A DNA stretch of 52,021 nucleotides. It comes from Actinomycetota bacterium (lineage in GTDB: Bacteria > Actinomycetota > UBA4738 > HRBIN12). The stretch spans positions 1-52,021 of the forward strand of contig DATBLA010000162.1 of the NCBI GenBank assembly GCA_036555645.1, read 5' to 3'. How positions within the stretch are numbered: the first letter of the stretch is position 1; every line of letters begins with the position of its first letter. Below are positions 1 to 52,021 of the stretch, in pieces. Below the pieces are notes generated by a model. The model saw nothing but the letters and a program-made list of their open reading frames with translations, had not been told where the DNA came from and ran no database searches. Made by a program: the position numbers and the translations under genes.

Positions 1-772
1 GCGTCCAGCAGATCACCGCGCGGTCGGCCTTCGCGTAGTCGAGCGCGAGCTCGCGGATCGCCGCGGCGGGGACGCCGGTCTCGGCCTGGCCGCGCTCGAG
101 CGTCCAGTCCTGCACCGACGCGCGGTACGCCTCGTACCCCTCGGTTCCGCGCGCGATGAACGCGTCGTGCTGGAGGTCGTTCGCGATGACCTCGCGGGCG
201 ATCGTGTTCGAGAGCGCGATGTCGGAGCCCACGTCGATCCCGAGCCAGAGATCGGCCCACTCGGCCGAGGACGTGCGCCGGGGGTCGACGACGATGAGCT
301 TCGCCCCACGATGGACCGCCTTCAGGACGTGGTGGAAGAAGATCGGATGCGTCTCGCGCGCATTCGATCCCCACAGCACGATGAGATCGGTGTGCTCGAT
401 CTCCTCGTACGAACTGGTCCCGCCACCTGCTCCGAACGCGGTCGCCAGACCGACGACCGAGGGAGCGTGTCAGGTGCGGTTGCAGCTGTCGATGTTGTTG
501 CTTCGAAGGACCGTCCGCATGAACTTCTGCGCGACGAAGTTCATCTCGTTCGTGGCCTTCGAGCAACTGAACAGGCCGACCCCGTCACCCTGGTTCCGCT
601 CGAACGCCGCCCGCAGACCCGACGCGGCCCGGTCGAGGGCCTCGTCCCAGGTCGCCGTGCGCAGGCCGCCGTTGTCACGGACCATCGGCTCGGTGAGCCG
701 CACGAGCCCGTTCTTCATCGAGGCGCGCTCCTTCCCGTCGATGACCGCATCGATTCTAAGCCGCGGCTCCAC
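1..772 (-). CDS. fdhA: Formate dehydrogenase catalytic (alpha) subunit, molybdopterin oxidoreductase family, selenocysteine-containing. Only the 5' part is present; the C-terminus runs off the left edge. Must be read through the TGA at 470-472.
   Basis: ORF 470..772 ends ...FVAQKFMRTVLRSNNIDSCNRT-TGA. My translation of the same frame continues HAPSVVGLATAFGAGGGTSSYEEIEHTDLIVLWGSNARETHPIFFHHVLKAVHRGAKLIVVDPRR...TGVPAAAIRELALDYA with no stop down to position 1. This is collinear by eye with the E. coli FdhF active-site region (NNVDCCARV-U-HGPSVAGL, from memory). GTG start lies 21 nt after the fdhD stop. Confidence 0.85.
439..459 (-). promoter_or_regulatory. Bacterial SECIS-like hairpin (recoding signal) downstream of the fdhA UGA
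   Basis: mRNA: UGA CACGCUCCCU CGGUCGUC-GGUCU-GGCGACCG. This is an 8-bp stem (7 Watson-Crick pairs plus 1 G-U) with a GGUC-containing loop, starting 10 nt after the UGA. Spacing and Gly-Leu (GGU CUG) loop codons match the E. coli fdhF SECIS as I recall it. Confidence 0.7.
470..472 (-). other. In-frame UGA, predicted selenocysteine codon of fdhA
   Basis: The TGA sits between ...SCNRT and HAPSVVGL..., exactly at the position of Sec in Sec-type formate dehydrogenases. The reading frame stays open on both sides. Confidence 0.8.
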
Positions 773-793
773 CCCGGCGGCCGCAGCGCCGGC

Positions 794-1669
794 TCAGCTG
801 CGGATGCGCTCGGGGTGCGTGTAGACGTTCGCCCGACCGTCGCGGACGAACCCGACGAGGGTCATGCCGAACCGCTCCGCGGCCTCCACGGCCAGCGAGG
901 ACGGCGCGCTCACGGCGCTCACGATCGGGACGCCGGCGACCGCCGCCTTCTGGACGATCTCGAACGACGCCCGGCCGCTCACCTGCATCACGGTCTCGGA
1001 GGCGGGGACGGAGCCGGCGAGGTAGCGCTCGCCGACCACCTTGTCGACCGCGTTGTGGCGGCCCACGTCCTCGCGGACGGTGACGGTCTCGCCGTCGGGC
1101 GTGAACAACCCGGCGGCGTGCAGCCCACCGGTCCGCTCGAACACCGCCTGCCCCTCCCGCAGCCGGTCGGGGAGCCCGACGACGACGCCGAGATCGACCT
1201 CGGGGCCGGGACCGACGGGCCGGCACCGGACCTCGATGTCCTCGAGCGCGGCCTTGCCGCACACGCCGCAGGAGGACGTGGCGTAGAAGTTCCTGCGCAG
1301 CCGTTCGGCGTCGAAGGCCCGCTCGAGCGTGACCGAGACGACGTTGTACCGCTGCTCCTCTCCCGGCAGGTTGTCGCAGTAGGCCACGCGGCGAACCTCG
1401 CCGGGCACGATGAGCCCCTCGGTGAACAGGAACCCGACCGCGAGCTCGAAGTCGCCGCCGGGCGTCCGCATCGTGACGGCCACCTGCACCTGGTCCTGAT
1501 CCGGTCCCTGGACGCGGATCTCCAGCGGCTCCTCGGTGGCGAGGGTGTCGGTCCGCTCGGCTCGAGTGCCCTCCGCCATCGCGACGAGGCGCGCGCGGGT
1601 CAGGTTCGTCCGGATCGGCTCGGAGACGGCCACGTCCCCAGTATCCGGCGCGAGCGCCGCCGGGTCCAC
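794..1669 (-). CDS. fdhD: Formate dehydrogenase accessory sulfurtransferase FdhD
   Basis: 291 aa with the SSCGVCGK cysteine loop and GRHNAVDK motif typical of FdhD. Lies immediately upstream of fdhA. Confidence 0.9.
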
Positions 1670-1675
1670 GCCGGG

Positions 1676-2890
1676 CTAGTGCGAGACGGCGGCGGCGGCG
1701 ATCTCGGAGACGAGCTCGCGCTTCCAGAACCGGTCCAGCGCGAACGGCGCGATGAGCTCCGGGACCGTGCCGGTATCGATCAGCTCGGCCATCGTGACGC
1801 CCACGATCGGCGTGGCCTTGAAGCCGTACGTCCCCCATCCTCCGTCGATGTGGAAGCCCTCGACCTCGGTCGTGCCCATGATCGGCGAGTAGTCGGGCGT
1901 GACGTCGCACAGGCCGCCCCACGCGCGCATCACCTTCACGCGGGACAGGATCGGCAGCAGCTCCAGGGCATGCTCGGCCGTGACCTCGAGGAAGTCGAGC
2001 GTGGACTCCTGCGAGTAGGAGGAGTACGGCTCGATCTCCGAGCCGATCAGCACCTCGCCGCGGTCGGTCTGCGAGACGTAGACGTGCAGCGTGGCCGAGA
2101 CGAGGATCACGTGCAGGAACGGCTTGAGCGGTTCGGTGACGAAGGCCTGCAGCGGGTGGGTCGTGATCGGCACCCGGACGCCGGCCATGCGAGCGATCTC
2201 CGAGGTCCAGCCCGCGACGGCCGAGACCACGACCGGCGCCGAGACGTCCCCGGCCGTGGTCGAGACGCCGGTCACCGCTCCGCCGTCGACCTTCACCCCG
2301 GTGACCTCGACGCCCTGGTGGATCTCGACCCCGCGGCGGTCGGCCTGCCGCGCGTACGCCCACACCACGGCGTCGTGACGGATCACGCCGCCCGGAGGGT
2401 GATACAGCGCGGCCATGATCGGGAACGCCGGGCGGTCGGACAGGTCGAGCTCCGGGCAGAGCCGTCGGATCTCCTCCGGCCCGATCACGCGCGAGTCGAC
2501 GCCGAGGAGGCGGTTCACCTCGGCGCGCTCGTGCGCGACGTTCACGGCCCGCTCGGCGTGGGCGAGCGTGAGGTGCCCCTGCTGGGAGAACAGCAGGTTG
2601 TAGTCGAGCTCCTGGGCGAGGTGCTCGTAGAGCCTGAGCGACTCCTTGTAGAAGGCGACGCCCTCGGGTGTCCGGTAGTTGGCGCGGATGATCGTGGTGT
2701 TCCGGCCCGAACCGCCGGCCCCGATGTAGCGCTTCTCCAGGACGGCCACCTTCCGGATGCCTCGCTTGGCGAGCTCGTACGCGATCGCCAGGCCGTGCGC
2801 GCCGCCGCCCACGATCACGACGTCGTACGTCGGCTTCAGATCGTGGCGGCGCCACATCCGCCACGGCTGGAAGTAGCGGATGGGATGCAT
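1676..2890 (-). CDS. soxB: Heterotetrameric sarcosine oxidase / N-methylglutamate dehydrogenase, beta-type subunit (FAD)
   Basis: Internal ATG at 2890 (MHPIRYFQPW...) overlaps the soxG stop as ATGA. Contains YDVVIVGGGAHGLAIAYELAK dinucleotide fold, GRNTTIIRANY and C-terminal GWGTYGFKATP. The upstream part of the 531-aa ORF is Arg/Gly-rich GC noise. Confidence 0.9.
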   Translation of the reverse strand: MHPIRYFQPWRMWRRHDLKPTYDVVIVGGGAHGLAIAYELAKRGIRKVAVLEKRYIGAGGSGRNTTIIRANYRTPEGVAFYKESLRLYEHLAQELDYNLLFSQQGHLTLAHAERAVNVAHERAEVNRLLGVDSRVIGPEEIRRLCPELDLSDRPAFPIMAALYHPPGGVIRHDAVVWAYARQADRRGVEIHQGVEVTGVKVDGGAVTGVSTTAGDVSAPVVVSAVAGWTSEIARMAGVRVPITTHPLQAFVTEPLKPFLHVILVSATLHVYVSQTDRGEVLIGSEIEPYSSYSQESTLDFLEVTAEHALELLPILSRVKVMRAWGGLCDVTPDYSPIMGTTEVEGFHIDGGWGTYGFKATPIVGVTMAELIDTGTVPELIAPFALDRFWKRELVSEIAAAAVSH

Positions 2891-3516
2891 CAGGACCACC
2901 CCTGCGCCCGGAGCGCCGTCCACCCGACGGGACCGCCACCGCTCCGCCGGACCGCGTCGAGCACGGCATCCCAGGCGTATCGCGCGAACTCCGTCGCGAC
3001 GTAGGCCTCGAGGACCGGGACGTCGAGGTCCCGGCGAAGGAGCACGGCCCGAACGTCGGCGATCGGCGCCCCGGTGGCCTTCCCGGGCTCGAGCGTGGCG
3101 GGGTCCCACGACGTCAGGCGCGCGAGCGCCTCGGGCAGCGCCGGCCCGGCGAGCGCGAAGCCGGCGAACAGGTGCGTGGCGTCGGTCACCATCGCGCCGG
3201 TTCCGGCGGCCGACTCCATCTTGGGAACGAGGACCTCCTCGCCTCCGGGTTCGGTGAGCACGAGCGCCCACTCGCCGGACACGCGCGCGACGAGGGCGTC
3301 GCCGGCCGAGGCGAGCGGGAGCTCGATCCCGCCGCGGACGTCGACCTTGCCGCGCGGCGTGATATCGACGAGGGCGACGGCGCCGGCGAGCAACGCGCGT
3401 TCGTCCCGCTCGTCGCCGTAGCGCGACACCAGCTCCCAGTCGTCCTCGCGGTCGAGCACCGCGCCGAGCCGACCGTGCATCCGGGCCAGCGGCGATCGGC
3501 GGACGGGCTCGTTCAC
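2890..3516 (-). CDS. soxG: Sarcosine oxidase gamma-type subunit
   Basis: 208 aa from GTG 3516, which forms a GTGA overlap with the soxA stop. The sequence has a small GcvT-like fold (LVDITPRGKVDVRGG...). It sits between the alpha and beta subunits. Confidence 0.75.
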   Translation of the reverse strand: MNEPVRRSPLARMHGRLGAVLDREDDWELVSRYGDERDERALLAGAVALVDITPRGKVDVRGGIELPLASAGDALVARVSGEWALVLTEPGGEEVLVPKMESAAGTGAMVTDATHLFAGFALAGPALPEALARLTSWDPATLEPGKATGAPIADVRAVLLRRDLDVPVLEAYVATEFARYAWDAVLDAVRRSGGGPVGWTALRAQGWS

Positions 3517-6314
3517 GAGCGAAGCCTCTGCCCCTCGGGGTCGTAGAACGGATGCATGGCGACGGTCCCGGTGGCTCGGCGCGTGCCGAACTGGATCTCG
3601 AACGTCGTTCCGTCGCTCGCCCATCCGGCCGGCACCCAGGCGAGACCGACGATCGCGCCGGCGGCCCGGCTGCGGCGGGCCGACGTCACGCGGCCCACCC
3701 ACACGCCCTCGTGCACGACGCTCGCGCCCTCGGGCGGGAGCCAGTCGCCGCCCGCCGTGAACCCGACGAGGCGCTCGCCGGGAGCCTCGACGCCGAGCCC
3801 CTCGAGCCCTCGCTTGCCCAGGAAGTCGTCCTTGTCGGCCTTCACGGTCCAGCCCATCCCGACCTCGAACGGGTCGGATTCGGCGTCGGTGTCCTGGCCG
3901 ACGAGGATGTGCTGCTTCTCCAGACGCAGGATCCGCTGCGCCTCGAGCCCGAACGGCAGGATCCCCCGCTCCTGCCCGGCCGCCATGATCGCGTCCCAGA
4001 CGTGCTGCCCGTACATCGACGGGAAGTGGATCTCGTAGCCGAGCTCGCCGACGAACCCGATCCGGAGCACCAGCGCCCTCACCCCGGCCACGTCCATCGT
4101 CGAGGCCGACAGGTACGGCAGGGCGTCGCTCGAGACGTCCGCATCGGTGAGCGAACGCATGACCTCGCGCGCCGCCGGCCCGGCGAGGTTCACCGCGGCG
4201 AACGCGCCGGTGACGTTCAGGACCTGGACATCGAGTCCCCAGTCGGCGTTCCACCACGTGATCCAGCGCTCGAGCGCCGCCGTGTTCCCCGTCGTCACCG
4301 TCACGAAGAACTCGTCCTCGCCGACGCGGGCGACGGTCCCGTCGTCCAGGATCACGCCCTCGTCGTTCAGCATCAGGCCGTAGCGGATCCGGCCGAGCCG
4401 CTGGTCGCCGAACCGGTTCGGGTACAGGCGGTCGAGCAGCGGCACGGCCTCCGGCCCCTTGACGCGGAACTTGCCCAGGGAGCTGACGTCGATGAGGCCC
4501 ACCCGGGTGCGAACGGCCTCGACCTCCTCCTCCGGGCTCGTGTACCGATGCGGGCGCCGCCAGTCGCCGGCCCACATGAACGCGGCACCTGCGTCGGCGT
4601 GGCCGTCGTGCATCGTCGTCTGCTTGCCCGGGGTTCGACGCCAACCGGCGAGCGTGCCGAGCTCGACCGGCGCCCACGGCGGCCGCGCCGTCGTCGGCGG
4701 CGTCTCGGAGAAGGACGAGCCCGTGGCGCGCGAGCACAGGCGCTGCGACGCCAGCATGCACGCCTTGCCCTGGCAGGGACCCATCGTGATCGTGGTGTAG
4801 CGCTTGAGGAGCTCCATCGAGTCGAACCCCTCGGCTACCGCCGTCTTCAGCTCCTTGCCGGTCACGTCCATGCACAGGCAGGCGAACTGCTTCCCGTGTC
4901 CGTGGCCCGACTCCGGCGGCAGGACGACCGGGTCGCCCCCGGCGACCGCCTCCGCCCGAAGGCGCTCGATGCGGTCGGACGCATCGGCGGCCGCCGCCCC
5001 GAGCGCGAGGCCCGACTCGAGCCCGGCGAGCCGGCCCTGGGCGATGGCGGCGCCCAGCGTTCGGGCGCCGGCGACCGCGCCGGCCGCGTGGACGTTCGGC
5101 GGGAGCGACACGGGTAGGAACGCCTGCGCGTCCTCGTCGAAGGCAACCTCGGCACCCGTCATCGACAGCAGGTTCGTGGACGGTGCCCCGAAGCCGGCCA
5201 GCACGAGGAGGTCGCACGGGATCGACCTCCCGCCTTGCTCGCCGGGCGAGCCGACGATCACCTCGCGGACCCGGCGCCGGCCCTCGGCGGCGACGACCGT
5301 CGACCCGGCGATCACGCGCAGGCCGTCCGCCGCACGCGCGTCCGGCCGCAGATCGACGACGGTCACCTCGGCCCCCGCGTCGCGGAGCGTCGCCGCCGTG
5401 TCGTATCCCGGCGCGCTCGACGTCAGCACGACCGCATGGCGCCCCGGGAGGACGCTGAACCTCTTCACCAGCAGGTCGGCGGCGGACGAGAGCATGACGC
5501 CCGGCAGGTCGTTGTTCGGGAACACGGCGGCCTGCTCGACGGCGCCCGTCGCGAGCACGAGGTGGCGAGCTCGAACCCGGTACAGGCGGTCACGGCTCGA
5601 GGCGGCCACGAGCGGTCCTCCGAACACGCCGAACGCGGCCGTCCCGAGCAGGATCCGCGCCCCCGCGTCGGTCGCCTGCCGCCCGAGGTCCGCGACGTCG
5701 TCCGGATCGGCTCCGCCGAGCGTGTCGCGCTCCTCGAGCACGATCGTCGACAGGCCGGCCGACGCGGCCTCGGCCGCCGCCGCCAGACCGGCCGCCCCTC
5801 CCCCGATGACCAGCACGTCGGCGTGCAGGTTGTGCACCTCGCGAGGCTCGTGGTCCGGCTCGCGTGGCACCTTCCCGAGTCCCGCCTTCGAGCGGATGAA
5901 CGGCTCGACGGTTCGCCACGCCCACCGCGGGCGATGGAAGATCTTGTAGTAGAAGCCCGGAGGCATCATGAACGAGAACGAGTTCAGCCAGCCGTGCACG
6001 TCGAATGTCGCGCTCGGCCATGCGTTCTGACGCTCGACGCGCATGCCCTCGCGCACGGGCTCGGTGCAGGAGCGCACGTTCGGGATCCCGTCCACCTGCA
6101 TGAGGCAGTTCGGGCACGATCCGGTCATGCAGTACAGCCCGCGCGCCCGGTGGTACTTGAACGACCGGCCGGTGATCGAGACGCCGGCCGCGGCCAGCGC
6201 CGATCCGATCGTGTCGCCATCGAACGCCGCGACCCGCCGGCCCTCGAAGTCGAACGAGATCGGCCGGTCGCGACGGATCGTCTCGCCGGCCCGCGCCGCC
6301 AGACGCTCGCTCAT
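3513..6314 (-). CDS. soxA: Sarcosine oxidase alpha-type subunit (N-terminal 2Fe-2S-like/NAD-FAD domains plus C-terminal folate-binding GcvT-like domain)
   Basis: 933 aa with CMTGSCPNCLMQVDG, VLVIGGGAAGLAAAAEA and C-terminal GFVGELGYEIH ... FYDPEGQRLRS typical of aminomethyltransferase folds. Confidence 0.9.
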   Translation of the reverse strand: MSERLAARAGETIRRDRPISFDFEGRRVAAFDGDTIGSALAAAGVSITGRSFKYHRARGLYCMTGSCPNCLMQVDGIPNVRSCTEPVREGMRVERQNAWPSATFDVHGWLNSFSFMMPPGFYYKIFHRPRWAWRTVEPFIRSKAGLGKVPREPDHEPREVHNLHADVLVIGGGAAGLAAAAEAASAGLSTIVLEERDTLGGADPDDVADLGRQATDAGARILLGTAAFGVFGGPLVAASSRDRLYRVRARHLVLATGAVEQAAVFPNNDLPGVMLSSAADLLVKRFSVLPGRHAVVLTSSAPGYDTAATLRDAGAEVTVVDLRPDARAADGLRVIAGSTVVAAEGRRRVREVIVGSPGEQGGRSIPCDLLVLAGFGAPSTNLLSMTGAEVAFDEDAQAFLPVSLPPNVHAAGAVAGARTLGAAIAQGRLAGLESGLALGAAAADASDRIERLRAEAVAGGDPVVLPPESGHGHGKQFACLCMDVTGKELKTAVAEGFDSMELLKRYTTITMGPCQGKACMLASQRLCSRATGSSFSETPPTTARPPWAPVELGTLAGWRRTPGKQTTMHDGHADAGAAFMWAGDWRRPHRYTSPEEEVEAVRTRVGLIDVSSLGKFRVKGPEAVPLLDRLYPNRFGDQRLGRIRYGLMLNDEGVILDDGTVARVGEDEFFVTVTTGNTAALERWITWWNADWGLDVQVLNVTGAFAAVNLAGPAAREVMRSLTDADVSSDALPYLSASTMDVAGVRALVLRIGFVGELGYEIHFPSMYGQHVWDAIMAAGQERGILPFGLEAQRILRLEKQHILVGQDTDAESDPFEVGMGWTVKADKDDFLGKRGLEGLGVEAPGERLVGFTAGGDWLPPEGASVVHEGVWVGRVTSARRSRAAGAIVGLAWVPAGWASDGTTFEIQFGTRRATGTVAMHPFYDPEGQRLRS

Positions 6315-6619
6315 GCCTGCGAGGCCTCGGCCGCGTCGGCGCGTGCCTCCGTGACCCCGTCGTCCGAATCATTCGGCCGGTAGGTGCGGCGCACCTCGTT
6401 CGTCGTCGTGTGGCGCTCGGCCAGGAACCAGGTCCGGCACCCGTCGCGGTGCAACCACCACTCGGTCTGCCAGCCGTTCACGTTGTCACGGAAGAACAGG
6501 TAGCCGGCCAGGTCGGCGTCCGAGGAGTCCGGACCCGCCCGGCGCGACCGCTCGCCTCCGTAGGAGAACTCGAGCGCCTCCCTCGGACCGCAGTTCGGGC
6601 ACTCGATCAGGAAGGTCAT
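6311..6619 (-). CDS. soxD: Sarcosine oxidase delta-type subunit
   Basis: 102 aa starting MTFLIECPNCGPREALEFSYGGE...WWLHRDGCRTWF (zinc-ribbon SoxD signature). Its stop overlaps the soxA start by 4 nt. Confidence 0.9.
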   Translation of the reverse strand: MTFLIECPNCGPREALEFSYGGERSRRAGPDSSDADLAGYLFFRDNVNGWQTEWWLHRDGCRTWFLAERHTTTNEVRRTYRPNDSDDGVTEARADAAEASQA

Positions 6620-6677
6620 CGTTCGCGGATGCTACCGCTCCGATGGAGCGCGGTTCCCCGGCAGGACTGCCCCGGAT

Positions 6678-7163
6678 TCAGCCGGGGACGTCGCCCGGGA
6701 CCCACAGGAGACAGGTGACCCGTTCCCGCACGGCGCGAAGCGCCCGGCGGTAGCGCCGCCTCCGAAGGACCGAGCGATCGAGACCGAACACGAGCAGCCC
6801 CGGACGCACGTCGGCCACGAGCTCGACGAGGGCCTCGACCGGCCGCGGGCTCCGTACCCGGAGACGCTCCACGTGGACGCCGAGCGACCTCGCAAGGTCC
6901 GCGGAGCGCTTGAGGGAGGCCGAGACGTCGGGAGTGAGCTCGGGCAGCGTGTCGTACCCGAGCGCGATCGACATGCGAAGCGGCTCCAGCGTGGTGACGT
7001 TGGCGACCACGAGCCGCTGGCCGGACTCGACGGCCGTGTCGACGGCGAAGACCGAGGCCTCCTCGTCGAGCGGCACGCCCATCGTCGCGAGCAGCACCGG
7101 CCGCCCGCCCGCCCCCCTGCCGTTCGACAGGTCGGTCCCGCGATCCCGGGTGCGAACGCCCAT
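6678..7163 (-). CDS. Hypothetical protein, possibly a universal-stress-protein-like alpha/beta fold (start uncertain; alternative ATG at 7082)
   Basis: The only long ORF in this gap with a non-repetitive composition. No diagnostic motif was recognised. Confidence 0.4.
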   Translation of the reverse strand: MGVRTRDRGTDLSNGRGAGGRPVLLATMGVPLDEEASVFAVDTAVESGQRLVVANVTTLEPLRMSIALGYDTLPELTPDVSASLKRSADLARSLGVHVERLRVRSPRPVEALVELVADVRPGLLVFGLDRSVLRRRRYRRALRAVRERVTCLLWVPGDVPG

Positions 7164-7166
7164 GCC

Positions 7167-7550
7167 CTACTCGGGATGGAGCTGCCAGTGCGGCAGGTTC
7201 CGTGCGCGTCGGCGGACCTTCTGGCGCCAGCGCGGCATGTAGACGAGGAACCAGAACGCCATGAGCCCGAGGACGATCGGAAGGACCCGCTGGACGTCGA
7301 GGTTCGCCAGGACGATGGCCGCCCCGACGCCGAACGCGAGCGAGACCGCCACCACCTGCAACCGGTAGCGCCGCATCTCGCGCATGATGCCCCAGTACTC
7401 CTCCGCGGGGATCTGCTCGGTGTTCCAGCGCCGCGAGCAGTCCGGGCACGACCACGTCTGTCCGTACGGCACGCGCTCGACCTGACCGCAGTCGCATCGG
7501 ATCGTGATCGGGGCCCCGCGCATCGGCGGGATTGTATCCCCGGGGCGCAT
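7167..7550 (-). CDS. Zinc-ribbon membrane protein, hypothetical (alternative start at 7523)
   Basis: CDCG...CPDCSRRW four-Cys ribbon followed by two hydrophobic helices (VVAVSLAFGVGAAIVLA, VLPIVLGLMAFWFLVYM). Confidence 0.5.
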   Translation of the reverse strand: MRPGDTIPPMRGAPITIRCDCGQVERVPYGQTWSCPDCSRRWNTEQIPAEEYWGIMREMRRYRLQVVAVSLAFGVGAAIVLANLDVQRVLPIVLGLMAFWFLVYMPRWRQKVRRRARNLPHWQLHPE

Positions 7551-7630
7551 CCGCCCGCTTTGAACGCCCGAACCCCAACGTGCTATACCCCTCGCTGCCG
7601 TTCATCGGATCGCCGGGGAAGGGGGATGCC

Positions 7631-9142
7631 GTGGCTGAGGCCGTCATCGAGGAACGCCAACTCCTCAAGTCTCTGCACTGGTACGACGGGTTCGTCATCG
7701 CGCTGTGCCAACCGGCGTTCCTCCTCGGGTCGCTCGGCTTCACGCTGGCGACGATCGGCGCCTGGGGGTCGGTCCTGCTGTGGGGCATCTCCGCGACGGT
7801 CGGCCTCCTCCAGAACTTCATCTATACGGAGACCGCCACGATGTTCCCGGACAAGCCCGGCGGGATCGCGCTGTACGCGCACGAGGGATGGCGCTCGCGC
7901 TTCAACCTGTTCGGGCCGATCGCCGCGTTCGGGTACTGGATCGGCTGGTCGGTCGTGCTCTCGTTCGTTGGGAACATCGTCGGCGCGCTCGTCGTGGCCG
8001 AGTGGTTCCCCCAGTCGGGCGACGGCACCGATGACGCGTTCTTCAACCTCGGGTTCGCCGACTTCGGCCTCGCTCAGCTCATCGCCATCGTGGTGATCCT
8101 CGCGGTCTGGGCGTTCAACGTGCTCGGGGTCAAACCCTCGCTCGCGGTCGGCTACGTCACCGGCGCGTTGCTGATGGTGCCGCTGTTCATCTTCATCGTC
8201 ATGCCGTACATCACGGGCGACTGGTCCAGCTCGAACCTCGAGTACGTCCACAACGCCGGCGACCCGTCCCTCGGATTCAGCGACCTGTCGGTGGCCTTGA
8301 TGTGGCTGTTCATCATGTGTTGGTCCGCCTACGGGATCGAGGTCTGCGCGACCTTCGCGCCCGAGTACCACGACACGAAGCGCGACACCGCGAAGGCCCT
8401 GAAGAGCGCCGCGGCGTTCTCGCTGTTCGTGTACATCTTCCTGCCGCTCGGCCTGGGCGGCGTCGTCGGCTCGACGGGTGACTACGGCAGCTTCTACGTC
8501 GCGGCACTCGAGGAGATCGCCGGGCCGGTGGTCGGCGGGTTCGCCGTGGTGTGCCTCATCGGGAGCTTGATCCTGGCGATGAACACCGCCACGGCCGACG
8601 GGGGCCGCGCGCTCTACGGGATCGCTCGCGACGACATGACGATCAAGTGGTTCTTCCACCTGAACCGGTTCCACGTGCCGGCCCGTGGGATGACCGTCGA
8701 CATGGTCGTGAACCTCGGATTGCTCGTCCTCCTGGGCGCGAACAACTTCGTGATCCTGTACATCTCGAACATCGGGTACGTGTTCTGTCACGTCCTCGCG
8801 CTCACTGGGTTCCTGTTGCTCCGGCGCGATCGTCCCCAGTGGCCGCGCCCGATCAAGGTGGGCGGGGCGTGGTTGCCGATCGCCGGCCTGCTCGCCCTGT
8901 TCAACCTCATCCTGGTGCTCTATGGCGTGTTCGATCAGGACCTGGCCGCGTACATCGGCTTCTACGAGTTCACCGGTCTGCCGCTGTTCCTCGGTCTGGG
9001 CGTGCTCGTCGCGTCGGTGCTCCTGTACTTCTACCGGCGCGTGGTCCAGGACAAGGAGAAGATCACCTTCCGCGATCGCGACGTGTCGACGATGCCGAAC
9101 GAGGAGCAGATGGCGCTCCTCCGCGAGGAGTCGATGGCCTAG
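7631..9142 (+). CDS. APC-superfamily amino acid / amine permease
   Basis: GTG 7631 is preceded by GGAAGGGGGA. About 12 hydrophobic segments. The N-terminal LHWYDGFVIALCQP and the overall pattern fit the amino acid/polyamine/organocation family. Confidence 0.8.
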   Translation: MAEAVIEERQLLKSLHWYDGFVIALCQPAFLLGSLGFTLATIGAWGSVLLWGISATVGLLQNFIYTETATMFPDKPGGIALYAHEGWRSRFNLFGPIAAFGYWIGWSVVLSFVGNIVGALVVAEWFPQSGDGTDDAFFNLGFADFGLAQLIAIVVILAVWAFNVLGVKPSLAVGYVTGALLMVPLFIFIVMPYITGDWSSSNLEYVHNAGDPSLGFSDLSVALMWLFIMCWSAYGIEVCATFAPEYHDTKRDTAKALKSAAAFSLFVYIFLPLGLGGVVGSTGDYGSFYVAALEEIAGPVVGGFAVVCLIGSLILAMNTATADGGRALYGIARDDMTIKWFFHLNRFHVPARGMTVDMVVNLGLLVLLGANNFVILYISNIGYVFCHVLALTGFLLLRRDRPQWPRPIKVGGAWLPIAGLLALFNLILVLYGVFDQDLAAYIGFYEFTGLPLFLGLGVLVASVLLYFYRRVVQDKEKITFRDRDVSTMPNEEQMALLREESMA

Positions 9143-9166
9143 CGATCTCGGCGGCGTTCGGATCTC

Positions 9167-9197
9167 GACGGGGGCGGCCCTTCCGGCTGCCCCCGTC
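9167..9197 (+). terminator. Strong GC hairpin after the permease stop (terminator or attenuator candidate, no U-tract)
   Basis: GACGGGGGCGGCC-CTTCC-GGCTGCCCCCGTC: a 13-bp stem with one mismatch and a 5-nt loop, starting 25 nt after the TAG at 9140-9142. Confidence 0.4.
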
Positions 9198-9275
9198 GCC
9201 GTTCGCGCCGCGTTGCTCGCCCGAAGTCCCCGAAACTAGGATGTGGGCCCGCGAGGGCCACCTTTGGAGGACGCG

Positions 9276-10679
9276 ATGTCGGAGAAGATGTGGGGCTCGG
9301 AGCCGTTCTGGGGTCTCGGCTACGACTGGGACCCGGACTGGGTCTACACCGATCGGCAGAAGGAGCTCCGCGCGACGCTCATCGAGCTCTGCGAGCAGGA
9401 GCTGCGCGCCAACTCGAAGCGCTTCGACGACGAGCTCATGTTCCCCCGGCGGAACCTCGAGCTCCTGGGTGAGCACGGGTTCCTCGCGCTCACCGTCCCC
9501 GAGGCGTACGGCGGTCTGGGCGAGGACCACGTCGCCTACTCGATGGTGTGCGAGACGATCGCCCGGTACGGATGCGCGTCGACGGCGATGTGCTACGTCA
9601 TGCACATCGGGGCCGTGAACGCGATCATGCTCCGAGAGACGCCGGAGCTGATCGACAAGTACATCCGGCCGCTGAACTCGGGCAAGATCGGGACGCTGTC
9701 CTACTCGGACCCGGAGACCGGCTCGCACTTCTGGTACCCGGTCTCCTCGGGTGCCGAACGCTCGAACGGCGGCTACAAGGTCCGCAAGAAGGCGTCGTGG
9801 ACGACCTCGGCGGGGTTCGCCGACTTCTACGTGGTCCAGACGACGAGCCCGGACTTCTCTGGCTACGACGACCTGTCCGTGTTCGTCGTCGACGGCGACC
9901 AGGTCCAGTCGCAGCCGTCGCTGTGGGACGCCCTCGGCCTTCGAGGCAACCAGTCGGGGCCGCTCGAGGTGCCGAACGTGGACGTTCCCGCCGAGCAGAT
10001 CGTCGGGCCGGAGGGCGACGGGGCGAACTCGAACGACGAGTCCGTCGACCCGTGGTTCCTCATCGGCTCGTCGTCGGTGTGGAACGGCCTCGCGCTCGGG
10101 GCGATCGACATCGCCAAGCGCCACACGACGCGCAAGAAGCACGTCGACGTCGGCCTGCGGGTGGCCGACTACCCCACGATCCAGGACTACGTGGGCGAGG
10201 CGCTCATGGACACGAACGCGTGCCGGCTCTTCGTCCTGTCGGTCGCGCAGGCGATGGACCGCGAGACCGACGGCAACACGCGCAACCCCGAGCCCGGCGG
10301 CCTCGCTCGCGGCAACTACCTCCACTGGGCGTGGCAGATCAAGTTCGAGGCGGCCAAGAACGTCGCCCACGTGGTCGACAAGATGCTCCACGCCTGCGGC
10401 GGATCGGGCTACAAGCGCGACATGGAGCTCGAGCGCTACCTGCGCGACGCCAAGGCCGGCTGGGTCATGGGGCCGACGAACGAGGTCCTCCGCCAGTTCG
10501 TCGGGAAGGCCGTCCTGCTCGGGTTCGAGTCGCTCGACTACTGGAACCAGTCGTACAACCGGCGGGCCGTCGAGAACGAGGTGAAGAAGCTCGACGCGGC
10601 CGGCAAGCGCGAGCTCGCCGAGCAGCTGATGTCCGAGGCCGCGGAGCAGGAGCCGAAGGAACCGGCGAAGAAGGGCTAG
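9276..10679 (+). CDS. Acyl-CoA dehydrogenase-fold flavoprotein; probably not a classical ACAD (oxidase or two-component monooxygenase type possible)
   Basis: ATG 9276 follows GGAGGA. ACAD-like N-terminal, middle and C-terminal regions are visible (GFLALTVPEAYGGLG, SYSDPETGSHFW, RYLRDAKAGWVMGPTNEVLRQ). Where MCAD-type enzymes have IYEGTNEI, this protein reads VMGPTNEV, so the catalytic Glu appears replaced by Gly (alignment by eye). Confidence 0.8.
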   Translation: MSEKMWGSEPFWGLGYDWDPDWVYTDRQKELRATLIELCEQELRANSKRFDDELMFPRRNLELLGEHGFLALTVPEAYGGLGEDHVAYSMVCETIARYGCASTAMCYVMHIGAVNAIMLRETPELIDKYIRPLNSGKIGTLSYSDPETGSHFWYPVSSGAERSNGGYKVRKKASWTTSAGFADFYVVQTTSPDFSGYDDLSVFVVDGDQVQSQPSLWDALGLRGNQSGPLEVPNVDVPAEQIVGPEGDGANSNDESVDPWFLIGSSSVWNGLALGAIDIAKRHTTRKKHVDVGLRVADYPTIQDYVGEALMDTNACRLFVLSVAQAMDRETDGNTRNPEPGGLARGNYLHWAWQIKFEAAKNVAHVVDKMLHACGGSGYKRDMELERYLRDAKAGWVMGPTNEVLRQFVGKAVLLGFESLDYWNQSYNRRAVENEVKKLDAAGKRELAEQLMSEAAEQEPKEPAKKG

Positions 10680-10683
10680 ACGG

Positions 10684-13020
10684 ATGCAGGTGGGCGGCGG
10701 GCCCTCGAAGCTCCTGGTCGGCGGACTGCGCCCGGCCGATCCCACGTTCGAGCAGTACTGGGTGCGGCCCGGCGGGGCGACGGTGCTGGCGCTCGAGGCC
10801 GAGGACCGGTTCACCGTGATCGACGTCGACGGCGGTCAGGTTGCGGAGATCTCGGCCCTCGGACCGGACGGCTCGGACGCGGCCGAGGCGATCGGCGCCC
10901 GAGCCGACGCGGCGGCGACGGTGCTGCGATCGCTCGTGACCTCCGCCGCCGAGGGCTCGCAGGACGTCGTCCACGATCTCGCCGCCCGCGGGCTCGACCC
11001 GTCCCGGGCAGAGGCCATCCGCGTGTTCGACCAGTGGTCCCGACCCGGATCCGAACAGTCGTTCCGAACGGACCGCGAGGTCGTCCTCGTCGTGGCCGCC
11101 CCGGCGGGGCGCCTCGTCGACGGTGCCCCCCCGCCGAGCGATCTCGTCGTCGAGGTGCATCGTGCCCGCCCGCGATCACCCGGGGAGATCGAGCTCCCTC
11201 CACCGCTCGCCGAACCGCGTCTGGACTTCCGCATCGACCGGTCGACCGCGCGCAGCTACGAGGTGAAGGCGGGCGAGTTCATCCAGATCATCGACGTCGA
11301 GGGCAAGCAGTGCTCGGACTTCCTCGCGTTCCATCGCCGCAAGCTCGACGACGGGATCGAGCGCGGCCTGGACTCCACCGTCACGCGCACGCTCATGGGC
11401 AGCGCGTACCCGATGCCGGGACTGTTCGGCAAGTTCTACGACGCCGACCTGGACCCGCTCGTCGAGGTGGTCCGGGACACGGTGGGGCGGCACGACACGT
11501 TCGGACTCGCTTGCAACGCAAAGTACTACGAGGACATGGGCTACCCCGGGCACGTGAACTGCACCGACAACTTCAACGGCGCGCTCCTCGTGTACGAGAT
11601 CGCCAAGCGCAAGGGCTGGCCGGCGCTCAACCTGTTCTTCAACACGGCGTTCAACGCCGAGAACGTGCTCGTCTCGGACGAGCCGTGGTCCCGGCCGGGC
11701 GACTACGTGCTGTTCCGGGCGATGACCGGCCTCGTGTGCGCCTCGTCCGCATGCCCGGACGACATCGACCCGGCGAACGCGTGGAACCCCACCGACGTCC
11801 ACGTGCGCGTCTACTCGCCGGAGCACCGGTTCAGCGCCGCGATCGCCCACCGCGTCACCCCGGAGGCGCGACCCGTGCTCACCGACAGGACCGGGTTCCA
11901 CCCGAAGGTCGAGGCGCTCACGCGCAACCTCGTCGAGTACAACGGCTACTGGCTCCCGTCCCACTTCTCCAACGAGGGGGCGATCGCCGAGTACTGGGCG
12001 TGCCGCGAGCACGCGGTGATCATCGACCTGTCGCCCCTTCGCAAGTTCGAGGTCCTCGGGCCGGACGCCGAGTCGCTCATCCAGGCCACGATCACCCGCG
12101 ACGCCCGGCGGGTGTCGGTGGGGCAGGTCACGTACACGGCGATGTGCAACGAGGCCGGCGGGATGATCGACGACGCCACGGTCTTCCGCCTCGCGCAGGA
12201 CAATTTCCGGTTCGTGGGCGGCGACGACTACGACGGCGTGTGGCTGAAGGAGCAGGCCGAGGCCCGGGACCTGAACGTGTGGGTCAAGCCCTCGACCCAC
12301 CAGCTGCACAACGTGGCCGTCCAGGGTCCGGCGAGCCGAGGGATCCTCCGCGAGGTCGTGTGGACGGCCCCGTCGCAGCCCTCGCTCGATGAGCTCGGGT
12401 GGTTCCGCTTCCTGGTCGGACGGGTCCGGGCGACCGACGGCATCCCGATCGTCGTGTCCCGGACCGGGTACACGGGCGAGCTGGGCTACGAGGTGTGGTG
12501 CCATCCCGACGACGCCGAGGCCGTGTGGGACGCCATCTGGGAGGCCGGCGAGGGCCGCGGTCTCACGCCGATGGGCCTGGACGCCCTCGACATCGTGCGG
12601 ATCGAGGCCGGGCTCATCGTGGCCGGCAACGAGTTCGACCAGCAGGTCGATCCGTTCGAGGCCGGCATCGGGTTCACGGTCGACCTGCGCACCGACGAGG
12701 CGTTCGTCGGGCGTTCGGCGCTGGAAGGACGCAAGGAGCATCCGCAGCGCGTGCTCGTGGGGCTCGACGTCGACGGCAACGAGACGCCCGGCCACGGCGA
12801 TCCCGTGTTCGTCGGCCGTCAGGAGATCGGCGTGGTGACCTCGGGCACGCGCTCACCGGTCCTGAAGCGGACGATCGCGCTCGCGCGGGTCGCGGTCGGG
12901 TTCTCCGAGCTCGGGACGCCGGTCGAGATCGGCCAGCTCGACGGGCTCCAGAAACGGATCGCCGCGAGGGTCGTCCGATTCCCCTTCTACGACCCCGAGA
13001 AGACCCGGCCGAGGTCCTGA
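10684..13020 (+). CDS. Fusion protein: degenerate DUF1989-like segment plus canonical DUF1989 (urea-carboxylase-associated / CgdAB-like) domain plus C-terminal aminomethyltransferase (GcvT) fold
   Basis: 778 aa. Residues ~190-400 carry YEVKAGEFIQIIDVEGKQCSDFLAF, GRHDTFGLACN, NLFFNTAF and GDYVLFRAMTGLVCASSACPDD (DUF1989 pattern as I recall it). Residues ~30-190 repeat only the opening motif (RFTVIDVDGGQVAEISAL) and end like a DUF1989 (SDLVVEVHR). Residues ~420-778 carry GcvT motifs (VIIDLSPLRKFEVLGPDA, SRTGYTGELGYEVW, RFPFYDPEKTRPRS). Confidence 0.8.
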   Translation: MQVGGGPSKLLVGGLRPADPTFEQYWVRPGGATVLALEAEDRFTVIDVDGGQVAEISALGPDGSDAAEAIGARADAAATVLRSLVTSAAEGSQDVVHDLAARGLDPSRAEAIRVFDQWSRPGSEQSFRTDREVVLVVAAPAGRLVDGAPPPSDLVVEVHRARPRSPGEIELPPPLAEPRLDFRIDRSTARSYEVKAGEFIQIIDVEGKQCSDFLAFHRRKLDDGIERGLDSTVTRTLMGSAYPMPGLFGKFYDADLDPLVEVVRDTVGRHDTFGLACNAKYYEDMGYPGHVNCTDNFNGALLVYEIAKRKGWPALNLFFNTAFNAENVLVSDEPWSRPGDYVLFRAMTGLVCASSACPDDIDPANAWNPTDVHVRVYSPEHRFSAAIAHRVTPEARPVLTDRTGFHPKVEALTRNLVEYNGYWLPSHFSNEGAIAEYWACREHAVIIDLSPLRKFEVLGPDAESLIQATITRDARRVSVGQVTYTAMCNEAGGMIDDATVFRLAQDNFRFVGGDDYDGVWLKEQAEARDLNVWVKPSTHQLHNVAVQGPASRGILREVVWTAPSQPSLDELGWFRFLVGRVRATDGIPIVVSRTGYTGELGYEVWCHPDDAEAVWDAIWEAGEGRGLTPMGLDALDIVRIEAGLIVAGNEFDQQVDPFEAGIGFTVDLRTDEAFVGRSALEGRKEHPQRVLVGLDVDGNETPGHGDPVFVGRQEIGVVTSGTRSPVLKRTIALARVAVGFSELGTPVEIGQLDGLQKRIAARVVRFPFYDPEKTRPRS

Positions 13021-13024
13021 TCGC

Positions 13025-13897
13025 GTGGCCGAGGCCATCGAACGGTTCACCGACGACCAGGTCGCCTCCTTCCACCGGGACGGGTTCCTCATCGTCGAGG
13101 AGGGACTGGTCGGCGATCGCGCGCTCGAACGCCTTCGCGAACGCTATCTGCCGCTGTTCGACGGCGAGTACGAGACCGGCATCAGGCCCGACGAGGTGAA
13201 CTGGGTGAAGGGTCGCGACCCCGAGGACCGCACGCGCCAGCTCTGCAACGCGTGGAAGTCCGACACGGTGATCGCCGCCCAGGTGCTCTCGGCCAGGATC
13301 GGGCGGCTGGCCGCGCAGCTGATGGGCTACGACGGCGTTCGGATCCTGCAGGACAACGTGCTGTGGAAGCCGCCGGGAACGAAGGCGATCGGCTTCCACC
13401 AGGATGGGTCCTACGCCGACTACCTGGTGCCGCCCGAGATGATCACGTGCTGGATGAGCCTGCACGAGACGGCGGCCGACGCCGGTCCGATCGCGTACGT
13501 GCGCGGCTCGAACCACTGGGGGGTCGCCCCACCCTCGCGGGCCCAGTTCCACGCGCCCGAGGACTGGCTCGCCGGCGTCCGCGACGCACAGCCGGCGGCG
13601 GTGACCGAGCTCGAGGTCGTGCCCGTCGTCGTGAAGGCCGGCGGCGGCGCCTTCCACCACAACGCCACGTGGCACGGCTCCGAGCCCAACCGCAGCGGGA
13701 CCGTCGCGCGGATGGCGCTCGTCTCGCACATGCTGCCGTCGGACGCGCGGTTCCACGAGACGAACGTCGACGTGAACTACTCGCGGTACCGCCGGCGCGA
13801 CGATCCGTCCATGGACGAGTCGTTCTTCCCGGTGATGTGCCGTCGCGACGGCTACCGGACGCCCTGGCTGGCCGACCTCCCCGACATCGACGCCTGA
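13025..13897 (+). CDS. Phytanoyl-CoA dioxygenase (PhyH) family Fe(II)/2-oxoglutarate-dependent oxygenase
   Basis: 290 aa with FHRDGFLIVE, HxD motif (IGFHQDGSY) and distal His (ATWHGSEPNRS). GTG start lies 4 nt after the upstream stop. Confidence 0.85.
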   Translation: MAEAIERFTDDQVASFHRDGFLIVEEGLVGDRALERLRERYLPLFDGEYETGIRPDEVNWVKGRDPEDRTRQLCNAWKSDTVIAAQVLSARIGRLAAQLMGYDGVRILQDNVLWKPPGTKAIGFHQDGSYADYLVPPEMITCWMSLHETAADAGPIAYVRGSNHWGVAPPSRAQFHAPEDWLAGVRDAQPAAVTELEVVPVVVKAGGGAFHHNATWHGSEPNRSGTVARMALVSHMLPSDARFHETNVDVNYSRYRRRDDPSMDESFFPVMCRRDGYRTPWLADLPDIDA

Positions 13898-13910
13898 GAC
13901 GTCGGCCGGG

Positions 13911-14891
13911 CTACGGGCCGCGGATCCGGCCCGCGAGCACCTCGAGGACCCGCCACGCGAGATCGGGTTCGGCACGCAGGGCCTGTTTCACGGTGTCCCT
14001 GGAGAGCGCGATCACCCGCAGCTGGGTCTCGGCGACGACGTCGGCCGTCCGCGGGCGGCCGTCGAGCATCGCCACCTCCCCGAAGAACTGCCCCGGTCCG
14101 AGACGGGCCACATCCCGCCCGTCCCGAACGACGCGGGCCCGGCCATTGAGGATCACGAACGCCTCACCCCCGCGCTCGCCCTGCCGGATCACCGTCTCGC
14201 CCGCCTCGTGGCCGTGCTCCTCCCCGGCGGACAGCAACCGCTCACGCATCGCGGGGGGCAGGGCCCCGAGGATCGAGCCCTCGGGCGCGGAGAGCGCCTC
14301 GTAGTGGCCGCCGTGGAACAGCAGGGGGTTGCCGCGTCCGTATCGGGCGTACTCGACGTGCGCGAGGAACAGCGAGTGGTCGCCGCCCCAGTACGACCGC
14401 GCGACCCGGGCCACGAGGTGCGCGAGCGCCCCCTCGACGAGCGGCGTCTCGCGGACGACCTCGAAGCTCGGCTCCGCGCCCGATTCGCCCGGGCGTCCGG
14501 CGAACCGATCCGAGAGCGCCTCCTGCTCCTCGGAGAGGACGCTGATCCCGAAGCGCTTGCCCTCGTTCAGCAACGCGTGCATCCGCGCGCGGTTGTCGAC
14601 CGAGATGAGCACGAGCGGCGGACGGAGCGAGACCGACATGAAGGCGTTCGCGGTCATGCCGTGCACCTGATCCTGTGCCGTCGTCGTGATCACCGTGACG
14701 CCGGTGGCGAACATCCCGAGCGTTCGACGGAAGGCGAGGACCGGATCCTCGCCCTCCTCCCCCTCGATCTGCAGCTCGTCGGCGGGCGGTGACTCCTCCC
14801 ACGCTCCGGAGGCGAGCGCCTCCGCGGCCCACACGGGGAAGGCGCCCACCGGAAGATCGAACTCGACCGGCGCGTCCTGCGGCCGGCTCAC
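13911..14891 (-). CDS. Flavin reductase domain fused to a C-terminal cyclic-nucleotide-binding domain
   Basis: The N-terminal half has FRRTLGMFATGVTVITT...HGMTANAFMSVSLRPPLVLISV (flavin reductase-like FMN-binding fold). The C-terminal half has GPGQFFGEVAMLDGRPRTADVVA (cNMP-binding phosphate-binding cassette). GTG start lies 3 nt after the upstream stop. Confidence 0.8.
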   Translation of the reverse strand: MSRPQDAPVEFDLPVGAFPVWAAEALASGAWEESPPADELQIEGEEGEDPVLAFRRTLGMFATGVTVITTTAQDQVHGMTANAFMSVSLRPPLVLISVDNRARMHALLNEGKRFGISVLSEEQEALSDRFAGRPGESGAEPSFEVVRETPLVEGALAHLVARVARSYWGGDHSLFLAHVEYARYGRGNPLLFHGGHYEALSAPEGSILGALPPAMRERLLSAGEEHGHEAGETVIRQGERGGEAFVILNGRARVVRDGRDVARLGPGQFFGEVAMLDGRPRTADVVAETQLRVIALSRDTVKQALRAEPDLAWRVLEVLAGRIRGP

Positions 14892-14894
14892 CGC

Positions 14895-16232
14895 TCAGCT
14901 CCAGGGGAACGGCGAGTGACTCACCGGGTGGAGCCTGCCCTGCGCGTATCGCGAGAACCGGAACGGCTCGAGGAGCGCCTGGGGCTCGCCGAGCACCTCG
15001 CGGGCCACGAGCGCGCCGACGCCGATCATCTTGTACCCGTGGTTCGAGTCCGCGATCACGTGCACGTTCTCGTGGAACCGGTCGAACACCGGGAAGCTGT
15101 CGGGCGTGAACGCCCCGATCCCGCCGGTCGGCGCCCGGCGATAGAGAGGACGCTTGCCCTCGAATCGTTTGTGGCAGTGCGCGAGCGCCGAGGTCCACAT
15201 CCGCTCGAACGCCTCCCCCACGACGAACTGCGTGCTGTCCGGACCGTACGGGTCCACGGCGACCTCGTCGGCGGGCAGCTCGACCACCCACGGCATCGCC
15301 CCGCCCTGCACCCCGCCGAAGTTGAAGTCGGGCTTGTAGTAGATGCCCCACAGCTCCTCGGTGACGAGCGAGCCGTCCGCATCGTCCAGGAGCGGCGCGT
15401 CGGTGTCGACGTGGACGACGGGCGGGAGGTTGCCCTCGTTGTCGAGCAGATACGTCGGATCGACGCCGAGCGTGCCCTCGACGAGACACCAGTACGTCCA
15501 CATGGGGCGCTCGTAGACGGCGCCGTCTCGTCCCTTGACCGGCACGACGGCCGGGAGGTCGAGCATGTGCCAGAAGTCCCGGACCCACGGGCCCGCCGCG
15601 ACGACGACCTGCTCGCACGCGATCACGCCCTGATCGGTCCGGACCGCCGTCACCGCGCCGCCGTCGATGTCGAACCCGGTGACGCTGACCGGGGCGAACA
15701 TGCGGACCCCGAGCGCCTCGCCCTTTCCGCGGAGCCCCACCATCGACGGCTGGCTCTCCGCGTAGCCGCCCTTGCGCTCGTGCAGGACGACCGTGATGTT
15801 GCGGGCCTGCCAGTCGGAGAAGATCGACTCCATGTACGTCCGGCACTCGTCCTCGCCCTCGATGAGGTCCGACGGGTAGCCGATCGCCCGTTGCTCCTCG
15901 TGGATCGTGACGACGTCCTCGTGCATGACCTCGGGCGCGATCTGGAGGTACCCCACCGGGTGGTAGTGGAAGGCCGCCGGATCCGACTCCCAGACCTCGA
16001 CCGAGTGCGCCATGAGCTCGCGCATCGCCGGCTGGAAGTAGTTGTTGCGGATGACGCCGCACGCGAGACCGGACGGGCCCGCCCCCACGCCGGTCTTGTC
16101 GAGCACGATGACGTCCTCGCCCGAGCCGGTCCCGCGGGCCCGCAGCCCCTCGGCCAGGTGCCAGGACGCGGACAGGCCGTGGACGCCGGCGCCGATGACC
16201 ACGACGCGCGCGCTCGTGGGGAGACTCGTCAC
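14895..16232 (-). CDS. FAD-dependent oxidoreductase, SoxB/DAO-like (second paralogue in the window, no partner subunits adjacent)
   Basis: GTG 16232 forms a GTGA overlap with the VOC gene stop. Contains ARVVVIGAGVHGLSASWHLA, GVIRNNYFQP and C-terminal SNHGYKMIGVG, collinear by eye with SoxB at 1676..2890. Confidence 0.8.
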   Translation of the reverse strand: MTSLPTSARVVVIGAGVHGLSASWHLAEGLRARGTGSGEDVIVLDKTGVGAGPSGLACGVIRNNYFQPAMRELMAHSVEVWESDPAAFHYHPVGYLQIAPEVMHEDVVTIHEEQRAIGYPSDLIEGEDECRTYMESIFSDWQARNITVVLHERKGGYAESQPSMVGLRGKGEALGVRMFAPVSVTGFDIDGGAVTAVRTDQGVIACEQVVVAAGPWVRDFWHMLDLPAVVPVKGRDGAVYERPMWTYWCLVEGTLGVDPTYLLDNEGNLPPVVHVDTDAPLLDDADGSLVTEELWGIYYKPDFNFGGVQGGAMPWVVELPADEVAVDPYGPDSTQFVVGEAFERMWTSALAHCHKRFEGKRPLYRRAPTGGIGAFTPDSFPVFDRFHENVHVIADSNHGYKMIGVGALVAREVLGEPQALLEPFRFSRYAQGRLHPVSHSPFPWS

Positions 16233-16597
16233 ACGCTCTGCCCCCGGGCGTCGCACACGCAGAACAGGGTCCCGTGGGGCGCCGTCATCGTCGTCCACGC
16301 GCCGCCGCCGCGGTCGCGCTCGTCGACGCGCCAGGCCACGGTCGCTCCGAGCCCCTCCAGCCGGCGGACCTCGGCGTCGGGGTCGTCGACACGCAGGTCG
16401 AGGTGCACGGGTGTCTTGCCGGGGGCGACCGCGTCCACGCGCTGGATGAGCACGGGCGGACCCGCCCCGCTCCTGGGCCCGAGCACGATGTACGGATCCC
16501 GCTCGTACCGGCGCCCGTAGCCGAGCGCCTCGGACCAGAACGCCGCGGCGTCGTCGGCCTCGACGGCGTCGATCACGATCTCCAGGGAGGCCGTCAC
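16229..16597 (-). CDS. VOC (glyoxalase/bleomycin-resistance/dioxygenase) family protein
   Basis: 122 aa from GTG 16597 (GTGA overlap with the upstream stop). FWSEALGY...VHLDLRVDD...GGAWTTMTAPHGTLFCV resembles single-module VOC proteins. Confidence 0.65.
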   Translation of the reverse strand: MTASLEIVIDAVEADDAAAFWSEALGYGRRYERDPYIVLGPRSGAGPPVLIQRVDAVAPGKTPVHLDLRVDDPDAEVRRLEGLGATVAWRVDERDRGGGAWTTMTAPHGTLFCVCDARGQSV

Positions 16598-17379
16598 GGT
16601 ACCCCCGCGGTCGCGAGGCGATCGTCCGCGCGGCGCGTGCACGCCCGCACGAAGTCCCGCCAGATCTCCAGCATCCGGTCGTCCTGCTGCCACTCCTCGT
16701 GGAGCTCCCACTGAACGCCGAGGACGAACGACGGCGCGCCGGGCATCTCGATCGCCTCGACGACGCCGTGGGCCGCCCACGCGACCGGCTCGATCCCTTC
16801 GCCCGGCCGATCGATCGCCTGGTGGTGGTAGCTGTCGACGTCGGTGCGGCCCCCGAGGCGCGACCCGAGGAAGGAGCCGGGCTTCACGTCGATCGGATGC
16901 GTCGGGTGCGGGGGGCGCTCCCGGCCCTCGAGGGTGGCGGCGACGAGCGCTCGCCACTCGTCCCACTTCGCCCCGGGGTGTCCGCCGCCCGGGAACTCGT
17001 CCAGGTCGCCGAACAGGCTCCCGCCGAAGGCGACGTTGAGGATTTGACACCCCCGACACACGCCGAGCACCGGCACGCCGCTTCCCACGGCGAGGCGCGC
17101 GTAGTGCAGCTCGATCTCGTCGAGCACGGGCGCGGGATCGCCCTGGAGCGGATGTGGATCCTCCCGGCCGTATCTCCACGCTTCGATGTCGCGGCCGCCG
17201 GCGAGCACGAGGCCGTCGAGCCGTTCGATGAGCTCGACGCGATCGTCCTGCTGCTCGTAGTACGGGAGCAGCAGCGGCAACGCCCCCGCGGCGAGCAGCG
17301 GGCGCGAATACCCGAAGCCGTAGTAGTCGCCGTAGTCCGCCAGCCCCTCCGAGATGCCGACGAGCGGACGGGAGGACAC
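16594..17379 (-). CDS. Class-I glutamine amidotransferase-like gamma-glutamyl hydrolase (peptidase C26, PuuD-like)
   Basis: GVCRGCQILNVAFGG (nucleophile Cys) and SYHHQAI (His) are present. GTG 17379 has ACGGAG upstream. The N-terminal part of the 292-aa ORF overlaps the upstream gene. Confidence 0.8.
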   Translation of the reverse strand: MSSRPLVGISEGLADYGDYYGFGYSRPLLAAGALPLLLPYYEQQDDRVELIERLDGLVLAGGRDIEAWRYGREDPHPLQGDPAPVLDEIELHYARLAVGSGVPVLGVCRGCQILNVAFGGSLFGDLDEFPGGGHPGAKWDEWRALVAATLEGRERPPHPTHPIDVKPGSFLGSRLGGRTDVDSYHHQAIDRPGEGIEPVAWAAHGVVEAIEMPGAPSFVLGVQWELHEEWQQDDRMLEIWRDFVRACTRRADDRLATAGVP

Positions 17380-17390
17380 GCGCGGCTCCG

Positions 17391-17825
17391 TCAGTGACCG
17401 GCAGGTTTCTCCCAGCCCTCGAGCGTGGGCGGGGTCCACGAGGTCCCGACGGTCTCGGACCCGTCGACCCACGACCCGAGCAGGGGCTGGGCGAACTTCG
17501 CGTGTCGTCGTTTCAGCTGGATGCCGTACGAGTTCCCGCTCGTCAGGTGCTTCATGAGCACCTTGCGCGCGACCTCGTCCTCCGACCCCTCGGGGATCGG
17601 GAAGTAGATCTTCAGGAACGAGCTGGAGTACCGGTCGAAGACGGCCGGCACGCCGTCCTCCTCGAGCAGGTGGACGTCCTCGAGCCAGTTCAGGTCCTCG
17701 CCCGGCGTGAGCGCCTCCAGGTCGATGTCGTCGAGCAGCGACGCGTCCTCCTGGTACGGGAACCGATGGCCGGCGAGCTCCTCGGCGTCGAGCGTGCCCT
17801 TCGTCGTCAGGTGCGATTCGGTCAT
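17391..17825 (-). CDS. Hypothetical acidic protein (144 aa), unknown function
   Basis: ATG 17825 lies 8 nt after the mgsC TAG, and that stop overlaps an AGGAG RBS. The composition is non-repetitive and protein-like. No motif was recognised. Confidence 0.6.
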   Translation of the reverse strand: MTESHLTTKGTLDAEELAGHRFPYQEDASLLDDIDLEALTPGEDLNWLEDVHLLEEDGVPAVFDRYSSSFLKIYFPIPEGSEDEVARKVLMKHLTSGNSYGIQLKRRHAKFAQPLLGSWVDGSETVGTSWTPPTLEGWEKPAGH

Positions 17826-17833
17826 CTCGGCTC

Positions 17834-19243
17834 CTACGACGGGTACTGTCCGGTGTCGGCCAGGTACTTCTGCATCATCGCCCGGATCTCCTCGAGCGTC
17901 GTCTGCTCGCTCACGCCGGGGATGTAGTCGGTGCCGGCGAGGGGGACCTTGGCCATCGCCGCCGCTTCGACGGTGAGCGCGCACAGGTCCTCGGGCTCGA
18001 GCGAGTGGACGTCGGTCTTCCCGCAGGCGCGGGCGAGCATCTGGAGCTCCATCGTCATCGCGGTGAGCAGGTTGTAGACGCGCTCGGCCCCCTCGTCGAC
18101 GACGAGGCGCTTGCGGAGCTCCGGGTCCTGGGTCGTGATGCCGACCGGGCACCGCCCCGTGTGGCAGTGGTAGCACTGGCCGGCGGGCACGCCCACGGTT
18201 CCCTCGTAGTCCGTGACGCCGGGGATCTCCTTGTTGCAGTTCAGCGCCATGAGCGCCGTCGTGCCGATGGCCACGGCGGTCGCGCCGAGCGCGAGGCACT
18301 TCGCCACGTCCGCGCCGTTGCGGATCCCGCCGGCCACCACGAGGTCGACCTCGTCGGCCAGGCCGACGTCCTCGAGCGCGCGGCGCGCCTCGGGGATCGC
18401 CGCCATGAGCGGGATGCCCGTCTCCTCGGTCGCGATGTGCGGTCCCGCGCCGGTCGAGCCCTCGGCGCCGTCGAGATAGATGATGTCCGGCCCGCACTTG
18501 GCGGCCATCCGGACGTCGTCGTAGACGCGGGCGGCGCCGAGCTTGAGCTGGATCGGGATCCGGTAGTCGGTGGCCTCGCGCACCTCCTGGACCTTGAGCG
18601 AGAGGTCGTCGGGGCCCAGCCAGTCCGGGTGGCGGGCCGGCGAGCGCTGGTCGATCCCTGGCGGCAGCGAGCGCATCTCGGCGACCTGCTCGGTCACCTT
18701 CTGACCCATGAGATGCCCGCCGAGCCCCACCTTGCATCCCTGGCCGATGAAGAACTCGCACGCGTCGGCGAGCATGAGGTGGTGGGGGTTGAAGCCGTAG
18801 CGGCTCTGGATGTTCTGGTAGTACCACTTGATCGACAGGTCGCGTTCGGGCGGGATCATGCCGCCTTCGCCCGAGCAGGTGGCGCTCCCGGCCATCGAGG
18901 ACCCCTTCGCGAGCGCCATCTTCGCCTCGAGCGACAGGGCCCCGAAGCTCATCCCCGTGATGTAGATCGGGATGTCGAGCTCGATCGGGTACTTCGCGAA
19001 CCGCGCGCCGAGCACGGTCTTCGTCTCGCACTTCTCCCGATAGCCCTCGATGACGAAGCGCGTGAGCGTCCCGGGAAGGAACATGAGCTGATCCCAGTGA
19101 GGGATCGGCTTGAACATCGAGAACCCGCGCATCCGGTAGCGGCCGAGCTCCGACTTCACGTGGATGTCGTTGATGACCTCGGGCGTGAAGATCGGGCTGC
19201 GCCCGAGAATGTTCTCCTTGGAGGACACGTCTTCGGCTGCCAC
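17834..19243 (-). CDS. mgsC: FMN-binding glutamate-synthase-family protein (GltB domain 2-like), N-methylglutamate synthase subunit C type
   Basis: 469 aa with ITGMSFGALS, LDGAEGSTGAGP, VAGGIRNGADVAKCLALGA and a CYHCHTGRCPVGITTQDP Fe-S-like motif. GGGAGGA RBS upstream. Confidence 0.85.
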   Translation of the reverse strand: MAAEDVSSKENILGRSPIFTPEVINDIHVKSELGRYRMRGFSMFKPIPHWDQLMFLPGTLTRFVIEGYREKCETKTVLGARFAKYPIELDIPIYITGMSFGALSLEAKMALAKGSSMAGSATCSGEGGMIPPERDLSIKWYYQNIQSRYGFNPHHLMLADACEFFIGQGCKVGLGGHLMGQKVTEQVAEMRSLPPGIDQRSPARHPDWLGPDDLSLKVQEVREATDYRIPIQLKLGAARVYDDVRMAAKCGPDIIYLDGAEGSTGAGPHIATEETGIPLMAAIPEARRALEDVGLADEVDLVVAGGIRNGADVAKCLALGATAVAIGTTALMALNCNKEIPGVTDYEGTVGVPAGQCYHCHTGRCPVGITTQDPELRKRLVVDEGAERVYNLLTAMTMELQMLARACGKTDVHSLEPEDLCALTVEAAAMAKVPLAGTDYIPGVSEQTTLEEIRAMMQKYLADTGQYPS

Positions 19244-19262
19244 GTTCGGATCCTCCCGCTGG

Positions 19263-20057
19263 TCAGTGGATGACGAGCTTGCGCTCCGAGGGTTCGAGGT
19301 TGTCGTAGTTGTAGAGCACCTTGCCGCACACGAACTTCTGGAACTCGGGCGGGGTCCCGAGACCGTAGATCCGGAACTTGCGCTCGATGAGCTCGGTGTC
19401 GGCGTCGGTCCACTCGCCCGGCACGCAGTCGATGCCGAGCGACGCGACGGTGCCGGCGACGAAGATCTCCCCGTCGTACATGGAGTCGCCCAACCCGGGC
19501 CCGACGTCGCCGCAGATGATCTGGCGGCCGCGCTGCATCATGAAGGCGGTCATCGATCCCGCGTCGCCCCCGACGATGATCGTCCCGCCCTTCTGGTCGA
19601 TCCCCGTCCGGGCCCCCACCGAGCCGTGGACCACGAGGTCGCCCCCGCGGATCGCGGCGCCGGTCAGCGACCCGGCGTTCTTCTTGATCTCGACGACGCC
19701 CGACATCATGTTCTCGCAGACCGACCACCCGACCCGGCCCTCCACGACGATCTCGGGTCCGTCGATGAGCCCGAGGCCGAAGTAGCCGAGGCTCCCCTCG
19801 AATCGGATCCGGCACCGCTGGAGGATGCCGACCCCGATCGAGTGCTTGGCGCCGGGATTTCGCACGGTCACGTCGCGGATCCCCTGCTCGTAGATCAGGT
19901 TGCGGAGCTCGAGGTTGATCTGGCGCGTCGTGAGCTTCGCGGCGTCGAAGACCGCCCGGTCGCCGTCGATCTCGGAGACGGCCGGGACCTCGGCGTCCGG
20001 CTCGGCGAGGCCGCGCGCGTCGTACGTGATCCGCCGCTCGCCGCCTACCGGCTCCAT
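19263..20057 (-). CDS. mgsB: GXGXG-motif glutamate synthase domain-3-like protein, N-methylglutamate synthase subunit B type
   Basis: 264 aa from ATG 20057 (13-nt overlap with mgsA). Shows the repetitive beta-helix pattern GSLGYFGLGLIDG / GVVEIKKNAGSLTGAAIRGG / GTIIVGGDAGSMTAF. Confidence 0.85.
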   Translation of the reverse strand: MEPVGGERRITYDARGLAEPDAEVPAVSEIDGDRAVFDAAKLTTRQINLELRNLIYEQGIRDVTVRNPGAKHSIGVGILQRCRIRFEGSLGYFGLGLIDGPEIVVEGRVGWSVCENMMSGVVEIKKNAGSLTGAAIRGGDLVVHGSVGARTGIDQKGGTIIVGGDAGSMTAFMMQRGRQIICGDVGPGLGDSMYDGEIFVAGTVASLGIDCVPGEWTDADTELIERKFRIYGLGTPPEFQKFVCGKVLYNYDNLEPSERKLVIH

Positions 20058-20974
20058 ACGAGCACCTGCCTCTCGTAGGGGTCGTAGGTGTCGATCTCGC
20101 GGTCCAGCACGGCGCGGATCGCGATCTCCTCCGACGCCATCGCGACGAGCTCGTCGGACTCGTAGAGCACGAGCGGCTTCGCCGCCATCTCGTCCTTGGC
20201 CACCCCGAGGCTGTCCTGCGTCACGGCCATGTACGTGAAGACCCCGTCGAGGTCGTCCAGGCTCTGGTCCATCGCCTCCTTCAGCGAGGAGCCCTCGGCC
20301 ATCTTCTCGGCCAGGTACACGGCGATGATCTCCGAGTCGCACTCGGACTGGAAGCGGTGCCCGCTGAACTCCAGACGCCGCTTCCACTGGAAGTAGTTCG
20401 TGAGCTGGCCGTTGTGCACGACCGCGACGTCGGAGAACGGGTAGGCCCAGTACGGGTGCGCACCCGAGATGTCGACGTCGGACTCCGTCGCCATCCGCAC
20501 GTGCCCGATCGCGTGCGTGCCCTCGAAGCCGGCGAGGCCGTACAGGTTCGAGACCTCCATCGCGTCCCCGAGGTCCTTCACGATCTCGAGCGAGTGCCCG
20601 AGCGAGAGGACCTCGCACCCGGGCACGTCCTCGAGGTAGTCGGCGAGCGCCTTCAGGTCGCCGTCGTAGCGGACCTGCGCCCGGTAGGCGTACTCGGTCT
20701 CGCTCTCGACGCGGTCGATCGAGGCACCGATCTTCGACAGGCGCGTCTCGACCTCGAGGCGATGCCGCTCGAGCCGCTCCTTGAAGTCGAAGTCACGCGG
20801 GTCGTTCGCGTCGGCGAGCTTGAACCGGATGACGACGAGGTCGCTCGCGGGACCGAACAACGCGTAGCCGCTCGAGTCCGGCCCCCGATGCTTCATCGAC
20901 TGGAGCATCGAGGTCATCTCCGAGCCGACGTCGGCGGATCCGTCCCGGTGGATGATCCCTGCGATACCGCACAT
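20045..20974 (-). CDS. mgsA: Class-II (Ntn) glutamine amidotransferase, N-methylglutamate synthase subunit A type
   Basis: Starts MCGIAGI (N-terminal nucleophile Cys). Contains GHVRMATES and HNGQLTNY. GAGAGGAG RBS upstream. Confidence 0.85.
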   Translation of the reverse strand: MCGIAGIIHRDGSADVGSEMTSMLQSMKHRGPDSSGYALFGPASDLVVIRFKLADANDPRDFDFKERLERHRLEVETRLSKIGASIDRVESETEYAYRAQVRYDGDLKALADYLEDVPGCEVLSLGHSLEIVKDLGDAMEVSNLYGLAGFEGTHAIGHVRMATESDVDISGAHPYWAYPFSDVAVVHNGQLTNYFQWKRRLEFSGHRFQSECDSEIIAVYLAEKMAEGSSLKEAMDQSLDDLDGVFTYMAVTQDSLGVAKDEMAAKPLVLYESDELVAMASEEIAIRAVLDREIDTYDPYERQVLVWSR

Positions 20975-20998
20975 GCGGGCTCGACTCCTCTCGCCGAA

Positions 20999-22396
20999 CT
21001 ATGGCAGGACGTCGAGGTAGGTCTCGATGTCCCAGTCGCTCACCGTTGCCCGGAAGCGGTCCCACTCGTCCCGCTTGTAGTGCATGAAGACCGTGTACAT
21101 CTCCCCGGGGAGCGCCTCCTTGACGACCGGGTCGGCCTCGAGCGCGTCGAGCGCGGCGCCGAGGTCGTGGGGCACCTTCTTCACGTCCTTGCCCCCGGCG
21201 ATCGCCTCGTAGATGTTCCGCTCCTCCGGCTCGCCCGGATCCAGGCTGCGGTCGATGCCGTCCTTCATCGCCATGAGCAGCGCGGCGAAGGACAGGTACG
21301 GGTTCACCGCCGAGTCGACCGAGCGGTACTCGAACCGGCCGGGCGCCGAGATCCGCAGCGCGGTCGTCCGGTTCTGGAAGCCCCAGTCGGCGAAGACCGG
21401 CGCCCAGAACCCCGCGTCCCAGAACCGACGGTACGAGTTCACCGTCGGCGCGGTGATCGCGGTGAGCGCGGAGAGGTGCTCGAGCACCCCGCCGATCGAG
21501 TGCAGCCCGATCTTGCCGGGCACCCGTGGGTTGTCGCCCTCGGGCATGAACATGTTCTCCTCGCCCTGCCACAGCGAGATGTTGTGGTGGCAGCCGTTCG
21601 CCGACACGCCCATGAACGGCTTGGGCATGAAGCACGCGAACGCCCCGAGCTCCCGCCCCACCTGGCGACAGATCTGCCGGTACGTGGTCAGCCGGTCGGC
21701 CGTCGCCTCCGCCCGGTCGAACATGAAGTTCAGCTCGAGCTGTCCCGGCGCGTCCTCGTGATCGCCCTGGATCATGTCCAGGCCCATCGCGCGTCCGTAC
21801 TCCATGACCTTGTGGATCAGCGGCTGGAGCTCGGAGAACTGGTCGATGTGGTAGCAGTACGGCTTCGTCTTCCCCTCGACCGTCGGCTTGCCGTCGGCGT
21901 CGACCTTCAGCCACATCATCTCGGGCTCGCAGCCCGCACGCAGGTGCAGGCCGGTCTCCTGCTCGAACTCGGTATGGAGCCGCTTCAGGTTCCCGCGGCA
22001 GTCCGACGTGAGGAAGGCGCCGCCGTCCACCTCCTCCTCCCGGCCGCGGAACAGCGTGCAGAACACGCGCGCGGTCTTCGTGTCCCACGGGAGCACGCAG
22101 AAGGTGTCGGGCTCGGGAAGGCCCACGAGCTCTCGGGCCTCGGGCCCGTAGCCGATGTAGTTGCCCTCACGGTCGATGAACAGGTTCGCGGTCGAGCCGT
22201 AGACGAGCTGGAACCCTTTGTTCGCGATGTTCTCCCAGTGCGCGGCCGGGATCCCCTTGCCCATGATCCGGCCCGTCACGGAGACGAACTGGTAGTACAT
22301 GTACTCGACGCCGGCGGCGTCGATCTGCTTGCGAACCTCCTTGATCGCCTGCTGGCGGCCATCCTGATCGACGAACGCTTCGATATCGGTCGTCAC
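20999..22396 (-). CDS. gmaS: Type III glutamine-synthetase-like gamma-glutamyl-amide ligase (gamma-glutamylmethylamide synthetase type)
   Basis: GTG 22396 is preceded by GGGGAGG. 465 aa with GCEPEMMWL, HEDAPGQLELNF, NGCHHNISLW, NSYRRF and RFEYRSVDSAVNPYL (GS catalytic-domain motifs). Confidence 0.85.
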   Translation of the reverse strand: MTTDIEAFVDQDGRQQAIKEVRKQIDAAGVEYMYYQFVSVTGRIMGKGIPAAHWENIANKGFQLVYGSTANLFIDREGNYIGYGPEARELVGLPEPDTFCVLPWDTKTARVFCTLFRGREEEVDGGAFLTSDCRGNLKRLHTEFEQETGLHLRAGCEPEMMWLKVDADGKPTVEGKTKPYCYHIDQFSELQPLIHKVMEYGRAMGLDMIQGDHEDAPGQLELNFMFDRAEATADRLTTYRQICRQVGRELGAFACFMPKPFMGVSANGCHHNISLWQGEENMFMPEGDNPRVPGKIGLHSIGGVLEHLSALTAITAPTVNSYRRFWDAGFWAPVFADWGFQNRTTALRISAPGRFEYRSVDSAVNPYLSFAALLMAMKDGIDRSLDPGEPEERNIYEAIAGGKDVKKVPHDLGAALDALEADPVVKEALPGEMYTVFMHYKRDEWDRFRATVSDWDIETYLDVLP

Positions 22397-22560
22397 CAAC
22401 GCCTCCCCTCGCGTGGGCAGTCCGGCGGAACGGCATCTTAGGTCATCGAGCCTTCCGCGTGCATGCGCGCGCCGGCCCGCGGCGGCACGCACCCCCGAGG
22501 CTCGCGCGGGCAGCGCGGGGTATCCTCGCGCGGACCCCGAGCGAGGAGAGACCGCCCACG

Positions 22561-24231
22561 ATGAAGAGCGGGCTGGAGATCGCGCAGGAGGCGGAGCTCC
22601 GTCCGATCACGGACGTCGCCGAGGCCGCGGGGATCGCGGCCGACGAGCTCGAGCCGTTCGGTCGCTACCGGGCCAAGGTCGACCTGTCGATCCTCGACCG
22701 CCTCGCCGGTCGCCCCGACGGCAAGCTCGTCATCACGACGGCGATCACGCCGACGAAGGCCGGCGAGGGCAAGACGACGACGTCGATCTCGCTCACCCAG
22801 GGCCTCGGCAGGATCGGCAAGGACGTCCTGCTGTGTCTGCGCGAACCGTCGATGGGACCGGTGTTCGGCATCAAGGGCGGCGGCACCGGCGGCGGGTACG
22901 CGCAGGTCGTCCCGATGGAGGACATCAACCTGCACTTCAACGGGGACTTCCATGCCGTGCAGGCCGCGCACAACCTGCTGGCGTCGGCGCTCGATGCCTC
23001 GCTCTACCACGGCAACACGCTGGGGATCGACCCCCAATCGATCACGTGGCCCCGAACCCTCGACGTGAACGCCCGCGAGCTGCGCTACACGGTCATCGGG
23101 CTCGGCGGCAGCGTCCACGGCGTCCCGCGCGAGAACCAGTTCGTCATCGTCGCGGCCTCGGAGATCATGGCGATCCTCGCGCTCGCCGCCGACTTGGCGG
23201 ACCTGCGCGCCCGGCTCGGCCGGATCGTCGTCGGGTCGACCCGCGACGGCGAGCCCGTCACCGCCGAGCAGCTTCGGGTGGCCGGCGCGATGACCGTGAT
23301 CATGAAGGACGCGCTCAAGCCGAACCTCGTCCAGACGCTCGAAGGGCAGCCCGTCCTCATCCACGCCGGCCCGTTCGGCAACATCGCGCACGCGAACAAC
23401 TCGATCATCGAGGATCGGATCGCGCTCAAGCTCGCCGACTACGTCGTCACCGAGGCGGGGTTCGCGAGCGACCTCGGATTCCAGAAGTTCTGCGACATCG
23501 TGTGCCGGTTCGGGGGGTTCGCGCCCTCCGCGGGCGTCCTCGTCACGACCGTGCGGGCGACGAAGTCCCACGGCGGCGTGGCCTTCGACGCCCTCGCGAC
23601 CGAGGACCTCGATGCGGTTCGACGCGGCGTCGACAACCTCGCCCAGCACATCGCGATCGTCCGCGAGTACGGCCTGCCGTGCGTCGTGTCCGTCAACAAC
23701 TTCCCGAGCGACACGGAGGCGGAGGTCGAGCTCATGCGCGAGCTCGCGGTCGGGGCGGGTGCTGGAACGGTCGTCGTCAACCGCGCCTTCGCCCGGGGAG
23801 GCGAGGGGGCGGTGGAGCTCGCGGAGGCGGTGGTCGCGGCGTGCGAGGAGCCGAGCGCGTTCCACCAGCTCACCCACGAGGGAACGCCGATCGCCGAGCA
23901 GATCGAGGCGATCGCCACCCGCGTCTACGGCGCCGACGGCGTCGACTTCCAGGCGCAGGCCACCAAGGACATCGCGCGGATGGAGCAGTTGGGCTTCGGG
24001 ACGTTCCCCGTGTGCATGGCGAAGACGCACCTGTCGCTCACGCACGACCCGTCGCTCGTGAACCGGCCGACCGGTTGGCGGCTCCCCGTGCGGGGCGTGG
24101 TCCCGAGCGCGGGGGCGGGCTTCGTCGTCGTGCTCTGCGGCGACATGCAGCGGATGCCCGGCCTCGGACGCACGCCCGCGTACATGAAGGTCGACATCGA
24201 CGAGGACGGCCGGACCGTCGGCCTGTTCTGA
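22561..24231 (+). CDS. fhs: Formate--tetrahydrofolate ligase
   Basis: ATG 22561. Contains TPTKAGEGKTTTSISL P-loop, EPSMGPVFGIKGGGTGGGY and PVCMAKTHLSLTHDP. Confidence 0.95.
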   Translation: MKSGLEIAQEAELRPITDVAEAAGIAADELEPFGRYRAKVDLSILDRLAGRPDGKLVITTAITPTKAGEGKTTTSISLTQGLGRIGKDVLLCLREPSMGPVFGIKGGGTGGGYAQVVPMEDINLHFNGDFHAVQAAHNLLASALDASLYHGNTLGIDPQSITWPRTLDVNARELRYTVIGLGGSVHGVPRENQFVIVAASEIMAILALAADLADLRARLGRIVVGSTRDGEPVTAEQLRVAGAMTVIMKDALKPNLVQTLEGQPVLIHAGPFGNIAHANNSIIEDRIALKLADYVVTEAGFASDLGFQKFCDIVCRFGGFAPSAGVLVTTVRATKSHGGVAFDALATEDLDAVRRGVDNLAQHIAIVREYGLPCVVSVNNFPSDTEAEVELMRELAVGAGAGTVVVNRAFARGGEGAVELAEAVVAACEEPSAFHQLTHEGTPIAEQIEAIATRVYGADGVDFQAQATKDIARMEQLGFGTFPVCMAKTHLSLTHDPSLVNRPTGWRLPVRGVVPSAGAGFVVVLCGDMQRMPGLGRTPAYMKVDIDEDGRTVGLF

Positions 24232-24238
24232 CGCCCGG

Positions 24239-24634
24239 TCAGGTCGCGACGACCGCGACGGCCTCGATCTCGACGAGCTGGCCCCGGTACCCGAGGATCG
24301 GCACGCCGAGCAGCGTGCTCGGGCACCGGCCGATGGGAGAGGTGCGCACGACCTCCCACACGCGGTTCTGCCGGTCGTGGTCGCCCCCGGCCACGTAGAC
24401 CGTCGTCTTCACGACGTCCTCGGGCCCGGCCCCGCCCGCTCGAAGGGCCACGACGAGGTTGTCGATGACGACGGCGGTCTGGGAGACGGGGTCGTCCGGG
24501 CCGACGAGGGTCCCGTCGGCATCGAGCGGCACGGCGCCGGCCGTGAACACGAGGGTGGCGCCGGAGGCCACGGCGACGTGTGCGTATCCCGGGGGTTCGG
24601 CGAGCGAGTCGACCGTGTGGAGGCGGACCGGCAC
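24239..24634 (-). CDS. ridA: RidA/YjgF-family enamine/imine deaminase
   Basis: 131 aa with GYAHVAVASGATLVFTAG...KTTVYV...VEIEAVAVV. Confidence 0.8.
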   Translation of the reverse strand: MPVRLHTVDSLAEPPGYAHVAVASGATLVFTAGAVPLDADGTLVGPDDPVSQTAVVIDNLVVALRAGGAGPEDVVKTTVYVAGGDHDRQNRVWEVVRTSPIGRCPSTLLGVPILGYRGQLVEIEAVAVVAT

Positions 24635-24637
24635 CGA

Positions 24638-24826
24638 TCAGCCCGCGACGCGGGCCGGCCCGTCCACCATGACCCATTCGGCGCGCGTGATCGCCTCGTC
24701 GAGGTCGAAGTCGTAGATCCCGGGGCCGGCGGCCGCCTCCCACGTCGCCCCGCATTCGGGGCACACCCAGACGACGACGGACTTCGGCGCGGTCCCTCGC
24801 GGCGGGGCACAGGTGTGGAGCGGCAT
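24638..24826 (-). CDS. Small hypothetical protein (62 aa) with a CPEC motif, directly upstream of ridA
   Basis: ATG 24826 is preceded by GAGGAGG. Its stop lies 3 nt before the ridA start. The rest of the 305-aa ORF upstream is antisense to the next gene. Confidence 0.5.
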   Translation of the reverse strand: MPLHTCAPPRGTAPKSVVVWVCPECGATWEAAAGPGIYDFDLDEAITRAEWVMVDGPARVAG

Positions 24827-24851
24827 CTCGGCCTCCTCGAGTGGTAGACGC

Positions 24852-24877
24852 CTCGAATCACATGCGTGTGATTCGAG
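24852..24877. promoter_or_regulatory. Perfect 11-bp inverted repeat (operator candidate) in a divergent intergenic region
   Basis: CTCGAATCACA-TGCG-TGTGATTCGAG lies between the minus-strand start at 24826 and the plus-strand start at 24933. Confidence 0.5.
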
Positions 24878-24932
24878 CGCGAGTCTAGCCTGCCGATCCG
24901 GCGGGTCAACGAGGCCACATACACTCGACGAC

Positions 24933-26213
24933 ATGTCCACGTGGCCCGATGTCACGGAGGGTCGGGGCCCCCGACCCGCGCCGCAAGCGATTGAGCCGGA
25001 TGAGGGACTCACCCTGGAACGGCCGTACGAGGTCGTCGCGTGGGGAACCGTCGACGGCGTGCCGTGGCAGATCGACGCGTACGTGCTCGCTCCGGCCCCC
25101 GACGGGAAGTGGTGGGAGCACGGACCGGTCGGGCCGGGCTTCCAGTTCATGCTCGGCGAGCAGGGCGGGTTCGGGGGCGGAGATGTCGGGACCTTCCTCA
25201 ACGAGGGCACGCACCTGTCGGCCTCGACGCACGTCTTCGGCTCACAGCCCTCGATCGTCGCGTGGACGGGCGTCACGTCCGAGCGAGTCGTCGCCATCGA
25301 GGTTCGACTCGGAGATGGCGAGGTTCGGCGGGTGGAGCCGATCCGACTCCTCGATGGATTCCCACCGGTGTTCTGGTTCTTCCCGCCCAGGGGCGCCCCG
25401 GGTGACGTGGTCGCGCTCGCTGCGGACGGCGCGGTGCTCCAGACCGACCACCTCGTCGACTCCGACGTGCCGCCCAACGCGAACTCCGGCTCGGCGGTGA
25501 ACCCGTTCGGATATCGAGACGACCGTCCCCCACCCGGCTGGCCGCCGGACGACACGGTCTACGGACCGGGAGAGGGTCCTCGTCATGCGGAGGACTTCCA
25601 TCTGCACGAGGTGACCTTCCCGATCTACGCCCTCATGCCCGACCGGTGGGACGGATATGCCTGCCTGTCCGGAAGCAGCACATCCATGCGCGGCGTCGAC
25701 GAGGTTCGGATCGGGTACTTCGAGGAGCCTGCCGGTGGCCGGCGGGGGCTCGAGGTCGTCAGCGGACGTCCCGATCGCCACGGGAGGCGAACACGACATG
25801 ACCAGGACGTTGGCGTCTGGTGGGCCGAGCCCTACTCCGATCCCGACGTGCTCAACTTCGCCCCACGATTCCTCTCAACCGATGAACTGCGGGCGAGTTT
25901 CGGGGAGTTCGGCCTTCCCGACTTCGGAGTGACGCGCGTGGCCGCGCTCACCGAGCTCGAGGTCGACGGTCACCGCGTCGAGGCGCGTCGGCGGGAGTTC
26001 GCCCGGCACCCCGCACTGCGCTGCGTCGATTTCGTGCTTCCGGGCGTGCGAGTGGTCGTCCAGGGGTGGGGGCTCTCCTTCGACGAGCTCGAGGAACATG
26101 CGCGAGCGCTGGAGCCGCTCGAGCTCGGGACCGACCTGCTCCAGGCGTTGAAGGACGCGCAGGACCGCAGCGATCGACGCGCTTCCGAGCTGTACCGCCA
26201 CGACGAACCCTAG
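24933..26213 (+). CDS. Hypothetical protein (426 aa), no recognisable domain
   Basis: Long ORF with ordinary amino-acid composition (W/F/Y-rich, not Arg/Pro noise). ATG 24933. Its stop overlaps the convergent GcvT-like gene stop (CTAG). Confidence 0.55.
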   Translation: MSTWPDVTEGRGPRPAPQAIEPDEGLTLERPYEVVAWGTVDGVPWQIDAYVLAPAPDGKWWEHGPVGPGFQFMLGEQGGFGGGDVGTFLNEGTHLSASTHVFGSQPSIVAWTGVTSERVVAIEVRLGDGEVRRVEPIRLLDGFPPVFWFFPPRGAPGDVVALAADGAVLQTDHLVDSDVPPNANSGSAVNPFGYRDDRPPPGWPPDDTVYGPGEGPRHAEDFHLHEVTFPIYALMPDRWDGYACLSGSSTSMRGVDEVRIGYFEEPAGGRRGLEVVSGRPDRHGRRTRHDQDVGVWWAEPYSDPDVLNFAPRFLSTDELRASFGEFGLPDFGVTRVAALTELEVDGHRVEARRREFARHPALRCVDFVLPGVRVVVQGWGLSFDELEEHARALEPLELGTDLLQALKDAQDRSDRRASELYRHDEP

Positions 26214-27319
26214 GCGCGCGGGCGCTCCTTGTTCGTGTCGTAGACCGGGAGGGCGTCGACGGTTCCCGTCGTCGTCCCCTCCCCCACCGCGACGTCCACC
26301 TGCGTGCCCGCCGTTGCGTGGCCGCTGCGGACGATCGCCAGCCCGATCTTGCCGAACCGCGGACTGTCGGTCGGGCTCGTGAGGACGCCGATCTCCTCGC
26401 CGTCGCGGGTGACGGTCGCGCCGTACTCGGGCAGCGTGTCGCCCTCGAGCCGGAGCGTGACGAAGCGGTTCGGCGGGTCGGCCGCCACCTCGCGCAGCCG
26501 CTCCTTGCCCGCGAACTCCGCGTCGGTGTTCAGCGCGACGAAGCGATCCAGGCCGAAGTCGAACGGCGTGCGCTGGTGCGGCTCGTAGTCGTAGTCGGTC
26601 ACGATGAGGCCCGCCTCGATGCGGAGCACCTCGATCGCCTCGACGCCGAACGGCGTCACGCCGGCGCCCACGACGGCCTCCCACAGGGCGGCGGCGTCGC
26701 CGGGATCGGTGAGGAACAGCTCGAACCCCATCTCTCCGCCGAAGCCCGTCCTCGAGAGCACGACCTCGACGCCTCCCACCCGGACCGGGTCCGGGAAGAA
26801 CCGGAAGTACCGGAGGGCGCCGACGTCGGCGTCGGTCAGCTTCTGCACGACCTCACGCGACCTCGGCCCGATCACGCCGAGGTGTGGCATCCGCGGCGCG
26901 ATCCACTCCACGCGGACGTCGAAGTCCCCGAGCAGTCCGGCGAAGTACTCCTCGCGGTCCTTGCCGTTCGTCATGACCCAGCAGTGGTCGCCGCGACCCG
27001 TGTTGAAGACCGTCCCGTCGTCGACCATGAGCCCGTCGGCGTCGAGGAACGCCCCGTAGCGAGCCTGGCCCACCTCGAGCCCGAGCACGTCGCCCGAGAA
27101 GACGTACTGCGCGGCCCGCATCGCGTCCGGACCCGCGAAGTCCCACTTGTTCAAGGGGGAGACGTCCCAGACGGCGACGTCGTCCCGGACGGCGGCGTAC
27201 TCCGCGCCCAGGTTCCCGAACCCCTCCACCCACAGCCAGCCGCCGTCGGCGACGTGGCTCGCCCCCTGGGCGGCCGTCACGTCGTGGAAGGCGGTCTTGA
27301 TCGCGTCGTCGTCGCTCAT
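26210..27319 (-). CDS. Aminomethyltransferase-family (GcvT-like) folate-binding protein
   Basis: ATG 27319 is preceded by CCGGAGGA. Contains VWDVSPLNKWDFAGPDA, SRTGFGGEMGFELF and LPVYDTNKERPRA. Confidence 0.85.
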   Translation of the reverse strand: MSDDDAIKTAFHDVTAAQGASHVADGGWLWVEGFGNLGAEYAAVRDDVAVWDVSPLNKWDFAGPDAMRAAQYVFSGDVLGLEVGQARYGAFLDADGLMVDDGTVFNTGRGDHCWVMTNGKDREEYFAGLLGDFDVRVEWIAPRMPHLGVIGPRSREVVQKLTDADVGALRYFRFFPDPVRVGGVEVVLSRTGFGGEMGFELFLTDPGDAAALWEAVVGAGVTPFGVEAIEVLRIEAGLIVTDYDYEPHQRTPFDFGLDRFVALNTDAEFAGKERLREVAADPPNRFVTLRLEGDTLPEYGATVTRDGEEIGVLTSPTDSPRFGKIGLAIVRSGHATAGTQVDVAVGEGTTTGTVDALPVYDTNKERPRA

Positions 27320-27390
27320 GGGATCCTCCGGTCGCTGGAGACGGCATCCTCCCACGGGTTTGACTCACCGTTCAACCGCCGCAACCGGGC

Positions 27391-28008
27391 TCAGCCGGAC
27401 GTGATCCGAAGCTGGTCCCGTACCGAGCCCTGCCCGCTCTCGGCCAGCCTCGACGCCACGATCAGGAACAGCTGGGCGGTGACGAGAGCGTCGTCGAGCG
27501 CGTCGTGGGGGCTGGCCACCGGGACGCCGTAGCGGTTCGCGGTCGACGAGAGCGTCTCGCGTACGTCGGGTTCCGTGCCCTCGAGCCGGATCACGAGCCG
27601 CCGGACGTCGATCGTCCTCGACACCCACGAGCGGTGCCATCCGCCGAAGATCCGCTGCAGGAACGCGATCTCGACCTCGGCGAACCAAGCGAGCACGAAC
27701 CGGCGCTCGAGCGCGGAGCGAAGCGACCGGCGAGCGACCTCCAGCGACGGGGCATCGGCCAGGTCCTCGGGAAGGAGCTGATGGACCTTCATCGAGGACG
27801 GCGACGGCGGGACATCCGGCGCCACCAACTGATGGACGGCCTCGCCGAGCAGCACCCGGCCCCGCCGCACCGGCACGACGCCGAACGACACGATCGCGTC
27901 GCGGCGCCGGTCGAGCCCGGTCGTCTCGAAGTCGAGGGACGCGAGCTCGACCTCGCGCCAGTCGCGCCGGCGGAGCCGGCGAGGCGGTGGCGCCGGCGAG
28001 GACCTCAC
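27391..28008 (-). CDS. DEDDh 3'-5' exonuclease (DnaQ-like)
   Basis: SLDFETTGLD (Exo I) and PHDALDDALVTAQLF (Exo III with His). Start placed at GTG 28008, which forms a GTGA overlap with the upstream stop. The longer alternative start is at 28035. Confidence 0.7.
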   Translation of the reverse strand: MRSSPAPPPRRLRRRDWREVELASLDFETTGLDRRRDAIVSFGVVPVRRGRVLLGEAVHQLVAPDVPPSPSSMKVHQLLPEDLADAPSLEVARRSLRSALERRFVLAWFAEVEIAFLQRIFGGWHRSWVSRTIDVRRLVIRLEGTEPDVRETLSSTANRYGVPVASPHDALDDALVTAQLFLIVASRLAESGQGSVRDQLRITSG

Positions 28009-28622
28009 GTCGCGGAGGTCCTCGAGGAACGGCACCGGATGATCTCGCGCTCGGTGACGATCGCGTCGACCGATCGATCGCCCCTCCCGGACGGGACGCG
28101 GTCGACGATCTGGTGATCGAACGCGACGGCGATCGCGGGCACGCCGGGGCGCAGGCGCCCGAGGAACCGGTCGTAGTACCCGCCGCCGTACCCGACCCGG
28201 CCACCCGCCCGGTCGAACGCGACCCCGGGGACGACGACGAGGTCGATCGAGGCGGGATCGACGGCACGGCCCGAGGCCGGCTCCATCGCCCCGAACGACG
28301 CCGTCGTCACCGGGTCTCCCGGCGACCAGCCGACCGCGGTCATCTCGGTTCCCTCGAGCCGCGGCAGCGCGATCGACGAGCCGGCCGCGACGAGCCGATC
28401 GATGAGCGGCGCGGTGTCGACCTCGCTCCCGAACGACCAGAACGCGAGCACCGTTCGGGCGCGCTTGGCCTCGGGCAGACCGGCGAACCGTTCGGCGATC
28501 GCCTCGCTCGCGGCGTCACGCTCGCGAGACGTCATCGCATCGCGCTCTGCGAGGACCGCCCGCCGAAGCGATCGCTTCTCCCGCTTGAGCCGGTGGGCGG
28601 GAGGTGGATGCGGGTCGCTCAT
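28005..28622 (-). CDS. 5-formyltetrahydrofolate cyclo-ligase
   Basis: 205 aa from ATG 28622 (ATGA overlap with the LLM stop). Contains VVVPGVAFDRAGGRVGYGGGYYDRFL. Confidence 0.85.
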   Translation of the reverse strand: MSDPHPPPAHRLKREKRSLRRAVLAERDAMTSRERDAASEAIAERFAGLPEAKRARTVLAFWSFGSEVDTAPLIDRLVAAGSSIALPRLEGTEMTAVGWSPGDPVTTASFGAMEPASGRAVDPASIDLVVVPGVAFDRAGGRVGYGGGYYDRFLGRLRPGVPAIAVAFDHQIVDRVPSGRGDRSVDAIVTEREIIRCRSSRTSAT

Positions 28623-29506
28623 CGGACCCGCGGCATGACGATCTCCACGACGCGTTCGAGCGGCGCCGGACCCGCGACCACGAGCACCGCCCACGAGGCG
28701 CCGGCCGACGCCAGGCCGCCGAGATGCTCCGCCAGGTCCTCGCCGCTCCCCGCCCACACGTCGGTCTCGAGACCCCGGCGCTTCCGCTCCTCCAGCGCCG
28801 ACTCGGCCTCGGCACGGTCGCGACCGACGACGGCGATCCCCGCCCAGGTCGAGGTCACGTCGCGTCCGGCGGCGACGTCGCGGAGCAGCCGGGTCTTCCG
28901 CTCGAACTCGGCGACGTCCATCCCCCATCCGTTCCAGGCGTCCGCCTCGCGGGCCGCGATCTCGACGACCGCGTCCGCGAAGCCGCCGATCCAGATCGGG
29001 GGGCCGGGCGGACGTGCGGGCGCGGGAAGGAGCGGACCGTCCATCGGCGGGACGTGCCCGGCGCCGGGCCACGCCTCGCCGCGGAACAGCGCGCGGATCG
29101 CCCGCACCGTCTCGACGAGGTGCTCCCGACGTTCGGTGGTGCCGAGGTAGGGGAACCCGAACGTGTCGTGCTCGGCCCGGTCGATCGGGTCGCCGGTCCC
29201 GATCCCGAGGATCATCCTGCCGCCGCCCATCGCATCGATCGTCGCGGCGGCCTTCGCGACGAGTCCCGCGCTCCGCAGGGTGGCGCGCGTCACGAGCGTC
29301 CCCACGGCGACGCGCTCGGTCGAGCTCGCCACCGCCGAGAGCATCGCGAACGCCTCGAGCGACGGACGCTCCGCGGTCGCGCCCGGCGGGAACAGGTGAT
29401 CGAACGCGAACACGCCGTCGAACCCCAGCGCCTCGGCGCGGGTCGCGGCCCCGCGAACGCGATCGACGTCGCCCGAGAACAACGGGAGCACGAGTCCGAT
29501 CTTCAC
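28619..29506 (-). CDS. Luciferase-like monooxygenase (LLM) class, probably an F420-dependent oxidoreductase
   Basis: 295 aa TIM-barrel LLM pattern (KIGLVLP..., FDGVFAFDHLF, ILGIGTGD). Confidence 0.75.
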   Translation of the reverse strand: MKIGLVLPLFSGDVDRVRGAATRAEALGFDGVFAFDHLFPPGATAERPSLEAFAMLSAVASSTERVAVGTLVTRATLRSAGLVAKAAATIDAMGGGRMILGIGTGDPIDRAEHDTFGFPYLGTTERREHLVETVRAIRALFRGEAWPGAGHVPPMDGPLLPAPARPPGPPIWIGGFADAVVEIAAREADAWNGWGMDVAEFERKTRLLRDVAAGRDVTSTWAGIAVVGRDRAEAESALEERKRRGLETDVWAGSGEDLAEHLGGLASAGASWAVLVVAGPAPLERVVEIVMPRVR

Positions 29507-29507
29507 G

Positions 29508-30470
29508 TCAGGCCATCACGCGCCCGAGCTCCTCGAGGGCGAGCGCCGCGGCGCCGACCGCGCCCGCGTCGTTGCCGAGCCCGGCCGCGACGATGGGGAC
29601 GCGGGGCCGGTACTCGGGCCCCTCGACGGCCTCGAGGAAGGCGGCGCGCGCCGGCTCGAGGAGGAGGTCCCCGGCCTGGATCGCCCCGCCGCCGACGAGG
29701 ACGATCTGCGGGTCCAGGACGTTCACGAGGCCGGCGATCCCCTGGCCGAGCCTGCGGCCGACCTCGGTCAGGATCGTCCTCGACGCGTCGTCACCCTGCT
29801 GCGCGGCCTGCGAGACGAGCGCCCCGGTGACCGCCCGGGGGTCGCCTCCCGCGAGTCTGGCCAGGATCGAGTGCGGCTGCTCGCTCGCCGCCTCGCGGCC
29901 CAGGCGGTCGATCGCGCGCCCGGCCGCGACCTGCTCCCAGCATCCGCGGTTCCCGCAGCCGCACCGCGGCCCGTCCGGCTCGACGATCGTGTGCCCGATC
30001 TCGGCGGCGAACCCGTGCGCCCCGCGGAACAGCCGCCCGTCCCAGACGACGCCCCCGCCGATCCCCGTGCCCACGGTGACGAGGAGCAGGTGACGGTACC
30101 CGCGTCCGGCGCCGAAGCGGTACTCGGCGTACGCGGCCATGCTCGCGTCGTTGTCGACCTGGCACGGCAGTCCGAGGGCCTCGCGCATCCGGGCGGCGAT
30201 CGGCAGGTTGCGCCAGGCGAGGTTCGGCGCGAAGCGGAGGACCCCTTCGGAGGCGTCGACCAACCCCGCGGCGCCCACGCCCACCGCGAGCACGTCTGGC
30301 GTTCGGAGCGAGGCCGCGAGATCGATCATCGTGGCGAGCGTCTCCTCCTCGTCGTCGGCCGGCGTCGGTCGGACGGCGCGATCGAGGATCGTCCCGTCGC
30401 GCGCGACGCGGAACGCGTTGATCTTCGTCCCGCCGATGTCGAGGCCGATGGCCTCGCCTTCGCTCCCCAC
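29508..30470 (-). CDS. ROK-family glucokinase
   Basis: IGLDIGGTKI, VTVGTGIGGGVV and the zinc motif GHTIVEPDGPRCGCGNRGCWE. Confidence 0.85.
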   Translation of the reverse strand: MGSEGEAIGLDIGGTKINAFRVARDGTILDRAVRPTPADDEEETLATMIDLAASLRTPDVLAVGVGAAGLVDASEGVLRFAPNLAWRNLPIAARMREALGLPCQVDNDASMAAYAEYRFGAGRGYRHLLLVTVGTGIGGGVVWDGRLFRGAHGFAAEIGHTIVEPDGPRCGCGNRGCWEQVAAGRAIDRLGREAASEQPHSILARLAGGDPRAVTGALVSQAAQQGDDASRTILTEVGRRLGQGIAGLVNVLDPQIVLVGGGAIQAGDLLLEPARAAFLEAVEGPEYRPRVPIVAAGLGNDAGAVGAAALALEELGRVMA

Positions 30471-30515
30471 CGCCGGCGCCCGCGCCCTAGTCGCGGCGCG
30501 AGCGCGAGGGCGGGC

Positions 30516-30803
30516 TCACGAGATCTCGATCCGCTCGAAGTCGCGAGCGCCGTTCGGGTTGGGCTCCTTGCCCTCGAGATCGTCGCCGCGAACGTCGATC
30601 ACCGCGCGCGCCGCGAGGAAGAACTCGCGCGCCGCGGCGAGCAGGTGCTCGAGGGTGTCCGGCGCGGCACCCTGTGCGGCCGTCACCACGAGGCAGATGG
30701 GGCAGAAGGCGACCGTGCACACGGGCGGCTTGCCCGGTTCGCCGGCCGCGGCGGCGTGGCCATCGCCGGCCGCCTGGGTCGTGGGGTCCTCGGTCTCAGG
30801 CAC
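30516..30803 (-). CDS. Small hypothetical protein with a CTVAFCPIC motif
   Basis: GTG 30803 overlaps the ArsA-like stop by 8 nt. 95 aa. Confidence 0.5.
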   Translation of the reverse strand: MPETEDPTTQAAGDGHAAAAGEPGKPPVCTVAFCPICLVVTAAQGAAPDTLEHLLAAAREFFLAARAVIDVRGDDLEGKEPNPNGARDFERIEIS

Positions 30804-31995
30804 GCGCGCTCCTTCCCGCCGGCGCGGAGGGGTTCCGCGCGAAGGCGATCTCGAGATGCTCACCGACGAAGTTGGCTCCCTTGACCTCCATCCGCTGGAG
30901 GGTCTGGGGCAGCACGAGGTTGCGCTTGTAGCTGCCGACGCGGACGTACAGCTCCTCGCCTCGGCGATGGATGTCCATGTCCCCGCGCGAGACGAACGGC
31001 AGCCGCATCGACAGCACGTATCCGCTCGAGCGGCGTCGCACGCGGATCGGGTCGTCCCGGAACAGGATGTCGGTCACGGGTCGCTCCCCGTACACCTCCG
31101 TCCCGAGGTCGTCGAGCAGGGACAGCCCGACCATCTCGCGATCGAACAGGCGCGACGTGAGGATGGGCACCGGCTCGAACGACTCGCGGACGGTCTGCAG
31201 GTGCTCGGCCTGGATGTCCTTCCACTTGCCGAAATACGGGTCGGTCACGTCGTCGGGGATGATCCGGTTCACCACGACCGCGTCGACGCGGTACCCGAAC
31301 AGCCCGAGGTAGGTGTACGTGCGACGCGCCTCGGAGATGACCATCTTCTCGGGGTTCACGACGAGCCGAACCGTCGAGGACGCCTCGTCGGTGAGGATCC
31401 GATGGACCGCGTTCAGGTTCCGATGGAGACGCTCGACGGCCGCGTAGAAGCGCTCCCCGGCGATCGGCAGCGTGGTCATCCTCGTCACGATCGGGCGCAG
31501 GGTCTTCACGACCCGCCGCTCGACCGGGAAGATCCGCTCGATGTACCAGTTCATGACCTCGGGCAGCGACAGGAGGCGGAGGGTCTCGGCCGTGGGGGCG
31601 CAGTCGACGATCAGCAGGTCGTAATTGCCGCCCTCGACGTGGGTCTTCACGTCGATGAGCGCGAAGATCTCGTCGAGCCCGGGGATCACCGAGAGCTCCT
31701 CGGCCTGGATCGTCTCGACGCCGGCCCAGTTCATGAGCTGGACGAAGTAGTCCTGGATCTCCCGCCAGTTCGACTCGAGGCGGCTCTGCGCGTCGATCTG
31801 CTCGGCCCACAGGTGCTCGGCGATCGGCGTCGCGTGCTCTCCGATCTCCTGATCGAACGAGTCACCGAGCGAGTGGGCCGGATCCGTGCTCATGACGAGG
31901 GTTCGGTTGCCCGCCCGCGCCGCCCGGACCGCGGTGGCGGCCGCGACCGTCGTCTTGCCGACCCCGCCCTTGCCGGTGAACAGGAGGACGCGCAT
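30796..31995 (-). CDS. ArsA/Get3-family P-loop ATPase with a C-terminal HSP20-like domain
   Basis: FTGKGGVGKTTVAAA P-loop, STDPAHSLGD, and a C-terminal beta-sandwich-like segment (YVLSMRLPF...EELYVRVGSYKRNLVLP). Confidence 0.9.
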   Translation of the reverse strand: MRVLLFTGKGGVGKTTVAAATAVRAARAGNRTLVMSTDPAHSLGDSFDQEIGEHATPIAEHLWAEQIDAQSRLESNWREIQDYFVQLMNWAGVETIQAEELSVIPGLDEIFALIDVKTHVEGGNYDLLIVDCAPTAETLRLLSLPEVMNWYIERIFPVERRVVKTLRPIVTRMTTLPIAGERFYAAVERLHRNLNAVHRILTDEASSTVRLVVNPEKMVISEARRTYTYLGLFGYRVDAVVVNRIIPDDVTDPYFGKWKDIQAEHLQTVRESFEPVPILTSRLFDREMVGLSLLDDLGTEVYGERPVTDILFRDDPIRVRRRSSGYVLSMRLPFVSRGDMDIHRRGEELYVRVGSYKRNLVLPQTLQRMEVKGANFVGEHLEIAFARNPSAPAGRSARA

Positions 31996-32045
31996 CGTCG
32001 GTCAGCCTAGCGTGGTCGCGGTGGTGCCGGAGCCGTGGCGCCGGC

Positions 32046-32489
32046 TCAGCCGAGCTCGACGCGGCGCTTCAGGCCCTCGAGCGCGTTCTCGATGACCCGC
32101 TTCTCCCCCTGGGTCCGCACGAACCCGGGGAGCAGCACGCCGAGATCGACCGCGAGCCGGTACACGACCTTCGTCTCGTCCTCGTCGATCTCGGTGAGCA
32201 GGTACTCGCCGGTGATGTTCGAGACCGCCCCGCGAGCCTCGGTCGAGACCCAGGACATCCCTCCGTCGGCCGGGGCGTACCGATACGCCAGCGTGTAGCT
32301 CGCCTTGCCGAGAACCGGGACCTCGACCTCGAAGGCCACCTTCGTCCCGACGCCGCCGTCGCCGCGCTCGAGAACCTCGACGGATTTCACGTCGGCCCAC
32401 TGCGGGTAGGCCTCGAAGTCGACGAGGACGTCCATGACCTCGGCCGAGGAGGCCTCGATGACGATCTGGCCCTCGGTCTGCTCGCTCAC
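32046..32489 (-). CDS. SRPBCC (polyketide cyclase/dehydrase-like) family protein
   Basis: 147 aa with EASSAEVMDVLVDFEAYPQW... Confidence 0.7.
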   Translation of the reverse strand: MSEQTEGQIVIEASSAEVMDVLVDFEAYPQWADVKSVEVLERGDGGVGTKVAFEVEVPVLGKASYTLAYRYAPADGGMSWVSTEARGAVSNITGEYLLTEIDEDETKVVYRLAVDLGVLLPGFVRTQGEKRVIENALEGLKRRVELG

Positions 32490-32499
32490 GCCGGCAATG

Positions 32500-33171
32500 C
32501 TAGCCCCGGGCCGCGGGAAGGGTGACGAAGGACGCGAGCACCATCGACAACAGGATCACGGCGGCCGAGGCCCAGAGCAACACGCGGGAGGTGACGAGGG
32601 GACGCTCGCCCGACGCCGCCCGGTACGCGTCGACCACCGAGGTCACCCAGACGGCCACGGTCGAGGCCGCGAACAGGACGAACAAGGGGATGGTCGCTCC
32701 GAGTCCCTTGCCCAGCCGCGAGACGGTCAGGATGAGCAGCGCGCCGAAGGACCACCCGAACACCGCGAACCGCGCGATCGCGTCGCCTCGCAGACCGAGC
32801 ATCCAGTGACCGAGGCCGGGAAGCAGGGCGGACCACAGCGCCGCGGTCCGCGGCTCGATCTCGGGCCTTTGGCCGGGCTCGGCGAGCAGGTGCCCGAACG
32901 GCGTGCCGCACGCGGCACACGCGCTCGCCTCGATCGGGTTGCGGGTCTCGCACGTCGGGCACGTCCAGGCCGCCCGTCCCTCGTCGACATCGATCCCGCC
33001 GCGGGTCCCCGAGACCCCCGCGCGCTCGCCGAGCCCGACGGCGGCTCTGGGCCGCGCGGGGGCGTCGGTCGACCGGTCGGCGAGGCGGACCGGCGTGAAG
33101 CACTGTCCGCACCATTCGGCGTCGGCCGAGACGAGGGCTCCGCAGCTCGGGCAGCGCTGCTCCGCGCTCAC
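32500..33171 (-). CDS. Double zinc-ribbon membrane protein, hypothetical
   Basis: GTG 33171. CPSCG...CGQC and CPTCE...CAACG are followed by about 4 hydrophobic helices. The upstream part of the 476-aa ORF is Arg/Gly/Pro noise. Confidence 0.6.
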   Translation of the reverse strand: MSAEQRCPSCGALVSADAEWCGQCFTPVRLADRSTDAPARPRAAVGLGERAGVSGTRGGIDVDEGRAAWTCPTCETRNPIEASACAACGTPFGHLLAEPGQRPEIEPRTAALWSALLPGLGHWMLGLRGDAIARFAVFGWSFGALLILTVSRLGKGLGATIPLFVLFAASTVAVWVTSVVDAYRAASGERPLVTSRVLLWASAAVILLSMVLASFVTLPAARG

Positions 33172-33206
33172 ACCCGCAGGGTACCTCGCCTCCGTCGCCC
33201 CGCCGA

Positions 33207-34370
33207 TCAAGGACGGGCGCGACCTCGGACCACCGCCTCCGTGAGCCAGCCGGCGAGCTGGTCCGCCGCACGCGGCCACGTGAACGAGCGCTCGACGCGC
33301 TCGCGCCCCGCCCGGCCCATCGCCTCGGCCCGGCCGGGATCGGCGAGGAGCGCGGCGACCGCATCGGCCACCTCCTCGACGCTCGCCCCGTCCACGAGCA
33401 GGCCGGTGACGTCGGGGTCGAGCGCCTCTCGCGCGCCGCCGGAGTCCCCGACGACGACGGGCCGTCCGCACGCGGCGGCCTCGATGAACACGTTGCCCCA
33501 CCCCTCCACCTCCAGACCCGCCCGACGCGTCCGGCACGGCATCGCGAAGACGTCGCCGGCCCGGTAGTAGCGCGGGAGATCGCCCTCGGAGACCTGCCCC
33601 GCGAACCCGACCGAACCGGCCGGCGCCTCGACCGCCAGGTGCTCGAGCCGGCCTCGGTCGGGCCCGTCGCCCACGATGAGCAGCCCCGCGTCCGGGACGA
33701 GGCGGCGGATCCGGGCCATGGCGCGGATGAGCACGTCCTGGCCCTTGCGGGGGACGAGTCGGCTCACGCACACGACGAGCGGGCGCCCGCCGAACCCGTG
33801 CCGATCCTTCAGGTCGTCGAACGGCAGGTCGGGTCGGAACGCCTCGGTATCGGCGCCCGGGTACAGGACCGAGACCGGAACCCCGTCCGGCACCGCGGTC
33901 CGGACCACCCGAGCGATGAACGCGCTGCACATGACCGCCACCCGTTCGGCCCGGCCGGTCGCACGGCGCACGAGCGCGTGCGTGCCCGGCGCGATCGACA
34001 GCCAGTACTCGAACCCGTGGGCCGCGGCCACGTACGGGGTGCCCGAGCGCGCCAGCGCCGGACCGAGGAGGGCGAGCGGATACGTGGCTCCGAACAGCAC
34101 CGCCTCCGCGCCGAACTCCCGGACCGCGGCCTGGATTCGTTCGCCGACCTCACGGGTCGGCCACAGCCATCGCTCCGGCTGGCGGAACACCCGGTACGAG
34201 GCCTCGGCGTCGAACGCGCCGGCTCCCTCCCACTCCGGGCACAGCACGGCGACCCGATCGGGCGGGAACTGCCGCACGAGCGCCTCGAGCGTTCGCTGGA
34301 TCCCCCCGACCCGAGGCGGGAAGTCGTTCGTGACGAGGAGGGTTCGAGGCACCTGCACGATCGGCGCCAT
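33207..34370 (-). CDS. GT4-family glycosyltransferase (PimB-like mannosyltransferase type)
   Basis: VTNDFPPRVGGIQ, RLVPRKGQD and EGWGNVFIEAAACGRPVV (E-X7-E region). Confidence 0.85.
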   Translation of the reverse strand: MAPIVQVPRTLLVTNDFPPRVGGIQRTLEALVRQFPPDRVAVLCPEWEGAGAFDAEASYRVFRQPERWLWPTREVGERIQAAVREFGAEAVLFGATYPLALLGPALARSGTPYVAAAHGFEYWLSIAPGTHALVRRATGRAERVAVMCSAFIARVVRTAVPDGVPVSVLYPGADTEAFRPDLPFDDLKDRHGFGGRPLVVCVSRLVPRKGQDVLIRAMARIRRLVPDAGLLIVGDGPDRGRLEHLAVEAPAGSVGFAGQVSEGDLPRYYRAGDVFAMPCRTRRAGLEVEGWGNVFIEAAACGRPVVVGDSGGAREALDPDVTGLLVDGASVEEVADAVAALLADPGRAEAMGRAGRERVERSFTWPRAADQLAGWLTEAVVRGRARP

Positions 34371-34582
34371 CCTCGCAGAGGGCTCCTCCGACGGCCGCCC
34401 ACCACCCGCCGTGTCGGCCGAATGGGGGGTGCCCGGGCGACCTTCGGCCCAGGTCCGATACTACGGTCGGTGCCAGTTTTCAAGACTGGAATTGATGGGA
34501 TTCGGGTCGGTAGAACAGGTGTTGCGCCCCGAGGACCCCATTCCGGACCCCGGCGCACTGGTCGACAGGTAGGAGACAAGGG

Positions 34583-34861
34583 TTGAACAAAGACCGCGTC
34601 GCCGGAATCGACCCGCGAAGCCTTCCCAACGACCCCTCACCGCCGGACATGTGGCAGGACAAGGCGGCCTGCTACGGCATCGACCCCGATACCTTCTTCC
34701 CGACCTCCGAGGAGGAGGCCGGACCGGCCCTCGCGTTCTGCTCGGTCTGCTCGATCCGGGACACGTGCCTGGCCTGGGCGCTGAAGAACGGGGAACGCTA
34801 CGGCGTCTGGGGCGGGCTCACCGAACAGCAGCGTCGCCGCGTCGTCCGCTTCGTCGCCTGA
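34583..34861 (+). CDS. whiB: WhiB-family (Wbl) Fe-S transcription factor
   Basis: TTG start with AGGAGA 7 nt upstream. Four Cys (AACYG...AFCSVCSIRDTC) and the GVWGG turn. Confidence 0.9.
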   Translation: MNKDRVAGIDPRSLPNDPSPPDMWQDKAACYGIDPDTFFPTSEEEAGPALAFCSVCSIRDTCLAWALKNGERYGVWGGLTEQQRRRVVRFVA

Positions 34862-34920
34862 GCAGCTTCGCCTCGCACGACGCTCGTCGGCCCCGCCTGC
34901 GCGGACCATACTGGCGACCG

Positions 34921-35958
34921 ATGGACGCCCCGACGATCCGCGCGACCGCACCCCTTCGCATCAGCTTCGTCGGCGGGGGCACGGACTTCCCGCACTACTT
35001 CGAGCGCCACGGCGGCGCGGTCGTCTCGGCGACGATCGATCACGCCGCCAGGGTCTCGGTCACGCCGCGGGCCGACCGGCAGATCCGGATCCGCTCGCTC
35101 GATCTCGGCCACCTCGTCGAGTACCACCTCGAGGACGGTCCGGACTACGACGGCGTCATGGATCTGCCGAAGGCGGCGATCGAGCGGATCGGGGTGCCGA
35201 CGGGCATCGACGTCGACATCGCCTCCGATGCCCCGCCGGGGAGCGGGCTGGGGGGATCCTCCGCGCTCGTGACCGCCTGCGTCGGCGCGCTCGCGATGCT
35301 CGCCGACCGCGCGTACACGCGCGAGGACGTGGCTCGCCTCGCCATCGCGATCGAGCGCGAGGACCTCGGGATCGTCGGCGGGTGGCAGGACCAGTACGCC
35401 GCGGCGTTCGGCGGCTTCAACCTGCTCGAGTTCGCGGGCGGCGGTGTTCGCGTCCGACCGCTCGAGATCGGCGAGGACCGGCTGCGGACGCTGCGCGCGA
35501 ACCTGCTGCTGTGCTACACGGGCGCGGTCAGGACCGACCTCGGCCTCATCGACACGCAGATCCGGATGTTCCACGAGGGCCGTGAGGACACGATCGTCGG
35601 CATGAAGCAGCTGCACGAGATGGCCTACGAGGTGCGAGACGCGATCGAGGCCGGGGCCGTCGACGAGCTCGGGGCGCTCCTGCACGAGGCATTCGAGAAC
35701 AAGAAGCGCATGAACCCGCAGATCGCGGCGGGGACACCGATCGAGCACCTGCTCGAGATCGCGGGCCGGGCGGGGGCCTCGGGCGGCAAGATCTGCGGGG
35801 CCGGCGGCGGTGGCTACCTCCTGCTCGCGGGGCGGCCCGATCGCCAGGCGGCGATCCGTACCGCGCTCGAGCGGCTGGGATGCCAGTTCGCCGCGTTCGA
35901 CTTCCGCACCCGCGGCGTCGAGGCGCGAGCGGACGGACGCATCTGGAGACCGACGTGA
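34921..35958 (+). CDS. hddA: GHMP kinase, D-glycero-alpha-D-manno-heptose-7-phosphate kinase type
   Basis: PLRISFVGGGTDFP and PPGSGLGGSSAL GHMP motifs. Followed by gmhB and gmhA. Confidence 0.8.
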   Translation: MDAPTIRATAPLRISFVGGGTDFPHYFERHGGAVVSATIDHAARVSVTPRADRQIRIRSLDLGHLVEYHLEDGPDYDGVMDLPKAAIERIGVPTGIDVDIASDAPPGSGLGGSSALVTACVGALAMLADRAYTREDVARLAIAIEREDLGIVGGWQDQYAAAFGGFNLLEFAGGGVRVRPLEIGEDRLRTLRANLLLCYTGAVRTDLGLIDTQIRMFHEGREDTIVGMKQLHEMAYEVRDAIEAGAVDELGALLHEAFENKKRMNPQIAAGTPIEHLLEIAGRAGASGGKICGAGGGGYLLLAGRPDRQAAIRTALERLGCQFAAFDFRTRGVEARADGRIWRPT

Positions 35959-36515
35959 GCCGCCGGTTCGTGCTCCTGGACCGGGACGGAACGATCAACG
36001 AGGAGGTCGGCTATGTGCTCCGTCCGCAGGAGCTGCGGCTGATCCCCGGAGCCCTGCCCGCGCTCCGCAGCCTCCAGGACCTGGGTCTGGGCCTCGTCGT
36101 CGTCACGAACCAGTCCCCCATCGGTCGTGGAACGCTCACCGAGGACGGGCTCGAGGAGATCCATCGACGCCTTCGGGAGCTGCTCGCGGAAGGTGGCGTG
36201 ACGCTCGACGGCATCGAGCACTGCCCCCACCGGCCCGACGAGGGGTGCGCGTGCCGCAAGCCCCGCACCGCCATGGTCGAGCGCGCGGCGGCGACCCACG
36301 GGTTCGATCCCGCGCGGGCGTGGATGGTCGGCGACCATGCCGGTGACGTGGAGCTCGGCCGGGCCGTCGGGGCCCGAACGATCCTGTTGCTCACCGGTCA
36401 CGGGCCCGAGGAGCTCGAGGGCGGCGCCGGAGCGCACGCGGATCACGTCGTCGCGGACCTCGCCGCGGCCGCCGAGGTCATCCGGGCCGACGCGATGGCC
36501 GGAGCCGGGGCATGA
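35955..36515 (+). CDS. gmhB: D-glycero-D-manno-heptose-1,7-bisphosphate phosphatase (HAD)
   Basis: GTG 35955 (GTGA overlap). LLDRDGTIN, VVVTNQS and the zinc loop CPHRPDEGCACRKP. Confidence 0.85.
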   Translation: MSRRFVLLDRDGTINEEVGYVLRPQELRLIPGALPALRSLQDLGLGLVVVTNQSPIGRGTLTEDGLEEIHRRLRELLAEGGVTLDGIEHCPHRPDEGCACRKPRTAMVERAAATHGFDPARAWMVGDHAGDVELGRAVGARTILLLTGHGPEELEGGAGAHADHVVADLAAAAEVIRADAMAGAGA

Positions 36516-37096
36516 GCCTGGACCGGGTTCGCTCGTATCTGAACGAGACCTCGGCGACGGCCACCCGAACCGCCGATCGATGCGGCGAGGCGATCCTGCA
36601 GGCCGTCGCGGCGATCGTCGAGTCGATGCGCCAGGACGGCAAGCTCCTCATCTGCGGCAACGGCGGGAGCGCCGGCGACGCGCAGCACCTGGCGACCGAG
36701 TTCGTGAGCACGCTCACCCTCGATCGCCGCCGCCCGGCGATCCCGGCGATCGCCCTGACCACCGACTCGTCCCTGCTCACCGCGATCTCGAACGACTTCG
36801 GCTTCGAGGGCGTGTTCGCGCGGCAGGTGGAGGCCCTGGGCCGGCCGGGCGACGTGCTCCTCGGCATCTCGACGAGCGGCGCCTCGGCGAACGTGATCCG
36901 AGCCTTCGAGCAGGCCAGGTTCCTGGGCATGGCGACCGTCGCCCTCACCGGTGCGTCCGAAGGGGGGCTCGGCGACCTCGCCGACGTCGCGATCGCCGTG
37001 CCGAGCTCGGAGACCTCCCACATCCAGGAGGCGCACATCGCCGTCGGTCAGCTCATCGCCTTCCTCGTCGAGGACGAGCTGCACCCGGAACCCTGA
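36512..37096 (+). CDS. gmhA: Phosphoheptose (sedoheptulose-7-phosphate) isomerase, SIS domain
   Basis: ICGNGGSAGDAQHLATEF and GISTSGASANV. ATGA overlap with gmhB. Confidence 0.9.
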   Translation: MSLDRVRSYLNETSATATRTADRCGEAILQAVAAIVESMRQDGKLLICGNGGSAGDAQHLATEFVSTLTLDRRRPAIPAIALTTDSSLLTAISNDFGFEGVFARQVEALGRPGDVLLGISTSGASANVIRAFEQARFLGMATVALTGASEGGLGDLADVAIAVPSSETSHIQEAHIAVGQLIAFLVEDELHPEP

Positions 37097-37178
37097 CCGG
37101 CCGGCGGGTGGCACCACCACCGCGATCGCGGGTGGTCGCCCTCCTGCCCGGACGGCCGGCACGTCGTACGGTCTCGGG

Positions 37179-38099
37179 ATGAGCGCGGTCATCGAGGTCC
37201 AGGGCCTCAGGAAGGAATACCGGCGGCTTCGGGGCGGCAGGACGATCGCCCTCGACGGGCTCGACCTGTCGGTTCCGCAGGGCGGGGTCTTCGGGTTCCT
37301 CGGACCCAACGGCGCCGGCAAGACGACCACGATCCGCTGCCTCCTCGGTCTGGTTCGCGCGTCCGAGGGGCGGTGCAGACTCCTGGGCGCGGACGTTCCG
37401 GGAGGTCTGGCCTCCGTGATCGGGCGCGTCGGCTCGATCGTCGAGAGCCCGACGCTCTTTCCCCGGTTCACCGGCCGGCGGAACCTCGAGCTGCTCGCGC
37501 AGATCTCGGGCATCGGGCGGGCCCGCGTCGGGCAGGTGCTCGAGCAGGTGGGCCTCGCCGATCGGGCCCGTGACCTCGTGAAGACGTACTCGCTCGGGAT
37601 GAAGCAGCGCCTGGGCATCGCCGCCGCGCTGTTGAAGGATCCGGAGATCCTCCTGCTCGACGAGCCCGCCAACGGGCTCGACCCCGCCGGGATCGTGGAG
37701 GTTCGCGAGCTCGTCCGGCGCCTGGGTGAGGAGGGGCGCACGGTGTTCGTCTCGAGCCACATCCTGGCGGAGGTGCAGCAGACCGCGGACCGGGTGGCGA
37801 TCCTGGCCCGCGGCCGGTGCGTCGCGACGGGTCCGGTCTCCGAGGTGCTCTCCTCCCGCGGATCCGGTGGGCTCGTCGTCGGCCTGGACGACGTCGCGGG
37901 CGGCCAGCGGGCGCTCATGGACGCCGGCATCGTCGCGATCCCCGCCGACGGCCGGCTGCGGGTCGAGCTCGCGCCGTCCGAGGCGGCCCGGGTGACGCGG
38001 ACGCTCGCGGAGCGGGGCCTGTACCTGACGGAGCTGCGGCCGGAGGAGGTCGACCTCGAGACCGTCTTCCTCGAGCTCACGCAGGATTCCGACCGATGA
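37179..38099 (+). CDS. ABC transporter ATP-binding protein (ABC-2 exporter type)
   Basis: GPNGAGKTT Walker A, YSLGMKQRL signature, LLLDEP Walker B. Confidence 0.9.
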   Translation: MSAVIEVQGLRKEYRRLRGGRTIALDGLDLSVPQGGVFGFLGPNGAGKTTTIRCLLGLVRASEGRCRLLGADVPGGLASVIGRVGSIVESPTLFPRFTGRRNLELLAQISGIGRARVGQVLEQVGLADRARDLVKTYSLGMKQRLGIAAALLKDPEILLLDEPANGLDPAGIVEVRELVRRLGEEGRTVFVSSHILAEVQQTADRVAILARGRCVATGPVSEVLSSRGSGGLVVGLDDVAGGQRALMDAGIVAIPADGRLRVELAPSEAARVTRTLAERGLYLTELRPEEVDLETVFLELTQDSDR

Positions 38100-38842
38100 C
38101 GGACCTGCTCCTGTCCGAGCTCCGCAGGTTCCGATCGCGCCGCGTCGTGCTCGTGCTCACCGGTCTCGCGCTGCTCGCGATCGCGGTGGCCGGTGTCATC
38201 GTGTTCTCGGCGCACGAGTTCGCGCTCCAGGATCTCCCCGAGGTCCTCATGGGAACCTCGCTCGTGTTCGTCGCGATCGGCTGGGTGCTCGGCGCCTCGG
38301 CCATCGGGGCCGAATGGCACACCGGCCACATCACGACGCTCCTGACGTGGGAGCCGCGTCGCGCCCGCATGCTCGGCGCGAAGATCGCCGCCTGCCTCGT
38401 CTCGGTGTTCGTGCTCTCCTTCGCGCTCCAGATCGTCCTCGGCGCCGTCCTGGCGTTCGACGCCGCCACCCGCGGCTCGACGGCTGGGGTCGACGGGGCT
38501 TGGCTCGCCGAGAGCCTCGGCGTCGTCGTTCGCGTCTCGCTGCTCGCGACGTTCTTCGGGGGGTTCGGGTTCGGGCTCGCCTCGATCGGACGGAACACCG
38601 CGGTCGCGCTCGGCGTCGGCTTCGGCTATCTCGTGATCGTCGAGAACCTCGTCCGCGGCCTGCGACCCCGATGGATCCCGTGGCTCCTGACCGAGAACGC
38701 GGCGCTGTTCGTGATCGACCTCCCGGGAGACTTCCCGCTGCTCGGTCGATCCACGGTCGAGTCGGGCCTCTACCTCGGCGTCATGACCGTGGCGCTGCTG
38801 GTCGCCGCGGGAGTGGTCTTCCGCGTTCGAGACGTGAACTGA
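38096..38842 (+). CDS. ABC-2 type transporter permease
   Basis: ATGA overlap with the ATPase. Six hydrophobic segments. Confidence 0.75.
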   Translation: MTDLLLSELRRFRSRRVVLVLTGLALLAIAVAGVIVFSAHEFALQDLPEVLMGTSLVFVAIGWVLGASAIGAEWHTGHITTLLTWEPRRARMLGAKIAACLVSVFVLSFALQIVLGAVLAFDAATRGSTAGVDGAWLAESLGVVVRVSLLATFFGGFGFGLASIGRNTAVALGVGFGYLVIVENLVRGLRPRWIPWLLTENAALFVIDLPGDFPLLGRSTVESGLYLGVMTVALLVAAGVVFRVRDVN

Positions 38843-38853
38843 CGCCTCACCCC

Positions 38854-38883
38854 TTGACGCTCGAACACCTGTTCGGCTAGCGT
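38854..38883 (+). promoter_or_regulatory. SigA-type promoter candidate (TTGACG -18 nt- TAGCGT) for the DnaQ-GIY-YIG gene
   Basis: TTGACG at 38854-38859 and TAGCGT at 38878-38883, 28 nt upstream of the TTG start at 38912. Confidence 0.45.
38861..38876. promoter_or_regulatory. LexA (SOS) box candidate, actinobacterial type
   Basis: TCGAAC-ACCT-GTTCGG against the consensus TCGAAC-N4-GTTCGA (one mismatch). It lies in the spacer between the -35 and -10 hexamers. Confidence 0.55.
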
Positions 38884-38911
38884 TCGTGATCCTCGCGGCC
38901 CCGGCGGGGAG

Positions 38912-40534
38912 TTGCCGGTGCTCGCGGAGGCCGTTCAGACGACGTTGACGGACGGCGTCCCGCTGTCCGAGGTCACCTTCGTCGTCGTGGACCTCGAGAC
39001 GACGGGTGGCTCCCCGGCCGGCTCGGCGATCACCGAGGTGGGCGCCGTCAAGCTCCGGGGCGGCGAGCGAGTGGGGTCCTTCGAGACCCTCGTCGATCCC
39101 GGCTCGCCGATCCCCCGCTCGATCACGCGGCTGACCGGGATCGACGACCGCCTCGTCGCCGGCGCCCCGCCGATCGAGTGGGTCCTGCCCGCCTTCGTCG
39201 AGTTCGCCCGCGGCTGCACGTTCGTCGCGCACAACGCCTCGTTCGACTTCACGTTCCTGAACGCCGCACTCGGCCGGCTGGACTACTCGCCGCTTCCCGG
39301 ACCCCCCGTCTGCACGGCCAGGCTCGCGCGCCGGGTCGTGTGGCCCGACGTCCCGAACGTGCGGCTTCGCACGCTCGCGCAGTACTTCCGGACGGCCGCG
39401 CGCCCTTCCCATCGCGCGCTTCCGGACGCGGAGGCCTGCGCCGAGATCCTGCACGGGCTGCTCGAGCTCGCAGGCCGACTCGGGATCCACACGCTCGGCG
39501 ACCTGCACGGCGCCGTCCGCGCCCGAGGGCGACCGAACTTCGGCAAGATCCGGCTCGCCGACGGCCTGCCCTCGGGGCCCGGCGTGTACCTGTTCACCGG
39601 ACGGGACGGACGGGTGCTCTACGTCGGCACGTCGAAGAACCTGCGCGCCCGCGTGAAGAGCTACTTCTACGGCGACGAGCGGAAGAAGGTCGTCGACCTC
39701 CTCGAGGAGACGACCGCCGTCGAGGGCATCTCGTGCGCCTCCGAGCTCGAGGCGCTCGTGCTCGAGACCCGCCTCATCGGCCGCCACGAGCCCCCGTACA
39801 ACCGTCGCGGCACGACGTGGAGACGCTACGCGTACCTCAAGCTCGACCCCACCGAGGCCTTCCCGAGGCTCAAGGTCGTTCGCGAGCCGACCGGGGCGAG
39901 CCACGGCGCGGTCTTCCTCGGGCCGTTCCCCAGCTCTCGGCTCGCCCGAAGCGCGAAGGATGCGCTCGAGGACGTCTTCCCCATCCGGCGGTGCACGACG
40001 CCGATGCGGTCCACCACCCGCTTCGCCGCGTGCGCGCTCGCCGAGATGGGTCGGTGCCTCGCTCCCTGCATCGGCGGTGCCGATCCCGAGCGCTACGGGG
40101 AGCTCGTCCGGTCCCTCGCGTCCTCCCTCGCCACTCCGGGCGGGCTCCTCGAAGCGCTCGAGGAGCGCATGCAACGCCTCGCCGAGCAGGAACGGTTCGA
40201 GGAGGCCGCCGCCGCGCGCGACCGGCTCCGAGCCCTCGCCACCGCGCTCGACCGAGCGCGCCGCGACCGGTGGCTCCTCGCCGGCGGCGAGCTGCGTCTG
40301 CTGGCCCGCGACGAGGGGGCGGCGCTGCGGATCCGCGACGGCGCGTTCGTGCATTCTGGCGAGGAGGAGGCCGTCGCGCCGCCGATCCCGCGTTCGCGCG
40401 CCGACGAGGTCGCCGTCCTGCGAGCCTGGATCTCGCGCACGCCCGTCACGATCGAGCACGCCGACGTCCCGCTCGCGGAGCCCGTCGACGGCGGCCTCGT
40501 GCTCCACCGGTTGCTCGGCGTGCTGCACGCGTAG
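38912..40534 (+). CDS. DEDD exonuclease domain fused to a GIY-YIG (UvrC/Cho-like) nuclease domain
   Basis: VVVDLETTGG and AHNASFDFTFL (DnaQ-like). GVYLFTGRDGRVLYVGTSKNLRARV...YN (GIY-YIG). C-terminal UVR-like helical region. Confidence 0.85.
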   Translation: MPVLAEAVQTTLTDGVPLSEVTFVVVDLETTGGSPAGSAITEVGAVKLRGGERVGSFETLVDPGSPIPRSITRLTGIDDRLVAGAPPIEWVLPAFVEFARGCTFVAHNASFDFTFLNAALGRLDYSPLPGPPVCTARLARRVVWPDVPNVRLRTLAQYFRTAARPSHRALPDAEACAEILHGLLELAGRLGIHTLGDLHGAVRARGRPNFGKIRLADGLPSGPGVYLFTGRDGRVLYVGTSKNLRARVKSYFYGDERKKVVDLLEETTAVEGISCASELEALVLETRLIGRHEPPYNRRGTTWRRYAYLKLDPTEAFPRLKVVREPTGASHGAVFLGPFPSSRLARSAKDALEDVFPIRRCTTPMRSTTRFAACALAEMGRCLAPCIGGADPERYGELVRSLASSLATPGGLLEALEERMQRLAEQERFEEAAAARDRLRALATALDRARRDRWLLAGGELRLLARDEGAALRIRDGAFVHSGEEEAVAPPIPRSRADEVAVLRAWISRTPVTIEHADVPLAEPVDGGLVLHRLLGVLHA

Positions 40535-40580
40535 GTCGGCGCCGACGTCGACCGGCCGAACGCGGGCCTAGACTGGCCGG

Positions 40581-41759
40581 ATGGAGTCGGCGGTCATCCT
40601 CGAGGGCGCCCGGACGCCGATCGCCCGGTTCCTCGGATCGTTCGCGCACCTGCCCGCCGTCGATCTGGGCGTGCTCGCCGCCGGGGAGGCGATGCGCCGC
40701 GCCGCCGTGGAACCCGATGCGATCGAGCAGACGATCATCGGTCACGCCCGGCAGGCGGGGAACGGCCCCAACACCGGACGGCAGGTGAGCATCCGCGCGG
40801 GAGTCCCGGACTCGGTCTCGGCGTTCAACGTGAACATCGCGTGTGGGTCCGGCATGAAGGCCGTCCAGCTGGGAGCGCAGCAGATCGCGCTCGGCGACTC
40901 GGAGGTCGTGCTCGCCGGTGGCATGGAGAACATGACGCGGGTCCCGTTCATCCTCGACCGCATGCGAGGCGGCTACCGGATGGGCGACGCGAGCGTCGTC
41001 GACGGGATGTACCGCGACGGCCTGCTCGACCCGCTCTGCGGCCTGATCATGGGCGAGACGGCCGAGAACCTCGTCGACCGGTACGACCTCACGCGCGCAG
41101 AGCAGGACGAGTTCGCGGTCGAGTCGCAGGCCAAGGCCGAGGCCGGGACCGCGGCGCGCGCCGAGGAGATCGTCGCGGTCGAGGCCCCGAACCCGGGCGG
41201 GCGCGAGGCGGTCCGCGTGGACGCCGACGAGCACCCTCGTCCCGGAACCACGCTCGACGACCTCGCGAAGCTGTCGCCGGTCTTCCGGGAGCAGGGCAGC
41301 GTCACGGCGGGCAACTCGAGCGGCATCACCGACGGCGCCGCCGCGATGGTGCTCATGTCGGAGTCGCGAGCCAGGGCCGAGGGCAGGGAGCCGCTCGCCC
41401 GGATCATCGGGATGTCGTGGGCGGGCGTGCCGCCCGAGATCATGGGGATCGGGCCCGTCCCGGCGACGCGCCGGGTGCTCGAGCGGACGGGGCTCTCGCT
41501 CGCCGACATCGACCTCATCGAGATCAACGAGGCGTTCGCGGCGCAGGTCATCGCCTGCGAGCGCGATCTGAAGTTCGATCGCGACCGGGTGAACGTGAAC
41601 GGCGGAGGCATCTCGATCGGGCATCCGATCGGCATGTCCGGGGCCAGGATCGTGCTCTCGCTCGCCTACGAGATGCGCCGGCGCGGCGCGGCGCTCGGAC
41701 TGGCCACGCTGTGCATCTCGGGGGGCCAGGGCCTGGCCGTCGTGCTCGAACGCGCCTGA
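40581..41759 (+). CDS. Acetyl-CoA C-acetyltransferase (thiolase)
   Basis: NIACGSGMKA (active Cys), GNSSGITDGAAA, NGGGISIGHPIG, CISGGQG. Confidence 0.9.
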   Translation: MESAVILEGARTPIARFLGSFAHLPAVDLGVLAAGEAMRRAAVEPDAIEQTIIGHARQAGNGPNTGRQVSIRAGVPDSVSAFNVNIACGSGMKAVQLGAQQIALGDSEVVLAGGMENMTRVPFILDRMRGGYRMGDASVVDGMYRDGLLDPLCGLIMGETAENLVDRYDLTRAEQDEFAVESQAKAEAGTAARAEEIVAVEAPNPGGREAVRVDADEHPRPGTTLDDLAKLSPVFREQGSVTAGNSSGITDGAAAMVLMSESRARAEGREPLARIIGMSWAGVPPEIMGIGPVPATRRVLERTGLSLADIDLIEINEAFAAQVIACERDLKFDRDRVNVNGGGISIGHPIGMSGARIVLSLAYEMRRRGAALGLATLCISGGQGLAVVLERA

Positions 41760-42131
41760 TCAGCCGGAGCCCAGCGTCCCCGCGGGAAGGTCGATCGCGA
41801 CGGGAAGTGCCCTCGCGCGCCAGTCCGTCAGATCCCCCGAGTCCCGGGGCCGGTACTTGTCGAAGACGAGCCGGCGGGCGAGCTCGTCCTCCTCCGCGTC
41901 CACGACGGGCCGGCCGGAGCAGATCACGTCACGATCGCCGAGCCGGAGCCCGACCGTGGGGTGGACCATGAGGTTCTTCACCCAGTCGCTGCCCTCGCCG
42001 CCGCCCGCGAGCACGTACACGACGTCGCCGTGCAGCGCGAACCAGATCTCGACCGTGTGCGGCGATCCGGATCGCCGACCGGTTGTCGTGAGGTAGCAGA
42101 AGTCGAGCTCGGCGAGCTCGACCCGGTCCAC
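41760..42131 (-). CDS. Deazaflavin (F420)-dependent nitroreductase-family protein (Ddn/DUF385-like split beta-barrel)
   Basis: 123 aa from GTG 42131 with YLTTTGRRSGSPHTVEIWF...GSDWVKNL. Confidence 0.7.
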   Translation of the reverse strand: MDRVELAELDFCYLTTTGRRSGSPHTVEIWFALHGDVVYVLAGGGEGSDWVKNLMVHPTVGLRLGDRDVICSGRPVVDAEEDELARRLVFDKYRPRDSGDLTDWRARALPVAIDLPAGTLGSG

Positions 42132-42238
42132 TACCAGACGGCCCAGATCACCAGCGCGACGATCACCACGATGCCCGCGAGGAGATAGAGCAGATCGGCG
42201 CGCTTGACCGAGCCGGGCCGCATCGCGTTGAACCCCAT
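42131..42238 (-). CDS. Unannotated 35-aa single-pass membrane peptide (below the ORF-track size cutoff)
   Basis: My translation is MGFNAMRPGSVKRADLLYLLAGIVVIVALVIWAVW. The ATG directly abuts the upstream TAG (TAGATG). Its own TAG shares the G with the GTG of the next gene (TAGTG). Confidence 0.4.
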   Translation of the reverse strand: MGFNAMRPGSVKRADLLYLLAGIVVIVALVIWAVW

Positions 42239-42502
42239 CTAGCCCTCCACGCCCAGGCGGTAGTACTCGCGGAACGTGGCCTCGGACAGCCAGCTCGCGT
42301 GCTGGCGGACGGTCGAGGCATACACGCGCGCCTCGGACTCGTCTCGGCACGCTCGCACGGACTCCTCCGCACCATCGGGACCGACGATCGCGACGCTCCA
42401 CCCGTGCTCGTCGCGCCGCACCCGCGCCAGGTACCGGTTGGGATCGGTGTGCGACGACGACGCGGCCGTCTCCGGTTCGGTCGCGACCTGAGGGTCGTCC
42501 AC
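42239..42502 (-). CDS. Hypothetical protein (87 aa)
   Basis: ORF lying 4 nt downstream of the preceding gene. Ordinary composition, no motif. Confidence 0.5.
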   Translation of the reverse strand: MDDPQVATEPETAASSSHTDPNRYLARVRRDEHGWSVAIVGPDGAEESVRACRDESEARVYASTVRQHASWLSEATFREYYRLGVEG

Positions 42503-42506
42503 CGCC

Positions 42507-42791
42507 TCAGCCGGACCCGTGGGGGCGCTCGAGCCGTTCGAGATGCTCGCGCGCCTGGGCCAGCACCGTCTCGGGATCGAGAACGAGGTCGGGTTCGAGG
42601 TCGGCGAGCTTCTCCAGGGCGTTCTCCAGGGTGTTGCCCGCGGCCTCGGCGTCGCGGAGCGCGTCCACGAGGACGACCGCGTAGTCCGCCTGGAACGGCT
42701 TGCCGTCCCACGGACACACGCCGCCCTGCTCGATCACCTGCTCGACGAGGAACTCCCGGCCGCACCGCCGGCACGTGCCCTTGATCTTCAC
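42507..42791 (-). CDS. Hypothetical zinc-ribbon-like protein (94 aa)
   Basis: GTG 42791 forms a GTGA overlap with the receiver-domain gene stop. CRRCG...CPWDG. Confidence 0.5.
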   Translation of the reverse strand: MKIKGTCRRCGREFLVEQVIEQGGVCPWDGKPFQADYAVVLVDALRDAEAAGNTLENALEKLADLEPDLVLDPETVLAQAREHLERLERPHGSG

Positions 42792-43189
42792 GCGGTCTCC
42801 TTCCGGGTTCCCGCTACCAGCTCGACGAGCCGATCGGCCAGCTCGAACGGATCCACGGGCTTCACGAACCACGCGTCGGCCCCCGACCACCGCGCGAGCC
42901 ATCGGTCGTGTGCCCGCTCAAGCAGGATGACGATCGCGCCCGGGTACGGCTCGGACGCGCCTCGAAGGTCCTTCGCGAGGGCGAACGCCCCCGCGCGCGA
43001 GGCGATCTCGTCGGCGACGATCACGTCGGGCCGCTCCTGCCGAGCGACGCGGGCTCCCTCCTCGCCGTCGCGCGCCTCCAGGAAGGACAGGCGTTCGCCC
43101 GTTCGGCGCTGGATGCTCCCCACACTGATCCGCATGAGATCGCGCGAGGACGCCTCGGGCGAGACGAGCAGCACCTTCACGCGCGGCAT
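42788..43189 (-). CDS. Stand-alone response-regulator receiver domain, partly degenerate
   Basis: VKVLLVSPE..., DVIVADE (acceptor Asp) and WFVKP (conserved Lys-Pro). The N-terminal acidic pair reads SPE, and the Thr/Ser position reads VILLE. Confidence 0.7.
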   Translation of the reverse strand: MPRVKVLLVSPEASSRDLMRISVGSIQRRTGERLSFLEARDGEEGARVARQERPDVIVADEIASRAGAFALAKDLRGASEPYPGAIVILLERAHDRWLARWSGADAWFVKPVDPFELADRLVELVAGTRKETA

Positions 43190-43272
43190 CCTATCAACGA
43201 GTCCCGAGAGGTTTGAGGCGAACGCAACGGCGAGATATCGTGCGCGCGACCGAGCGCACGAGGGGGACCGGT

Positions 43273-43959
43273 ATGGAGAGCACCGGCAAGGCCGCCGTCG
43301 CAGAGTTCGTCTCGACGTTCGCGCTGATCTTCATCGGCGCCGGAGCGGTCGTGGCGGTGGGGCTCGGCCTGGACCTGACCGGCGTCGCGCTGGCGCACGG
43401 CCTCGTGCTCGCGATCATGGTCTCCGTGACCGCCCACCTGTCCGGCGGCCACGTCAACCCGGCGGTCACGATCGGCCTGTGGGTCTCGGGCAAGGTCCCC
43501 TCGGGCAAGACCATCGTCTACATCGCGGCCCAGCTGCTCGGGGCGGTCGCGGGCGCCTACCTCCTCAAGTACCTCGTGCCCAGGGACCTGTACGAGGCCG
43601 CCTCCGGCGGGACGCCGACCCTGGCCGGTCCGATCGCGGTGGGCAAGGGCATCGTCATCGAGGCCGTGACGACGTTCTTCCTCGTGTTCGCGGTGTTCGG
43701 CACGGCGGTGGACGACCGCGGCCCGTTCTCGAAGACGGCGGGGCTGACGATCGGGCTCGTCATCGCCTTCGACATCATGGCCTTCGGCCCGTACACGGGC
43801 GCCGCGATGAACCCGGCCCGCTGGTTCGGGCCGGCGCTCGCATCGGGAACGTGGTCGGACTGGTTCGTGTGGATCGTCGGTCCGATCGCCGGCGGCATCA
43901 TCGCCGCGGTGCTCTACTCGTCCGTGTTCCTGAAGGACAAGGCGCCGGCCACGCCGTAG
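43273..43959 (+). CDS. MIP-family aquaporin/glycerol facilitator
   Basis: Two NPA boxes (GGHVNPAVT, AAMNPARW). AGGGGGA RBS before ATG 43273. Confidence 0.9.
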   Translation: MESTGKAAVAEFVSTFALIFIGAGAVVAVGLGLDLTGVALAHGLVLAIMVSVTAHLSGGHVNPAVTIGLWVSGKVPSGKTIVYIAAQLLGAVAGAYLLKYLVPRDLYEAASGGTPTLAGPIAVGKGIVIEAVTTFFLVFAVFGTAVDDRGPFSKTAGLTIGLVIAFDIMAFGPYTGAAMNPARWFGPALASGTWSDWFVWIVGPIAGGIIAAVLYSSVFLKDKAPATP

Positions 43960-44031
43960 CCCGGGCGCGGGCCCATCCGCGGCGGCCGCCGGTCGGTCCA
44001 ATGCCGCCGCTATCATGGGCTCGTTCCCGCG

Positions 44032-45222
44032 ATGGCGACGACAGCCTCCACGTACCTGGATCACGCGTCCGCGACGCCGCTGGACGAGCGCGCGCGGGCG
44101 GCCGTCATGGCCGCGCTCGACGAGTTCGGCGACCCGCTGCGCCTGCACTCGGACGGGCTCGCCTCGCGACGCAGGCTCGACGACGATCGCGCCACGATCG
44201 CGGCCGCGATCGGCGCCCAGCCGGACGAGATCGTCTTCACGAGCGGAGGCACCGAGTCCGTCGCCCTTGCGATCTGGGGCGGGGTGCGGCCGGTCCGCGA
44301 GATCGGGCATCGCGTCGTCACGACGACGATCGAGCATCCCGCGGTCGGCGGCGTCCTCCACACGCTCGAGACCGACGGGTTCGAGTCGGCGCTCGTGCCC
44401 GTCGACGAGGACGGCCGCGTCGATCTCGACGCGTTCGCCGCCGAGGTCCGAAAGCCCGGCACGTTGCTGGCCTCGGTCCAGCACGCGAACCACGAGGTCG
44501 GCACGATCCAGCCGGTCGCCGAGGCGGCCCGCCTGTGCCGGGAGGCAGGCGTGCTGTTCCACAGCGACGCCTGCCAGACGGTCGGCCGGATCCCGGTCGA
44601 CGTCCACGCCCTCGACGTCGATCTCCTGTCGCTGTCGGCGCACAAGTTCGGCGGCCCCGCGGGGGTCGGAGCCCTGTTCGTGCGCCGTGGGGTCCCGGTC
44701 GCCGCCTATCCGTGCGGGGACGATCGCGAGCGCCGACGCCGATCGGGCATGGAGAACGTCCCCGGCGTGGCGGGGATGGCGGCCGCCCTGACCGTCCGCC
44801 TCCGCGAGCTCGGCGACGAGGCGGCCAGGCAGTGGTCGCTCACCGACCGGCTCCGAACCGGCATCGCCGAGCGCGTCCCGGGCGCGCGCCTGCACGGCCA
44901 TCCGTCCCAGCGCGTCCCGCACCTCGTGTGCTTCTCGGTCCCTGACCTGGACGCCGAGATCCTCAGCATGGCCCTGGACGACCGGGGCTTTCGCCTGGCG
45001 GCGGGGTCCAACTGCTCGGGCGCGGCCGGCGAGGCCTCGACGGTGCTCGAGCAGATGGGCGTGGCGGCGACCCCGAGCTTCCGTGTCGGCATCGGGCCCC
45101 TGACCACGGAGGAGGACCTCGATCGCCTCCTGGCGACGCTGCCGGGGCTCGTCGGCGAGCTCAGGACGGTCGGGTCGGCGGCCGAGGACGCGATGTCGCG
45201 GTACCGCGCCGGCTCAGACTGA
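44032..45222 (+). CDS. Cysteine desulfurase (class V aminotransferase, NifS/IscS-like)
   Basis: SLSAHKFGGPAG (PLP Lys), HANHEVG, AAGSNCSGA (active-site Cys loop). Confidence 0.85.
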   Translation: MATTASTYLDHASATPLDERARAAVMAALDEFGDPLRLHSDGLASRRRLDDDRATIAAAIGAQPDEIVFTSGGTESVALAIWGGVRPVREIGHRVVTTTIEHPAVGGVLHTLETDGFESALVPVDEDGRVDLDAFAAEVRKPGTLLASVQHANHEVGTIQPVAEAARLCREAGVLFHSDACQTVGRIPVDVHALDVDLLSLSAHKFGGPAGVGALFVRRGVPVAAYPCGDDRERRRRSGMENVPGVAGMAAALTVRLRELGDEAARQWSLTDRLRTGIAERVPGARLHGHPSQRVPHLVCFSVPDLDAEILSMALDDRGFRLAAGSNCSGAAGEASTVLEQMGVAATPSFRVGIGPLTTEEDLDRLLATLPGLVGELRTVGSAAEDAMSRYRAGSD

Positions 45223-45255
45223 GGGCGATCGCTCGAACTGCAGACTGCCTGAGGG

Positions 45256-46302
45256 TCAGGACACCGTCCAGGTATCGCCGGCGTGAAGCAGCTTCTCGAG
45301 GCTTCCCGCGCCCAGTCGCTCGGTCGCGCGGTCGATCTGCTCGACCATCGAGCGCCCGTAGACGGGACGCTCCACCTCTCGGAACACGCCGATGCACGTG
45401 GGCTCGGACGGTCCCCGCGACAGGTGGGCCAGCGCGAACGCGAGGGACGGCCGGCCGGCGGCGTCGTGCGTGACGATCCGCTCGCTCGGCGTGCCCTCCG
45501 TCGAGGCGATCTCGAGCCGGCCGTTCTCGCCGACCGAGACGCACCGGTTGCCCTCGTCGAAGACGATCGGCTGTCCGTGCTCGAGGCGGATCTGGTTGTG
45601 CGTGCCTTGCGGCTTCTCCCGCAGGAGATCGAAGGCCCCGTCGTTGAACACGTTGCAGTTCTGGTAGATCTCGACGAACGCGGTCCCCTCGTGAGCGGCG
45701 GCCTGCCGAAGGATCTGGGTCATGTGCTGGCGATCGTTGTCCATCGTCCGCGCGACGAACGTCGCCTCGGCGCCGAGCGCGAGCGCGATCGGGTTGAAGG
45801 GGTGGTCGACCGACCCGAACGGCGTGGACTTCGTGACCTTGCCCTCCTCCGACGTCGGGGAGTACTGGCCCTTGGTCAGCCCGTAGATCTGGTTGTTGAA
45901 CAGGAGGATCTTCATGTTCACGTTGCGCCGGAGCGCGTGGATGAGGTGGTTCCCGCCGATCGACAGGCCGTCGCCGTCTCCGGTGACGACCCAGACCGAC
46001 AGCTCCGGTCGCGCCGTCGCGATCCCGGTCGCGATCGCCGGCGCCCGGCCGTGGATCCCGTGGACGCCGTACGTGTCCATGTAGTACGTGAACCGCCCCG
46101 AGCATCCGATCCCCGAGACGAACACCGTCTCGTCGGGTCGGATGCCGAGCTCGGGCATGAACGCCTGGACGATCGACAGGATCGCGTAGTCGCCGCAGCC
46201 CGGACACCAGCGAACCTCCTGGTCGCTCGTGAAGTCCTTCTTCGTCAGCGTCGCCACGCCGCCGTCGCCCGTACCCATCTCGCCGTTGCCCGTCTCGCTC
46301 AT
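45256..46302 (-). CDS. korB: 2-oxoglutarate/2-oxoacid:ferredoxin oxidoreductase beta subunit (TPP)
   Basis: ATG 46302 (ATGA overlap with the korA stop). WCPGCGDY and VTGDGDGLSIGGNH. Confidence 0.9.
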   Translation of the reverse strand: MSETGNGEMGTGDGGVATLTKKDFTSDQEVRWCPGCGDYAILSIVQAFMPELGIRPDETVFVSGIGCSGRFTYYMDTYGVHGIHGRAPAIATGIATARPELSVWVVTGDGDGLSIGGNHLIHALRRNVNMKILLFNNQIYGLTKGQYSPTSEEGKVTKSTPFGSVDHPFNPIALALGAEATFVARTMDNDRQHMTQILRQAAAHEGTAFVEIYQNCNVFNDGAFDLLREKPQGTHNQIRLEHGQPIVFDEGNRCVSVGENGRLEIASTEGTPSERIVTHDAAGRPSLAFALAHLSRGPSEPTCIGVFREVERPVYGRSMVEQIDRATERLGAGSLEKLLHAGDTWTVS

Positions 46303-48140
46303 TCGTCCATCACCTTCAGGATCTCGGCCTCGAGCTCTTCCGCGAAGATCGGCTGCCCCTGGACCTTCGAGAAGGTCCGCGCGTCCACGAGGAACCGCGA
46401 TCGCACGAGCATCGCGAGCTGCCCGGCGTTGAGCTCGGGGATCAGCACGTTCGGGTACGCGGAGACGACGTCGCCCACGTTGCTCGGGAACGGGTTGAGG
46501 TGCACGAGGTGCGCCGTCGCGACCGCGCGACCCCGATCCCTGACGCGGCGAGCCGCCGCGCGGATCGTTCCGTACGTCGACCCCCAGCCGAGCACGAGCA
46601 GCTGCGCGTCGCCGTCGGGGTCGTCGACCTCGAGCGGCGGCACGTCCTCGGCGACCTTGTCGACCTTGGCGGCTCGCAGGGCCGTCATCCGCTCGTGGTT
46701 CTGCGGGTCGTAGCTGATGTCGCCGGTGCCGTCCTCCTTCTCGAGCCCGCCGATCCGGTGGCGCAGTCCCGGCGTGCCGGGGACGGCCCAGGGGCGCGCG
46801 AGGCGCTCGTCGCGCAGGTACGGGAGGAACTCCTGCCCGGCGTTCGGCCCGGTCGCGAAGGCCGGATCGATCATCGGGAGCGAGGTGACGTCGGGGAGGA
46901 GCCACGGCTCGGACGAGTTCCCGAGGAACGTGTCCGCCAGCAGGATCACGGGGGTCCGATACGTGATCGCGATGCGGGCCGCCTCGAGCGCGGCATCGAA
47001 GCAGTGCGACGGTGAGCGCGCCGCGACGACCGGCATCGGCGACTCGCCGTGGCGGCCGAACAGCGCGAGCAGGAGGTCGGACTGCTCGGTCTTCGTCGGC
47101 ATCCCGGTCGAGGGTCCCGCCCGCTGGACGTCGACGATCACCATCGGCAGCTCGAGGGTGACCGCCAGGCCCAGCGTCTCGGCCTTCAGGTCCATCCCCG
47201 GTCCGCTCGTGCCGGTCACGCCGAGGTCGCCGGCGAACGCGGCACCGAGCGCGACGTTGGCCGCCGCGATCTCGTCCTCGGCCTGGAGCGTGAGGACCCG
47301 GAAGTTCTTCAGCCTGGACAGCTCGTGGAGCAGCTCGGAGGCGGGCGTGATCGGATAGCTCGCGTAGAACAGCCGCAGCCCGCTCCGGTCGGCGGCGGCG
47401 ACGAGCCCCCACGCGAGCGCCTGCGCGCCCGAGATGTTCCGATACGTGCCCGGGGCGGCCGGGGCCGGCTTGACCTCGTACGAGGTCGCGAACAGCTCCG
47501 TCGTCTCGCCGAAGTTGTAGCCCGCCTTGTAGGCGGCCACGTTCGCGTCGTAGACCTGCGGCTTGTCCCCGAACTTCTTATGCAGCCAGTTGAGGGTGAC
47601 GTCGGTCGGCCGGCCGAACATCCACGAGACCAGGCCGAGCGCGAACATGTTCTTCGAGCGCTCGGCCTCCTTGCGCGTGAGCCCGAGCTCCTCGACGGCG
47701 CGCACCGTGATCGAGGTCATCGGCACGCGGTAGACCTGGTAGCCGTCGAGCGTCCCGTCCGAAAGCGGGTCGGCGTCGTACCCGGCCTTCTCGAGGTTGC
47801 GCTGGGTGAACGCATCCTCGTTCACGATGACCGTGCCGCCCTTCTCGACCGACGCCAGCTCGGCCCTCAGTGCCGCCGGGTTCATCGCGACGAGGACGCC
47901 GGGGTGATCGCCGGGCGTGAGGATGTCGGTGGAGGCGAACTGGATCTGGAACGCCGACACCCCGTGGACGGTGCCCGCGGGGGCTCGGATCTCGGCCGGG
48001 AAGTCCGGCAGGGTGGCCAGGTCGTTGCCGAGCACCGCCGTCGCGTTCGTGAACCGATCCCCCGTCAGCTGCATCCCGTCGCCGGAGTCCCCGGCGAACC
48101 GGATGACGACGCGCTGCTTCTCCTCGACCTGCTTGGTCAT
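46299..48140 (-). CDS. korA: 2-oxoglutarate/2-oxoacid:ferredoxin oxidoreductase alpha subunit
   Basis: ATG 48140 (MTKQVEEKQRVVIRFAGDSGDGMQ). YPITPASE and GPSTGMPTKTEQSDL. Confidence 0.9.
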   Translation of the reverse strand: MTKQVEEKQRVVIRFAGDSGDGMQLTGDRFTNATAVLGNDLATLPDFPAEIRAPAGTVHGVSAFQIQFASTDILTPGDHPGVLVAMNPAALRAELASVEKGGTVIVNEDAFTQRNLEKAGYDADPLSDGTLDGYQVYRVPMTSITVRAVEELGLTRKEAERSKNMFALGLVSWMFGRPTDVTLNWLHKKFGDKPQVYDANVAAYKAGYNFGETTELFATSYEVKPAPAAPGTYRNISGAQALAWGLVAAADRSGLRLFYASYPITPASELLHELSRLKNFRVLTLQAEDEIAAANVALGAAFAGDLGVTGTSGPGMDLKAETLGLAVTLELPMVIVDVQRAGPSTGMPTKTEQSDLLLALFGRHGESPMPVVAARSPSHCFDAALEAARIAITYRTPVILLADTFLGNSSEPWLLPDVTSLPMIDPAFATGPNAGQEFLPYLRDERLARPWAVPGTPGLRHRIGGLEKEDGTGDISYDPQNHERMTALRAAKVDKVAEDVPPLEVDDPDGDAQLLVLGWGSTYGTIRAAARRVRDRGRAVATAHLVHLNPFPSNVGDVVSAYPNVLIPELNAGQLAMLVRSRFLVDARTFSKVQGQPIFAEELEAEILKVMDE

Positions 48141-48210
48141 CTCGCGCCGGGCGTGGCCCGGCCAGCCTCCTTCGGCGTGGGATCGCTGCCCATCTAGCGT
48201 ACCGCGGGAC

Positions 48211-48231
48211 CCGAGACCGGACAGGTCTCGG
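48211..48231. promoter_or_regulatory. Perfect 8-bp inverted repeat in the korA / USP-Rieske divergent region
   Basis: CCGAGACC-GGACA-GGTCTCGG. Confidence 0.35.
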
Positions 48232-48359
48232 AGCGAACCGGGGCGCGCCATCGCCGACTCGGGCTTCGGCGCGATAGTCTCCCGGACCCGCCCGGCGAAC
48301 ACCTGCGCCAGCCGAACACGCGCCGGGCGATGGCGCCCCGACCACGGAGCCGATCGCCG

Positions 48360-49382
48360 ATGGCCTACCGCCGCATCGTCCTGGCGACCGACGGATCACC
48401 GTCGGCCGAGACCGCCGAACGCGTCGCCGCGTCCCTGGCGACCGCCACGAAGGGCTCGCTCGCGATCGTCCACGCCTACGTGGACGCCGGTCGCGCGCCG
48501 TCCGCGGTCGAGCGCGCCGCCGGGATCGCCGACGAGCAGGGCGTCCGGCACGAGGAGGAGCTCTCCCCGGACGATCCCGCCGAGGCGATCATCCACGTCG
48601 CCGAGCACCGGGACGCGGAGGTCATCGTGACCGGCAGTCGGGGGTTGTTCCGCGGCGAGCAGCTCATCGGGAGCGTGGTCCGAAAGGTCGTGACGCACGC
48701 TCCGTGCGACGTCCTGCTGACCCGGAGCCGGACCGCGACGGTCAACGCTCGCGGCGGCCCGCCCTACCGGCGGATCCTTCTCGCCACCGACGGATCGGCG
48801 ACCGCCGACCGGGCCGCGCGCAAGGCCTACGCGCTCGCCGCGCGGCTCGAGGCGTCCCTCACGCTCGCGTTCGTCGGCCACCCGAAGACCGGCGAGCTCG
48901 TCCTGGCGGACACGGCCGCCACGATCGGAGAGGGCGCGCAGGTGGGCATGCTCATCCTCGACGGCGATCCCGCCGAGCAGATCGTGGGCACGGCCGAGCA
49001 CGAGGGGTTCGACCTGGTCGTCGTCGGCAATCGGGGCATGTCGGGGGCGAAGGCGGCGGTCCTGGGCTCGGTGCCTCGCGACATCGCCGAGCTCTGCCCG
49101 TGCGACGTGCTCGTCGCCCGCACGATCGCCCAGAGCCTGTCCGAGATCGGCCCGGGCGAGGGAGGCATCGTGGCGACCGGCGACCACAGGGTCGCGGTCT
49201 ACCGCGCGACGGACGGCACCGTGACCACCCTGTCGGCCAAGTGCACCCACATGGGATGCGTCGTGAAGTGGAACCCGACCGAGCGCACGTGGGACTGCCC
49301 GTGCCACGGGTCCCGGTTCGGACCCACGGGGGCCGTGGTGAACGGGCCGGCCGAACGCCCGCTGGCTCCCACCGACCTCTGA
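48360..49382 (+). CDS. Tandem universal stress protein domains fused to a C-terminal Rieske [2Fe-2S] domain
   Basis: Two USP modules (YRRIVLATDGS...VTGSRG...VVRKVVTHAPCDVLL; YRRILLATDGS...VVGNRGMSG...CPCDVLV), then CTHMGC-(16)-CPCHGSRF. Confidence 0.8.
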   Translation: MAYRRIVLATDGSPSAETAERVAASLATATKGSLAIVHAYVDAGRAPSAVERAAGIADEQGVRHEEELSPDDPAEAIIHVAEHRDAEVIVTGSRGLFRGEQLIGSVVRKVVTHAPCDVLLTRSRTATVNARGGPPYRRILLATDGSATADRAARKAYALAARLEASLTLAFVGHPKTGELVLADTAATIGEGAQVGMLILDGDPAEQIVGTAEHEGFDLVVVGNRGMSGAKAAVLGSVPRDIAELCPCDVLVARTIAQSLSEIGPGEGGIVATGDHRVAVYRATDGTVTTLSAKCTHMGCVVKWNPTERTWDCPCHGSRFGPTGAVVNGPAERPLAPTDL

Positions 49383-49392
49383 GGGCGACTCG

Positions 49393-49884
49393 CTACAGGA
49401 CCTGGAACGGCTTGAAGATCATGAGCCAGGTGATGACCGCGAGCACCGCGAGACCGACGACCGTGTTCCAGGCGGCCATCCTCGAGCGAAGGATCTCGTC
49501 GAGCTCCTCGTCGCTTCGCCTCGGCACGCCGGAGGGACGAACCTCCACGGCCTCCTTCACCCGCTGGTAGTACGGACGGGCGACGAGCGTCATCTCGACC
49601 GACACGGCGACGAGCAGCCCCACCGAGATCCAGAACCACCCGTCGTTCCACCACAGGCCCTGGATCCCGGCCACGACGCCGAACGCGATGAGCCACAGCA
49701 GCGAGACGTACATCCCGCGCACCGACGCTCCGGAGAACTGGAGAAGCGAGGCGATCCGCCCGCGGTCGCGTTCGGTGCGCAGTCGCAGCCCGGCGAACAT
49801 CGAGACCCCGTGGAACATCACGAAGGCGATGACGCCGAGGACGTGCAGGAACTTCCACCAGGAGTACACGTTCACGCCGAGCAT
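49393..49884 (-). CDS. Integral membrane protein (about 4 TM helices), hypothetical
   Basis: The ATG shares one base with the upstream TGA (TGATG). Hydrophobic helices are visible. The upstream part of the 350-aa ORF is Arg-rich noise. Confidence 0.6.
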   Translation of the reverse strand: MLGVNVYSWWKFLHVLGVIAFVMFHGVSMFAGLRLRTERDRGRIASLLQFSGASVRGMYVSLLWLIAFGVVAGIQGLWWNDGWFWISVGLLVAVSVEMTLVARPYYQRVKEAVEVRPSGVPRRSDEELDEILRSRMAAWNTVVGLAVLAVITWLMIFKPFQVL

Positions 49885-50414
49885 CACGTGCTGAGCGAAC
49901 GCCGTTCTGCATCGCGCAGCCGGCGGGCCACGACCTCCAGGATCTTCGAGGCGACGCCCGGCTCCTGGGACACCACCTTGTCGAACGAGCGCTTGAACAC
50001 CCGCACCGCGACGACGGGCGTTTCCGCGATGACGGTCGCGGTCCGCGGACCGCCGTCCAGGAGCGAGATCTCCCCGAAGAACTCCCCCGGTCCGAGGCGC
50101 CCGATCGCGCGACCGTTGCGGACCACCCGCGCTTCCCCTTCCAGGAGGACGTAGAACGTCCCGCCACGGCTCCCGGTCTCGACGATCACCTCTTTCGCGC
50201 GGAACGAGACCTGGTCGGCGTGCTCCGCGATCTGCTTGAGATGCCGCTTCGACAACCCGGCGAACAGCGGCACGTCGGCGAGCAGCTCGACGCCCCGCCG
50301 CCCGAGCGGGCGGTCGGATCTCGGCTCCTGGGCCCGAGACCGCTCGCGCACCCCGGCGGTCGCGATCACCGACGGCACGACGCCGGCGAGCGGTTGGATC
50401 GGTTCCTTCGGCAC
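49884..50414 (-). CDS. Cyclic-nucleotide-binding domain protein without a recognisable DNA-binding domain
   Basis: LADVPLFAGLSKRHL...GPGEFFGEISLLDGGPRTATVIA. 176 aa, GTG start. Confidence 0.8.
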   Translation of the reverse strand: MPKEPIQPLAGVVPSVIATAGVRERSRAQEPRSDRPLGRRGVELLADVPLFAGLSKRHLKQIAEHADQVSFRAKEVIVETGSRGGTFYVLLEGEARVVRNGRAIGRLGPGEFFGEISLLDGGPRTATVIAETPVVAVRVFKRSFDKVVSQEPGVASKILEVVARRLRDAERRSLST

Positions 50415-50422
50415 GTGTGCGG

Positions 50423-50458
50423 TCTCCGGATCTCCGGCTCGACATCTCCGGCTCGACG
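50423..50458. repeat. Short tandem direct repeat in the divergent cNMP-protein / metH intergenic region
   Basis: TCTCCGGA TCTCCGGCTCGACA TCTCCGGCTCGACG: two 14-nt copies that differ only at their last base, plus an 8-nt partial copy. Confidence 0.6.
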
Positions 50459-50529
50459 AGGCGTCAGCCTACCCGACGCATCGGCCCGCGATGATGGTCA
50501 GGCCTGGTCACGGCCGGTAGCGTGGGCCC

Positions 50530-52021
50530 ATGCGGGATCGGCTCGAGTCGCTGCTGGCCGAGCGCATCCTCGTCCTGGACGGGGCCTACGGGACGGCCAT
50601 CCAGGCCCGCGGTCTGAGGGAGGCCGACTACCGGGGCGACCGGTTCGGCGACCACCCGCACGACGTGACCGGCGATCCCGATCTGCTGAACCTGACCCGT
50701 CCCGACGTCGTCGAGGACATCCACCGCTCCTACCTCGAGGCCGGCGCGGACATCGTGACGACGAACACGTTCACCGCCACGGCGATCGCGCAGTCCGACT
50801 ACGGCCTCGAGGCATTCGTCGGCGAGATGAACCGCCGGGGCGCCGAGATCGCGCGACGGGCCGTGGACGCGTTCGGGGCCGACCGCTTCGTCGCCGGCTC
50901 GGTCGGGCCCACGACCCAGACGCTGTCGCTGTCGCCCCGCGTGAACGATCCGGCGTACCGAACGGTGACCTTCGACGCGATGACCGAGGCCTATGCGGAG
51001 CAGGTCCGCGCGCTCGTCGAGGGCGGCGTCGACCTGATCCTCGTCGAGACGATCTTCGACACGCTCAACGGCAAGGCGGCGATCGCCGCGGCCCGGGACG
51101 TGGCCCCGGACGTCCCGCTCATGATCTCGGTCACGATCACCGACCGGAGCGGTCGCACGCTCTCGGGCCAGACGATCGACGCGTTCTGGCTGTCGATCGC
51201 CCACGCCGATCCGTTCAGCGTCGGCGTCAACTGCGCCCTCGGCGCCGCGGAGATGCGTCCCTATCTCGAGACGCTCGCCCGCATCGTCCCCACGTACACG
51301 ACGTGCCATCCGAACGCCGGGCTGCCGAACGCGTTCGGCGGCTACGACGAACGCCCGGACACGACGTCGAAGTACATGCGCGAATTCGCCGAGAGCGGCC
51401 TCGCCAACGTGCTCGGCGGCTGCTGCGGCACGACGGCCGAGCACATCCGCGCGATCGGCGCGGCGATCGACGGCCTGCCGCCCCGGCGCGCCCCGGCTCC
51501 CGGCCGCGTCACGGCGTTCAGCGGACTCGAGCCGTTCGCGATCACTCCCGAGACCGGATTCGTCATGGTCGGCGAGCGCCAGAACGTGACGGGCTCGGCC
51601 AAGTTCCGCCGGCTCATCGAGGCCGGGGACTACCAGGCCGCGGTCGAGATCGCCGCCGACCAGGTCCGAAGCGGCGCGAACCTGCTGGACGTGAACATGG
51701 ACGCCGACCTGCTCGACGGCGTGAAGGCGATGACGACGTTCCTCAACCTCATCGCCACCGAACCCGAGATCACGCGCGTGCCGGTCATGGTCGACTCCTC
51801 GCGGTGGGACGTCATCGAGGCCGGCCTGAAATGCCTGCAGGGCAAGGGCATCGTGAACTCGATCAGCCTGAAGGAGGGCGAGGACGACTTCCTCGACAAG
51901 GCGAGGAAGATCAGGCGCTACGGCGCCGGCGTGGTCGTGATGGCCTTCGACGAGCGAGGCCAGGCCGACACCGTGGAGCGCAAGGTGGAGATCTGCGACC
52001 GCGCGTACCGACTGCTGACCG
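50530..52021 (+). CDS. metH: Cobalamin-dependent methionine synthase, N-terminal part (homocysteine-binding and pterin-binding domains); continues past the right edge
   Basis: My translation from ATG 50530 is [25 protein letters not shown]...NTFTAT...[11 protein letters not shown]...[15 protein letters not shown]...DVNMD...VMVDSS with no stop to the window end. Confidence 0.95.

What the first reader, a model, noticed from the sequence alone, without database searches (positions are those of the whole stretch)
439..772. In-frame UGA plus fdhF-type SECIS: a selenocysteine formate dehydrogenase that an ORF caller splits
The ORF track stops fdhA at TGA 470-472. The codon lies between ...NNIDSCNRT and HAPSVVGL..., which is the position of Sec in E. 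coli FdhF (CARV-U-HGPSVAGL, from memory). Ten nt after the UGA the mRNA reads CGGUCGUC-GGUCU-GGCGACCG. That is an 8-bp stem with a GGUC-containing loop formed by the Gly-Leu codons, the same geometry as the E. coli fdhF SECIS as I recall it. Sec decoding is sporadic in GC-rich, WhiB/F420-type (actinobacterial-looking) genomes. Standard pipelines would report a pseudogene or two fragments.
Basis: partly seen in the sequence, partly recalled or inferred. Interest (0 to 1): 0.65.

Follow-up and report, generated by a model that had tools for sequence, protein, structure and literature searches.

The report
Selenocysteine formate dehydrogenase, correctly spotted
The in-frame UGA is a genuine selenocysteine codon with its mRNA hairpin in the catalytic subunit of a formate dehydrogenase, but this enzyme type is already described in cultured actinobacteria, so this is an annotation catch and not a discovery.

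Summary
On the minus strand, fdhA starts at ATG 718 and has an in-frame TGA at 472-470. That codon aligns with Sec140 of E. coli FdhH. An 8-bp hairpin with a GGUCU loop begins 10 nt after the UGA, and the loop lies at the same 18-nt offset as in E. coli fdhF.

- The genome has tRNA-Sec, selA, selB and selD.
- UGA is otherwise its commonest stop codon.
- The UGA sits in the same column in 28/28 orthologues from relatives and in 75/75 more distant loci.
- The 6-bp core of the hairpin pairs in all 80 distinct sequences and shows a clean C-G/G-C compensatory switch.
- The loop glycine codon is GGU in 93/93 sequences.
- One Cys-type homologue has lost the hairpin.

Gene callers do truncate this family: most database entries are 545-558 aa instead of about 638 aa.

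Caveats:
- The gene is cut by the contig end after codon 239.
- The two outer base pairs of the stem are specific to this genome.
- There is no expression evidence.

The protein lacks the N-terminal Fe-S domain. In relatives, and on another contig of this genome, that domain is a separate subunit. This three-subunit Sec enzyme was published as FDH3 of Actinomycetospora chiangmaiensis (PMC7176365). It is a new member of a known kind, and its interest is low.

The parts
2..718 (-). fdhA, 5' part (codons 1-239 of about 638): catalytic Mo/W-bisPGD subunit of a formate dehydrogenase, cut off by the contig end
   Evidence: TIGR01591 Fdh-alpha positions 53-284, 247.5 bits. PF00384. E. coli FdhH 1aa6 residues 61-295, E = 2.4e-50. 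The start M(K/R)NG is conserved, with stop codons just upstream in orthologues.
470..472 (-). In-frame UGA read as selenocysteine (residue U83)
   Evidence: Aligns with X140 (Sec) of FdhH. TGA is in the same column in 28/28 and 75/75 orthologues. UGA is otherwise the main stop codon, and only tRNA-Sec has anticodon UCA.
429..466 (-). SECIS element: lower stem 466-462 with 433-429, upper stem 459-452 with 446-439 (conserved core 457-452 with 446-441), apical loop GGUCU 451-447
   Evidence: RNAfold. Covariation on 80 sequences. Frozen GGU codon. Full-length but sub-threshold match to Rfam SECIS_3 with the UGA in register. Same offset as E. coli fdhF. Lost in the Cys-type homologue.
728..735 (-). 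Shine-Dalgarno GGAAGGAG, 9 nt before ATG 718
   Evidence: Read directly from the sequence. The equivalent region translates as ...GGKE(H/R)AS-M... in orthologues.
794..1669 (-). fdhD, accessory sulfurtransferase for formate dehydrogenase, directly upstream and co-directional
   Evidence: NF001943 305.5 bits (cut-off 269) and PF02634 223 bits. fdhD-fdhA adjacency is conserved in relatives and in L143.

Best explanation
The TGA at 472-470 (minus strand) is decoded as selenocysteine, the molybdenum or tungsten ligand of a formate dehydrogenase catalytic subunit. The likely mechanism is as follows. When the ribosome reaches the UGA, the mRNA just downstream folds into a SECIS hairpin: a lower 5-bp stem, a conserved 6-bp upper stem and a GGUCU loop 18 nt after the UGA. 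SelB carrying Sec-tRNA(Sec) binds that loop and delivers selenocysteine, so translation continues to a protein of about 638 aa. The protein is the C-terminal, pterin-binding part of an FdsA/FdhF-type alpha subunit and has no Fe-S domain of its own. In relatives, and on contig C118 of this genome, the operon continues with a NuoE/NuoF fusion subunit (FMN, NAD+) and a separate NuoG-like Fe-S subunit whose C-terminus is the missing Molybdop_Fe4S4 domain, then mobA. The enzyme is therefore most likely a cytoplasmic three-subunit NAD+-reducing formate dehydrogenase of the FDH3 type described in Actinomycetospora chiangmaiensis. Here it sits directly after a sarcosine-oxidase-like soxDAGB cluster and fdhD, inside a methylated-amine catabolic island. 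Shown: the UGA position, the Sec machinery, conservation of the UGA, covariation in the hairpin, and the subunit architecture in orthologues. Inferred: actual Sec insertion, SelB binding to the loop, NAD+ as electron acceptor, and that this copy has the same downstream genes.
For: UGA position:
- The UGA aligns with Sec140 of FdhH and is followed by the catalytic His.

Sec machinery in the same genome:
- tRNA-Sec, selA, selB and selD are all above curated cut-offs.
- selA is present in 39/41 relatives.

UGA as a normal stop elsewhere:
- UGA is the ordinary stop in 505/740 confident ORFs.
- No other tRNA has anticodon UCA.

Conservation of the UGA:
- TGA is in the same column in 28/28 relatives at 63-88% identity and in 75/75 motif-bearing loci from several phyla.
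- The frame stays open for about 555 codons after it.

Hairpin:
- The core pairs in 80/80 sequences, with a compensatory C-G/G-C switch (61/19/0 broken). The covariation score exceeds all 500 shuffles and all slid controls.
- The loop codon GGU is invariant in 93/93, although U is used at about 14% of other conserved Gly codons.
- The Cys-type homologue has GGC-CUC in the loop and a broken 3' arm.
- Rfam SECIS_3 aligns end to end with its UGA on this UGA.

Architecture:
- The orthologue P0003 matches TIGR01591 positions 53-672 (636.5 bits). The separate Fe-S protein matches positions 1-50.
- The operon fdhD-fdhA-nuoEF-FeS-mobA is seen in relatives and in L143.
- The published FDH3 has subunits of 640 aa (U80), 614 aa and 316 aa. 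It was detected in the proteome, and formate removal depended on selenium (PMC7176365).
Against: - There is no direct evidence of expression or selenium incorporation for this organism.
- The gene is truncated at codon 239 by the contig end. This copy's Arg333 equivalent, its C-terminal domains and its downstream partners are therefore unseen.
- The only other fragment in the assembly (C118) is a different, diverged copy.
- Folding energy alone is not significant.
- The Rfam SECIS_3 score of 20.9 bits is far below the gathering score of 63.
- The hairpin-loss control rests on a single Cys-type homologue.
- The hairpin codes for a highly conserved peptide, so part of its sequence conservation is due to the protein.
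Confidence: 0.92

Rival explanations
1. The UGA is a true stop. The gene is a pseudogene or is expressed as two separate polypeptides, which is how gene callers report it.
For: UGA is the commonest stop codon in this genome. Databases hold the family mostly as 545-558-aa proteins starting after the UGA. This copy cannot be followed beyond codon 239.
Against: The frame and the peptide on both sides of the UGA are conserved in more than 100 genomes, with the UGA always in the catalytic Sec column. In this window the first in-frame start after the UGA is the GTG at 379, 31 codons downstream. A product from there would lack the conserved His and the glycine-rich segment. The GTG used by callers in relatives is GCG here. 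The full Sec machinery is present.
Confidence: 0.03
2. The hairpin is only a by-product of the conserved Ser-Val-Val-Gly-Leu-Ala-Thr coding sequence and is not a functional RNA signal.
For: The amino-acid sequence is nearly invariant, so first and second codon positions are fixed by the protein. Folding energy is not better than shuffles.
Against: The signal lies at synonymous third positions. Val+5 and Ala+9 switch together (C-G to G-C) and are never unpaired in 80 sequences. Gly+7 is GGU in 93/93, against a strong C/G preference elsewhere, and it is the only frozen four-fold site of 35. The Cys-type homologue uses GGC-CUC and breaks the stem.
Confidence: 0.03
3. The organism reads UGA as a standard amino acid throughout its genome (as in genetic codes 4 or 25), or the TGA is a sequencing or assembly error.
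For: None specific. It is a metagenome-assembled genome with 4.4% estimated contamination.
Against: 505 of 740 confident long ORFs end in TGA, both Trp tRNAs have anticodon CCA, and the only UCA anticodon belongs to tRNA-Sec. fdhD, directly upstream, ends in TGA. The same TGA occurs in more than 100 independent assemblies.
Confidence: 0.01

Closest known systems
FDH3 of Actinomycetospora chiangmaiensis DSM 45062 (FdhA3 WP_084681743.1, FdhB3, FdhC3; Rohwerder et al. 2020, PMC7176365, Suppl. Figs S2 and S4)
   Same: The catalytic subunit has about 640 aa, is homologous only to the pterin-binding C-terminal part of FdsA, and has Sec near residue 80 (U80 there, U83 here) with a predicted SECIS. 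There is a separate Fe-S subunit of about 316 aa homologous to the FdsA N-terminus, a NuoE+NuoF fusion subunit of about 614 aa, and an associated fdhD. Orthologues here measure 638, about 616 and about 310-327 aa.
   Different: This is a different, uncultured lineage of soil Actinomycetota. Here the gene follows a soxDAGB-like cluster in a methylated-amine island, not a 2-HIBA pathway context. Direct sequence identity to WP_084681743.1 could not be measured with the tools at hand. This copy is truncated by the assembly.
E. coli formate dehydrogenase H (FdhF) and its fdhF SECIS
   Same: Sec is at the homologous position, followed by His (U140-H141 there, U83-H84 here). The aligned part scores E = 2.4e-50. 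The GGUCUG loop sequence, from the Gly-Leu codons, lies exactly 18 nt after the UGA, on a stem interrupted by an internal loop.
   Different: FdhF carries its own N-terminal [4Fe-4S] domain (residues 1-60) and works in the formate hydrogenlyase complex. This protein starts at the equivalent of residue 55-61 and partners with NuoEF-like and NuoG-like subunits. The E. coli upper stem has a bulged U and A-U/G-C pairs. This one has no bulge, a U-G wobble, and a 5-nt loop closed by C-G.
NAD+-dependent FdsGBA(CD) formate dehydrogenases of Cupriavidus necator and Rhodobacter capsulatus, and FDH1 of Methylorubrum extorquens
   Same: The redox modules are the same: NuoE-like 2Fe-2S, NuoF-like FMN/4Fe-4S, NuoG-like Fe-S chain and Mo/W-bisPGD domain. 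An FdhD-type sulfurtransferase is present. PDB relatives 6tg9 and 7vw6 match at E about 1e-38.
   Different: In those enzymes the alpha subunit is one chain of about 950-990 aa, and the metal ligand is Cys (PMC7176365 Suppl. Fig. S4). Here the alpha subunit is split between TIGR01591 positions 50 and 53, the gene order is permuted (Mo domain first, Fe-S domain last), NuoE and NuoF are fused, and the ligand is Sec.
Rfam SECIS_3 (RF01989)
   Same: The model aligns over its full length (1-59) with its UGA on this UGA and its apical loop on this GUC.
   Different: It scores 20.9 bits against a gathering score of 63 (E = 0.1 for 1.2 kb), so by Rfam's criterion this element is not a member.

Membership tests
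Sec-containing Mo/W-bisPGD formate dehydrogenase catalytic subunit (FdhF/FdhA selenoprotein) | In-frame UGA at the position of the metal-ligand Sec (Sec140 of E. coli FdhH), followed by the catalytic His | tested here: met
   phmmer alignment to 1aa6 puts residue 83 on X140, with H84 on H141. The real fdhF has UGA at codon 140.
Sec-containing Mo/W-bisPGD formate dehydrogenase catalytic subunit (FdhF/FdhA selenoprotein) | Catalytic Arg (Arg333 of FdhH, in the motif P-x-R-G-Q-N-N-V-Q-G) and the C-terminal pterin-dinucleotide-binding domain | tested here: inconclusive
   Present in the 87%-identical orthologue P0003 (NPLRGQNNVQGGGD; PF01568) and in the C118 copy. The window's own copy ends at codon 239, before this region.
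Bacterial SECIS element (fdhF type) | Stem-loop immediately 3' of the UGA with G and U in the apical loop at a fixed distance, conserved wherever the UGA is conserved | tested here: met
   The GGUCU loop lies 18 nt after the UGA, as in E. coli. The core pairs in 80/80 sequences with compensatory change. GGU is invariant in 93/93. The element is lost in the Cys homologue.
Bacterial SECIS element (fdhF type) | Binding by SelB and dependence of UGA read-through on the hairpin | not testable with these tools
   This needs a reporter fusion or a SelB gel-shift assay.
Sec-decoding trait | tRNA-Sec (selC), selA, selB and selD in the same genome | tested here: met
   RF01852 70.6 bits (cut-off 47), and ARAGORN calls SeC with anticodon tca. 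TIGR00474 495 bits, TIGR00475 310 bits and TIGR00476 384 bits, all over cut-off.
Rfam SECIS_3 (RF01989) | Score at or above the gathering threshold of 63 bits | tested here: not met
   20.9 bits, E = 0.1.
NCBIfam TIGR01591 Fdh-alpha (equivalog) | Whole-protein score at or above 666.25 bits | tested here: not met
   The window fragment scores 247.5 bits. The full-length orthologue scores 636.5 bits over positions 53-672 only. The missing positions 1-50 lie on the separate Fe-S subunit, which scores 55.1 bits.
FDH3-type three-subunit cytoplasmic Sec formate dehydrogenase (A. chiangmaiensis, PMC7176365) | Alpha subunit of about 640 aa without an Fe-S domain and with Sec near residue 80; a separate NuoG-like Fe-S subunit of about 316 aa; a NuoE+NuoF fusion subunit of about 614 aa | tested here: met
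   Orthologues: 638 aa with U83 and stop codons just upstream of the start. A 616-622-aa NuoEF fusion and a 310-327-aa Fe-S protein ending in PF04879. For the window's own copy the downstream genes are not assembled.
FDH3-type three-subunit cytoplasmic Sec formate dehydrogenase (A. chiangmaiensis, PMC7176365) | Orthology by direct sequence comparison with WP_084681743.1, and formate:NAD+ oxidoreductase activity | not tested
   That sequence could not be fetched with the tools available. The activity needs a bench assay.

The most novel reading that the evidence does not exclude
This split, Sec-dependent FDH3-type enzyme may be the only molybdenum or tungsten formate dehydrogenase of a whole order of uncultured soil Actinomycetota, with close relatives in Chloroflexota, Acidobacteriota and Dormibacterota. 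In this genome it is transcriptionally coupled to a methylated-amine/sarcosine-oxidase island. If so, selenium supply would gate the last step of C1 oxidation from methylamines and TMAO in soils. The enzyme would also be systematically under-counted in metagenome surveys, because nearly all database entries are truncated calls.
Probability: 0.3. Interest if true: 0.35.

Novelty: new member of a known kind. Interest (0 to 1): 0.2.

Why it matters
The main value is for annotation. The gene should be called as one CDS of about 638 aa with a Sec exception at codon 83, not as a pseudogene or as two fragments. The same correction applies to the truncated entries of this family in metagenome protein databases: almost all of the 120 best hits are truncated, out of at least 8000 hits at E <= 1e-50. 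For the biology, it shows that this uncultured actinobacterial order keeps the Sec trait stably (selA in 39/41 genomes). It also shows that the only recognisable formate dehydrogenase in this assembly depends on selenium and lies next to a methylated-amine oxidation island. None of this changes what is known about Sec decoding or formate dehydrogenases.

Tried and rejected
- Joining the gene to contig C118: the ends do not overlap. C118 carries a different copy, with about 60-65% amino-acid identity to the window over the shared 80 residues. C118 resembles G011/G002 orthologues (88-90%), whereas the window resembles G013 (87%). The window's 3' part is therefore not in the assembly.
- Folding energy as evidence for the hairpin: it is not significant against dinucleotide shuffles, so I relied on covariation.
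- Rfam membership: only a sub-threshold SECIS_3 match.
- Co-occurrence of selA with this fdhA among relatives: uninformative, because selA is nearly universal in the order, including genomes without a close orthologue.
- A second Sec formate dehydrogenase of the FdoG or actinobacterial type: none found in this genome.
- The complete Fdh-alpha-like gene on C218: it is NasC-like (Cys-Met, no catalytic His or Arg) and not a selenium-independent FDH.
- Not attempted: structure prediction (not needed for the question) and a genome-wide search for other selenoprotein families.

Full report
**What is in the sequence**

On the minus strand a gene starts at ATG 718-716. It is preceded by GGAAGGAG at 735-728 and runs off the left end of the window. 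The window is a whole contig, C162, of a 2.47-Mb metagenome-assembled genome in 218 contigs. Only the first 239 codons of the gene are therefore present.

Codon 83 is TGA (472-470), flanked by ...NNIDSCNRT and HAPSVVGL... Ten nucleotides after the UGA the RNA reads CGGUCGUC-GGUCU-GGCGACCG (459-439). RNAfold folds this as an 8-bp stem with a 5-nt loop, sitting on a 5-bp lower stem GCUCC/GGAGC.

**Identity of the protein**

- The 239-aa product matches NCBIfam TIGR01591 (formate dehydrogenase subunit alpha) over profile positions 53-284. It also matches Pfam PF00384.
- The best solved structure is E. coli formate dehydrogenase H (1aa6, E = 2.4e-50). In that alignment residue 83 falls on X140, the selenocysteine, and is followed by the catalytic His.
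- I fetched the real K-12 fdhF. Its UGA is codon 140, and the GGUCUG of its SECIS loop lies 18 nt after the UGA, exactly as here.
- The gene upstream (794-1669) is fdhD, the accessory sulfurtransferase (305.5 bits against a cut-off of 269).

**Sec machinery and the genetic code**

The same genome carries:
- tRNA-Sec: Rfam 70.6 bits against a cut-off of 47, and ARAGORN calls it SeC with anticodon UCA.
- selA (495 bits) and selB (310 bits), adjacent on contig C20.
- selD (384 bits).

All are above curated cut-offs. UGA is otherwise the commonest stop codon (505 of 740 confident long ORFs). The two Trp tRNAs have anticodon CCA, and no other tRNA reads UGA. This excludes genome-wide reassignment of UGA. 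selA is present in 39 of 41 relatives in the same order, so the trait is stable in this lineage.

**Conservation of the UGA**

- Searching 40 relatives with the joined protein gave 28 genomes with an orthologue at 63-88% identity, and every one has a TGA inside the match.
- In all loci examined the TGA is in the same column, and most then stay open for 555-556 more codons. That gives a protein of 638 aa.
- A scan of one genome per species found at least 590 related loci. They come from uncultured soil Actinomycetota (including Gaiellales, Solirubrobacterales and Acidimicrobiales), Chloroflexota, Acidobacteriota, Dormibacterota and others.
- Of the 80 loci kept, 75 contained the motif and all 75 have TGA.

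**Evidence that the hairpin is an RNA signal**

Folding energy alone is not significant in this GC-rich sequence (z = -1.66 and -0.29). Comparison with orthologues gives the evidence.

- On 80 distinct 75-nt sequences, the six inner pairs of the upper stem are paired in every sequence.
- Pair 27-39 is C-G in 61 and G-C in 19, and is never broken. The switch is made by two synonymous third-position changes (Val GUC/GUG with Ala GCG/GCC).
- Pair 29-37 is U-G, C-G or U-A.
- The covariation score is 0.142 against 0.067 +/- 0.007 in shuffles (0 of 500 reach it) and at most 0.051 with slid partners.
- Among 35 conserved four-fold-degenerate codons in 93 distinct orthologues, the only one with no third-base variation is the loop glycine at +7. 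It is GGU in 93/93, whereas U is used at about 14% of other conserved Gly codons.
- The lower stem is less clean. Pair 18-51 shows U-A, A-U, C-G and G-C types but is unpaired in 23 sequences.
- The two outer pairs that give this window its 8-bp stem are unpaired in 46 and 37 of the 80 sequences. The conserved stem is therefore 6 bp.
- A Cys-type homologue (P0010, TGC, 74% identity) has GGC-CUC in place of GGU-CUG and a broken 3' arm.
- Rfam's SECIS_3 model aligns end to end with its UGA on this UGA, but at 20.9 bits against a gathering score of 63. The element is not a member of that family by Rfam's criterion.

**Behaviour of gene callers**

Almost all of the 120 best database hits to the full-length orthologue are 545-558 aa and cover about 85% of it. 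The two read start about 11 codons after the UGA, for example VFGAGGGTSS... Their source names include "formate dehydrogenase major subunit" and "YjgC".

In this window even that false start is unavailable, because the codon is GCG here, not GTG. The next in-frame start is 31 codons downstream.

**Architecture and likely function**

- The protein begins at the equivalent of FdhH residue 55-61 and has no [4Fe-4S] domain. Orthologues have stop codons just upstream of the conserved M(K/R)NG start, so this is real.
- In relatives, in the Cys-type locus and on contig C118 of this genome, the operon is fdhD, fdhA, a 616-622-aa NuoE+NuoF fusion, a 310-327-aa NuoG-like Fe-S protein, then mobA.
- The C-terminus of the Fe-S protein is the Molybdop_Fe4S4 domain.
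- The split is clean. The orthologue matches TIGR01591 positions 53-672 (636.5 bits, just under the 666.25 cut-off), and the Fe-S protein matches positions 1-50.
- The modules are those of NAD+-reducing FdsGBA-type enzymes. A cytoplasmic formate:NAD+ oxidoreductase is therefore the best reading. This is an inference.
- The other complete Fdh-alpha-like gene of the genome (C218) is NasC-like and lacks the catalytic His and Arg. No FdoG-type enzyme was found. This Sec enzyme is thus the only recognisable metal-dependent formate dehydrogenase in the assembly.
- Earlier notes place the window in a methylated-amine catabolic island. The soxDAGB-like genes run directly into fdhD-fdhA.

**Comparison with what is known**

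Rohwerder et al. 2020 (PMC7176365, main text and Suppl. Figs S2 and S4) describe FDH3 of Actinomycetospora chiangmaiensis:
- A 640-aa FdhA3 homologous only to the pterin-binding C-terminal part of FdsA, with selenocysteine U80 and a predicted SECIS.
- A separate 316-aa FdhC3 homologous to the N-terminal Fe-S domain.
- A 614-aa NuoE+NuoF FdhB3.

All three subunits were detected in the proteome, and formate removal depended on selenium. That is the architecture found here. Sec formate dehydrogenases and their SECIS are also catalogued across mycobacteria (PMC13449736). The finding is therefore a correct identification of a new member of a known kind.

**Caveats**

- This copy is truncated by the assembly.
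- Contig C118 starts with a second, diverged copy and is not the continuation. I cannot tell whether the genome has two operons or the bin mixes two populations.
- The hairpin-loss control rests on one Cys-type homologue.
- Direct comparison with the published FdhA3 sequence was not possible with the tools at hand.

Noticed in passing
window 2-718 (-); own genome contig C118 (locus L025) 3-1439, 1443-3290, about 3320-4252, 4164-4835: The alpha subunit is split exactly between TIGR01591 positions 50 and 53. The Mo-domain protein lacks the Fe4S4 domain, which forms the C-terminus of a separate NuoG-like Fe-S protein encoded two genes downstream (after a NuoE/NuoF fusion and before mobA). This matches the published FDH3 of Actinomycetospora chiangmaiensis.
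   Followed up: yes
window 1-243 (-) versus L025 (C118) 1-243 (+): Both contigs end inside the same stretch of fdhA, about 240 nt long, but carry different versions (about 80% nucleotide identity). The window copy is closest to genome G013, and the C118 copy to G011/G002. Either there are two paralogous operons (G011 also shows two copies) or two populations were binned together. The 3' part of the window's gene and the 5' part of the C118 gene are missing from the assembly.
   Followed up: partly
L144 (ENA farmland metagenome contig, 2183 nt), gene 170-2107: A close homologue has CGA (Arg) in place of the Sec UGA, while the SECIS hairpin is fully intact (8-bp stem, GGUCU loop). This is a single T-to-C difference in an otherwise Sec-type gene. 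It could be an inactivating mutation, a minor variant or an assembly error.
   Followed up: no
L143 (JGI metagenome contig) 5050-11513: A Cys-type (TGC) version of the same operon (fdhD, fdhA, nuoEF fusion, Fe-S subunit, mobA) sits next to formate-tetrahydrofolate ligase and a GcvT-family gene. This is a second, independent link between this enzyme and folate-bound C1 metabolism.
   Followed up: partly
Relatives G014:C2:270531-271091, and G003, G017, G019, G022 orthologues (L039/L059, L036, L034, L046/L062): Some orthologues deviate. G014 has two TGAs and only a partial match. Several assemblies with few contigs have reading frames ending early (153-484 codons after Sec) or running on (1173 codons). 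These look like frameshifts from long-read assembly errors or like decaying copies. The database entry P0083 is a frameshifted 'full-length' call of the same kind.
   Followed up: no
own genome contig C218 (locus L026) 3346-5652 (-): A complete 769-aa Fdh-alpha-like gene with its own Fe4S4 domain scores best as assimilatory nitrate reductase NasC (778 bits, below the cut-off of 1100). It has Cys-Met instead of Sec-His and lacks the catalytic Arg, so it is not a selenium-independent back-up formate dehydrogenase.
   Followed up: partly
own genome contig C20 11071-14299: selA and selB are adjacent and co-directional, 91 nt apart. tRNA-Sec (C35:480-572) and selD (C152:7155-8072) lie on other contigs, unlike the selC-selA-selB arrangement reported for many mycobacteria.
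   Followed up: no

What the first reader, a model, noticed from the sequence alone, without database searches (positions are those of the whole stretch)
7631..13897. Candidate undescribed catabolic module: (APC permease) + non-canonical ACAD-fold flavoprotein + tandem-DUF1989-GcvT fusion + PhyH dioxygenase
Three tightly spaced plus-strand genes (gaps of 4 nt) follow an amine/amino-acid permease. (1) The ACAD-fold protein has VMGPTNEV where MCAD-type enzymes have IYEGTNEI, so it probably lacks the catalytic base. This is typical of ACAD-fold oxidases and flavin-dependent N/S-monooxygenases that use a separate flavin reductase, and one is encoded convergently at 13911..14891. (2) The 778-aa protein joins DUF1989 modules to a folate-dependent aminomethyltransferase fold. 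To my recollection DUF1989 is the fold of the carboxyguanidine deiminase CgdAB subunits of the guanidine carboxylase pathway. (3) The third gene is an Fe/2OG PhyH oxygenase. In DMGO/SoxA-type enzymes the GcvT fold captures an oxidised N-methyl group as methylene-THF. Here it is detached from a DAO-type oxidase and attached to an amidino/ureido-handling fold. I know of no characterised pathway with this composition. A demethylating route for an N-methylated guanidino or ureido compound (methylguanidine, creatine-like, dimethylguanidine) is one speculative reading.
Basis: inference. Interest (0 to 1): 0.75.

Follow-up and report, generated by a model that had tools for sequence, protein, structure and literature searches.

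The report
TMAO demethylase operon with unknown partners
The "undescribed" 778-aa fusion is the known enzyme trimethylamine N-oxide demethylase inside a methylated-amine catabolic island, but its tightly linked partner, an acyl-CoA-dehydrogenase-fold flavoprotein with its own flavin reductase, is an undescribed and widely conserved companion that probably supplies a missing oxygenase step.

Summary
The central novelty claim fails. The 778-aa DUF1989-GcvT protein is TMAO demethylase (Tdm): it scores above the NCBIfam equivalog cut-off, matches the solved Paracoccus TDM over its full length (E 6e-261), and keeps all Zn-site and substrate residues.

The surroundings are a methylamine island: TmoP-like permease, gmaS, mgsABC, soxBDAG-like genes, FTHFS and a formate dehydrogenase. 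The substrate is therefore TMAO/TMA, not a methylated guanidine.

What remains new is the partnership. The ACAD-fold protein lacks the catalytic Glu. It lies directly upstream of tdm in 51 of 70 related loci with enough upstream DNA, and also next to tdm in cyanobacterial contigs. A flavin reductase accompanies it in 33 of 37 well-flanked ACAD loci and in 0 of 11 loci without it. More distant homologues, including animal genes, are fused to an NAD(P)H-flavin reductase module. Canonical Tmm (FMO) mostly alternates with it.

My best reading (about 0.5) is a two-component methylamine N-oxygenase that feeds Tdm. The main rival (about 0.27) is a dimethylamine monooxygenase acting after Tdm. PhyH recurs in one actinobacterial subclade and in Leptolyngbya; I propose it as a 2OG-dependent N-demethylase. 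No paper in the searchable library describes either partner.

The parts
7631..9142 (+). APC-family permease, TmoP-like (probable TMAO or methylamine importer). The start could be 7532 or 7631.
   Evidence: Pfam AA_permease_2, 132 bits. The best NCBIfam hit is the TMAO permease NF053774 at 205.6 bits, below its 690 cut-off; the next hit scores only 48 bits. Present in 41 of 80 tdm loci.
9166..9198 (+). GC-rich hairpin in the 133-nt spacer between the permease and the ACAD-like gene. It could be a terminator, attenuator or processing site.
   Evidence: MFE -73.2 kcal/mol for the spacer, z -2.84 against shuffles.
9276..10679 (+). ACAD-fold flavoprotein without the catalytic Glu. Proposed oxygenase component of a two-component methylamine monooxygenase.
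   Evidence: Pfam ACAD N, M and C domains. YEG is replaced by MGP. AlphaFold model pLDDT 89.7, and the closest folds are ACADs at TM about 0.9. Immediately upstream of tdm in 51 of 70 loci. Homologues are fused to FAD_binding_6 + NAD_binding_1.
10684..13020 (+). Trimethylamine N-oxide demethylase (Tdm): N-terminal DUF1989-like domain, Zn-binding DUF1989 core, and GcvT THF-binding domain.
   Evidence: NCBIfam NF053776 equivalog 1177 bits against cut-off 1100. PDB 9q59/9q5a/9q5l at E 6e-261 over residues 7-778. D212, C277, C293, F319, C357 and D359 match the Paracoccus residues D220, C285, C301, F327, C365 and D367.
13025..13897 (+). PhyH-family Fe(II)/2-oxoglutarate dioxygenase of unknown substrate. 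Proposed N-demethylase, with DMA to MMA as the best guess.
   Evidence: Pfam PhyH 83.9 bits. The FHQDG and WHGS iron-binding motifs are conserved with the Leptolyngbya homologue. The best solved relatives are only weak: MysH at 7e-9 and SnoK. Present in 23 of 80 tdm loci, and at 47% identity in a cyanobacterial tdm cluster.
13911..14891 (-). NAD(P)H-flavin reductase fused to a cyclic-nucleotide-binding domain. Proposed reductase component for the ACAD-fold oxygenase.
   Evidence: Pfam Flavin_Reduct + cNMP_binding. HpaC/StyB-type by NCBIfam. Found in 33 of 37 ACAD-containing loci and 0 of 11 loci without ACAD. The cNMP fusion is confined to the window's subclade.
14895..16298 (-). Divergent DAO-family FAD oxidoreductase ('DAO467'), sarcosine-oxidase-beta-like. 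It travels with gmaS-mgsABC and with a C26/GATase1 hydrolase.
   Evidence: Pfam DAO on residues 31-256 only. Weak soxB and DMGO similarity. Present in 45 of 80 loci. DAO-GS-MgsABC order in L089 and L092.
16594..17472 (-). Peptidase_C26 / PuuD-like gamma-glutamyl-amide hydrolase.
   Evidence: Pfam Peptidase_C26 160 bits. A GATase1/C26 gene follows DAO467 in L056 and L034.
17834..22492 (-). mgsC (17834-19243), mgsB (19263-20045), mgsA (20045-20974) and a gmaS-like type III glutamine synthetase (20999-22492): the N-methylglutamate pathway for monomethylamine.
   Evidence: Pfam Glu_synthase, GXGXG, GATase_6 and Gln-synt_C. NCBIfam type III GS and gamma-glutamylputrescine-synthetase-like.
1676..6619 (-). 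soxD (6311-6619), soxA (3513-6314), soxG (2890-3516) and soxB (1676-2896): heterotetrameric sarcosine-oxidase-type enzyme, the expected N-methylglutamate dehydrogenase (MgdABCD-like).
   Evidence: NCBIfam soxA 770 bits and soxB 465 bits, both below the subfamily cut-offs. Pfam SoxD; GCV_T on the soxG-position ORF.
6678..7550 (-). Usp-family protein (6678-7163) and a 127-aa zinc-ribbon protein (CxC...CxxC) with two hydrophobic stretches that look like membrane helices by eye (7167-7550). They are divergent from the permease and conserved alongside it.
   Evidence: Pfam Usp. No Pfam family for the 127-aa protein. The two are found together with the permease in about 30-36 loci.
22459..24231 (+). 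Formate-tetrahydrofolate ligase (C1 handling).
   Evidence: Pfam FTHFS 809 bits. Also next to tdm in Streptosporangiaceae and Pseudonocardia loci.
26210..27355 (-). Stand-alone GcvT-like THF-binding protein.
   Evidence: Pfam GCV_T + GCV_T_C. The best NCBIfam match is the C-terminal half of Tdm, 221.6 bits.

Best explanation
The region is the upper half of a methylated-amine catabolic island in an uncultured high-GC soil actinobacterium.

Shown:
- The 778-aa protein is TMAO demethylase (Tdm). Tdm splits TMAO at a Cys3-Zn site into dimethylamine and formaldehyde, and captures the formaldehyde on tetrahydrofolate in its GcvT domain.
- The flanking operons encode the monomethylamine (N-methylglutamate) route and C1 handling.

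Inferred:
- The TmoP-like permease imports TMAO or a related methylamine.
- The ACAD-fold protein has lost the dehydrogenase base. Together with the convergently encoded flavin reductase it forms a two-component, NAD(P)H-driven flavin monooxygenase.
- This monooxygenase N-oxygenates trimethylamine, and possibly dimethylamine as well, so it makes the N-oxide substrate of Tdm. On this reading it is a non-homologous stand-in for the FMO-type Tmm.
- PhyH, translationally coupled to tdm, is a 2-oxoglutarate-dependent N-demethylase that takes dimethylamine on to monomethylamine. That would make the gene order permease, ACAD, Tdm, PhyH match the reaction order.

Confidence by step: Tdm identity about 0.95; ACAD plus reductase as a monooxygenase pair about 0.75; acting before Tdm as an N-oxygenase about 0.5; the PhyH role about 0.3.
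For: Tdm:
- NCBIfam equivalog above cut-off.
- Full-length match to the solved TDM.
- All Zn and substrate residues conserved.

Context:
- gmaS, mgsABC, soxBDAG, FTHFS, FdhD and a formate-dehydrogenase-like gene.

ACAD-fold protein and reductase:
- The catalytic Glu is absent across the whole clade.
- The gene is directly upstream of tdm in 51 of 70 loci from Actinomycetota, Acidobacteriota and Latescibacterota. It is also next to tdm in cyanobacterial contigs and other metagenomic contigs.
- A flavin reductase is present in 33 of 37 ACAD loci and in 0 of 11 loci without ACAD.
- In Streptosporangiaceae, ACAD and the reductase are gained or lost as a unit in otherwise syntenic loci.
- Homologues at 35-51% identity are fused to an FNR-type NAD(P)H reductase module, or are followed by a gene that hits its FAD-binding domain.
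- Canonical Tmm (FMO) flanks tdm mostly where ACAD is absent: 35 ACAD-only, 7 FMO-only, 2 both, 4 neither.
- ACAD always precedes tdm in gene order.
- From established knowledge: N-oxygenation of a tertiary amine is the standard reaction of a flavin C4a-hydroperoxide, and ACAD-fold N- and S-oxygenases exist (DszC, KijD3, isobutylamine N-hydroxylase).

PhyH:
- Intact HxD...H motifs, a 4-nt gap to tdm, recurrence in the Leptolyngbya tdm cluster, and MysH as the best solved relative. From memory, not checked here, MysH is an oxidative N-dealkylase.
Against: - No biochemistry exists for any partner.
- By sequence and by fold, the ACAD-like protein is closest to true dehydrogenases, not to known ACAD-fold monooxygenases.
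- Four Pseudonocardia loci carry ACAD next to tdm and an FMO gene, and lack a nearby reductase. In L056 that FMO scores as Tmm (NF058570, 785 against cut-off 675). If ACAD were a Tmm analogue this would be redundant.
- In clusters such as L092 (DAO-gmaS-mgsABC-amt-ACAD-tdm-reductase), an N-oxygenase role leaves the DMA-to-MMA step unassigned. A DMA monooxygenase role would close the pathway.
- The permease resembles a TMAO importer, which would make a TMA oxygenase unnecessary.
- The co-occurrence statistics are not corrected for phylogeny.
- PhyH is absent from most ACAD-tdm loci.
Confidence: 0.5

Rival explanations
1. The ACAD-fold protein and its flavin reductase act after Tdm as a dimethylamine (secondary-amine) monooxygenase. 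They would be a non-homologous replacement for DmmDABC, converting DMA to monomethylamine plus formaldehyde. The operon would then run: imported TMAO, DMA, MMA, N-methylglutamate pathway.
For: - This gives a gap-free pathway in clusters that hold only ACAD, reductase and Tdm plus gmaS-mgsABC-DAO (L089, L092).
- It explains Pseudonocardia, where an FMO-type Tmm gene (scored as Tmm in L056), Tdm and ACAD sit in one row like proteobacterial tmm-tdm-dmm.
- It fits a TmoP-like TMAO permease at the head of the operon.
- No DMA monooxygenase candidate was found in the Gram-positive methylotroph genomes examined in PMC5023230.
- No Dmm-like genes were seen among the window ORFs I scanned.
Against: - Oxidative demethylation of a secondary amine is not a known reaction of ACAD-fold flavoenzymes. 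From established knowledge, simple N-hydroxylation of DMA does not by itself give MMA.
- FMO-only and 'core-only' tdm loci would then lack any nearby DMA enzyme.
- ACAD and FMO are anticorrelated around tdm.
- The animal fusion homologues have no Tdm partner, and DMA oxidation has no obvious role there.
- PhyH is left without a role.
Confidence: 0.27
2. The ACAD-like protein is not an oxygenase for a pathway intermediate. It would instead be an accessory of Tdm, for example a structural partner or channeling scaffold, or a flavin-based system that keeps a redox-sensitive metal site of Tdm reduced.
For: - It is very strongly conserved: 82-94% identity among the 120 best cluster representatives. 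Across the related loci ACAD is 61-97% identical against 54-87% for Tdm.
- It has clade-specific N- and C-terminal extensions.
- Translational coupling to tdm.
- The Methylocella Tdm was reported to need Fe2+, and from general knowledge flavin reductases can reduce iron.
Against: - The Paracoccus and Methylocella Tdm enzymes are active alone.
- Many tdm loci lack the ACAD gene.
- Homologues occur without tdm, and occur in animals fused to a reductase. That points to an autonomous catalytic function.
Confidence: 0.1
3. The ACAD-like protein is a real acyl-CoA (or acyl-carrier) dehydrogenase or desulfinase-type enzyme, unrelated to methylamines and adjacent to tdm for other reasons.
For: - The best sequence and fold matches are short-chain ACADs.
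- The best NCBIfam hit is the Rv1679/FadE16 family, at 220 bits.
- A family-conserved acidic residue, E255, could in principle be an alternative base.
Against: - Both known base positions are non-acidic. The MCAD Glu376 position is Gly. The residue that I place at the IVD Glu254 position is Trp; that placement rests on my memory of the IVD motif, read through the 3pfd alignment.
- No ETF genes or beta-oxidation partners are in the operon.
- Adjacency to tdm persists across four phyla, along with linkage or fusion to NAD(P)H-flavin reductases.
Confidence: 0.05
4. One reading: an undescribed route that demethylates an N-methylated guanidino or ureido compound, using a CgdAB-like DUF1989 module.
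For: DUF1989 is shared with the urea-carboxylase-associated (CgdAB-type) proteins, with weak hits to TIGR03424 and TIGR03425.
Against: - The protein passes the Tdm equivalog cut-off and keeps the TMAO-binding residues.
- CgdAB-type scores are far below their cut-offs.
- No guanidine or urea carboxylase, allophanate hydrolase or guanidinase was seen in the window.
Confidence: 0.02

Closest known systems
Proteobacterial aerobic TMA oxidation cluster tmm-tdm-dmmDABC with mgsABC-gmaS-mgdABCD (Methylocella silvestris, Ruegeria pomeroyi, Aminobacter, Paracoccus)
   Same: Same Tdm enzyme, by equivalog score, architecture and catalytic residues. Same downstream N-methylglutamate module, THF-linked C1 capture, and a TmoP-like APC permease.
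   Different: The window has no FMO-type Tmm and no DmmDABC. In their place are an ACAD-fold flavoprotein, a flavin reductase (here fused to a cNMP-binding domain), a PhyH dioxygenase, a divergent DAO oxidoreductase and a C26 hydrolase.
Paracoccus TDM (PDB 9Q59, 9Q5A, 9Q5L) and Methylocella silvestris Tdm
   Same: Three-domain layout: DUF1989-like N-terminal domain, Cys3-Zn DUF1989 core, GcvT domain. D220, F327, D367 and the three Cys residues are conserved. H290 and D360 sit where an offset from the matched Cys positions places the Methylocella H276 and D346 (sequence).
   Different: The N-terminal domain has diverged. Activity, oligomeric state and metal content are untested here.
Two-component ACAD-fold (group D) flavin monooxygenases: DszC/DszD, SfnB, HsaAB, C2-HpaH, isobutylamine N-hydroxylase, KijD3/ORF36 nitrososynthases
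   Same: ACAD fold without a dehydrogenase base. Dependence on a separate HpaC/StyB-type flavin reductase is inferred from linkage. N- and S-oxygenation chemistry is a precedent (the precedent is established knowledge).
   Different: Sequence scores to these families are very low, 38-63 bits against cut-offs of 430-850. The nearest relatives and folds are true dehydrogenases. The protein has its own N- and C-terminal extensions. No member of this clade has been characterised.
FMO-type trimethylamine monooxygenase Tmm (NCBIfam NF058570)
   Same: Occupies the gene slot next to tdm. Mostly alternates with the ACAD/reductase pair among actinobacterial tdm loci.
   Different: Unrelated fold and a single-component, NADPH-dependent enzyme. 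It co-exists with the ACAD gene in Pseudonocardia.
CgdAB carboxyguanidine deiminase / urea-carboxylase-associated DUF1989 proteins (TIGR03424, TIGR03425)
   Same: Shared DUF1989 fold. Two DUF1989-type modules side by side echo the CgdA/CgdB pair.
   Different: Far below the family cut-offs. Fused to GcvT. The residues and context are those of TMAO demethylation.
Puu pathway (PuuA gamma-glutamyl-amine synthetase, PuuB DAO-type oxidase, PuuD C26 hydrolase)
   Same: The minus-strand operon combines a PuuA-like GS, a DAO-family oxidase and a PuuD-like hydrolase.
   Different: It is embedded with mgsABC. The substrates would be methylamine-derived gamma-glutamyl amides. Scores are far below the Puu equivalog cut-offs.

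Membership tests
TMAO demethylase Tdm (NCBIfam NF053776) | Whole-protein score above the curated equivalog cut-off | tested here: met
   1177 bits against cut-off 1100, covering residues 20-777.
TMAO demethylase Tdm | Architecture: DUF1989-like N-terminal domain + Zn-binding DUF1989 + GCV_T + GCV_T_C | tested here: met
   Pfam DUF1989 on 184-349, GCV_T on 406-664, GCV_T_C on 689-770. The N-terminal domain is only weakly DUF1989-like, as published for Tdm.
TMAO demethylase Tdm | Cys3-Zn site and TMAO/DMA-contacting residues (Paracoccus C285, C301, C365, D220, F327, D367) | tested here: met
   C277, C293, C357, D212, F319 and D359 in the window protein.
TMAO demethylase Tdm | Catalysis: TMAO to DMA plus formaldehyde or methylene-THF | not testable with these tools
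   Needs an enzyme assay.
TMAO permease TmoP (NCBIfam NF053774) | Score above the equivalog cut-off | tested here: not met
   205.6 bits against cut-off 690. It is still by far the best-scoring family, so the protein is TmoP-like but not a confirmed TmoP.
Catalytically competent acyl-CoA dehydrogenase | Three-domain ACAD fold | tested here: met
   Pfam N, M and C domains. Model pLDDT 89.7, TM about 0.9 to ACAD structures.
Catalytically competent acyl-CoA dehydrogenase | Catalytic Glu at the MCAD Glu376 (YEG) position | tested here: not met
   VMGPTNEV aligns with IYEGTNQI, so the position is Gly. M398 and P400 are invariant or nearly so in the clade.
Catalytically competent acyl-CoA dehydrogenase | Alternative catalytic Glu at the IVD Glu254 position | tested here: inconclusive
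   Read through the 3pfd alignment, the position corresponds to Trp260. The placement of the IVD residue is from memory. A clade-conserved E255 lies five residues upstream and cannot be excluded as a base.
Two-component ACAD-fold flavin monooxygenase (group D) | Dedicated NAD(P)H-flavin reductase partner | tested here: met
   Flavin_Reduct gene lies convergent. It is present in 33 of 37 ACAD loci and 0 of 11 loci without ACAD. It is in the same operon in L063, L089 and L092. Homologues are fused to FNR-type reductases.
Two-component ACAD-fold flavin monooxygenase (group D) | Sequence membership in a characterised oxygenase family (DszC, SfnB, HsaA, C2-HpaH) | tested here: not met
   38-63 bits against cut-offs of 430-850.
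Two-component ACAD-fold flavin monooxygenase (group D) | O2- and reduced-flavin-dependent oxygenation of a substrate | not testable with these tools
   Needs reconstitution.
FMO-type trimethylamine monooxygenase Tmm (NF058570) | FMO fold and equivalog score | tested here: not met
   None of the window ORFs scanned hits FMO-like. A true Tmm is found in L056, at 785 against cut-off 675. The ACAD-like protein may work like Tmm, but it is not a member.
PhyH Fe(II)/2OG dioxygenase (PF05721) | Pfam score above gathering threshold, plus the HxD...H iron triad | tested here: met
   83.9 bits against 22. FHQDG and WHGS are conserved with the Leptolyngbya homologue.
CgdAB / urea-amidolyase-associated DUF1989 proteins (TIGR03424, TIGR03425) | Score above the equivalog cut-off | tested here: not met
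   82 against 284.7, and 48 against 205.95.
N-methylglutamate pathway (GmaS, MgsABC, MgdABCD) | GS-III-like, GATase-II, GXGXG and Glu_synthase proteins plus SoxBDAG-like subunits encoded together | tested here: met
   All domain families are present in the expected order. NCBIfam scores are below the generic soxA, soxB and GS-III cut-offs, so subunit identity is inferred from context.

The most novel reading that the evidence does not exclude
The ACAD-fold protein defines an uncharacterised family of reductase-dependent methylamine N-oxygenases, which would be a further, non-FMO kind of trimethylamine monooxygenase.

The family is widespread next to tdm in soil Actinomycetota, Acidobacteriota, Latescibacterota and cyanobacteria. 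With Tdm it may work iteratively: N-oxygenate, demethylate, repeat. That would strip methyl groups from TMA down to MMA or beyond, with each C1 unit captured on THF.

Its animal homologues, fused to an NADH-cytochrome-b5-reductase-like module in crustaceans, barnacles, corals, brachiopods, annelids and a chiton, would then be candidate TMAO-forming enzymes of marine invertebrates.
Probability: 0.3. Interest if true: 0.85.

Novelty: new variant of a known kind. Interest (0 to 1): 0.6.

Why it matters
Methylated amines (TMA, TMAO, DMA) matter in three areas. They are nitrogen and C1 currencies in soils and oceans, precursors of climate-active aerosols, and medically watched metabolites.

The aerobic pathway is defined genetically only for Proteobacteria (Tmm, Tdm, DmmDABC). 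A genomic survey of Gram-positive methylotrophs found no candidate for the DMA step (PMC5023230).

This locus shows that many soil Actinomycetota, and also Acidobacteriota, Latescibacterota and cyanobacteria, pair a bona fide Tdm with an ACAD-fold flavoprotein and a flavin reductase rather than with the known partners.

If that pair is the TMA- or DMA-oxidising enzyme, several things follow:
- Marker-gene surveys based on tmm and dmm would miss much of the environmental capacity for methylamine turnover.
- It would add a reaction type to the ACAD-fold monooxygenases.
- It would give a function to an uncharacterised animal gene family.

For the finding as written, the practical message is that the DUF1989-GcvT fusion is a known enzyme and should be annotated as Tdm.

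Tried and rejected
- **Foldseek of the ACAD-like model against the PDB.** It returned only generic ACADs at TM about 0.9. It did not separate dehydrogenase from oxygenase.
- **Literature searches.** I searched for an ACAD-like or two-component enzyme, or a PhyH enzyme, in TMA/DMA metabolism. Nothing relevant came back. This is absence in the searchable library only.
- **Internal-repeat test for 'tandem DUF1989'.** Only marginal similarity. The question was settled by the published model.
- **DAO467 as the dimethylamine dehydrogenase.** I considered this because the protein is present in ACAD-type, FMO-type and 'core-only' loci. I downgraded it because it consistently travels with gmaS-mgsABC and a C26/GATase1 hydrolase. 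That fits better with a role in N-methylglutamate or gamma-glutamylmethylamide oxidation.
- **ACAD as a strict Tmm replacement.** This is weakened by Pseudonocardia loci that carry both.
- **Search for FMO or Dmm genes in the window.** None found among the ORFs scanned. ORFs at 24.6-26.2 kb and 27.4-28.3 kb have no family hit and may not be genes.
- **Contexts of more distant ACAD-like homologues.** P0248, L085 and L091 lack tdm, so the link to tdm is not universal for the wider clade.
- **Promoter and terminator scan of the operon.** Uninformative.

Full report
**1. What is in the sequence**

The window is about 70% G+C. It encodes, on the plus strand:
- an APC permease (7631 or 7532 to 9142);
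- an ACAD-fold protein;
- a 778-aa DUF1989 + GCV_T + GCV_T_C protein (10684-13020);
- a PhyH dioxygenase (13025-13897).

A Flavin_Reduct + cNMP_binding protein lies convergent at 13911-14891.

The ACAD gene starts at the ATG at 9276, behind a GGAGGA ribosome-binding site. This gives 467 aa, matching its homologues. The 4-nt gaps between ACAD, the 778-aa gene and PhyH are real. The permease is separated from ACAD by 133 nt that fold into a strong hairpin. VMGPTNEV aligns with IYEGTNQI of a solved ACAD, so the canonical catalytic Glu is a Gly.

**2. The 778-aa fusion is a known enzyme**

- It scores 1177 bits on NCBIfam NF053776, the 'trimethylamine N-oxide demethylase' equivalog with cut-off 1100.
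- It matches the cryo-EM structures of Paracoccus TDM (9Q59, 9Q5A, 9Q5L) over residues 7-778 at E 6e-261.
- The eLife 2026 paper on that structure names a Cys3-Zn site (C285, C301, C365) and the residues D220, F327 and D367, which contact TMAO or DMA. All six are conserved here as C277, C293, C357, D212, F319 and D359.
- The N-terminal 180 residues resemble DUF1989 only marginally. This agrees with the published description of a DUF1989-like third domain lacking the Zn cysteines (PMC12560246).
- Scores against the CgdAB-type families are far below their cut-offs.

**3. Genomic context**

Downstream on the minus strand, one long operon reads gmaS-like GS-III, mgsA (GATase-II), mgsB (GXGXG), mgsC (Glu_synthase), a PuuD-like C26 hydrolase, a divergent DAO-family oxidoreductase ('DAO467'), and the flavin reductase.

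Upstream lie soxD-soxA-soxG-soxB, then FdhD and a formate-dehydrogenase-type molybdoenzyme. FTHFS and a stand-alone GcvT-like protein follow further on.

This is the N-methylglutamate route for monomethylamine plus C1 handling. In Proteobacteria the same module accompanies tmm-tdm-dmmDABC. None of the window ORFs I scanned hits an FMO-type Tmm or a Dmm subunit.

**4. Conservation of the partners**

A scan of one genome per species with the Tdm protein returned 80 loci. Most are soil Actinomycetota MAGs, with some Acidobacteriota, Latescibacterota, Pseudonocardia, Streptosporangiaceae, Streptomyces and Microthrix.

- The ACAD-like gene lies immediately upstream of tdm in 51 of the 70 loci that have at least 1.5 kb of upstream DNA. 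It is 61-97% identical across these loci, against 54-87% for Tdm itself.
- Among the 48 loci with at least 5 kb on both sides, a flavin reductase is present in 33 of 37 ACAD loci and in none of the 11 loci without ACAD. Fisher p is 6e-8, not corrected for phylogeny.
- In Streptosporangiaceae, otherwise syntenic loci differ by the joint presence or absence of ACAD before tdm and a short reductase after it.
- A canonical FMO gene flanks tdm in 17 loci. Among the 48 well-flanked loci the split is 35 ACAD-only, 7 FMO-only, 2 both and 4 neither. The FMO of L056 scores 785 bits on the Tmm equivalog, against a cut-off of 675.
- PhyH occurs in 23 loci, essentially the window's own subclade.

**5. The ACAD-like family**

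An exhaustive search of 1.8 billion cluster representatives shows a compact clade. Full-length representatives sit at 64, 46 and 40% identity before scores fall to generic ACAD-like proteins.

Alignments show the following:
- the YEG-to-MxP change holds throughout, even in relatives at about 33% identity;
- the clade has its own N-terminal motif (KMWG..FWGLGYE.DP.W);
- it has its own C-terminal helical tail.

Several relatives at 35-51% identity are natural fusions to FAD_binding_6 + NAD_binding_1, an FNR/cytochrome-b5-reductase-type module. In one metagenomic relative a gene hitting FAD_binding_6 follows directly.

These fusions are intron-containing animal genes. They are found in decapods, a stomatopod, an isopod, amphipods including Hirondellea gigas, barnacles, krill, an annelid, a brachiopod, corals and a chiton. 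All are annotated as uncharacterised or misnamed.

Bacterial relatives closest to the animal genes again sit next to tdm:
- In Leptolyngbya sp. NK1-12 the cluster also holds PhyH (47% identical to the window's), a GS-like gene, a DAO gene, Amt and mgsABC.
- In contigs with cyanobacterial gene content, a minimal ACAD-tdm-X operon occurs.
- In other metagenomic contigs the order is ACAD-reductase convergent with tdm, or DAO-GS-mgsABC-Amt-ACAD-tdm-reductase on one strand.

The cyanobacterial Tdm proteins lack the N-terminal domain but keep the catalytic residues. A few homologues occur without tdm.

The AlphaFold model is confident (pLDDT 89.7). It superposes on true ACADs at TM about 0.9, which confirms the fold but does not decide the chemistry.

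**6. Mechanism**

Three steps are well supported:
- Tdm converts TMAO to DMA and methylene-THF.
- The adjacent operons handle MMA and C1 units.
- The ACAD-like protein is an NAD(P)H/flavin-reductase-dependent enzyme rather than an ETF-linked dehydrogenase. This rests on loss of the base, reductase linkage and reductase fusions.

Which substrate it oxygenates is inferred. I favour N-oxygenation upstream of Tdm: TMA to TMAO, and possibly DMA as well. The reasons are:
- this is the standard chemistry of a flavin hydroperoxide, and ACAD-fold N- and S-oxygenases are precedents (established knowledge);
- the gene precedes tdm;
- it mostly alternates with Tmm in the slot next to tdm;
- the animal fusions act without any Tdm, so their product must be useful on its own.

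With PhyH as a 2OG-dependent DMA demethylase, the window's gene order would equal the reaction order.

The main rival is a DMA monooxygenase acting after Tdm. It explains three things better:
- Pseudonocardia loci, where ACAD and an FMO-type Tmm gene both flank tdm and no reductase is nearby;
- clusters such as L092, which would otherwise lack a DMA-to-MMA step;
- the TmoP-like importer at the head of the operon.

An iterative model reconciles both. In it the oxygenase N-oxygenates TMA and then DMA, and Tdm demethylates each product. This is untested.

**7. Comparison with the known, and novelty**

Tdm itself is a new member of a known family. The permease is TmoP-like but below the equivalog cut-off. 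The ACAD-like protein fails membership in every characterised ACAD-fold oxygenase family and lacks the defining base of the dehydrogenases. It is an uncharacterised clade that probably works like a two-component monooxygenase.

Full-text searches found no description of an ACAD-like or PhyH enzyme in methylamine catabolism. A genomic study of Gram-positive methylotrophs explicitly found no DMA monooxygenase candidate.

Overall this is a new variant of a known pathway. The headline claim of the finding is not novel, but the conserved ACAD/reductase-Tdm partnership, with PhyH more loosely attached, is a worthwhile and testable lead.

**8. Limits**

All functional assignments beyond Tdm are guilt-by-association. 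The co-occurrence counts are not phylogenetically independent. Most loci are MAG fragments. Whole-genome presence or absence of Tmm and Dmm could not be examined. The position of the IVD-type base is placed from memory.

Noticed in passing
window 2-793 (-), stop codon at 470-472: The formate-dehydrogenase-type molybdopterin oxidoreductase next to FdhD is interrupted by one in-frame TGA, within the motif SCNRT*HAPSVVGL. From memory, this is where the active-site Cys/Sec lies in formate dehydrogenases. It is probably a selenocysteine codon rather than a pseudogene. No SECIS element was sought.
   Followed up: partly
P0245, P0271, P0391-P0454; loci L081 and L082: Animal genes with introns encode the same ACAD-like clade (35-46% identity to the window protein) fused to a cytochrome-b5-reductase-like FAD/NAD module. 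They occur in decapods, a stomatopod, an isopod, amphipods, barnacles, krill, an annelid, a brachiopod, corals and a chiton, often in several copies. All are uncharacterised or misnamed (for example 'ACAD9-like', 'nitrate reductase-like').
   Followed up: partly
L084 (Leptolyngbya sp. NK1-12) 9001-12855; L086-L088 about 9001-12716: In cyanobacterial contigs the ACAD-like gene is followed by a short Tdm (607-619 aa) that lacks the N-terminal DUF1989-like domain, which published work called ubiquitous. After it comes a conserved 156-168-aa protein with no family hit. In the L086-L088 contigs, which carry cyanobacterial genes, this three-gene operon stands alone, with no methylamine genes in the flanking 9 kb.
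   Followed up: partly
window 13911-14891 (-): The flavin reductase carries a C-terminal cyclic-nucleotide-binding domain. This fusion is confined to the PhyH-containing subclade of loci; elsewhere the reductase is a stand-alone protein of about 170-200 aa. It suggests cAMP or cGMP control of reduced-flavin supply. A second cNMP-binding protein lies at 49884-50468.
   Followed up: partly
window 14895-17472 (-); L056 14409-16404; L034 13818-15880; L089 17274-21058; L092 1835-7915: The divergent DAO-family oxidoreductase (about 445-467 aa) is consistently next to a C26/GATase1 hydrolase and/or directly ahead of gmaS-mgsABC. Together with the GS-like enzyme this resembles a PuuA/PuuB/PuuD-type gamma-glutamyl cycle. 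It may be a single-subunit N-methylglutamate or gamma-glutamylmethylamide oxidase. The window also has a full soxBDAG set.
   Followed up: partly
window 6678-7550 (-): A Usp-family protein and a 127-aa zinc-ribbon protein (CxC...CxxC) with two hydrophobic stretches that look like membrane helices (judged by eye from the sequence) are divergent from the permease. They are conserved with it in about 30 or more loci, even where the orientation changes. Function unknown; possibly a sensor or regulator of the transporter.
   Followed up: no
window 9143-9275 (+), stem 9166-9198: The permease-ACAD spacer holds a 14-bp GC hairpin (MFE -73 kcal/mol for the spacer, z -2.8). It could be a terminator or attenuator that uncouples permease and enzyme expression. 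Conservation in related loci was not checked.
   Followed up: partly
window 26210-27355 (-): A stand-alone GcvT-like protein scores higher against the C-terminal half of the Tdm model (221.6 bits) than against GcvT itself (203.5 bits). It may capture formaldehyde on THF for another demethylating enzyme, in the way DmmD is thought to.
   Followed up: no
L029, L030, L035, L045 versus L036, L040, L044, L065, L067, L077: Streptosporangiaceae tdm loci are syntenic except for the joint presence or absence of the ACAD-like gene (before tdm) and a short flavin reductase (after tdm). This is a natural presence/absence polymorphism, and growth phenotypes on TMA, TMAO and DMA could be compared across it.
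   Followed up: partly
window 48330-49382 (+): A protein that combines tandem Usp domains with a C-terminal Rieske [2Fe-2S] domain. This is an unusual architecture that I did not pursue.
   Followed up: no

Follow-up and report, generated by a model that had tools for sequence, protein, structure and literature searches.

Nine adjacent genes of an uncultured actinobacterium form a real operon, which is a divergent variant of the known pathway from methylamine to N-methylglutamate (NMG), combined with accessory enzymes. The operon is modular and lies within a 28-kb catabolic island for methylated amines, leading from trimethylamine N-oxide (TMAO) to one-carbon (C1) units; the original prediction, made from the same window (the whole stretch of 52,021 nucleotides), overlooked that the entire region forms such an island.

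All nine genes are on the minus strand. They encode a glutamine synthetase (GS)-like ligase (g1; 20999-22396), an MgsA-like class-II amidotransferase subunit (g2; 20045-20974), an MgsB-like GXGXG subunit (g3; 19263-20057), an MgsC-like FMN subunit (g4; 17834-19243), a clade-specific protein of 144 amino acids (g5 or U144; 17391-17825), a PuuD/SpuA-type γ-glutamyl-amide hydrolase of the Peptidase C26 family (g6; 16594-17379), a small VOC (Glyoxalase_6) protein (g7; 16229-16597), an FAD amine oxidase/dehydrogenase (g8 or DAO8; 14895-16232), and a fusion of a flavin reductase and a cNMP-binding domain (g9; 13911-14891). The predicted order and all eight junctions (24, -13, 19, 8, 11, -4, -4, and 3 nt from g1 to g9) were confirmed, and in the frames proposed, GC at third codon positions amounts to 0.9-1.0. 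Start and stop codons overlap as GTGA at the g6/g7 and g7/g8 junctions, and purine-rich motifs resembling ribosome-binding sites precede g2, g4, g5, and g6. Within the string, a consensus scan, which has little power at 70% GC, detected no terminator- or promoter-like sites on the minus strand. The Pfam domains (Gln-synt_C, GATase_6/7, GXGXG, Glu_synthase, none, Peptidase_C26, Glyoxalase_6, DAO, and Flavin_Reduct with cNMP_binding, respectively) agree with the gene labels given earlier, and both the gene content and the tight coupling of the nine genes are supported. MAGs and metagenome contigs of independent origin, from related uncultured Actinomycetota, have the same order (L006, L008, L016, L024, L093, L095, L098, L099, and L100), sometimes with one added class-I GATase gene after g5, so the arrangement is not due to chance. 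The 4-nt overlap between the C26 and VOC genes is kept in L006, L008, L093, and L095.

The string is not a single indivisible unit. Among 49 species-level loci with full flanks, where genes within 10 kb of the core were considered nearby, the core of g1-g5 (ligase, MgsA/B/C-like subunits, and U144) was invariant (48-49 of 49). Near this core, DAO8 was found in 31 loci, a hydrolase of the C26 or class-I GATase type in 17, the flavin reductase in 11, and the VOC gene in 5, while the complete tail was present in 2. DAO8 was located immediately 3′ of U144 in 11 loci, and in 19 it had no hydrolase nearby. The five distal genes had been expected to stay with the ligase and Mgs genes. This held for g5, which was never found apart from mgsC, and in part for g6-g9, which are missing from the core loci of most relatives, yet were not encountered elsewhere: all six look-ups anchored on g8 or the VOC gene landed in the same island (3 of 3 for the VOC gene). 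The core is present across Thermoleophilia- and Acidimicrobiia-type genomes, and in more distant relatives it is repeatedly surrounded by FAD amine oxidases, C26 hydrolases, and aldehyde dehydrogenases (ALDHs). An ALDH gene adjoins the C26 gene in L037 and L043, a self-contained module of PuuA-like ligase, P450, ALDH, DAO8, and C26 lies beside the core in L049 and L083, and TMADH-ETF modules are added in relatives. The predicted joining of an NMG-type core to a pair of γ-glutamyl hydrolase and FAD oxidase is thus supported.

The ligase had been classified as gmaS type, an assignment that we could not uphold. With 328 bits, g1 (Gln-synt_C, 298 bits) falls below the cut-off of 469.6 of the GmaS equivalog model TIGR03105, as do its orthologs, whereas a second ligase adjoining the operon in close relatives passes (603-625 bits). 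Its score for the GlnA model is 276 bits (cut-off 429). The best PDB match is a glutamate--methylamine ligase (9qur, 6.8e-67), which an archaeal GS almost equals in score, and g1 is closer to Paracoccus GmaS (31.5% identity) than to Escherichia coli PuuA (26.6%). Comparison with characterised GmaS (PMC7948447) showed that the flap (GFWAP) and the pocket (QGDHED..GQLELN) of g1 are of the GmaS type, among them the Trp of the flap and Q/D/E/E/N in the pocket. We predict that g1 is a GS-like γ-glutamyl-alkylamide ligase with a GmaS-like active site, outside the GmaS equivalog family. Of the 49 full loci, 47 lack a canonical GmaS at distances of up to 10 kb from the core, which in most cases is the sole visible Mgs-like set; L095 additionally carries a second mgsABC set, fused or directly joined to soxD-soxA. 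This second set, the failure of g1 and its orthologs against TIGR03105, and the passing GmaS next door in close relatives suggest that g1-g5 may act on a substrate other than methylamine.

The NMG pathway of Paracoccus aminophilus (pAMI6) and Methylocella silvestris (gmaS-mgsABC-mgdABCD) likewise has a GS-like ligase beside three GltB-domain-like subunits in the order A-B-C. When compared to the P. aminophilus mgsABC cluster (PMC4543880), g2 (GATase_6/7) is 34% identical to MgsA and shares its N-terminal catalytic Cys (MCGI), g3 (GXGXG, 44 bits; cut-off 32.5) is 35% identical to MgsB, and g4 (Glu_synthase, 305 bits) is 54% identical to MgsC. Here, however, the ligase gene opens the operon instead of coming last, both MgsB and MgsC are extended at a terminus (g3 at the N-terminus, by about 35 amino acids), an extra invariant gene follows mgsC, and the tail supplies further genes for a hydrolase, a VOC protein, an oxidase, and a reductase. 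The Cys residues of g4, kept in 70 of 70 orthologs, align with cysteines in a segment of the glutamate synthase large subunit (GltB) that we take to bear the 3Fe-4S ligands, and are replaced in both MgsC proteins compared (Paracoccus and Streptomyces). As g4 keeps Fe-S cysteines that the reference MgsC proteins lack, its redox chemistry may differ from that of the classical NMG synthase. GltB has the amidotransferase, GXGXG, and FMN domains of g2, g3, and g4, but here these are split over three proteins, with no central domain, no GltD, and a partner ligase that is not a glutamine synthetase. U144 had no match in Pfam, NCBIfam, or the PDB, and its AF2 model is of low confidence (pLDDT 49). Its 7836 homologs are all highly similar and occur in at least 562 species genomes, and the gene follows mgsC wherever a locus has sufficient flank. 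U144 is therefore a candidate for a fourth subunit or an assembly factor of the MgsABC-like complex.

Among the tail genes, g6 (Peptidase_C26, 161 bits) has the nucleophile motif LGVCRG and is 29% identical to E. coli PuuD; it matched PuuD in the PDB (6vtv, 8e-15) and an unnamed glutamine amidotransferase (7d4r, 3.5e-31), presumably SpuA. The only informative PDB match of g7 (Glyoxalase_6, 92 bits) is an uncharacterised protein (4lqb), and its 4-nt overlap suggests translational coupling to g6. In g8, the DAO match (111 bits) is confined to the N-terminal half, the score for the soxB model (64 bits) is far below the cut-off, and the identity to Paracoccus MgdA is 24.5% over 212 amino acids. 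Foldseek, queried with a low-confidence model (pLDDT 62), returned β subunits of heterotetrameric sarcosine oxidases as top matches (3e-18), with DMGDH and MSOX as further structural neighbours, so g8 is modelled as an FAD amine oxidase/dehydrogenase of the SoxB-β/DMGDH/MSOX superfamily. In one public gene call, g8 begins at 16202 (435 amino acids); the alternative start at 16232 (445 amino acids) appears preferable because the first ten residues are conserved in homologs. The proposed PuuB-like logic did not hold: g8 and E. coli PuuB share only a 56-aa FAD motif, for which g8 was rejected as a PuuB relative, and the operon lacks a PuuC-type dehydrogenase. Putrescine utilisation in E. coli (PuuA, PuuB, PuuC, and PuuD) does share a GS-like ligase, a DAO-superfamily FAD oxidase, and a C26 hydrolase with this operon, but PuuE and a putrescine transporter are also missing here. 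The Ipu (isopropylamine) and Tdn/Atd (aniline) systems, likened to it by gene content, pair a GS-like ligase with a hydrolase of the C26 type, which undoes γ-glutamylation and, in the aniline system, probably keeps the γ-glutamyl intermediate from accumulating. The P450 and ALDH of Ipu are found in L049 and L083, whereas our window lacks both a P450 and a ring dioxygenase, and its context is that of C1 compounds and methylated amines.

The original prediction saw no role for the flavin reductase in either textbook pathway. The best NCBIfam matches of g9 are HpaC/StyB-type reductases, and in L056, L069, L070, and L088 the reductase forms one tight operon with an ACAD-like gene and Tdm (genes 3-32 nt apart or overlapping by 4 nt). 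In the window, the ACAD-Tdm pair belongs to a plus-strand unit convergent to g9, consisting of an APC-family permease (7631-9142; AA_permease_2), an ACAD-fold flavoprotein (9264-10679), the TMAO demethylase Tdm (10684-13020; DUF1989 and GCV_T), and, as last gene, a PhyH-family Fe(II)/2OG dioxygenase (13025-13897; 84 bits, HxD...H motif). Tdm scored 1177 bits against NF053776 (cut-off 1100) over residues 20-777, while the permease has the TMAO permease TmoP as its best match (NF053774, 206 bits; cut-off 690). The ACAD-fold protein, a candidate oxygenase component with Acyl-CoA_dh domains, is under every NCBIfam cut-off and lacks the canonical catalytic Glu (MGPT in place of YEGT); its gene always adjoins Tdm, and of the 14 loci with Tdm, 8 have PhyH after it. 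We consider g9 a probable NAD(P)H:flavin reductase serving the ACAD-like flavoprotein as its partner. In L049 and L083, the reductase is found beside IclR-DAO8, with no ACAD in view. The proteobacterial TMA/TMAO route (tmm, tdm, tmoP, and dmmDABC) shares the equivalog-level Tdm, the TmoP-like permease, downstream NMG-type genes, and tetrahydrofolate (THF)-linked C1 oxidation, but here Tdm is accompanied by the ACAD-fold flavoprotein, the reductase, and the dioxygenase, and no Pfam domain typical of FMO-type Tmm or Dmm subunits was detected among the window genes scanned.

Although mgdABCD had been presumed missing, soxD (6311-6619; SoxD), soxA (3513-6314; SO_alpha_A3 and GCV_T), soxG (2890-3516; GCV_T), and soxB (1676-2890; DAO) lie on the same minus strand 7.3 kb from g9, in D-A-G-B order. 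These proteins score under the soxA/soxB subfamily cut-offs and are 41/37/34/35% identical to Paracoccus MgdA/B/C/D, the 41% of the SoxB β subunit against MgdA of P. aminophilus holding over full length; the set would encode an MgdABCD-like heterotetrameric N-methyl-amino-acid oxidase/dehydrogenase. As in known NMG systems, which likewise have a four-subunit SoxBDAG-like enzyme and TMAO catabolism in the vicinity, THF and formate genes are close by: a formate-tetrahydrofolate ligase gene divergent from g1 (22561-24231, plus strand; FTHFS, 810 bits), a stand-alone GcvT-like THF-dependent aminomethyltransferase (26210-27319, minus; GCV_T and GCV_T_C, under the gcvT equivalog cut-off), a 5-FTHF cyclo-ligase, FdhD (794-1633, minus; FdhD-NarQ, 223 bits), and a formate-dehydrogenase-like molybdoenzyme, represented by its N-terminal part (2-772, minus; molybdopterin domain). 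An in-frame TGA in the latter (470-472, within CNRT*HAPSVVGL) makes it likely that this is a selenocysteine-containing formate dehydrogenase. A RidA-family imine deaminase (24239-24634, minus; Ribonuc_L-PSP, 62 bits) is also encoded here.

These data allow several readings. It is possible, if rather unlikely, that g1-g5 (with g8) handle dimethylamine or some other short alkylamine instead of methylamine, as a paralogous route via glutamate that runs in parallel with a canonical GmaS/MgsABC/Mgd route elsewhere or next door. For dimethylamine, γ-glutamyl-dimethylamide would become N,N-dimethylglutamate, from which g8 would take the first methyl group and SoxDAGB the second. RhGmaS weakly accepts dimethylamine and ethylamine (PMC7948447), and the divergence of g1 from a co-resident ligase that passes the GmaS model, the presence of both gene sets in L095, and a core with an extra conserved subunit and Fe-S cysteines all fit this account. 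Tdm yields dimethylamine, for which the scanned window genes hold no Dmm/Tmm-typical domain, and the ALDHs near the core in some lineages would suit longer alkyl groups. DAO8 moreover occurs alongside the SoxBDAG-like genes rather than instead of them, so a plain NMG oxidase role for g8 would be redundant. Against this stand the amine pocket of g1, identical to that of characterised GmaS, and the rarity of a canonical GmaS near a core that is usually the sole Mgs-like set; N,N-dimethylglutamate is, to our knowledge, undocumented as a metabolite.

The original prediction proposed, as one of two options, a branched fate, here read as a true Puu/Ipu-type branch beside the Mgs route, in which g8 would oxidise the still γ-glutamylated product of g1 and g6 would then deglutamylate it. 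This we regard as improbable, even with a PuuD/SpuA-type hydrolase in the operon, C26 adjoining DAO8 in distant lineages (with the added genes of L049 and L083), ALDH beside C26 in L037 and L043, and a class-I GATase or C26 gene directly after U144 in 5 of 49 loci. The structural neighbours of g8 use N-methyl amino acids, neither operon nor window contains an ALDH, and 19 full loci have DAO8 with no hydrolase near. Going by established flavoenzyme chemistry, the amide N-methyl group of γ-glutamylmethylamide would be a poor substrate for flavin amine oxidases. Ammonium assimilation by a GS-GOGAT-like operon, with g1 as glutamine synthetase and g2-g4 as a split glutamate synthase, could account for the GltB-like cysteines of g4 and the nearly equal scores of g1 for archaeal GS and methylamine ligase. 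It is very improbable, as Trp replaces the catalytic flap Glu in g1, the pocket is GmaS-type, the GlnA cut-off is missed, a GltD-type reductase is absent, and the surrounding island is dedicated to methylated amines.

We give about an even chance to our preferred reading, in which the operon comprises three modules serving a flow from TMAO to C1 units; gene arrangement, protein families, modularity, and co-occurrence are shown directly, whereas the substrates of each step are inferred. In the invariant module (g1-g5), the ligase would form a γ-glutamyl-alkylamide, and the MgsABC-like enzyme, with its GOGAT-type Fe-S cysteines and probably with U144 as part of the complex, would move the amine onto the 2-oxoglutarate/glutamate skeleton, yielding an N-alkylglutamate. 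In the accessory module (g6-g8), which varies by lineage, the hydrolase would strip glutamate from γ-glutamyl amides formed in excess or by mistake, and g8 would oxidatively demethylate an N-methyl amino acid, with NMG as the simplest candidate. The third module, g9, would provide the ACAD-fold flavoprotein of the convergent unit with reduced flavin. After import, TMAO would thus be converted by Tdm to dimethylamine and a C1 unit, and dimethylamine to methylamine by the ACAD-like protein with g9, PhyH, or g8 as candidates. Methylamine would be turned into γ-glutamylmethylamide by g1 and then into NMG by g2-g5, from which g8 and/or SoxDAGB would regenerate glutamate and release a C1 unit, to be passed via THF (GcvT-like proteins and FTHFS) to formate and formate dehydrogenase.

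The nine minus-strand ORFs at 13911-22396 have the content, order, and junctions described in the original prediction, as ORF coordinates, third-position GC (0.9-1.0 in these frames, in a window of ~70% G+C), junction lengths, and Pfam domains all agreed. From first to last, they encode a GS-like ligase (g1; Gln-synt_C), proteins resembling MgsA, MgsB, and MgsC (g2 to g4; GATase_6/7, GXGXG, and Glu_synthase, respectively), a 144-aa protein without a Pfam domain (g5, called U144 here), a hydrolase (g6; Peptidase_C26), a VOC protein (g7; Glyoxalase_6), an FAD oxidase (g8, called DAO8 here; DAO), and a flavin reductase fused to a cNMP-binding domain (g9; Flavin_Reduct and cNMP_binding). The junctions measure 24, -13, 19, 8, 11, -4, -4, and 3 nt. 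The two 4-nt overlaps, at g6/g7 and g7/g8, have the sequence GTGA, and several of the starts are preceded by Shine-Dalgarno-like motifs. A consensus scan of the coding strand detected no internal terminator or promoter in the string, although such a scan has little power in a genome of this kind. The locus was present in several JGI metagenome contigs at 99-100% identity. Within the window, no Rfam match and no tRNA genes were found. A 426-aa ORF called in a public contig at 24933-26213 (plus strand) had no family match and a poor codon-bias score, and may not be real.

The nine genes are enclosed by a methylated-amine/C1 island that spans the window from 1 to ~28.5 kb, as judged from a trimethylamine N-oxide (TMAO) demethylase and permease unit, a sox set, formate-related genes, and a group of C1 genes. 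Convergent with g9 is a plus-strand unit encoding an APC permease (7631-9142), an acyl-CoA dehydrogenase (ACAD)-fold flavoprotein (9264-10679), the TMAO demethylase Tdm (10684-13020), and a PhyH-family dioxygenase (13025-13897). Among NCBIfam models, the permease matched that of the TMAO permease best. Tdm has the DUF1989 and GcvT architecture in Pfam and passed the equivalog cutoff of NF053776 (1177 versus 1100 bits, covering model positions 11-762 of 763). Further along the strand from g9 lie homologs of soxD, soxA, soxG, and soxB (1676-6619, minus strand), fdhD (794-1633, minus strand), and the start of a gene for a formate-dehydrogenase-like molybdopterin oxidoreductase, which runs off the window end (2-772, minus strand). 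This last gene contains an in-frame TGA at 470-472, inside CNRT*HAPSVVGL; since this matches the FdhF-type selenocysteine site, it probably encodes a selenoprotein rather than being a pseudogene. Divergent from g1 are genes for FTHFS, a RidA protein, a GcvT paralog, and 5-formyl-THF cyclo-ligase. No Tmm- or Dmm-typical Pfam domain was detected in the window genes that were scanned. The product of 7167-7523 (minus strand), 118 aa long, has two CxxC pairs and is predicted to contain a membrane helix; it had no family match, and accompanies the TmoP-like permease in ~20 related loci. Another methylated-amine module, comprising a TMADH-like flavoprotein, ETF alpha and beta, an Fe-S CCG oxidoreductase, and GcvT, was found in a related locus (L006:11709-18576); TMADH-ETF-type modules near the core also occur in L028, L030, L071, and L081, and replace or supplement ACAD-Tdm in some lineages.

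The view that the nine genes lack an mgd partner fails once the whole locus is considered. The reference mgd/mgs cluster of Paracoccus aminophilus pAMI6 has been described (PMC4543880), and the SoxB homolog of the window aligns along its entire length with the beta subunit of that mgdABCD (MgdA) at 41% identity. Against MgdA, MgdB, MgdC, and MgdD, the sox set showed 41, 37, 34, and 35% identity, respectively, and all four subunits (beta, delta, alpha, and gamma) are encoded together near mgs. The sox proteins scored below the soxA and soxB subfamily cutoffs, and Mgd and Sox are indistinguishable by sequence here.

The assignment of g1 to the GmaS type stood for its active site and not for family membership. 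The identity of the ligase to Paracoccus GmaS (31.5%) exceeds that to E. coli PuuA (26.6%), and the best solved relative of g1 is 9qur, a glutamate-methylamine ligase. In RhGmaS, the amine pocket comprises Gln175, Asp177, Glu179, Glu186, and Asn188, and the flap Glu of GS is replaced by Trp (PMC7948447). In alignment A2, the same Gln/Asp/Glu/Glu/Asn set was found in g1 (IQGDHED..GQLELN), and the flap at the catalytic Glu position of GS reads GFWAP in g1, ATWAP in GmaS, GYEAP in E. coli GlnA, and GMYVP in PuuA. GFWAP was also present in the core ligases matched by a motif search (roughly two-thirds of core ligases). At the ammonium-binding Asp50' loop of GS, MAFFT places an insertion specific to g1 (LFIDREGN), and phmmer pairs IDREG with FDGSS of archaeal GS. 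On TIGR03105, the GmaS equivalog model (cutoff 469.6 bits), g1 scored 328 bits and its orthologs in L013 and L069 scored 351 and 339, respectively, with Paracoccus GmaS reaching 642 bits as a control; on the PuuA-type model NF045547, g1 scored 248 bits, below the cutoff of 650. As the flap and pocket residues match and the TIGR03105 score falls below the cutoff, g1 would be GmaS-like in action, judging from its active-site residues, and lies outside the curated GmaS family.

Some genomes hold the g1-type ligase together with a GmaS that passes TIGR03105. A second ligase with a PucR-type regulator lies divergently upstream of the operon in L006, L008, L010, L024, and L095, and those of L008, L010, and L024 scored 603-625 bits on TIGR03105. 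These 3 canonical gmaS genes (L008:1855-3219, L010:3751-5076, and L024:1970-3316) are cotranscribed with a gene for a GAF+PucR-type regulator. The window, where g1 is the only GS-like gene and g2-g4 the only mgs set, has FTHFS at this position. The clade thus has two upstream variants, one with a canonical GmaS and regulator and one with FTHFS.

The genes g2, g3, and g4 are adjacent to each other and to the gene for the GS-like ligase, and encode an amidotransferase, a GXGXG protein, and an FMN-binding Glu_synthase, the make-up by which MgsABC genes were recognized. Their products are 34, 35, and 54% identical to MgsA, MgsB, and MgsC of pAMI6, respectively, and g2 starts with MCGI, supplying the N-terminal Cys of a class-II amidotransferase. 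In g4, cysteines of the motif LNC...CYHCHTGRCPVG (residues ~336-365) align with cysteines of E. coli GltB, which we take to be 3Fe-4S ligands. Paracoccus and Streptomyces MgsC instead have E/D, W/F, and D at these positions. As such, g4 differs from the reference MgsC, an FMN subunit without Fe-S ligands. The GltB-aligned cysteines were kept in 70 of 70 full-length orthologs, and this conservation points to an Fe-S cluster in g4, and possibly to an electron input that the classical N-methylglutamate (NMG) synthase does not need. A second mgsABC set, encoding proteins of 300, 233, and 464 aa, was observed in L095 (17270-20565), in the same island as a string like g1-g9. It is 45, 45, and 55% identical to the first set of that locus and keeps the cysteines; it is followed directly by soxD-soxA and is not accompanied by U144.

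Sequence searches against Pfam, NCBIfam, and PDB returned nothing for U144 itself, and no relatives were detected beyond its tight family. It contains no cysteines, and its AF2 model has a pLDDT of 49. It is a candidate component of the Mgs-like enzyme, the one line of evidence being its invariant position after mgsC. Kinship with GltB was rejected, as a profile comparison with E. coli GltB gave 2% probability and a similar "L.TPGE" stretch was treated as chance. A 617-aa "fusion" of MgsC and U144 (P0124; L100:5360-7213) was likewise set aside as a likely frameshift artefact, as its middle looks out of frame and the assembly is based on long reads.

U144 has 7836 close homologs. An exhaustive representative search yielded only 226 clusters for it, and a pattern scan of species-representative genomes found it encoded in at least 562. 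Its hosts are Gaiellales, Solirubrobacterales, other Thermoleophilia, Acidimicrobiia, unclassified Actinomycetota, and one bin labelled Chloroflexi, and the g1-g9 system is widespread among uncultured Actinomycetota that live in soil or are associated with sponges. The proteins of the window were mapped onto the 80 best loci, and counts were taken from the 49 with a full 10 kb on either side. The order GS-mgsA-mgsB-mgsC-U144 was found in 48-49 of these 49 loci, and the complete tail seen in the window in only 2. DAO8 lies within 10 kb of this core in 31 of 49; 11 loci have it directly after U144, and 6 have it in divergent orientation upstream of the ligase. Hydrolases of the C26 or a related class-I GATase type were present in 17 loci, Tdm or a TMADH-like protein in 16, an ACAD-like protein in 13, a flavin reductase in 11, and a VOC protein in 5. 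Look-ups anchored on 3 homologs of g8 and 3 of the VOC protein all reached the same island with the same gene order, often with an extra gene for a 238-aa class-I GATase between U144 and the C26 hydrolase. Given the near-universal core and the rarity of the full tail, the five-gene core is the deeper unit, and the nine-gene (or ten-gene) string is the conserved configuration of one clade.

Of the tail proteins, g6 scored 161 bits on Peptidase_C26 and carries the Cys nucleophile motif LGVCRG. It scored below the PuuD equivalog cutoff (60 versus 266 bits), and its nearest solved relatives include PuuD and the unnamed glutamine amidotransferase 7d4r, which we believe to be SpuA. The 4-nt overlap between g7 and g6 was seen in the window and in four relatives. 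The sole informative structural relative of g7 is an uncharacterised protein. A VOC paralog ~35% identical to g7 lies between GcvT and FTHFS in L016, L019, and L060, and is absent from the window.

DAO8 matches the DAO model in its N-terminal half only. Its similarity to PuuB is confined to 56 aa around the FAD motif, it is 24.5% identical to MgdA of pAMI6 over 212 of 445 aa, and it reached 64 bits on the soxB model (cutoff 529). The JGI label "methylglutamate dehydrogenase subunit A" for its homologs was rejected as loose in view of this partial match to MgdA. The top Foldseek matches were beta subunits of heterotetrameric sarcosine oxidase, followed by proline dehydrogenase beta, DMGDH, and MSOX, although the model (pLDDT 62, with a poorly predicted substrate domain) allows superfamily-level conclusions only. 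For all of these enzymes, the substrates oxidised are N-methyl or cyclic secondary amino acids. At this level, the predicted fold of DAO8 still resembles those of the MgdA and SoxB beta subunits.

The reductase domain of g9 is of the HpaC/StyB type. Flavin-dependent N- and S-oxygenases of the ACAD fold that need a separate flavin reductase, such as DszC and isobutylamine N-hydroxylase, are well known. In L056, L069, L070, and L088, the genes for ACAD, Tdm, and the reductase follow one another in the same orientation, separated by 3-32 nt or overlapping by 4 nt. As the last member of the minus-strand string, the reductase gene of the window and its clade faces the terminus of the ACAD-Tdm-PhyH unit. 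The motif YEGT, which holds the catalytic Glu of acyl-CoA dehydrogenases, is replaced by MGPT in the ACAD-like protein, although the base of this protein may lie at another position. From these relatives, the MGPT motif, and the two-component precedents, we infer that g9 serves the ACAD-like protein, which is perhaps a trimethylamine (TMA) or dimethylamine (DMA) oxygenase replacing Tmm or Dmm. The ACAD-like protein scored under every NCBIfam cutoff, and its sequence is nearer to those of true acyl-CoA dehydrogenases than to those of DszC, HsaA, or SfnB. Its gene always adjoins Tdm in the loci compared, often with the PhyH dioxygenase next. In L049 and L083, the flavin reductase lies beside IclR-DAO8, with no ACAD in view. 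As Tmm- and Dmm-type domains were absent from the window genes scanned, the ACAD-like protein, the flavin reductase, and PhyH may carry out the TMA-oxygenase and/or DMA-demethylase steps of these actinobacteria. The C-terminal domain of g9 shares 43% identity with a stand-alone cNMP-binding protein (49884-50378, minus strand), and L100 has a small gene similar to the latter directly after its g9 homolog.

We favour a modular island in which the core g1-g5 would convert a small amine, most simply methylamine, into an N-alkylglutamate. DAO8 and/or SoxDAGB would then regenerate glutamate and pass C1 units to THF, while g6 would remove surplus or mis-made gamma-glutamyl amides and g9 would work for a neighbouring (ACAD-like) oxygenase. 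In the main rival, which we consider unlikely, the core would serve another amine as a paralogous pathway, and Tdm in the island makes DMA the obvious candidate for that amine. The original prediction had instead joined the NMG core to a Puu-like gamma-glutamyl branch. Such a branch finds support in L049 (13840-20393) and L083, where ALDH-P450-(PuuA-like ligase), an opposite-strand flavin reductase, and IclR-DAO8-C26 form a self-contained module 3-8 kb from the core, and in L037 and L043, where an ALDH gene adjoins C26. However, DAO8 often follows U144 with no hydrolase nearby and co-occurs with SoxBDAG-like genes, and a flavin amine oxidase would be unlikely to attack the amide N-methyl of gamma-glutamylmethylamide. 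The locus shares a PuuD-type hydrolase (g6) with the Puu pathway, but counterparts of PuuA, PuuB, and PuuC were not found, and no Aldedh (PuuC-type) domain was detected in the window genes scanned. We regard a Puu-type branch as quite improbable. That the core, GltB-type cysteines included, is a GS-GOGAT system appears highly implausible.

A more specific proposal, to which we attach little probability, is that abundant soil Actinomycetota (Thermoleophilia, Acidimicrobiia, and relatives) handle the DMA released by Tdm through a glutamate-scaffold route that would be new to the literature, and not a DMA monooxygenase. The GmaS paralog would gamma-glutamylate DMA, a four-component Fe-S Mgs-like enzyme including U144 would shift the amine to the alpha-nitrogen, and DAO8 and then SoxDAGB would strip the methyl groups one by one, with the canonical GmaS/Mgs set of some relatives handling free methylamine.

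Methylated amines are an important source of carbon and nitrogen, and climate-active gases derive from them. To our knowledge, the genes for their catabolism have been worked out almost entirely in Proteobacteria. Neither a gene set of the g1-g9 type in Gaiellales or Actinobacteria nor a gamma-glutamyl DMA route was found in the searchable literature; the only related find was the remark, in general terms, that gmaS-mgsABC-like clusters occur in some Mycobacterium genomes. As far as this literature shows, the system is previously undescribed. The results caution against uncritical use of gmaS-type markers or KO labels such as "mgdA" in these lineages. They indicate a distinct five-gene glutamate-mediated route in a large, mostly uncultured group of Actinomycetota, which adds an extra conserved protein and probable Fe-S chemistry. 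Tdm, whose usual partners Tmm and Dmm were not found, is flanked by genes for an ACAD-fold flavoprotein, a PhyH-family 2OG dioxygenase, and a flavin reductase, and the locus supplies concrete candidates for the TMA and DMA steps that are missing in actinobacteria.

Follow-up and report, generated by a model that had tools for sequence, protein, structure and literature searches.

A flavin reductase fused to a cyclic-nucleotide-binding domain beside a trimethylamine N-oxide demethylase gene in soil actinobacteria: a candidate cAMP-gated monooxygenase reductase

We analyzed a 52,021-nucleotide stretch of actinobacterial DNA with a GC content of 70% (hereafter, the window), in which a gene of 326 open codons plus a stop lies on the minus strand at positions 13911..14891. 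Its GC3 of 0.92 is typical of real genes in the window, and its GTG start has a GGAG 7 nt upstream, with the stop of a DAO/SoxB-like gene 3 nt before it. The encoded protein consists of an N-terminal extension (residues 1-50, 14742..14891), an HpaC/PheA2/StyB-type flavin reductase domain (residues 51-203, 14283..14741), and a short linker, about 5-10 residues long, that leads into a CAP/PKA-type cyclic-nucleotide-binding (cNMP) domain (residues 204-326, 13914..14282), all on the minus strand. This two-domain architecture, which an earlier note had proposed from the nucleotide letters, was recovered by Pfam as PF01613 Flavin_Reduct (residues 59-200, 125.2 bits versus a cut-off of 27, covering profile positions 2-152 of 153) and PF00027 cNMP_binding (residues 229-306, 72.3 bits versus 27.5). 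Since two-domain orthologues of about 325 aa occur across the best 120 clusters at 90% identity, the fusion is not an artefact of assembly or of a frameshift. Both domains are under purifying selection, with dN/dS values of 0.04-0.14 for the reductase domain and 0.08-0.33 for the sensor domain, and the AF2 model contains two well-folded domains (mean pLDDT 84.6; 85-96 in the reductase domain and 89-97 in the sensor). However, its pTM of 0.57 means that the inter-domain geometry is unreliable, thus we draw no conclusion on an interface. Two motifs are conserved in the extension, P8-x-E10-F11 and D49-P50. It has a dN/dS of 0.09-0.46 and a pLDDT of 50-60, and is missing from the solved HpaC/PheA2 reductases; alignments place it also in short orthologues that have no sensor. 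A scan of positions 13500-16700 for promoters and terminators found none.

The reductase domain matches PheA2 (1RZ0) with an E-value of 1.2e-33, and a residue-by-residue alignment of the two proteins reveals the common motifs HGMTANAFMSVSL.P and GDH.LF. Across 58 sequences, residues F84, V87, S88, P91, P92, G170, D171 and H172 do not vary, and neither do the GDH and SxSxxPP motifs that PheA2 has as well. Using Foldseek, we found that the single-domain reductases 1rz0, 4f07, 4hx6 and 2ecr align with TMt values of 0.71-0.86 (1rz0 0.86, 4f07 0.83, 2ecr 0.81), the split-barrel FMN-binding fold being superimposed, while 5zc2/5zyr, which are about 300 residues long, give 0.42-0.44. The best structure and sequence matches of this domain, namely, PheA2, StyB, SgcE6, HPAH C1, HpaC, BorF and DszD, all serve two-component monooxygenases as their reductase component. 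Among the named NCBIfam reductase equivalogs (HpaC, StyB, HPAH C1, HsaB, RutF and FerA), all score below their cut-offs against the fusion protein (HpaC_Thermus, 130.7 versus 200; StyB, 129.4 versus 200; C1, 100.9 versus 340; FerA, 99 bits), and only positions 8-158 of 309 of the HPAH C1 model NF045919 are matched; judged by these scores, it cannot be placed in any of the named equivalogs. It is the sole PF01613 protein of the 2.47-Mb, 92%-complete genome.

In the sensor domain, the phosphate-binding cassette FFGEVAMLDGRPRTADVVA (residues 269-287, 14031..14087, minus strand) is canonical, reading FGE...RPRTA in the window in accordance with the pattern Gly-Glu ... Arg-(Ser/Thr/Ala)-Ala, and its residues G271, E272, R281 and A283 are invariant in 48/48 intact fused orthologues; the full cassette quoted in the earlier note is upheld. 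Ser/Thr282 is retained in type 1 orthologues and replaced in type 2; 32 Gaiellaceae-type orthologues have Ile, Met or Leu after the loop Arg, plus a one-residue insertion, and may differ from type 1 in the affinity or the identity of their ligand. The domain superimposes on M. tuberculosis CRP (3d0s; Foldseek, rmsd 2.5 over 125 columns) and ends in a conserved C-helix (R322, R324). The true cAMP/cGMP binders against which it scores best are PKG, PKA RI-alpha and M. tuberculosis CRP, and it has a weak NCBIfam match (34 bits) to the cAMP-regulated acetyltransferase family of MtPat/MsPat. No HTH family, a feature of CRP/FNR proteins, follows the cNMP domain, as the protein stops at residue 326 right after the C-helix, and only positions 17-130 of 214 of the CRP model NF008732 are matched. 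The genome encodes 26 cyclase domains of class III along with about 17 cNMP domains, most of the latter as stand-alone proteins. One of these is the paralogue at 49884..50414 (minus strand, 176 aa; PF00027 75 bits, 44% identity to residues 222-324), which the earlier note had rightly pointed out. The note's premise that cNMP domains are normally attached to HTH, kinase or channel modules needs qualifying: enzymes joined to such a domain have a precedent in mycobacterial MtPat (PMC8556138), and most cNMP domains of this genome stand alone.

The fusion gene converges with a plus-strand operon, from whose last stop it is separated by 13 nt. This operon comprises genes for an APC-family permease related to a trimethylamine N-oxide (TMAO) permease (7532..9142; AA_permease_2, NF053774 205 bits, below the cut-off of 690), an acyl-CoA dehydrogenase (ACAD)-fold flavoprotein (9243..10679, probable true start ATG 9276; Pfam Acyl-CoA_dh N, M and C domains), the TMAO demethylase Tdm with DUF1989 and GcvT domains (10684..13020; NF053776 1177 bits, cut-off 1100), and a PhyH-family Fe(II)/2-oxoglutarate dioxygenase (13025..13897; PF05721 84 bits), which is syntenic in most loci. 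Upstream of the fusion gene, on the minus strand, lie the DAO/SoxB-like FAD oxidoreductase gene (14895..16298; PF01266 111 bits), which, with its 3-nt gap, is translationally coupled to it in the window, and, upstream of that, a Glyoxalase_6 (VOC) gene (16229..16600; PF18029 92 bits). The earlier note had placed the gene where two flavoenzyme-rich operons converge. The convergence holds, but the context is better read as a TMAO/methylamine catabolic island, in which the constant partner of the reductase is the ACAD-fold protein together with Tdm. We rejected the SoxB-like oxidase as the reductase partner, since its linkage is not conserved across loci: the DAO gene is unlinked in most sensor-less loci and lies on the opposite strand in type 2 loci. 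A search of the genome for Tmm/FMO gave no convincing candidate.

We propose the ACAD-fold protein as the candidate oxygenase component. It is 80-97% conserved, and its orthologue is found within 8.7 kb of the reductase gene in 68 of the 80 species-level loci. However, as Tdm and ACAD are always co-located, synteny fits either one as the partner. Its weaker NCBIfam matches are to SfnB, HsaA, DszC and HPAH-C2. In sequence, genuine acyl-CoA dehydrogenases of the FadE16 type (220 bits) are closer to it than are the known monooxygenases of group D (38-63 bits). In this protein another residue takes the place of the canonical catalytic Glu at the YEG motif (VMGPT), although some real ACADs likewise have no Glu at this position.

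The fusion is present in more than 120 clusters at 90% identity and in 51 of the 294 genomes sampled from the class, its carriers being the lineage of the window and Gaiellales-type relatives. In the same 294 genomes, reductase and ACAD co-occur tightly (both in 48, reductase only in three, ACAD only in four, neither in 239), and most of the seven discordant genomes are put down to gaps in assembly, two of them having been traced to a contig end and to frameshifts. The single genuine orphan is found in genome G116, where the island is deleted and a Glyoxalase_6 homologue lies directly upstream of the fusion gene. Here the reductase domain has fallen to 61% identity and the sensor stands at 83%. 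In the presence of ACAD, conservation of the reductase domain is 75-94% throughout. Sensor-less orthologues of about 200 aa occur in Solirubrobacterales/Thermoleophilaceae-type MAGs and form one clade (SH-aLRT 96). They are 58-66% identical to the fusion protein over residues 8-200, stop right after the ...LLFHGGRYERLG motif, and have no cNMP domain encoded within 10 kb; in six of 20 such loci a single strand carries ACAD, Tdm and the reductase gene, in this order. Because these sister-lineage orthologues exist without it, we regard the sensor as accessory. Seven other "short" matches among the loci turned out to be frameshifted fused genes and were not counted as sensor-less, and one locus (L059) is truncated where its contig stops. 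We also rejected P0160, P0264, P0195 and P0180 as independent distant fusions, as they show partial or broken Pfam matches and gene calls that look error-laden. The fusion is annotated merely as "flavin reductase", and our literature search, covering flavin or two-component reductases fused to cNMP/cAMP-binding domains, Gaiellales with trimethylamine, and Tdm with Actinobacteria, returned nothing on this protein. Thus, of the two observations that the earlier note would have held against its idea, that the architecture is common and that it is already characterised, we found the former and not the latter: the fusion is real and widespread in nature, yet uncharacterised.

We propose that the fusion protein is the reductase of a two-component flavin monooxygenase that is gated by cAMP, serves the ACAD-fold protein and works in methylated-amine breakdown, a reading to which we would give roughly an even chance. 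We infer that the reductase domain would use NAD(P)H to reduce free FMN or FAD and would hand the flavin to the ACAD-fold oxygenase, whose step would probably be amine N-oxygenation or demethylation, i.e., TMA to TMAO, or DMA to methylamine. The CAP/PKA-type sensor would have been joined to the C-terminus of the reductase in the lineage of the window and its Gaiellales-type relatives. That its ligand is cAMP and that the ligand activates are likewise what we infer: binding would shift the B/C helices and alter how NAD(P)H or flavin reaches the neighbouring reductase, which is probably a dimer, and, by analogy with known cases, would likely relieve autoinhibition. The cell would then produce reduced flavin, a costly compound that generates H2O2, only when its cAMP state favours methylated-amine use. 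Gating of the reduced-flavin supply by a second messenger seems to us the most plausible role of the sensor because of the invariant loop residues, the selection on this domain (dN/dS 0.08-0.33) and the 26 cyclase domains; what counts against cAMP gating is that the sensor-less orthologues show the pathway working without it. A bolder version, for which our confidence is low, is that this is the first cyclic-nucleotide-switched two-component flavin monooxygenase, forming with the ACAD-fold protein an unrecognised amine monooxygenase that oxidises TMA or DMA in place of Tmm and/or Dmm in Thermoleophilia-type soil actinobacteria, and that methylated-amine oxidation is there under direct post-translational cAMP control.

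The C-terminal domain might instead be a cNMP fold that no longer signals by cyclic nucleotides but helps the protein to dimerise or stabilises it, or binds another ligand, e.g., a pathway metabolite, in which case the reductase would be constitutive or metabolite-regulated. We judge this to be unlikely, since Glu272 and Arg281, which correspond to the contacts with the ribose 2'-OH and the cyclic phosphate, are invariant in 48/48 orthologues together with Gly271 and Ala283, the best scores of the sensor are against PKG, PKA RI-alpha and M. tuberculosis CRP, and the genome invests heavily in cyclases. Nevertheless, sensor-less orthologues work in the same island, type 2 orthologues have lost the Ser/Thr following the loop Arg, and CRP/FNR-type domains can bind haem, 2-oxoglutarate and aromatic acids.

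A different objection concerns the partner. The reductase might not feed the ACAD-fold protein at all, but serve as a flavin-mediated ferric reductase or in redox repair, keeping the Fe(II) sites of Tdm or PhyH in the reduced state, or as a helper of the co-transcribed DAO/SoxB-like enzyme. The invariable pairing of Tdm with ACAD suits Tdm equally well, FerA, to which there is the 99-bit NCBIfam match, also reduces ferric complexes, and the translational coupling in the window would fit a DAO helper. However, the closest solved homologues are all partners of two-component monooxygenases and a candidate oxygenase of the ACAD fold (group D type) is at hand, while DAO-family enzymes have their own FAD and the DAO gene is unlinked in most sensor-less loci and on the opposite strand in type 2 loci; all in all, we find such a role rather improbable. 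As to whether the fusion protein is a metabolic enzyme in the first place, Flavin_Reduct does occur as an apparent sensor module, for instance in P0231 together with GAF and HisKA_3, and in the G116 orphan the reductase domain is diverging in an intact gene, as could be expected of a signalling protein that senses flavin or redox state, integrates cAMP and acts through protein-protein contact. We consider this very improbable, as Pfam finds no output domain, be it an HTH, a kinase or any other module, as conservation of the reductase domain is 75-94% with ACAD present and its dN/dS is 0.04-0.14, and as the GDH and SxSxxPP motifs are invariant.

Free reduced flavin is costly and toxic, and how the reductases of two-component monooxygenases are restrained is a live question. 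To our knowledge, the only mechanism described is the substrate-relieved autoinhibition of the HPAH C1 reductase. If the sensor preferred in our reading is truly of the cAMP type, the fusion would represent a second, signal-driven solution, and a redox enzyme would join the short list of bacterial enzymes under direct cAMP control. In common soil actinobacteria, TMAO breakdown may thus draw its reduced flavin from a supply that a second messenger switches directly, the carriers being abundant, uncultured soil actinobacteria with many MAGs from soil and other environments. The fusion also draws attention to an uncharacterised, strongly conserved ACAD-fold enzyme beside the TMAO demethylase; this genome has no convincing Tmm, and characterising the reductase/ACAD pair could close a gap in the cycling of methylated amines (C1/N) in soil.

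Among known systems, the HPAH C1 reductase of Acinetobacter baumannii (5ZC2/5ZYR) resembles the fusion protein in having an HpaC-type reductase domain followed by a C-terminal regulatory domain (37-38% identity over about 160 columns), and in its partner, since the oxygenase C2 has the ACAD fold, as does the partner we propose. The regulatory domains differ in fold: that of C1 is MarR-like, whereas that of the fusion is predicted to be a CAP/PKA-type cNMP binder. The C-terminal domain of C1 is autoinhibitory and responds to HPA, the substrate of the pathway, and flavin reduction is activated once the ligand is bound (PMC10816480); the signal is thus a substrate in C1, while in the fusion it would be a global second messenger. 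The mycobacterial lysine acetyltransferase MtPat/MsPat (Rv0998/MSMEG_5458) is likewise an actinobacterial enzyme joined directly to a cNMP-binding domain, and there bound cAMP lifts autoinhibition and switches catalysis on at the post-translational level (PMC8556138). However, it is a GNAT with an N-terminal sensor, whereas the fusion is a flavin reductase with a C-terminal one, and homology is confined to the sensor. PheA2 (1RZ0), StyB/SMOB (4F07), HpaC (2ECR) and SgcE6 (4HX6) share fold and motifs with the fusion protein (E-values 1e-33 to 1e-25) and supply reduced flavin to a separate oxygenase, but they are only about 150-190 aa long, with neither the 50-residue N-terminal extension nor a sensor. 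The sensor-less orthologues, on the other hand, have the same N-terminal extension and ACAD-Tdm neighbourhood and differ in having no cNMP domain, so that sensor-bearing and sensor-less forms constitute a natural control pair.

The open reading frame at 13911-14891 on the minus strand is open over 326 codons, and its codon-position GC content (GC3 0.92, GC2 0.49) is as in the real genes of this window (70% GC). Pfam recovered in it both domains that the earlier note had described, Flavin_Reduct at residues 59-200 (125 bits) and cNMP_binding at residues 229-306 (72 bits), so that description was correct; the stand-alone cNMP paralogue that it had placed at 49884-50414 also proved to be a real ORF. 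The top NCBIfam matches of the first half are HpaC, StyB, the C1 reductase of p-hydroxyphenylacetate 3-hydroxylase (HPAH), FerA and HsaB, every one under its equivalog cut-off, leaving the fusion outside every named reductase equivalog; those of the second half are CRP, the mycobacterial Pat acetyltransferase and similar families. A CRP/FNR regulator identity was ruled out, since the fusion protein has no HTH. An AF2 model built from a 58-sequence alignment has a mean pLDDT of 84.6, with both domains mostly above 85, and is soft in the linker (residues 200-210, pLDDT ~65) and in the N-terminal extension (pLDDT 50-60), while its pTM of 0.57 means that the model does not fix the relative orientation of the two domains. 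Foldseek matched the first domain to PheA2, StyB, SgcE6, HPAH C1, HpaC, BorF, NtaB and DszD, all of them reductase partners in two-component monooxygenases, and the second to M. tuberculosis CRP. A phmmer search against PDB sequences returned PheA2 at 1.2e-33 with the motifs HGMTANAFMSVSL and GDH.LF aligned, and the HpaC-type reductase domain looks catalytically intact. By profile, fold and motifs, the fusion protein is a member of both PF01613 and PF00027. Residues 1-50 (14742-14891) form a conserved extension with P8-x-E10-F11, an acidic stretch and D49-P50, which solved reductases lack but orthologues share, whether fused or sensor-less; it may act as a peptide that docks onto the oxygenase or onto the TMAO demethylase (Tdm).

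The best 120 clusters at 90% identity all carry both Pfam domains in ~325 aa, come from Actinomycetota/Thermoleophilia MAGs and metagenomes, and bear, where any name is given, only that of 'flavin reductase'. With clustering at 50%, intact fused forms are limited to about three representatives (the window's own, P0122 and P0127), indicating that the fusion family is compact, and the ESM Atlas holds four clusters with the Flavin_Reduct and cNMP pair, all from Actinomycetota. A locus scan taking one genome per species gave 80 loci: 48 intact fused genes, 7 fused genes broken by frameshifts, which are probably assembly errors, and 25 short forms (~200 aa), counting one cut by a contig end (L059). 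No cNMP domain was found within 10 kb of the 25 short forms. In the reductase-domain tree, 21 short forms make up one clade (SH-aLRT 96) of Solirubrobacterales/Thermoleophilaceae-type MAGs, the rest being fused forms from Gaiellales-type MAGs and the window's lineage. One branch with support 99 separates the reductase-attached sensors from six cNMP proteins that stand alone in the same genome, a topology consistent with a single fusion event.

The window holds a methylated-amine island. Its plus strand carries an APC permease related to the TMAO permease, an ACAD-fold protein (9243-10679), Tdm (10684-13020; NF053776, 1177 bits, exceeding the cut-off) and a PhyH dioxygenase (13025-13897), and its minus strand, in order, a GmaS-like ligase, mgsA, mgsC, a C26 gamma-glutamyl hydrolase, VOC, a DAO/SoxB-like oxidase (14895-16298) and the fusion gene, with SoxD-like and SoxA-like genes further upstream. 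The fusion starts at a GTG 3 nt past the stop of the DAO/SoxB-like gene, preceded 7 nt upstream by GGAG, and 13 nt separate its stop from that of the convergent PhyH gene. Throughout the 80 loci, ACAD and Tdm are the genes that constantly adjoin the reductase, with an ACAD orthologue within 8.7 kb of it in 68; 11 of the 12 loci without a nearby ACAD are short or cut contigs. Across loci, identity is 79-97% for ACAD, ~60-76% for Tdm and 50-66% for the reductase. Six sensor-less loci have ACAD, Tdm and reductase in that order on a single strand; the fusion gene is on the strand opposite ACAD in all 47 fused loci having ACAD, and follows DAO in the window's type and the permease in the Gaiellaceae type. 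The ACAD-fold protein is unusually conserved across families and has N- and C-terminal extensions; its translation more likely begins at the ATG at 9276, since alignments to its orthologues set in only around residues 9-12. In its YEG motif the canonical catalytic Glu, which some true ACADs lack as well, has been replaced (VMGPT versus IYEGT).

A sample of 294 genomes from the window's class yielded the fusion in 51 and ACAD in 52 (both in 48, reductase only in 3, ACAD only in 4, neither in 239). Three of the genomes counted are unpublished: G152 and G234 have both genes, G160 has just the reductase, and leaving them out gives 46, 2 and 4 for both, reductase only and ACAD only. Two discordant cases are artefacts, the ACAD being frameshifted in G238 and the contig stopping inside Tdm in G046. 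We give no P-value because the genomes, being related, cannot count as independent. Besides the fusion, the 2.47-Mb genome (92% complete) encodes no other PF01613 protein, and a search there for an FMO-type Tmm gave nothing convincing, with one partial match at 26 bits.

The phosphate-binding cassette of the sensor is FGE-x8-RTA, with Gly271, Glu272, Arg281 and Ala283 invariant in 48 of 48 intact fused orthologues. It occurs in two types, that of the window being FFGE[VI]AxxDGRPR[ST]AD and that of Gaiellaceae LIGEIEVLDPGGGR[IM]AD, which retains Glu and Arg but has a hydrophobic residue in place of Ser/Thr and an insertion of one residue. The variant is carried by the Gaiellaceae-type orthologues at L023-L052, L080, L081, L087 and L088, whose ligand preference, judging from the cassette, may differ from that of the window's type. 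Purifying selection acts on all three parts: over 12 orthologue pairs, pairwise dN/dS was 0.04-0.14 (reductase), 0.08-0.33 (sensor) and 0.09-0.46 (N-terminal extension). One genome of the window's genus (G116) has lost the island that lay between VOC and fdhD; no ACAD was found in it, and the fusion gene is left alone (L089:9510-10487). Its sensor is 83% identical to the window's (68-71% in other congeners), and its reductase domain, scoring 78 bits in Pfam versus 125, is 61% identical versus 75-94% in every ACAD-linked orthologue, indicating that this domain evolves much faster once ACAD-Tdm is lost, as expected if its constraint stems from the ACAD-Tdm partnership. The reductase half of this orphan may have taken on a new function or be decaying. 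The metagenome relatives P0063 and P0066 have a similar pattern of diverged reductase and conserved sensor.

The organism is rich in cAMP machinery: its genome (contigs C14, C167, C187 and others) encodes 26 class III adenylate/guanylate cyclase domains, many in proteins longer than 1000 aa, and ~17 cNMP-domain matches, among them at least six stand-alone proteins (138-195 aa) and, at L008:1426-3027, an M50 site-2 protease that bears two such domains. Some 500 nt away from the stand-alone cNMP gene at 49884-50414 lies a gene (48330-49382) for a 350-aa protein with tandem Usp domains and a C-terminal Rieske [2Fe-2S] domain. Elsewhere, the metagenome protein P0231 (411 aa), a histidine-kinase-type protein with N-terminal Flavin_Reduct, GAF and HisKA_3, is another route coupling a flavin-reductase-like fold to signalling, and an actinobacterial ESM Atlas cluster of 67 members pairs cNMP_binding with PNPOx_N, another FMN-binding split-barrel fold; with a score of 0.76, this cluster is a lead only. 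A universal-stress-protein gene (6678-7163) keeps its conserved place beside the permease in many fused and sensor-less loci (L011-L087); some mycobacterial proteins of this family bind cAMP (PMC11107214), and by analogy it may be a second cAMP link of the island.

An HpaC-type reductase is thus evolutionarily tied to ACAD and Tdm and bears a selected, canonical cNMP domain on a very short linker. We propose that the ACAD-fold protein acts as a group D type oxygenase and would receive its reduced flavin from this reductase, two-component monooxygenases with an ACAD fold being an established class (PMC6165268). It is improbable that the reductase instead supports DAO or the metal sites in Tdm or PhyH, although synteny fits Tdm as a partner as well; linkage to DAO is not conserved. 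It is a good deal more improbable still that the fusion is a signalling protein without catalysis.

On the sensor side, cAMP binding would allosterically alter the activity of the reductase, most likely by relieving autoinhibition. A sensor fold that takes another ligand or merely mediates assembly is unlikely, if somewhat less so than a reductase serving Tdm, PhyH or DAO; the invariant Glu and Arg argue against it. Two documented cases of regulated enzymes, HPAH C1 and the mycobacterial cAMP-GNAT Pat, make the proposed allosteric mechanism plausible; cAMP activates Pat by a large rearrangement that lifts its autoinhibition (PMC8556138). Suggestively, all fused lineages transcribe the reductase apart from the gene for the proposed oxygenase, and we speculate that post-translational control could be useful there. 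If the ACAD-reductase pair were a missing amine monooxygenase, the finding would be of greater interest.

Our literature search found no paper describing a flavin reductase-cNMP fusion. By analogy, the fusion would work like the regulated reductase C1, with its autoinhibitory C-terminal domain (PMC10816480), and like Pat, but it joins a sensor and an enzyme that are paired in neither of them.
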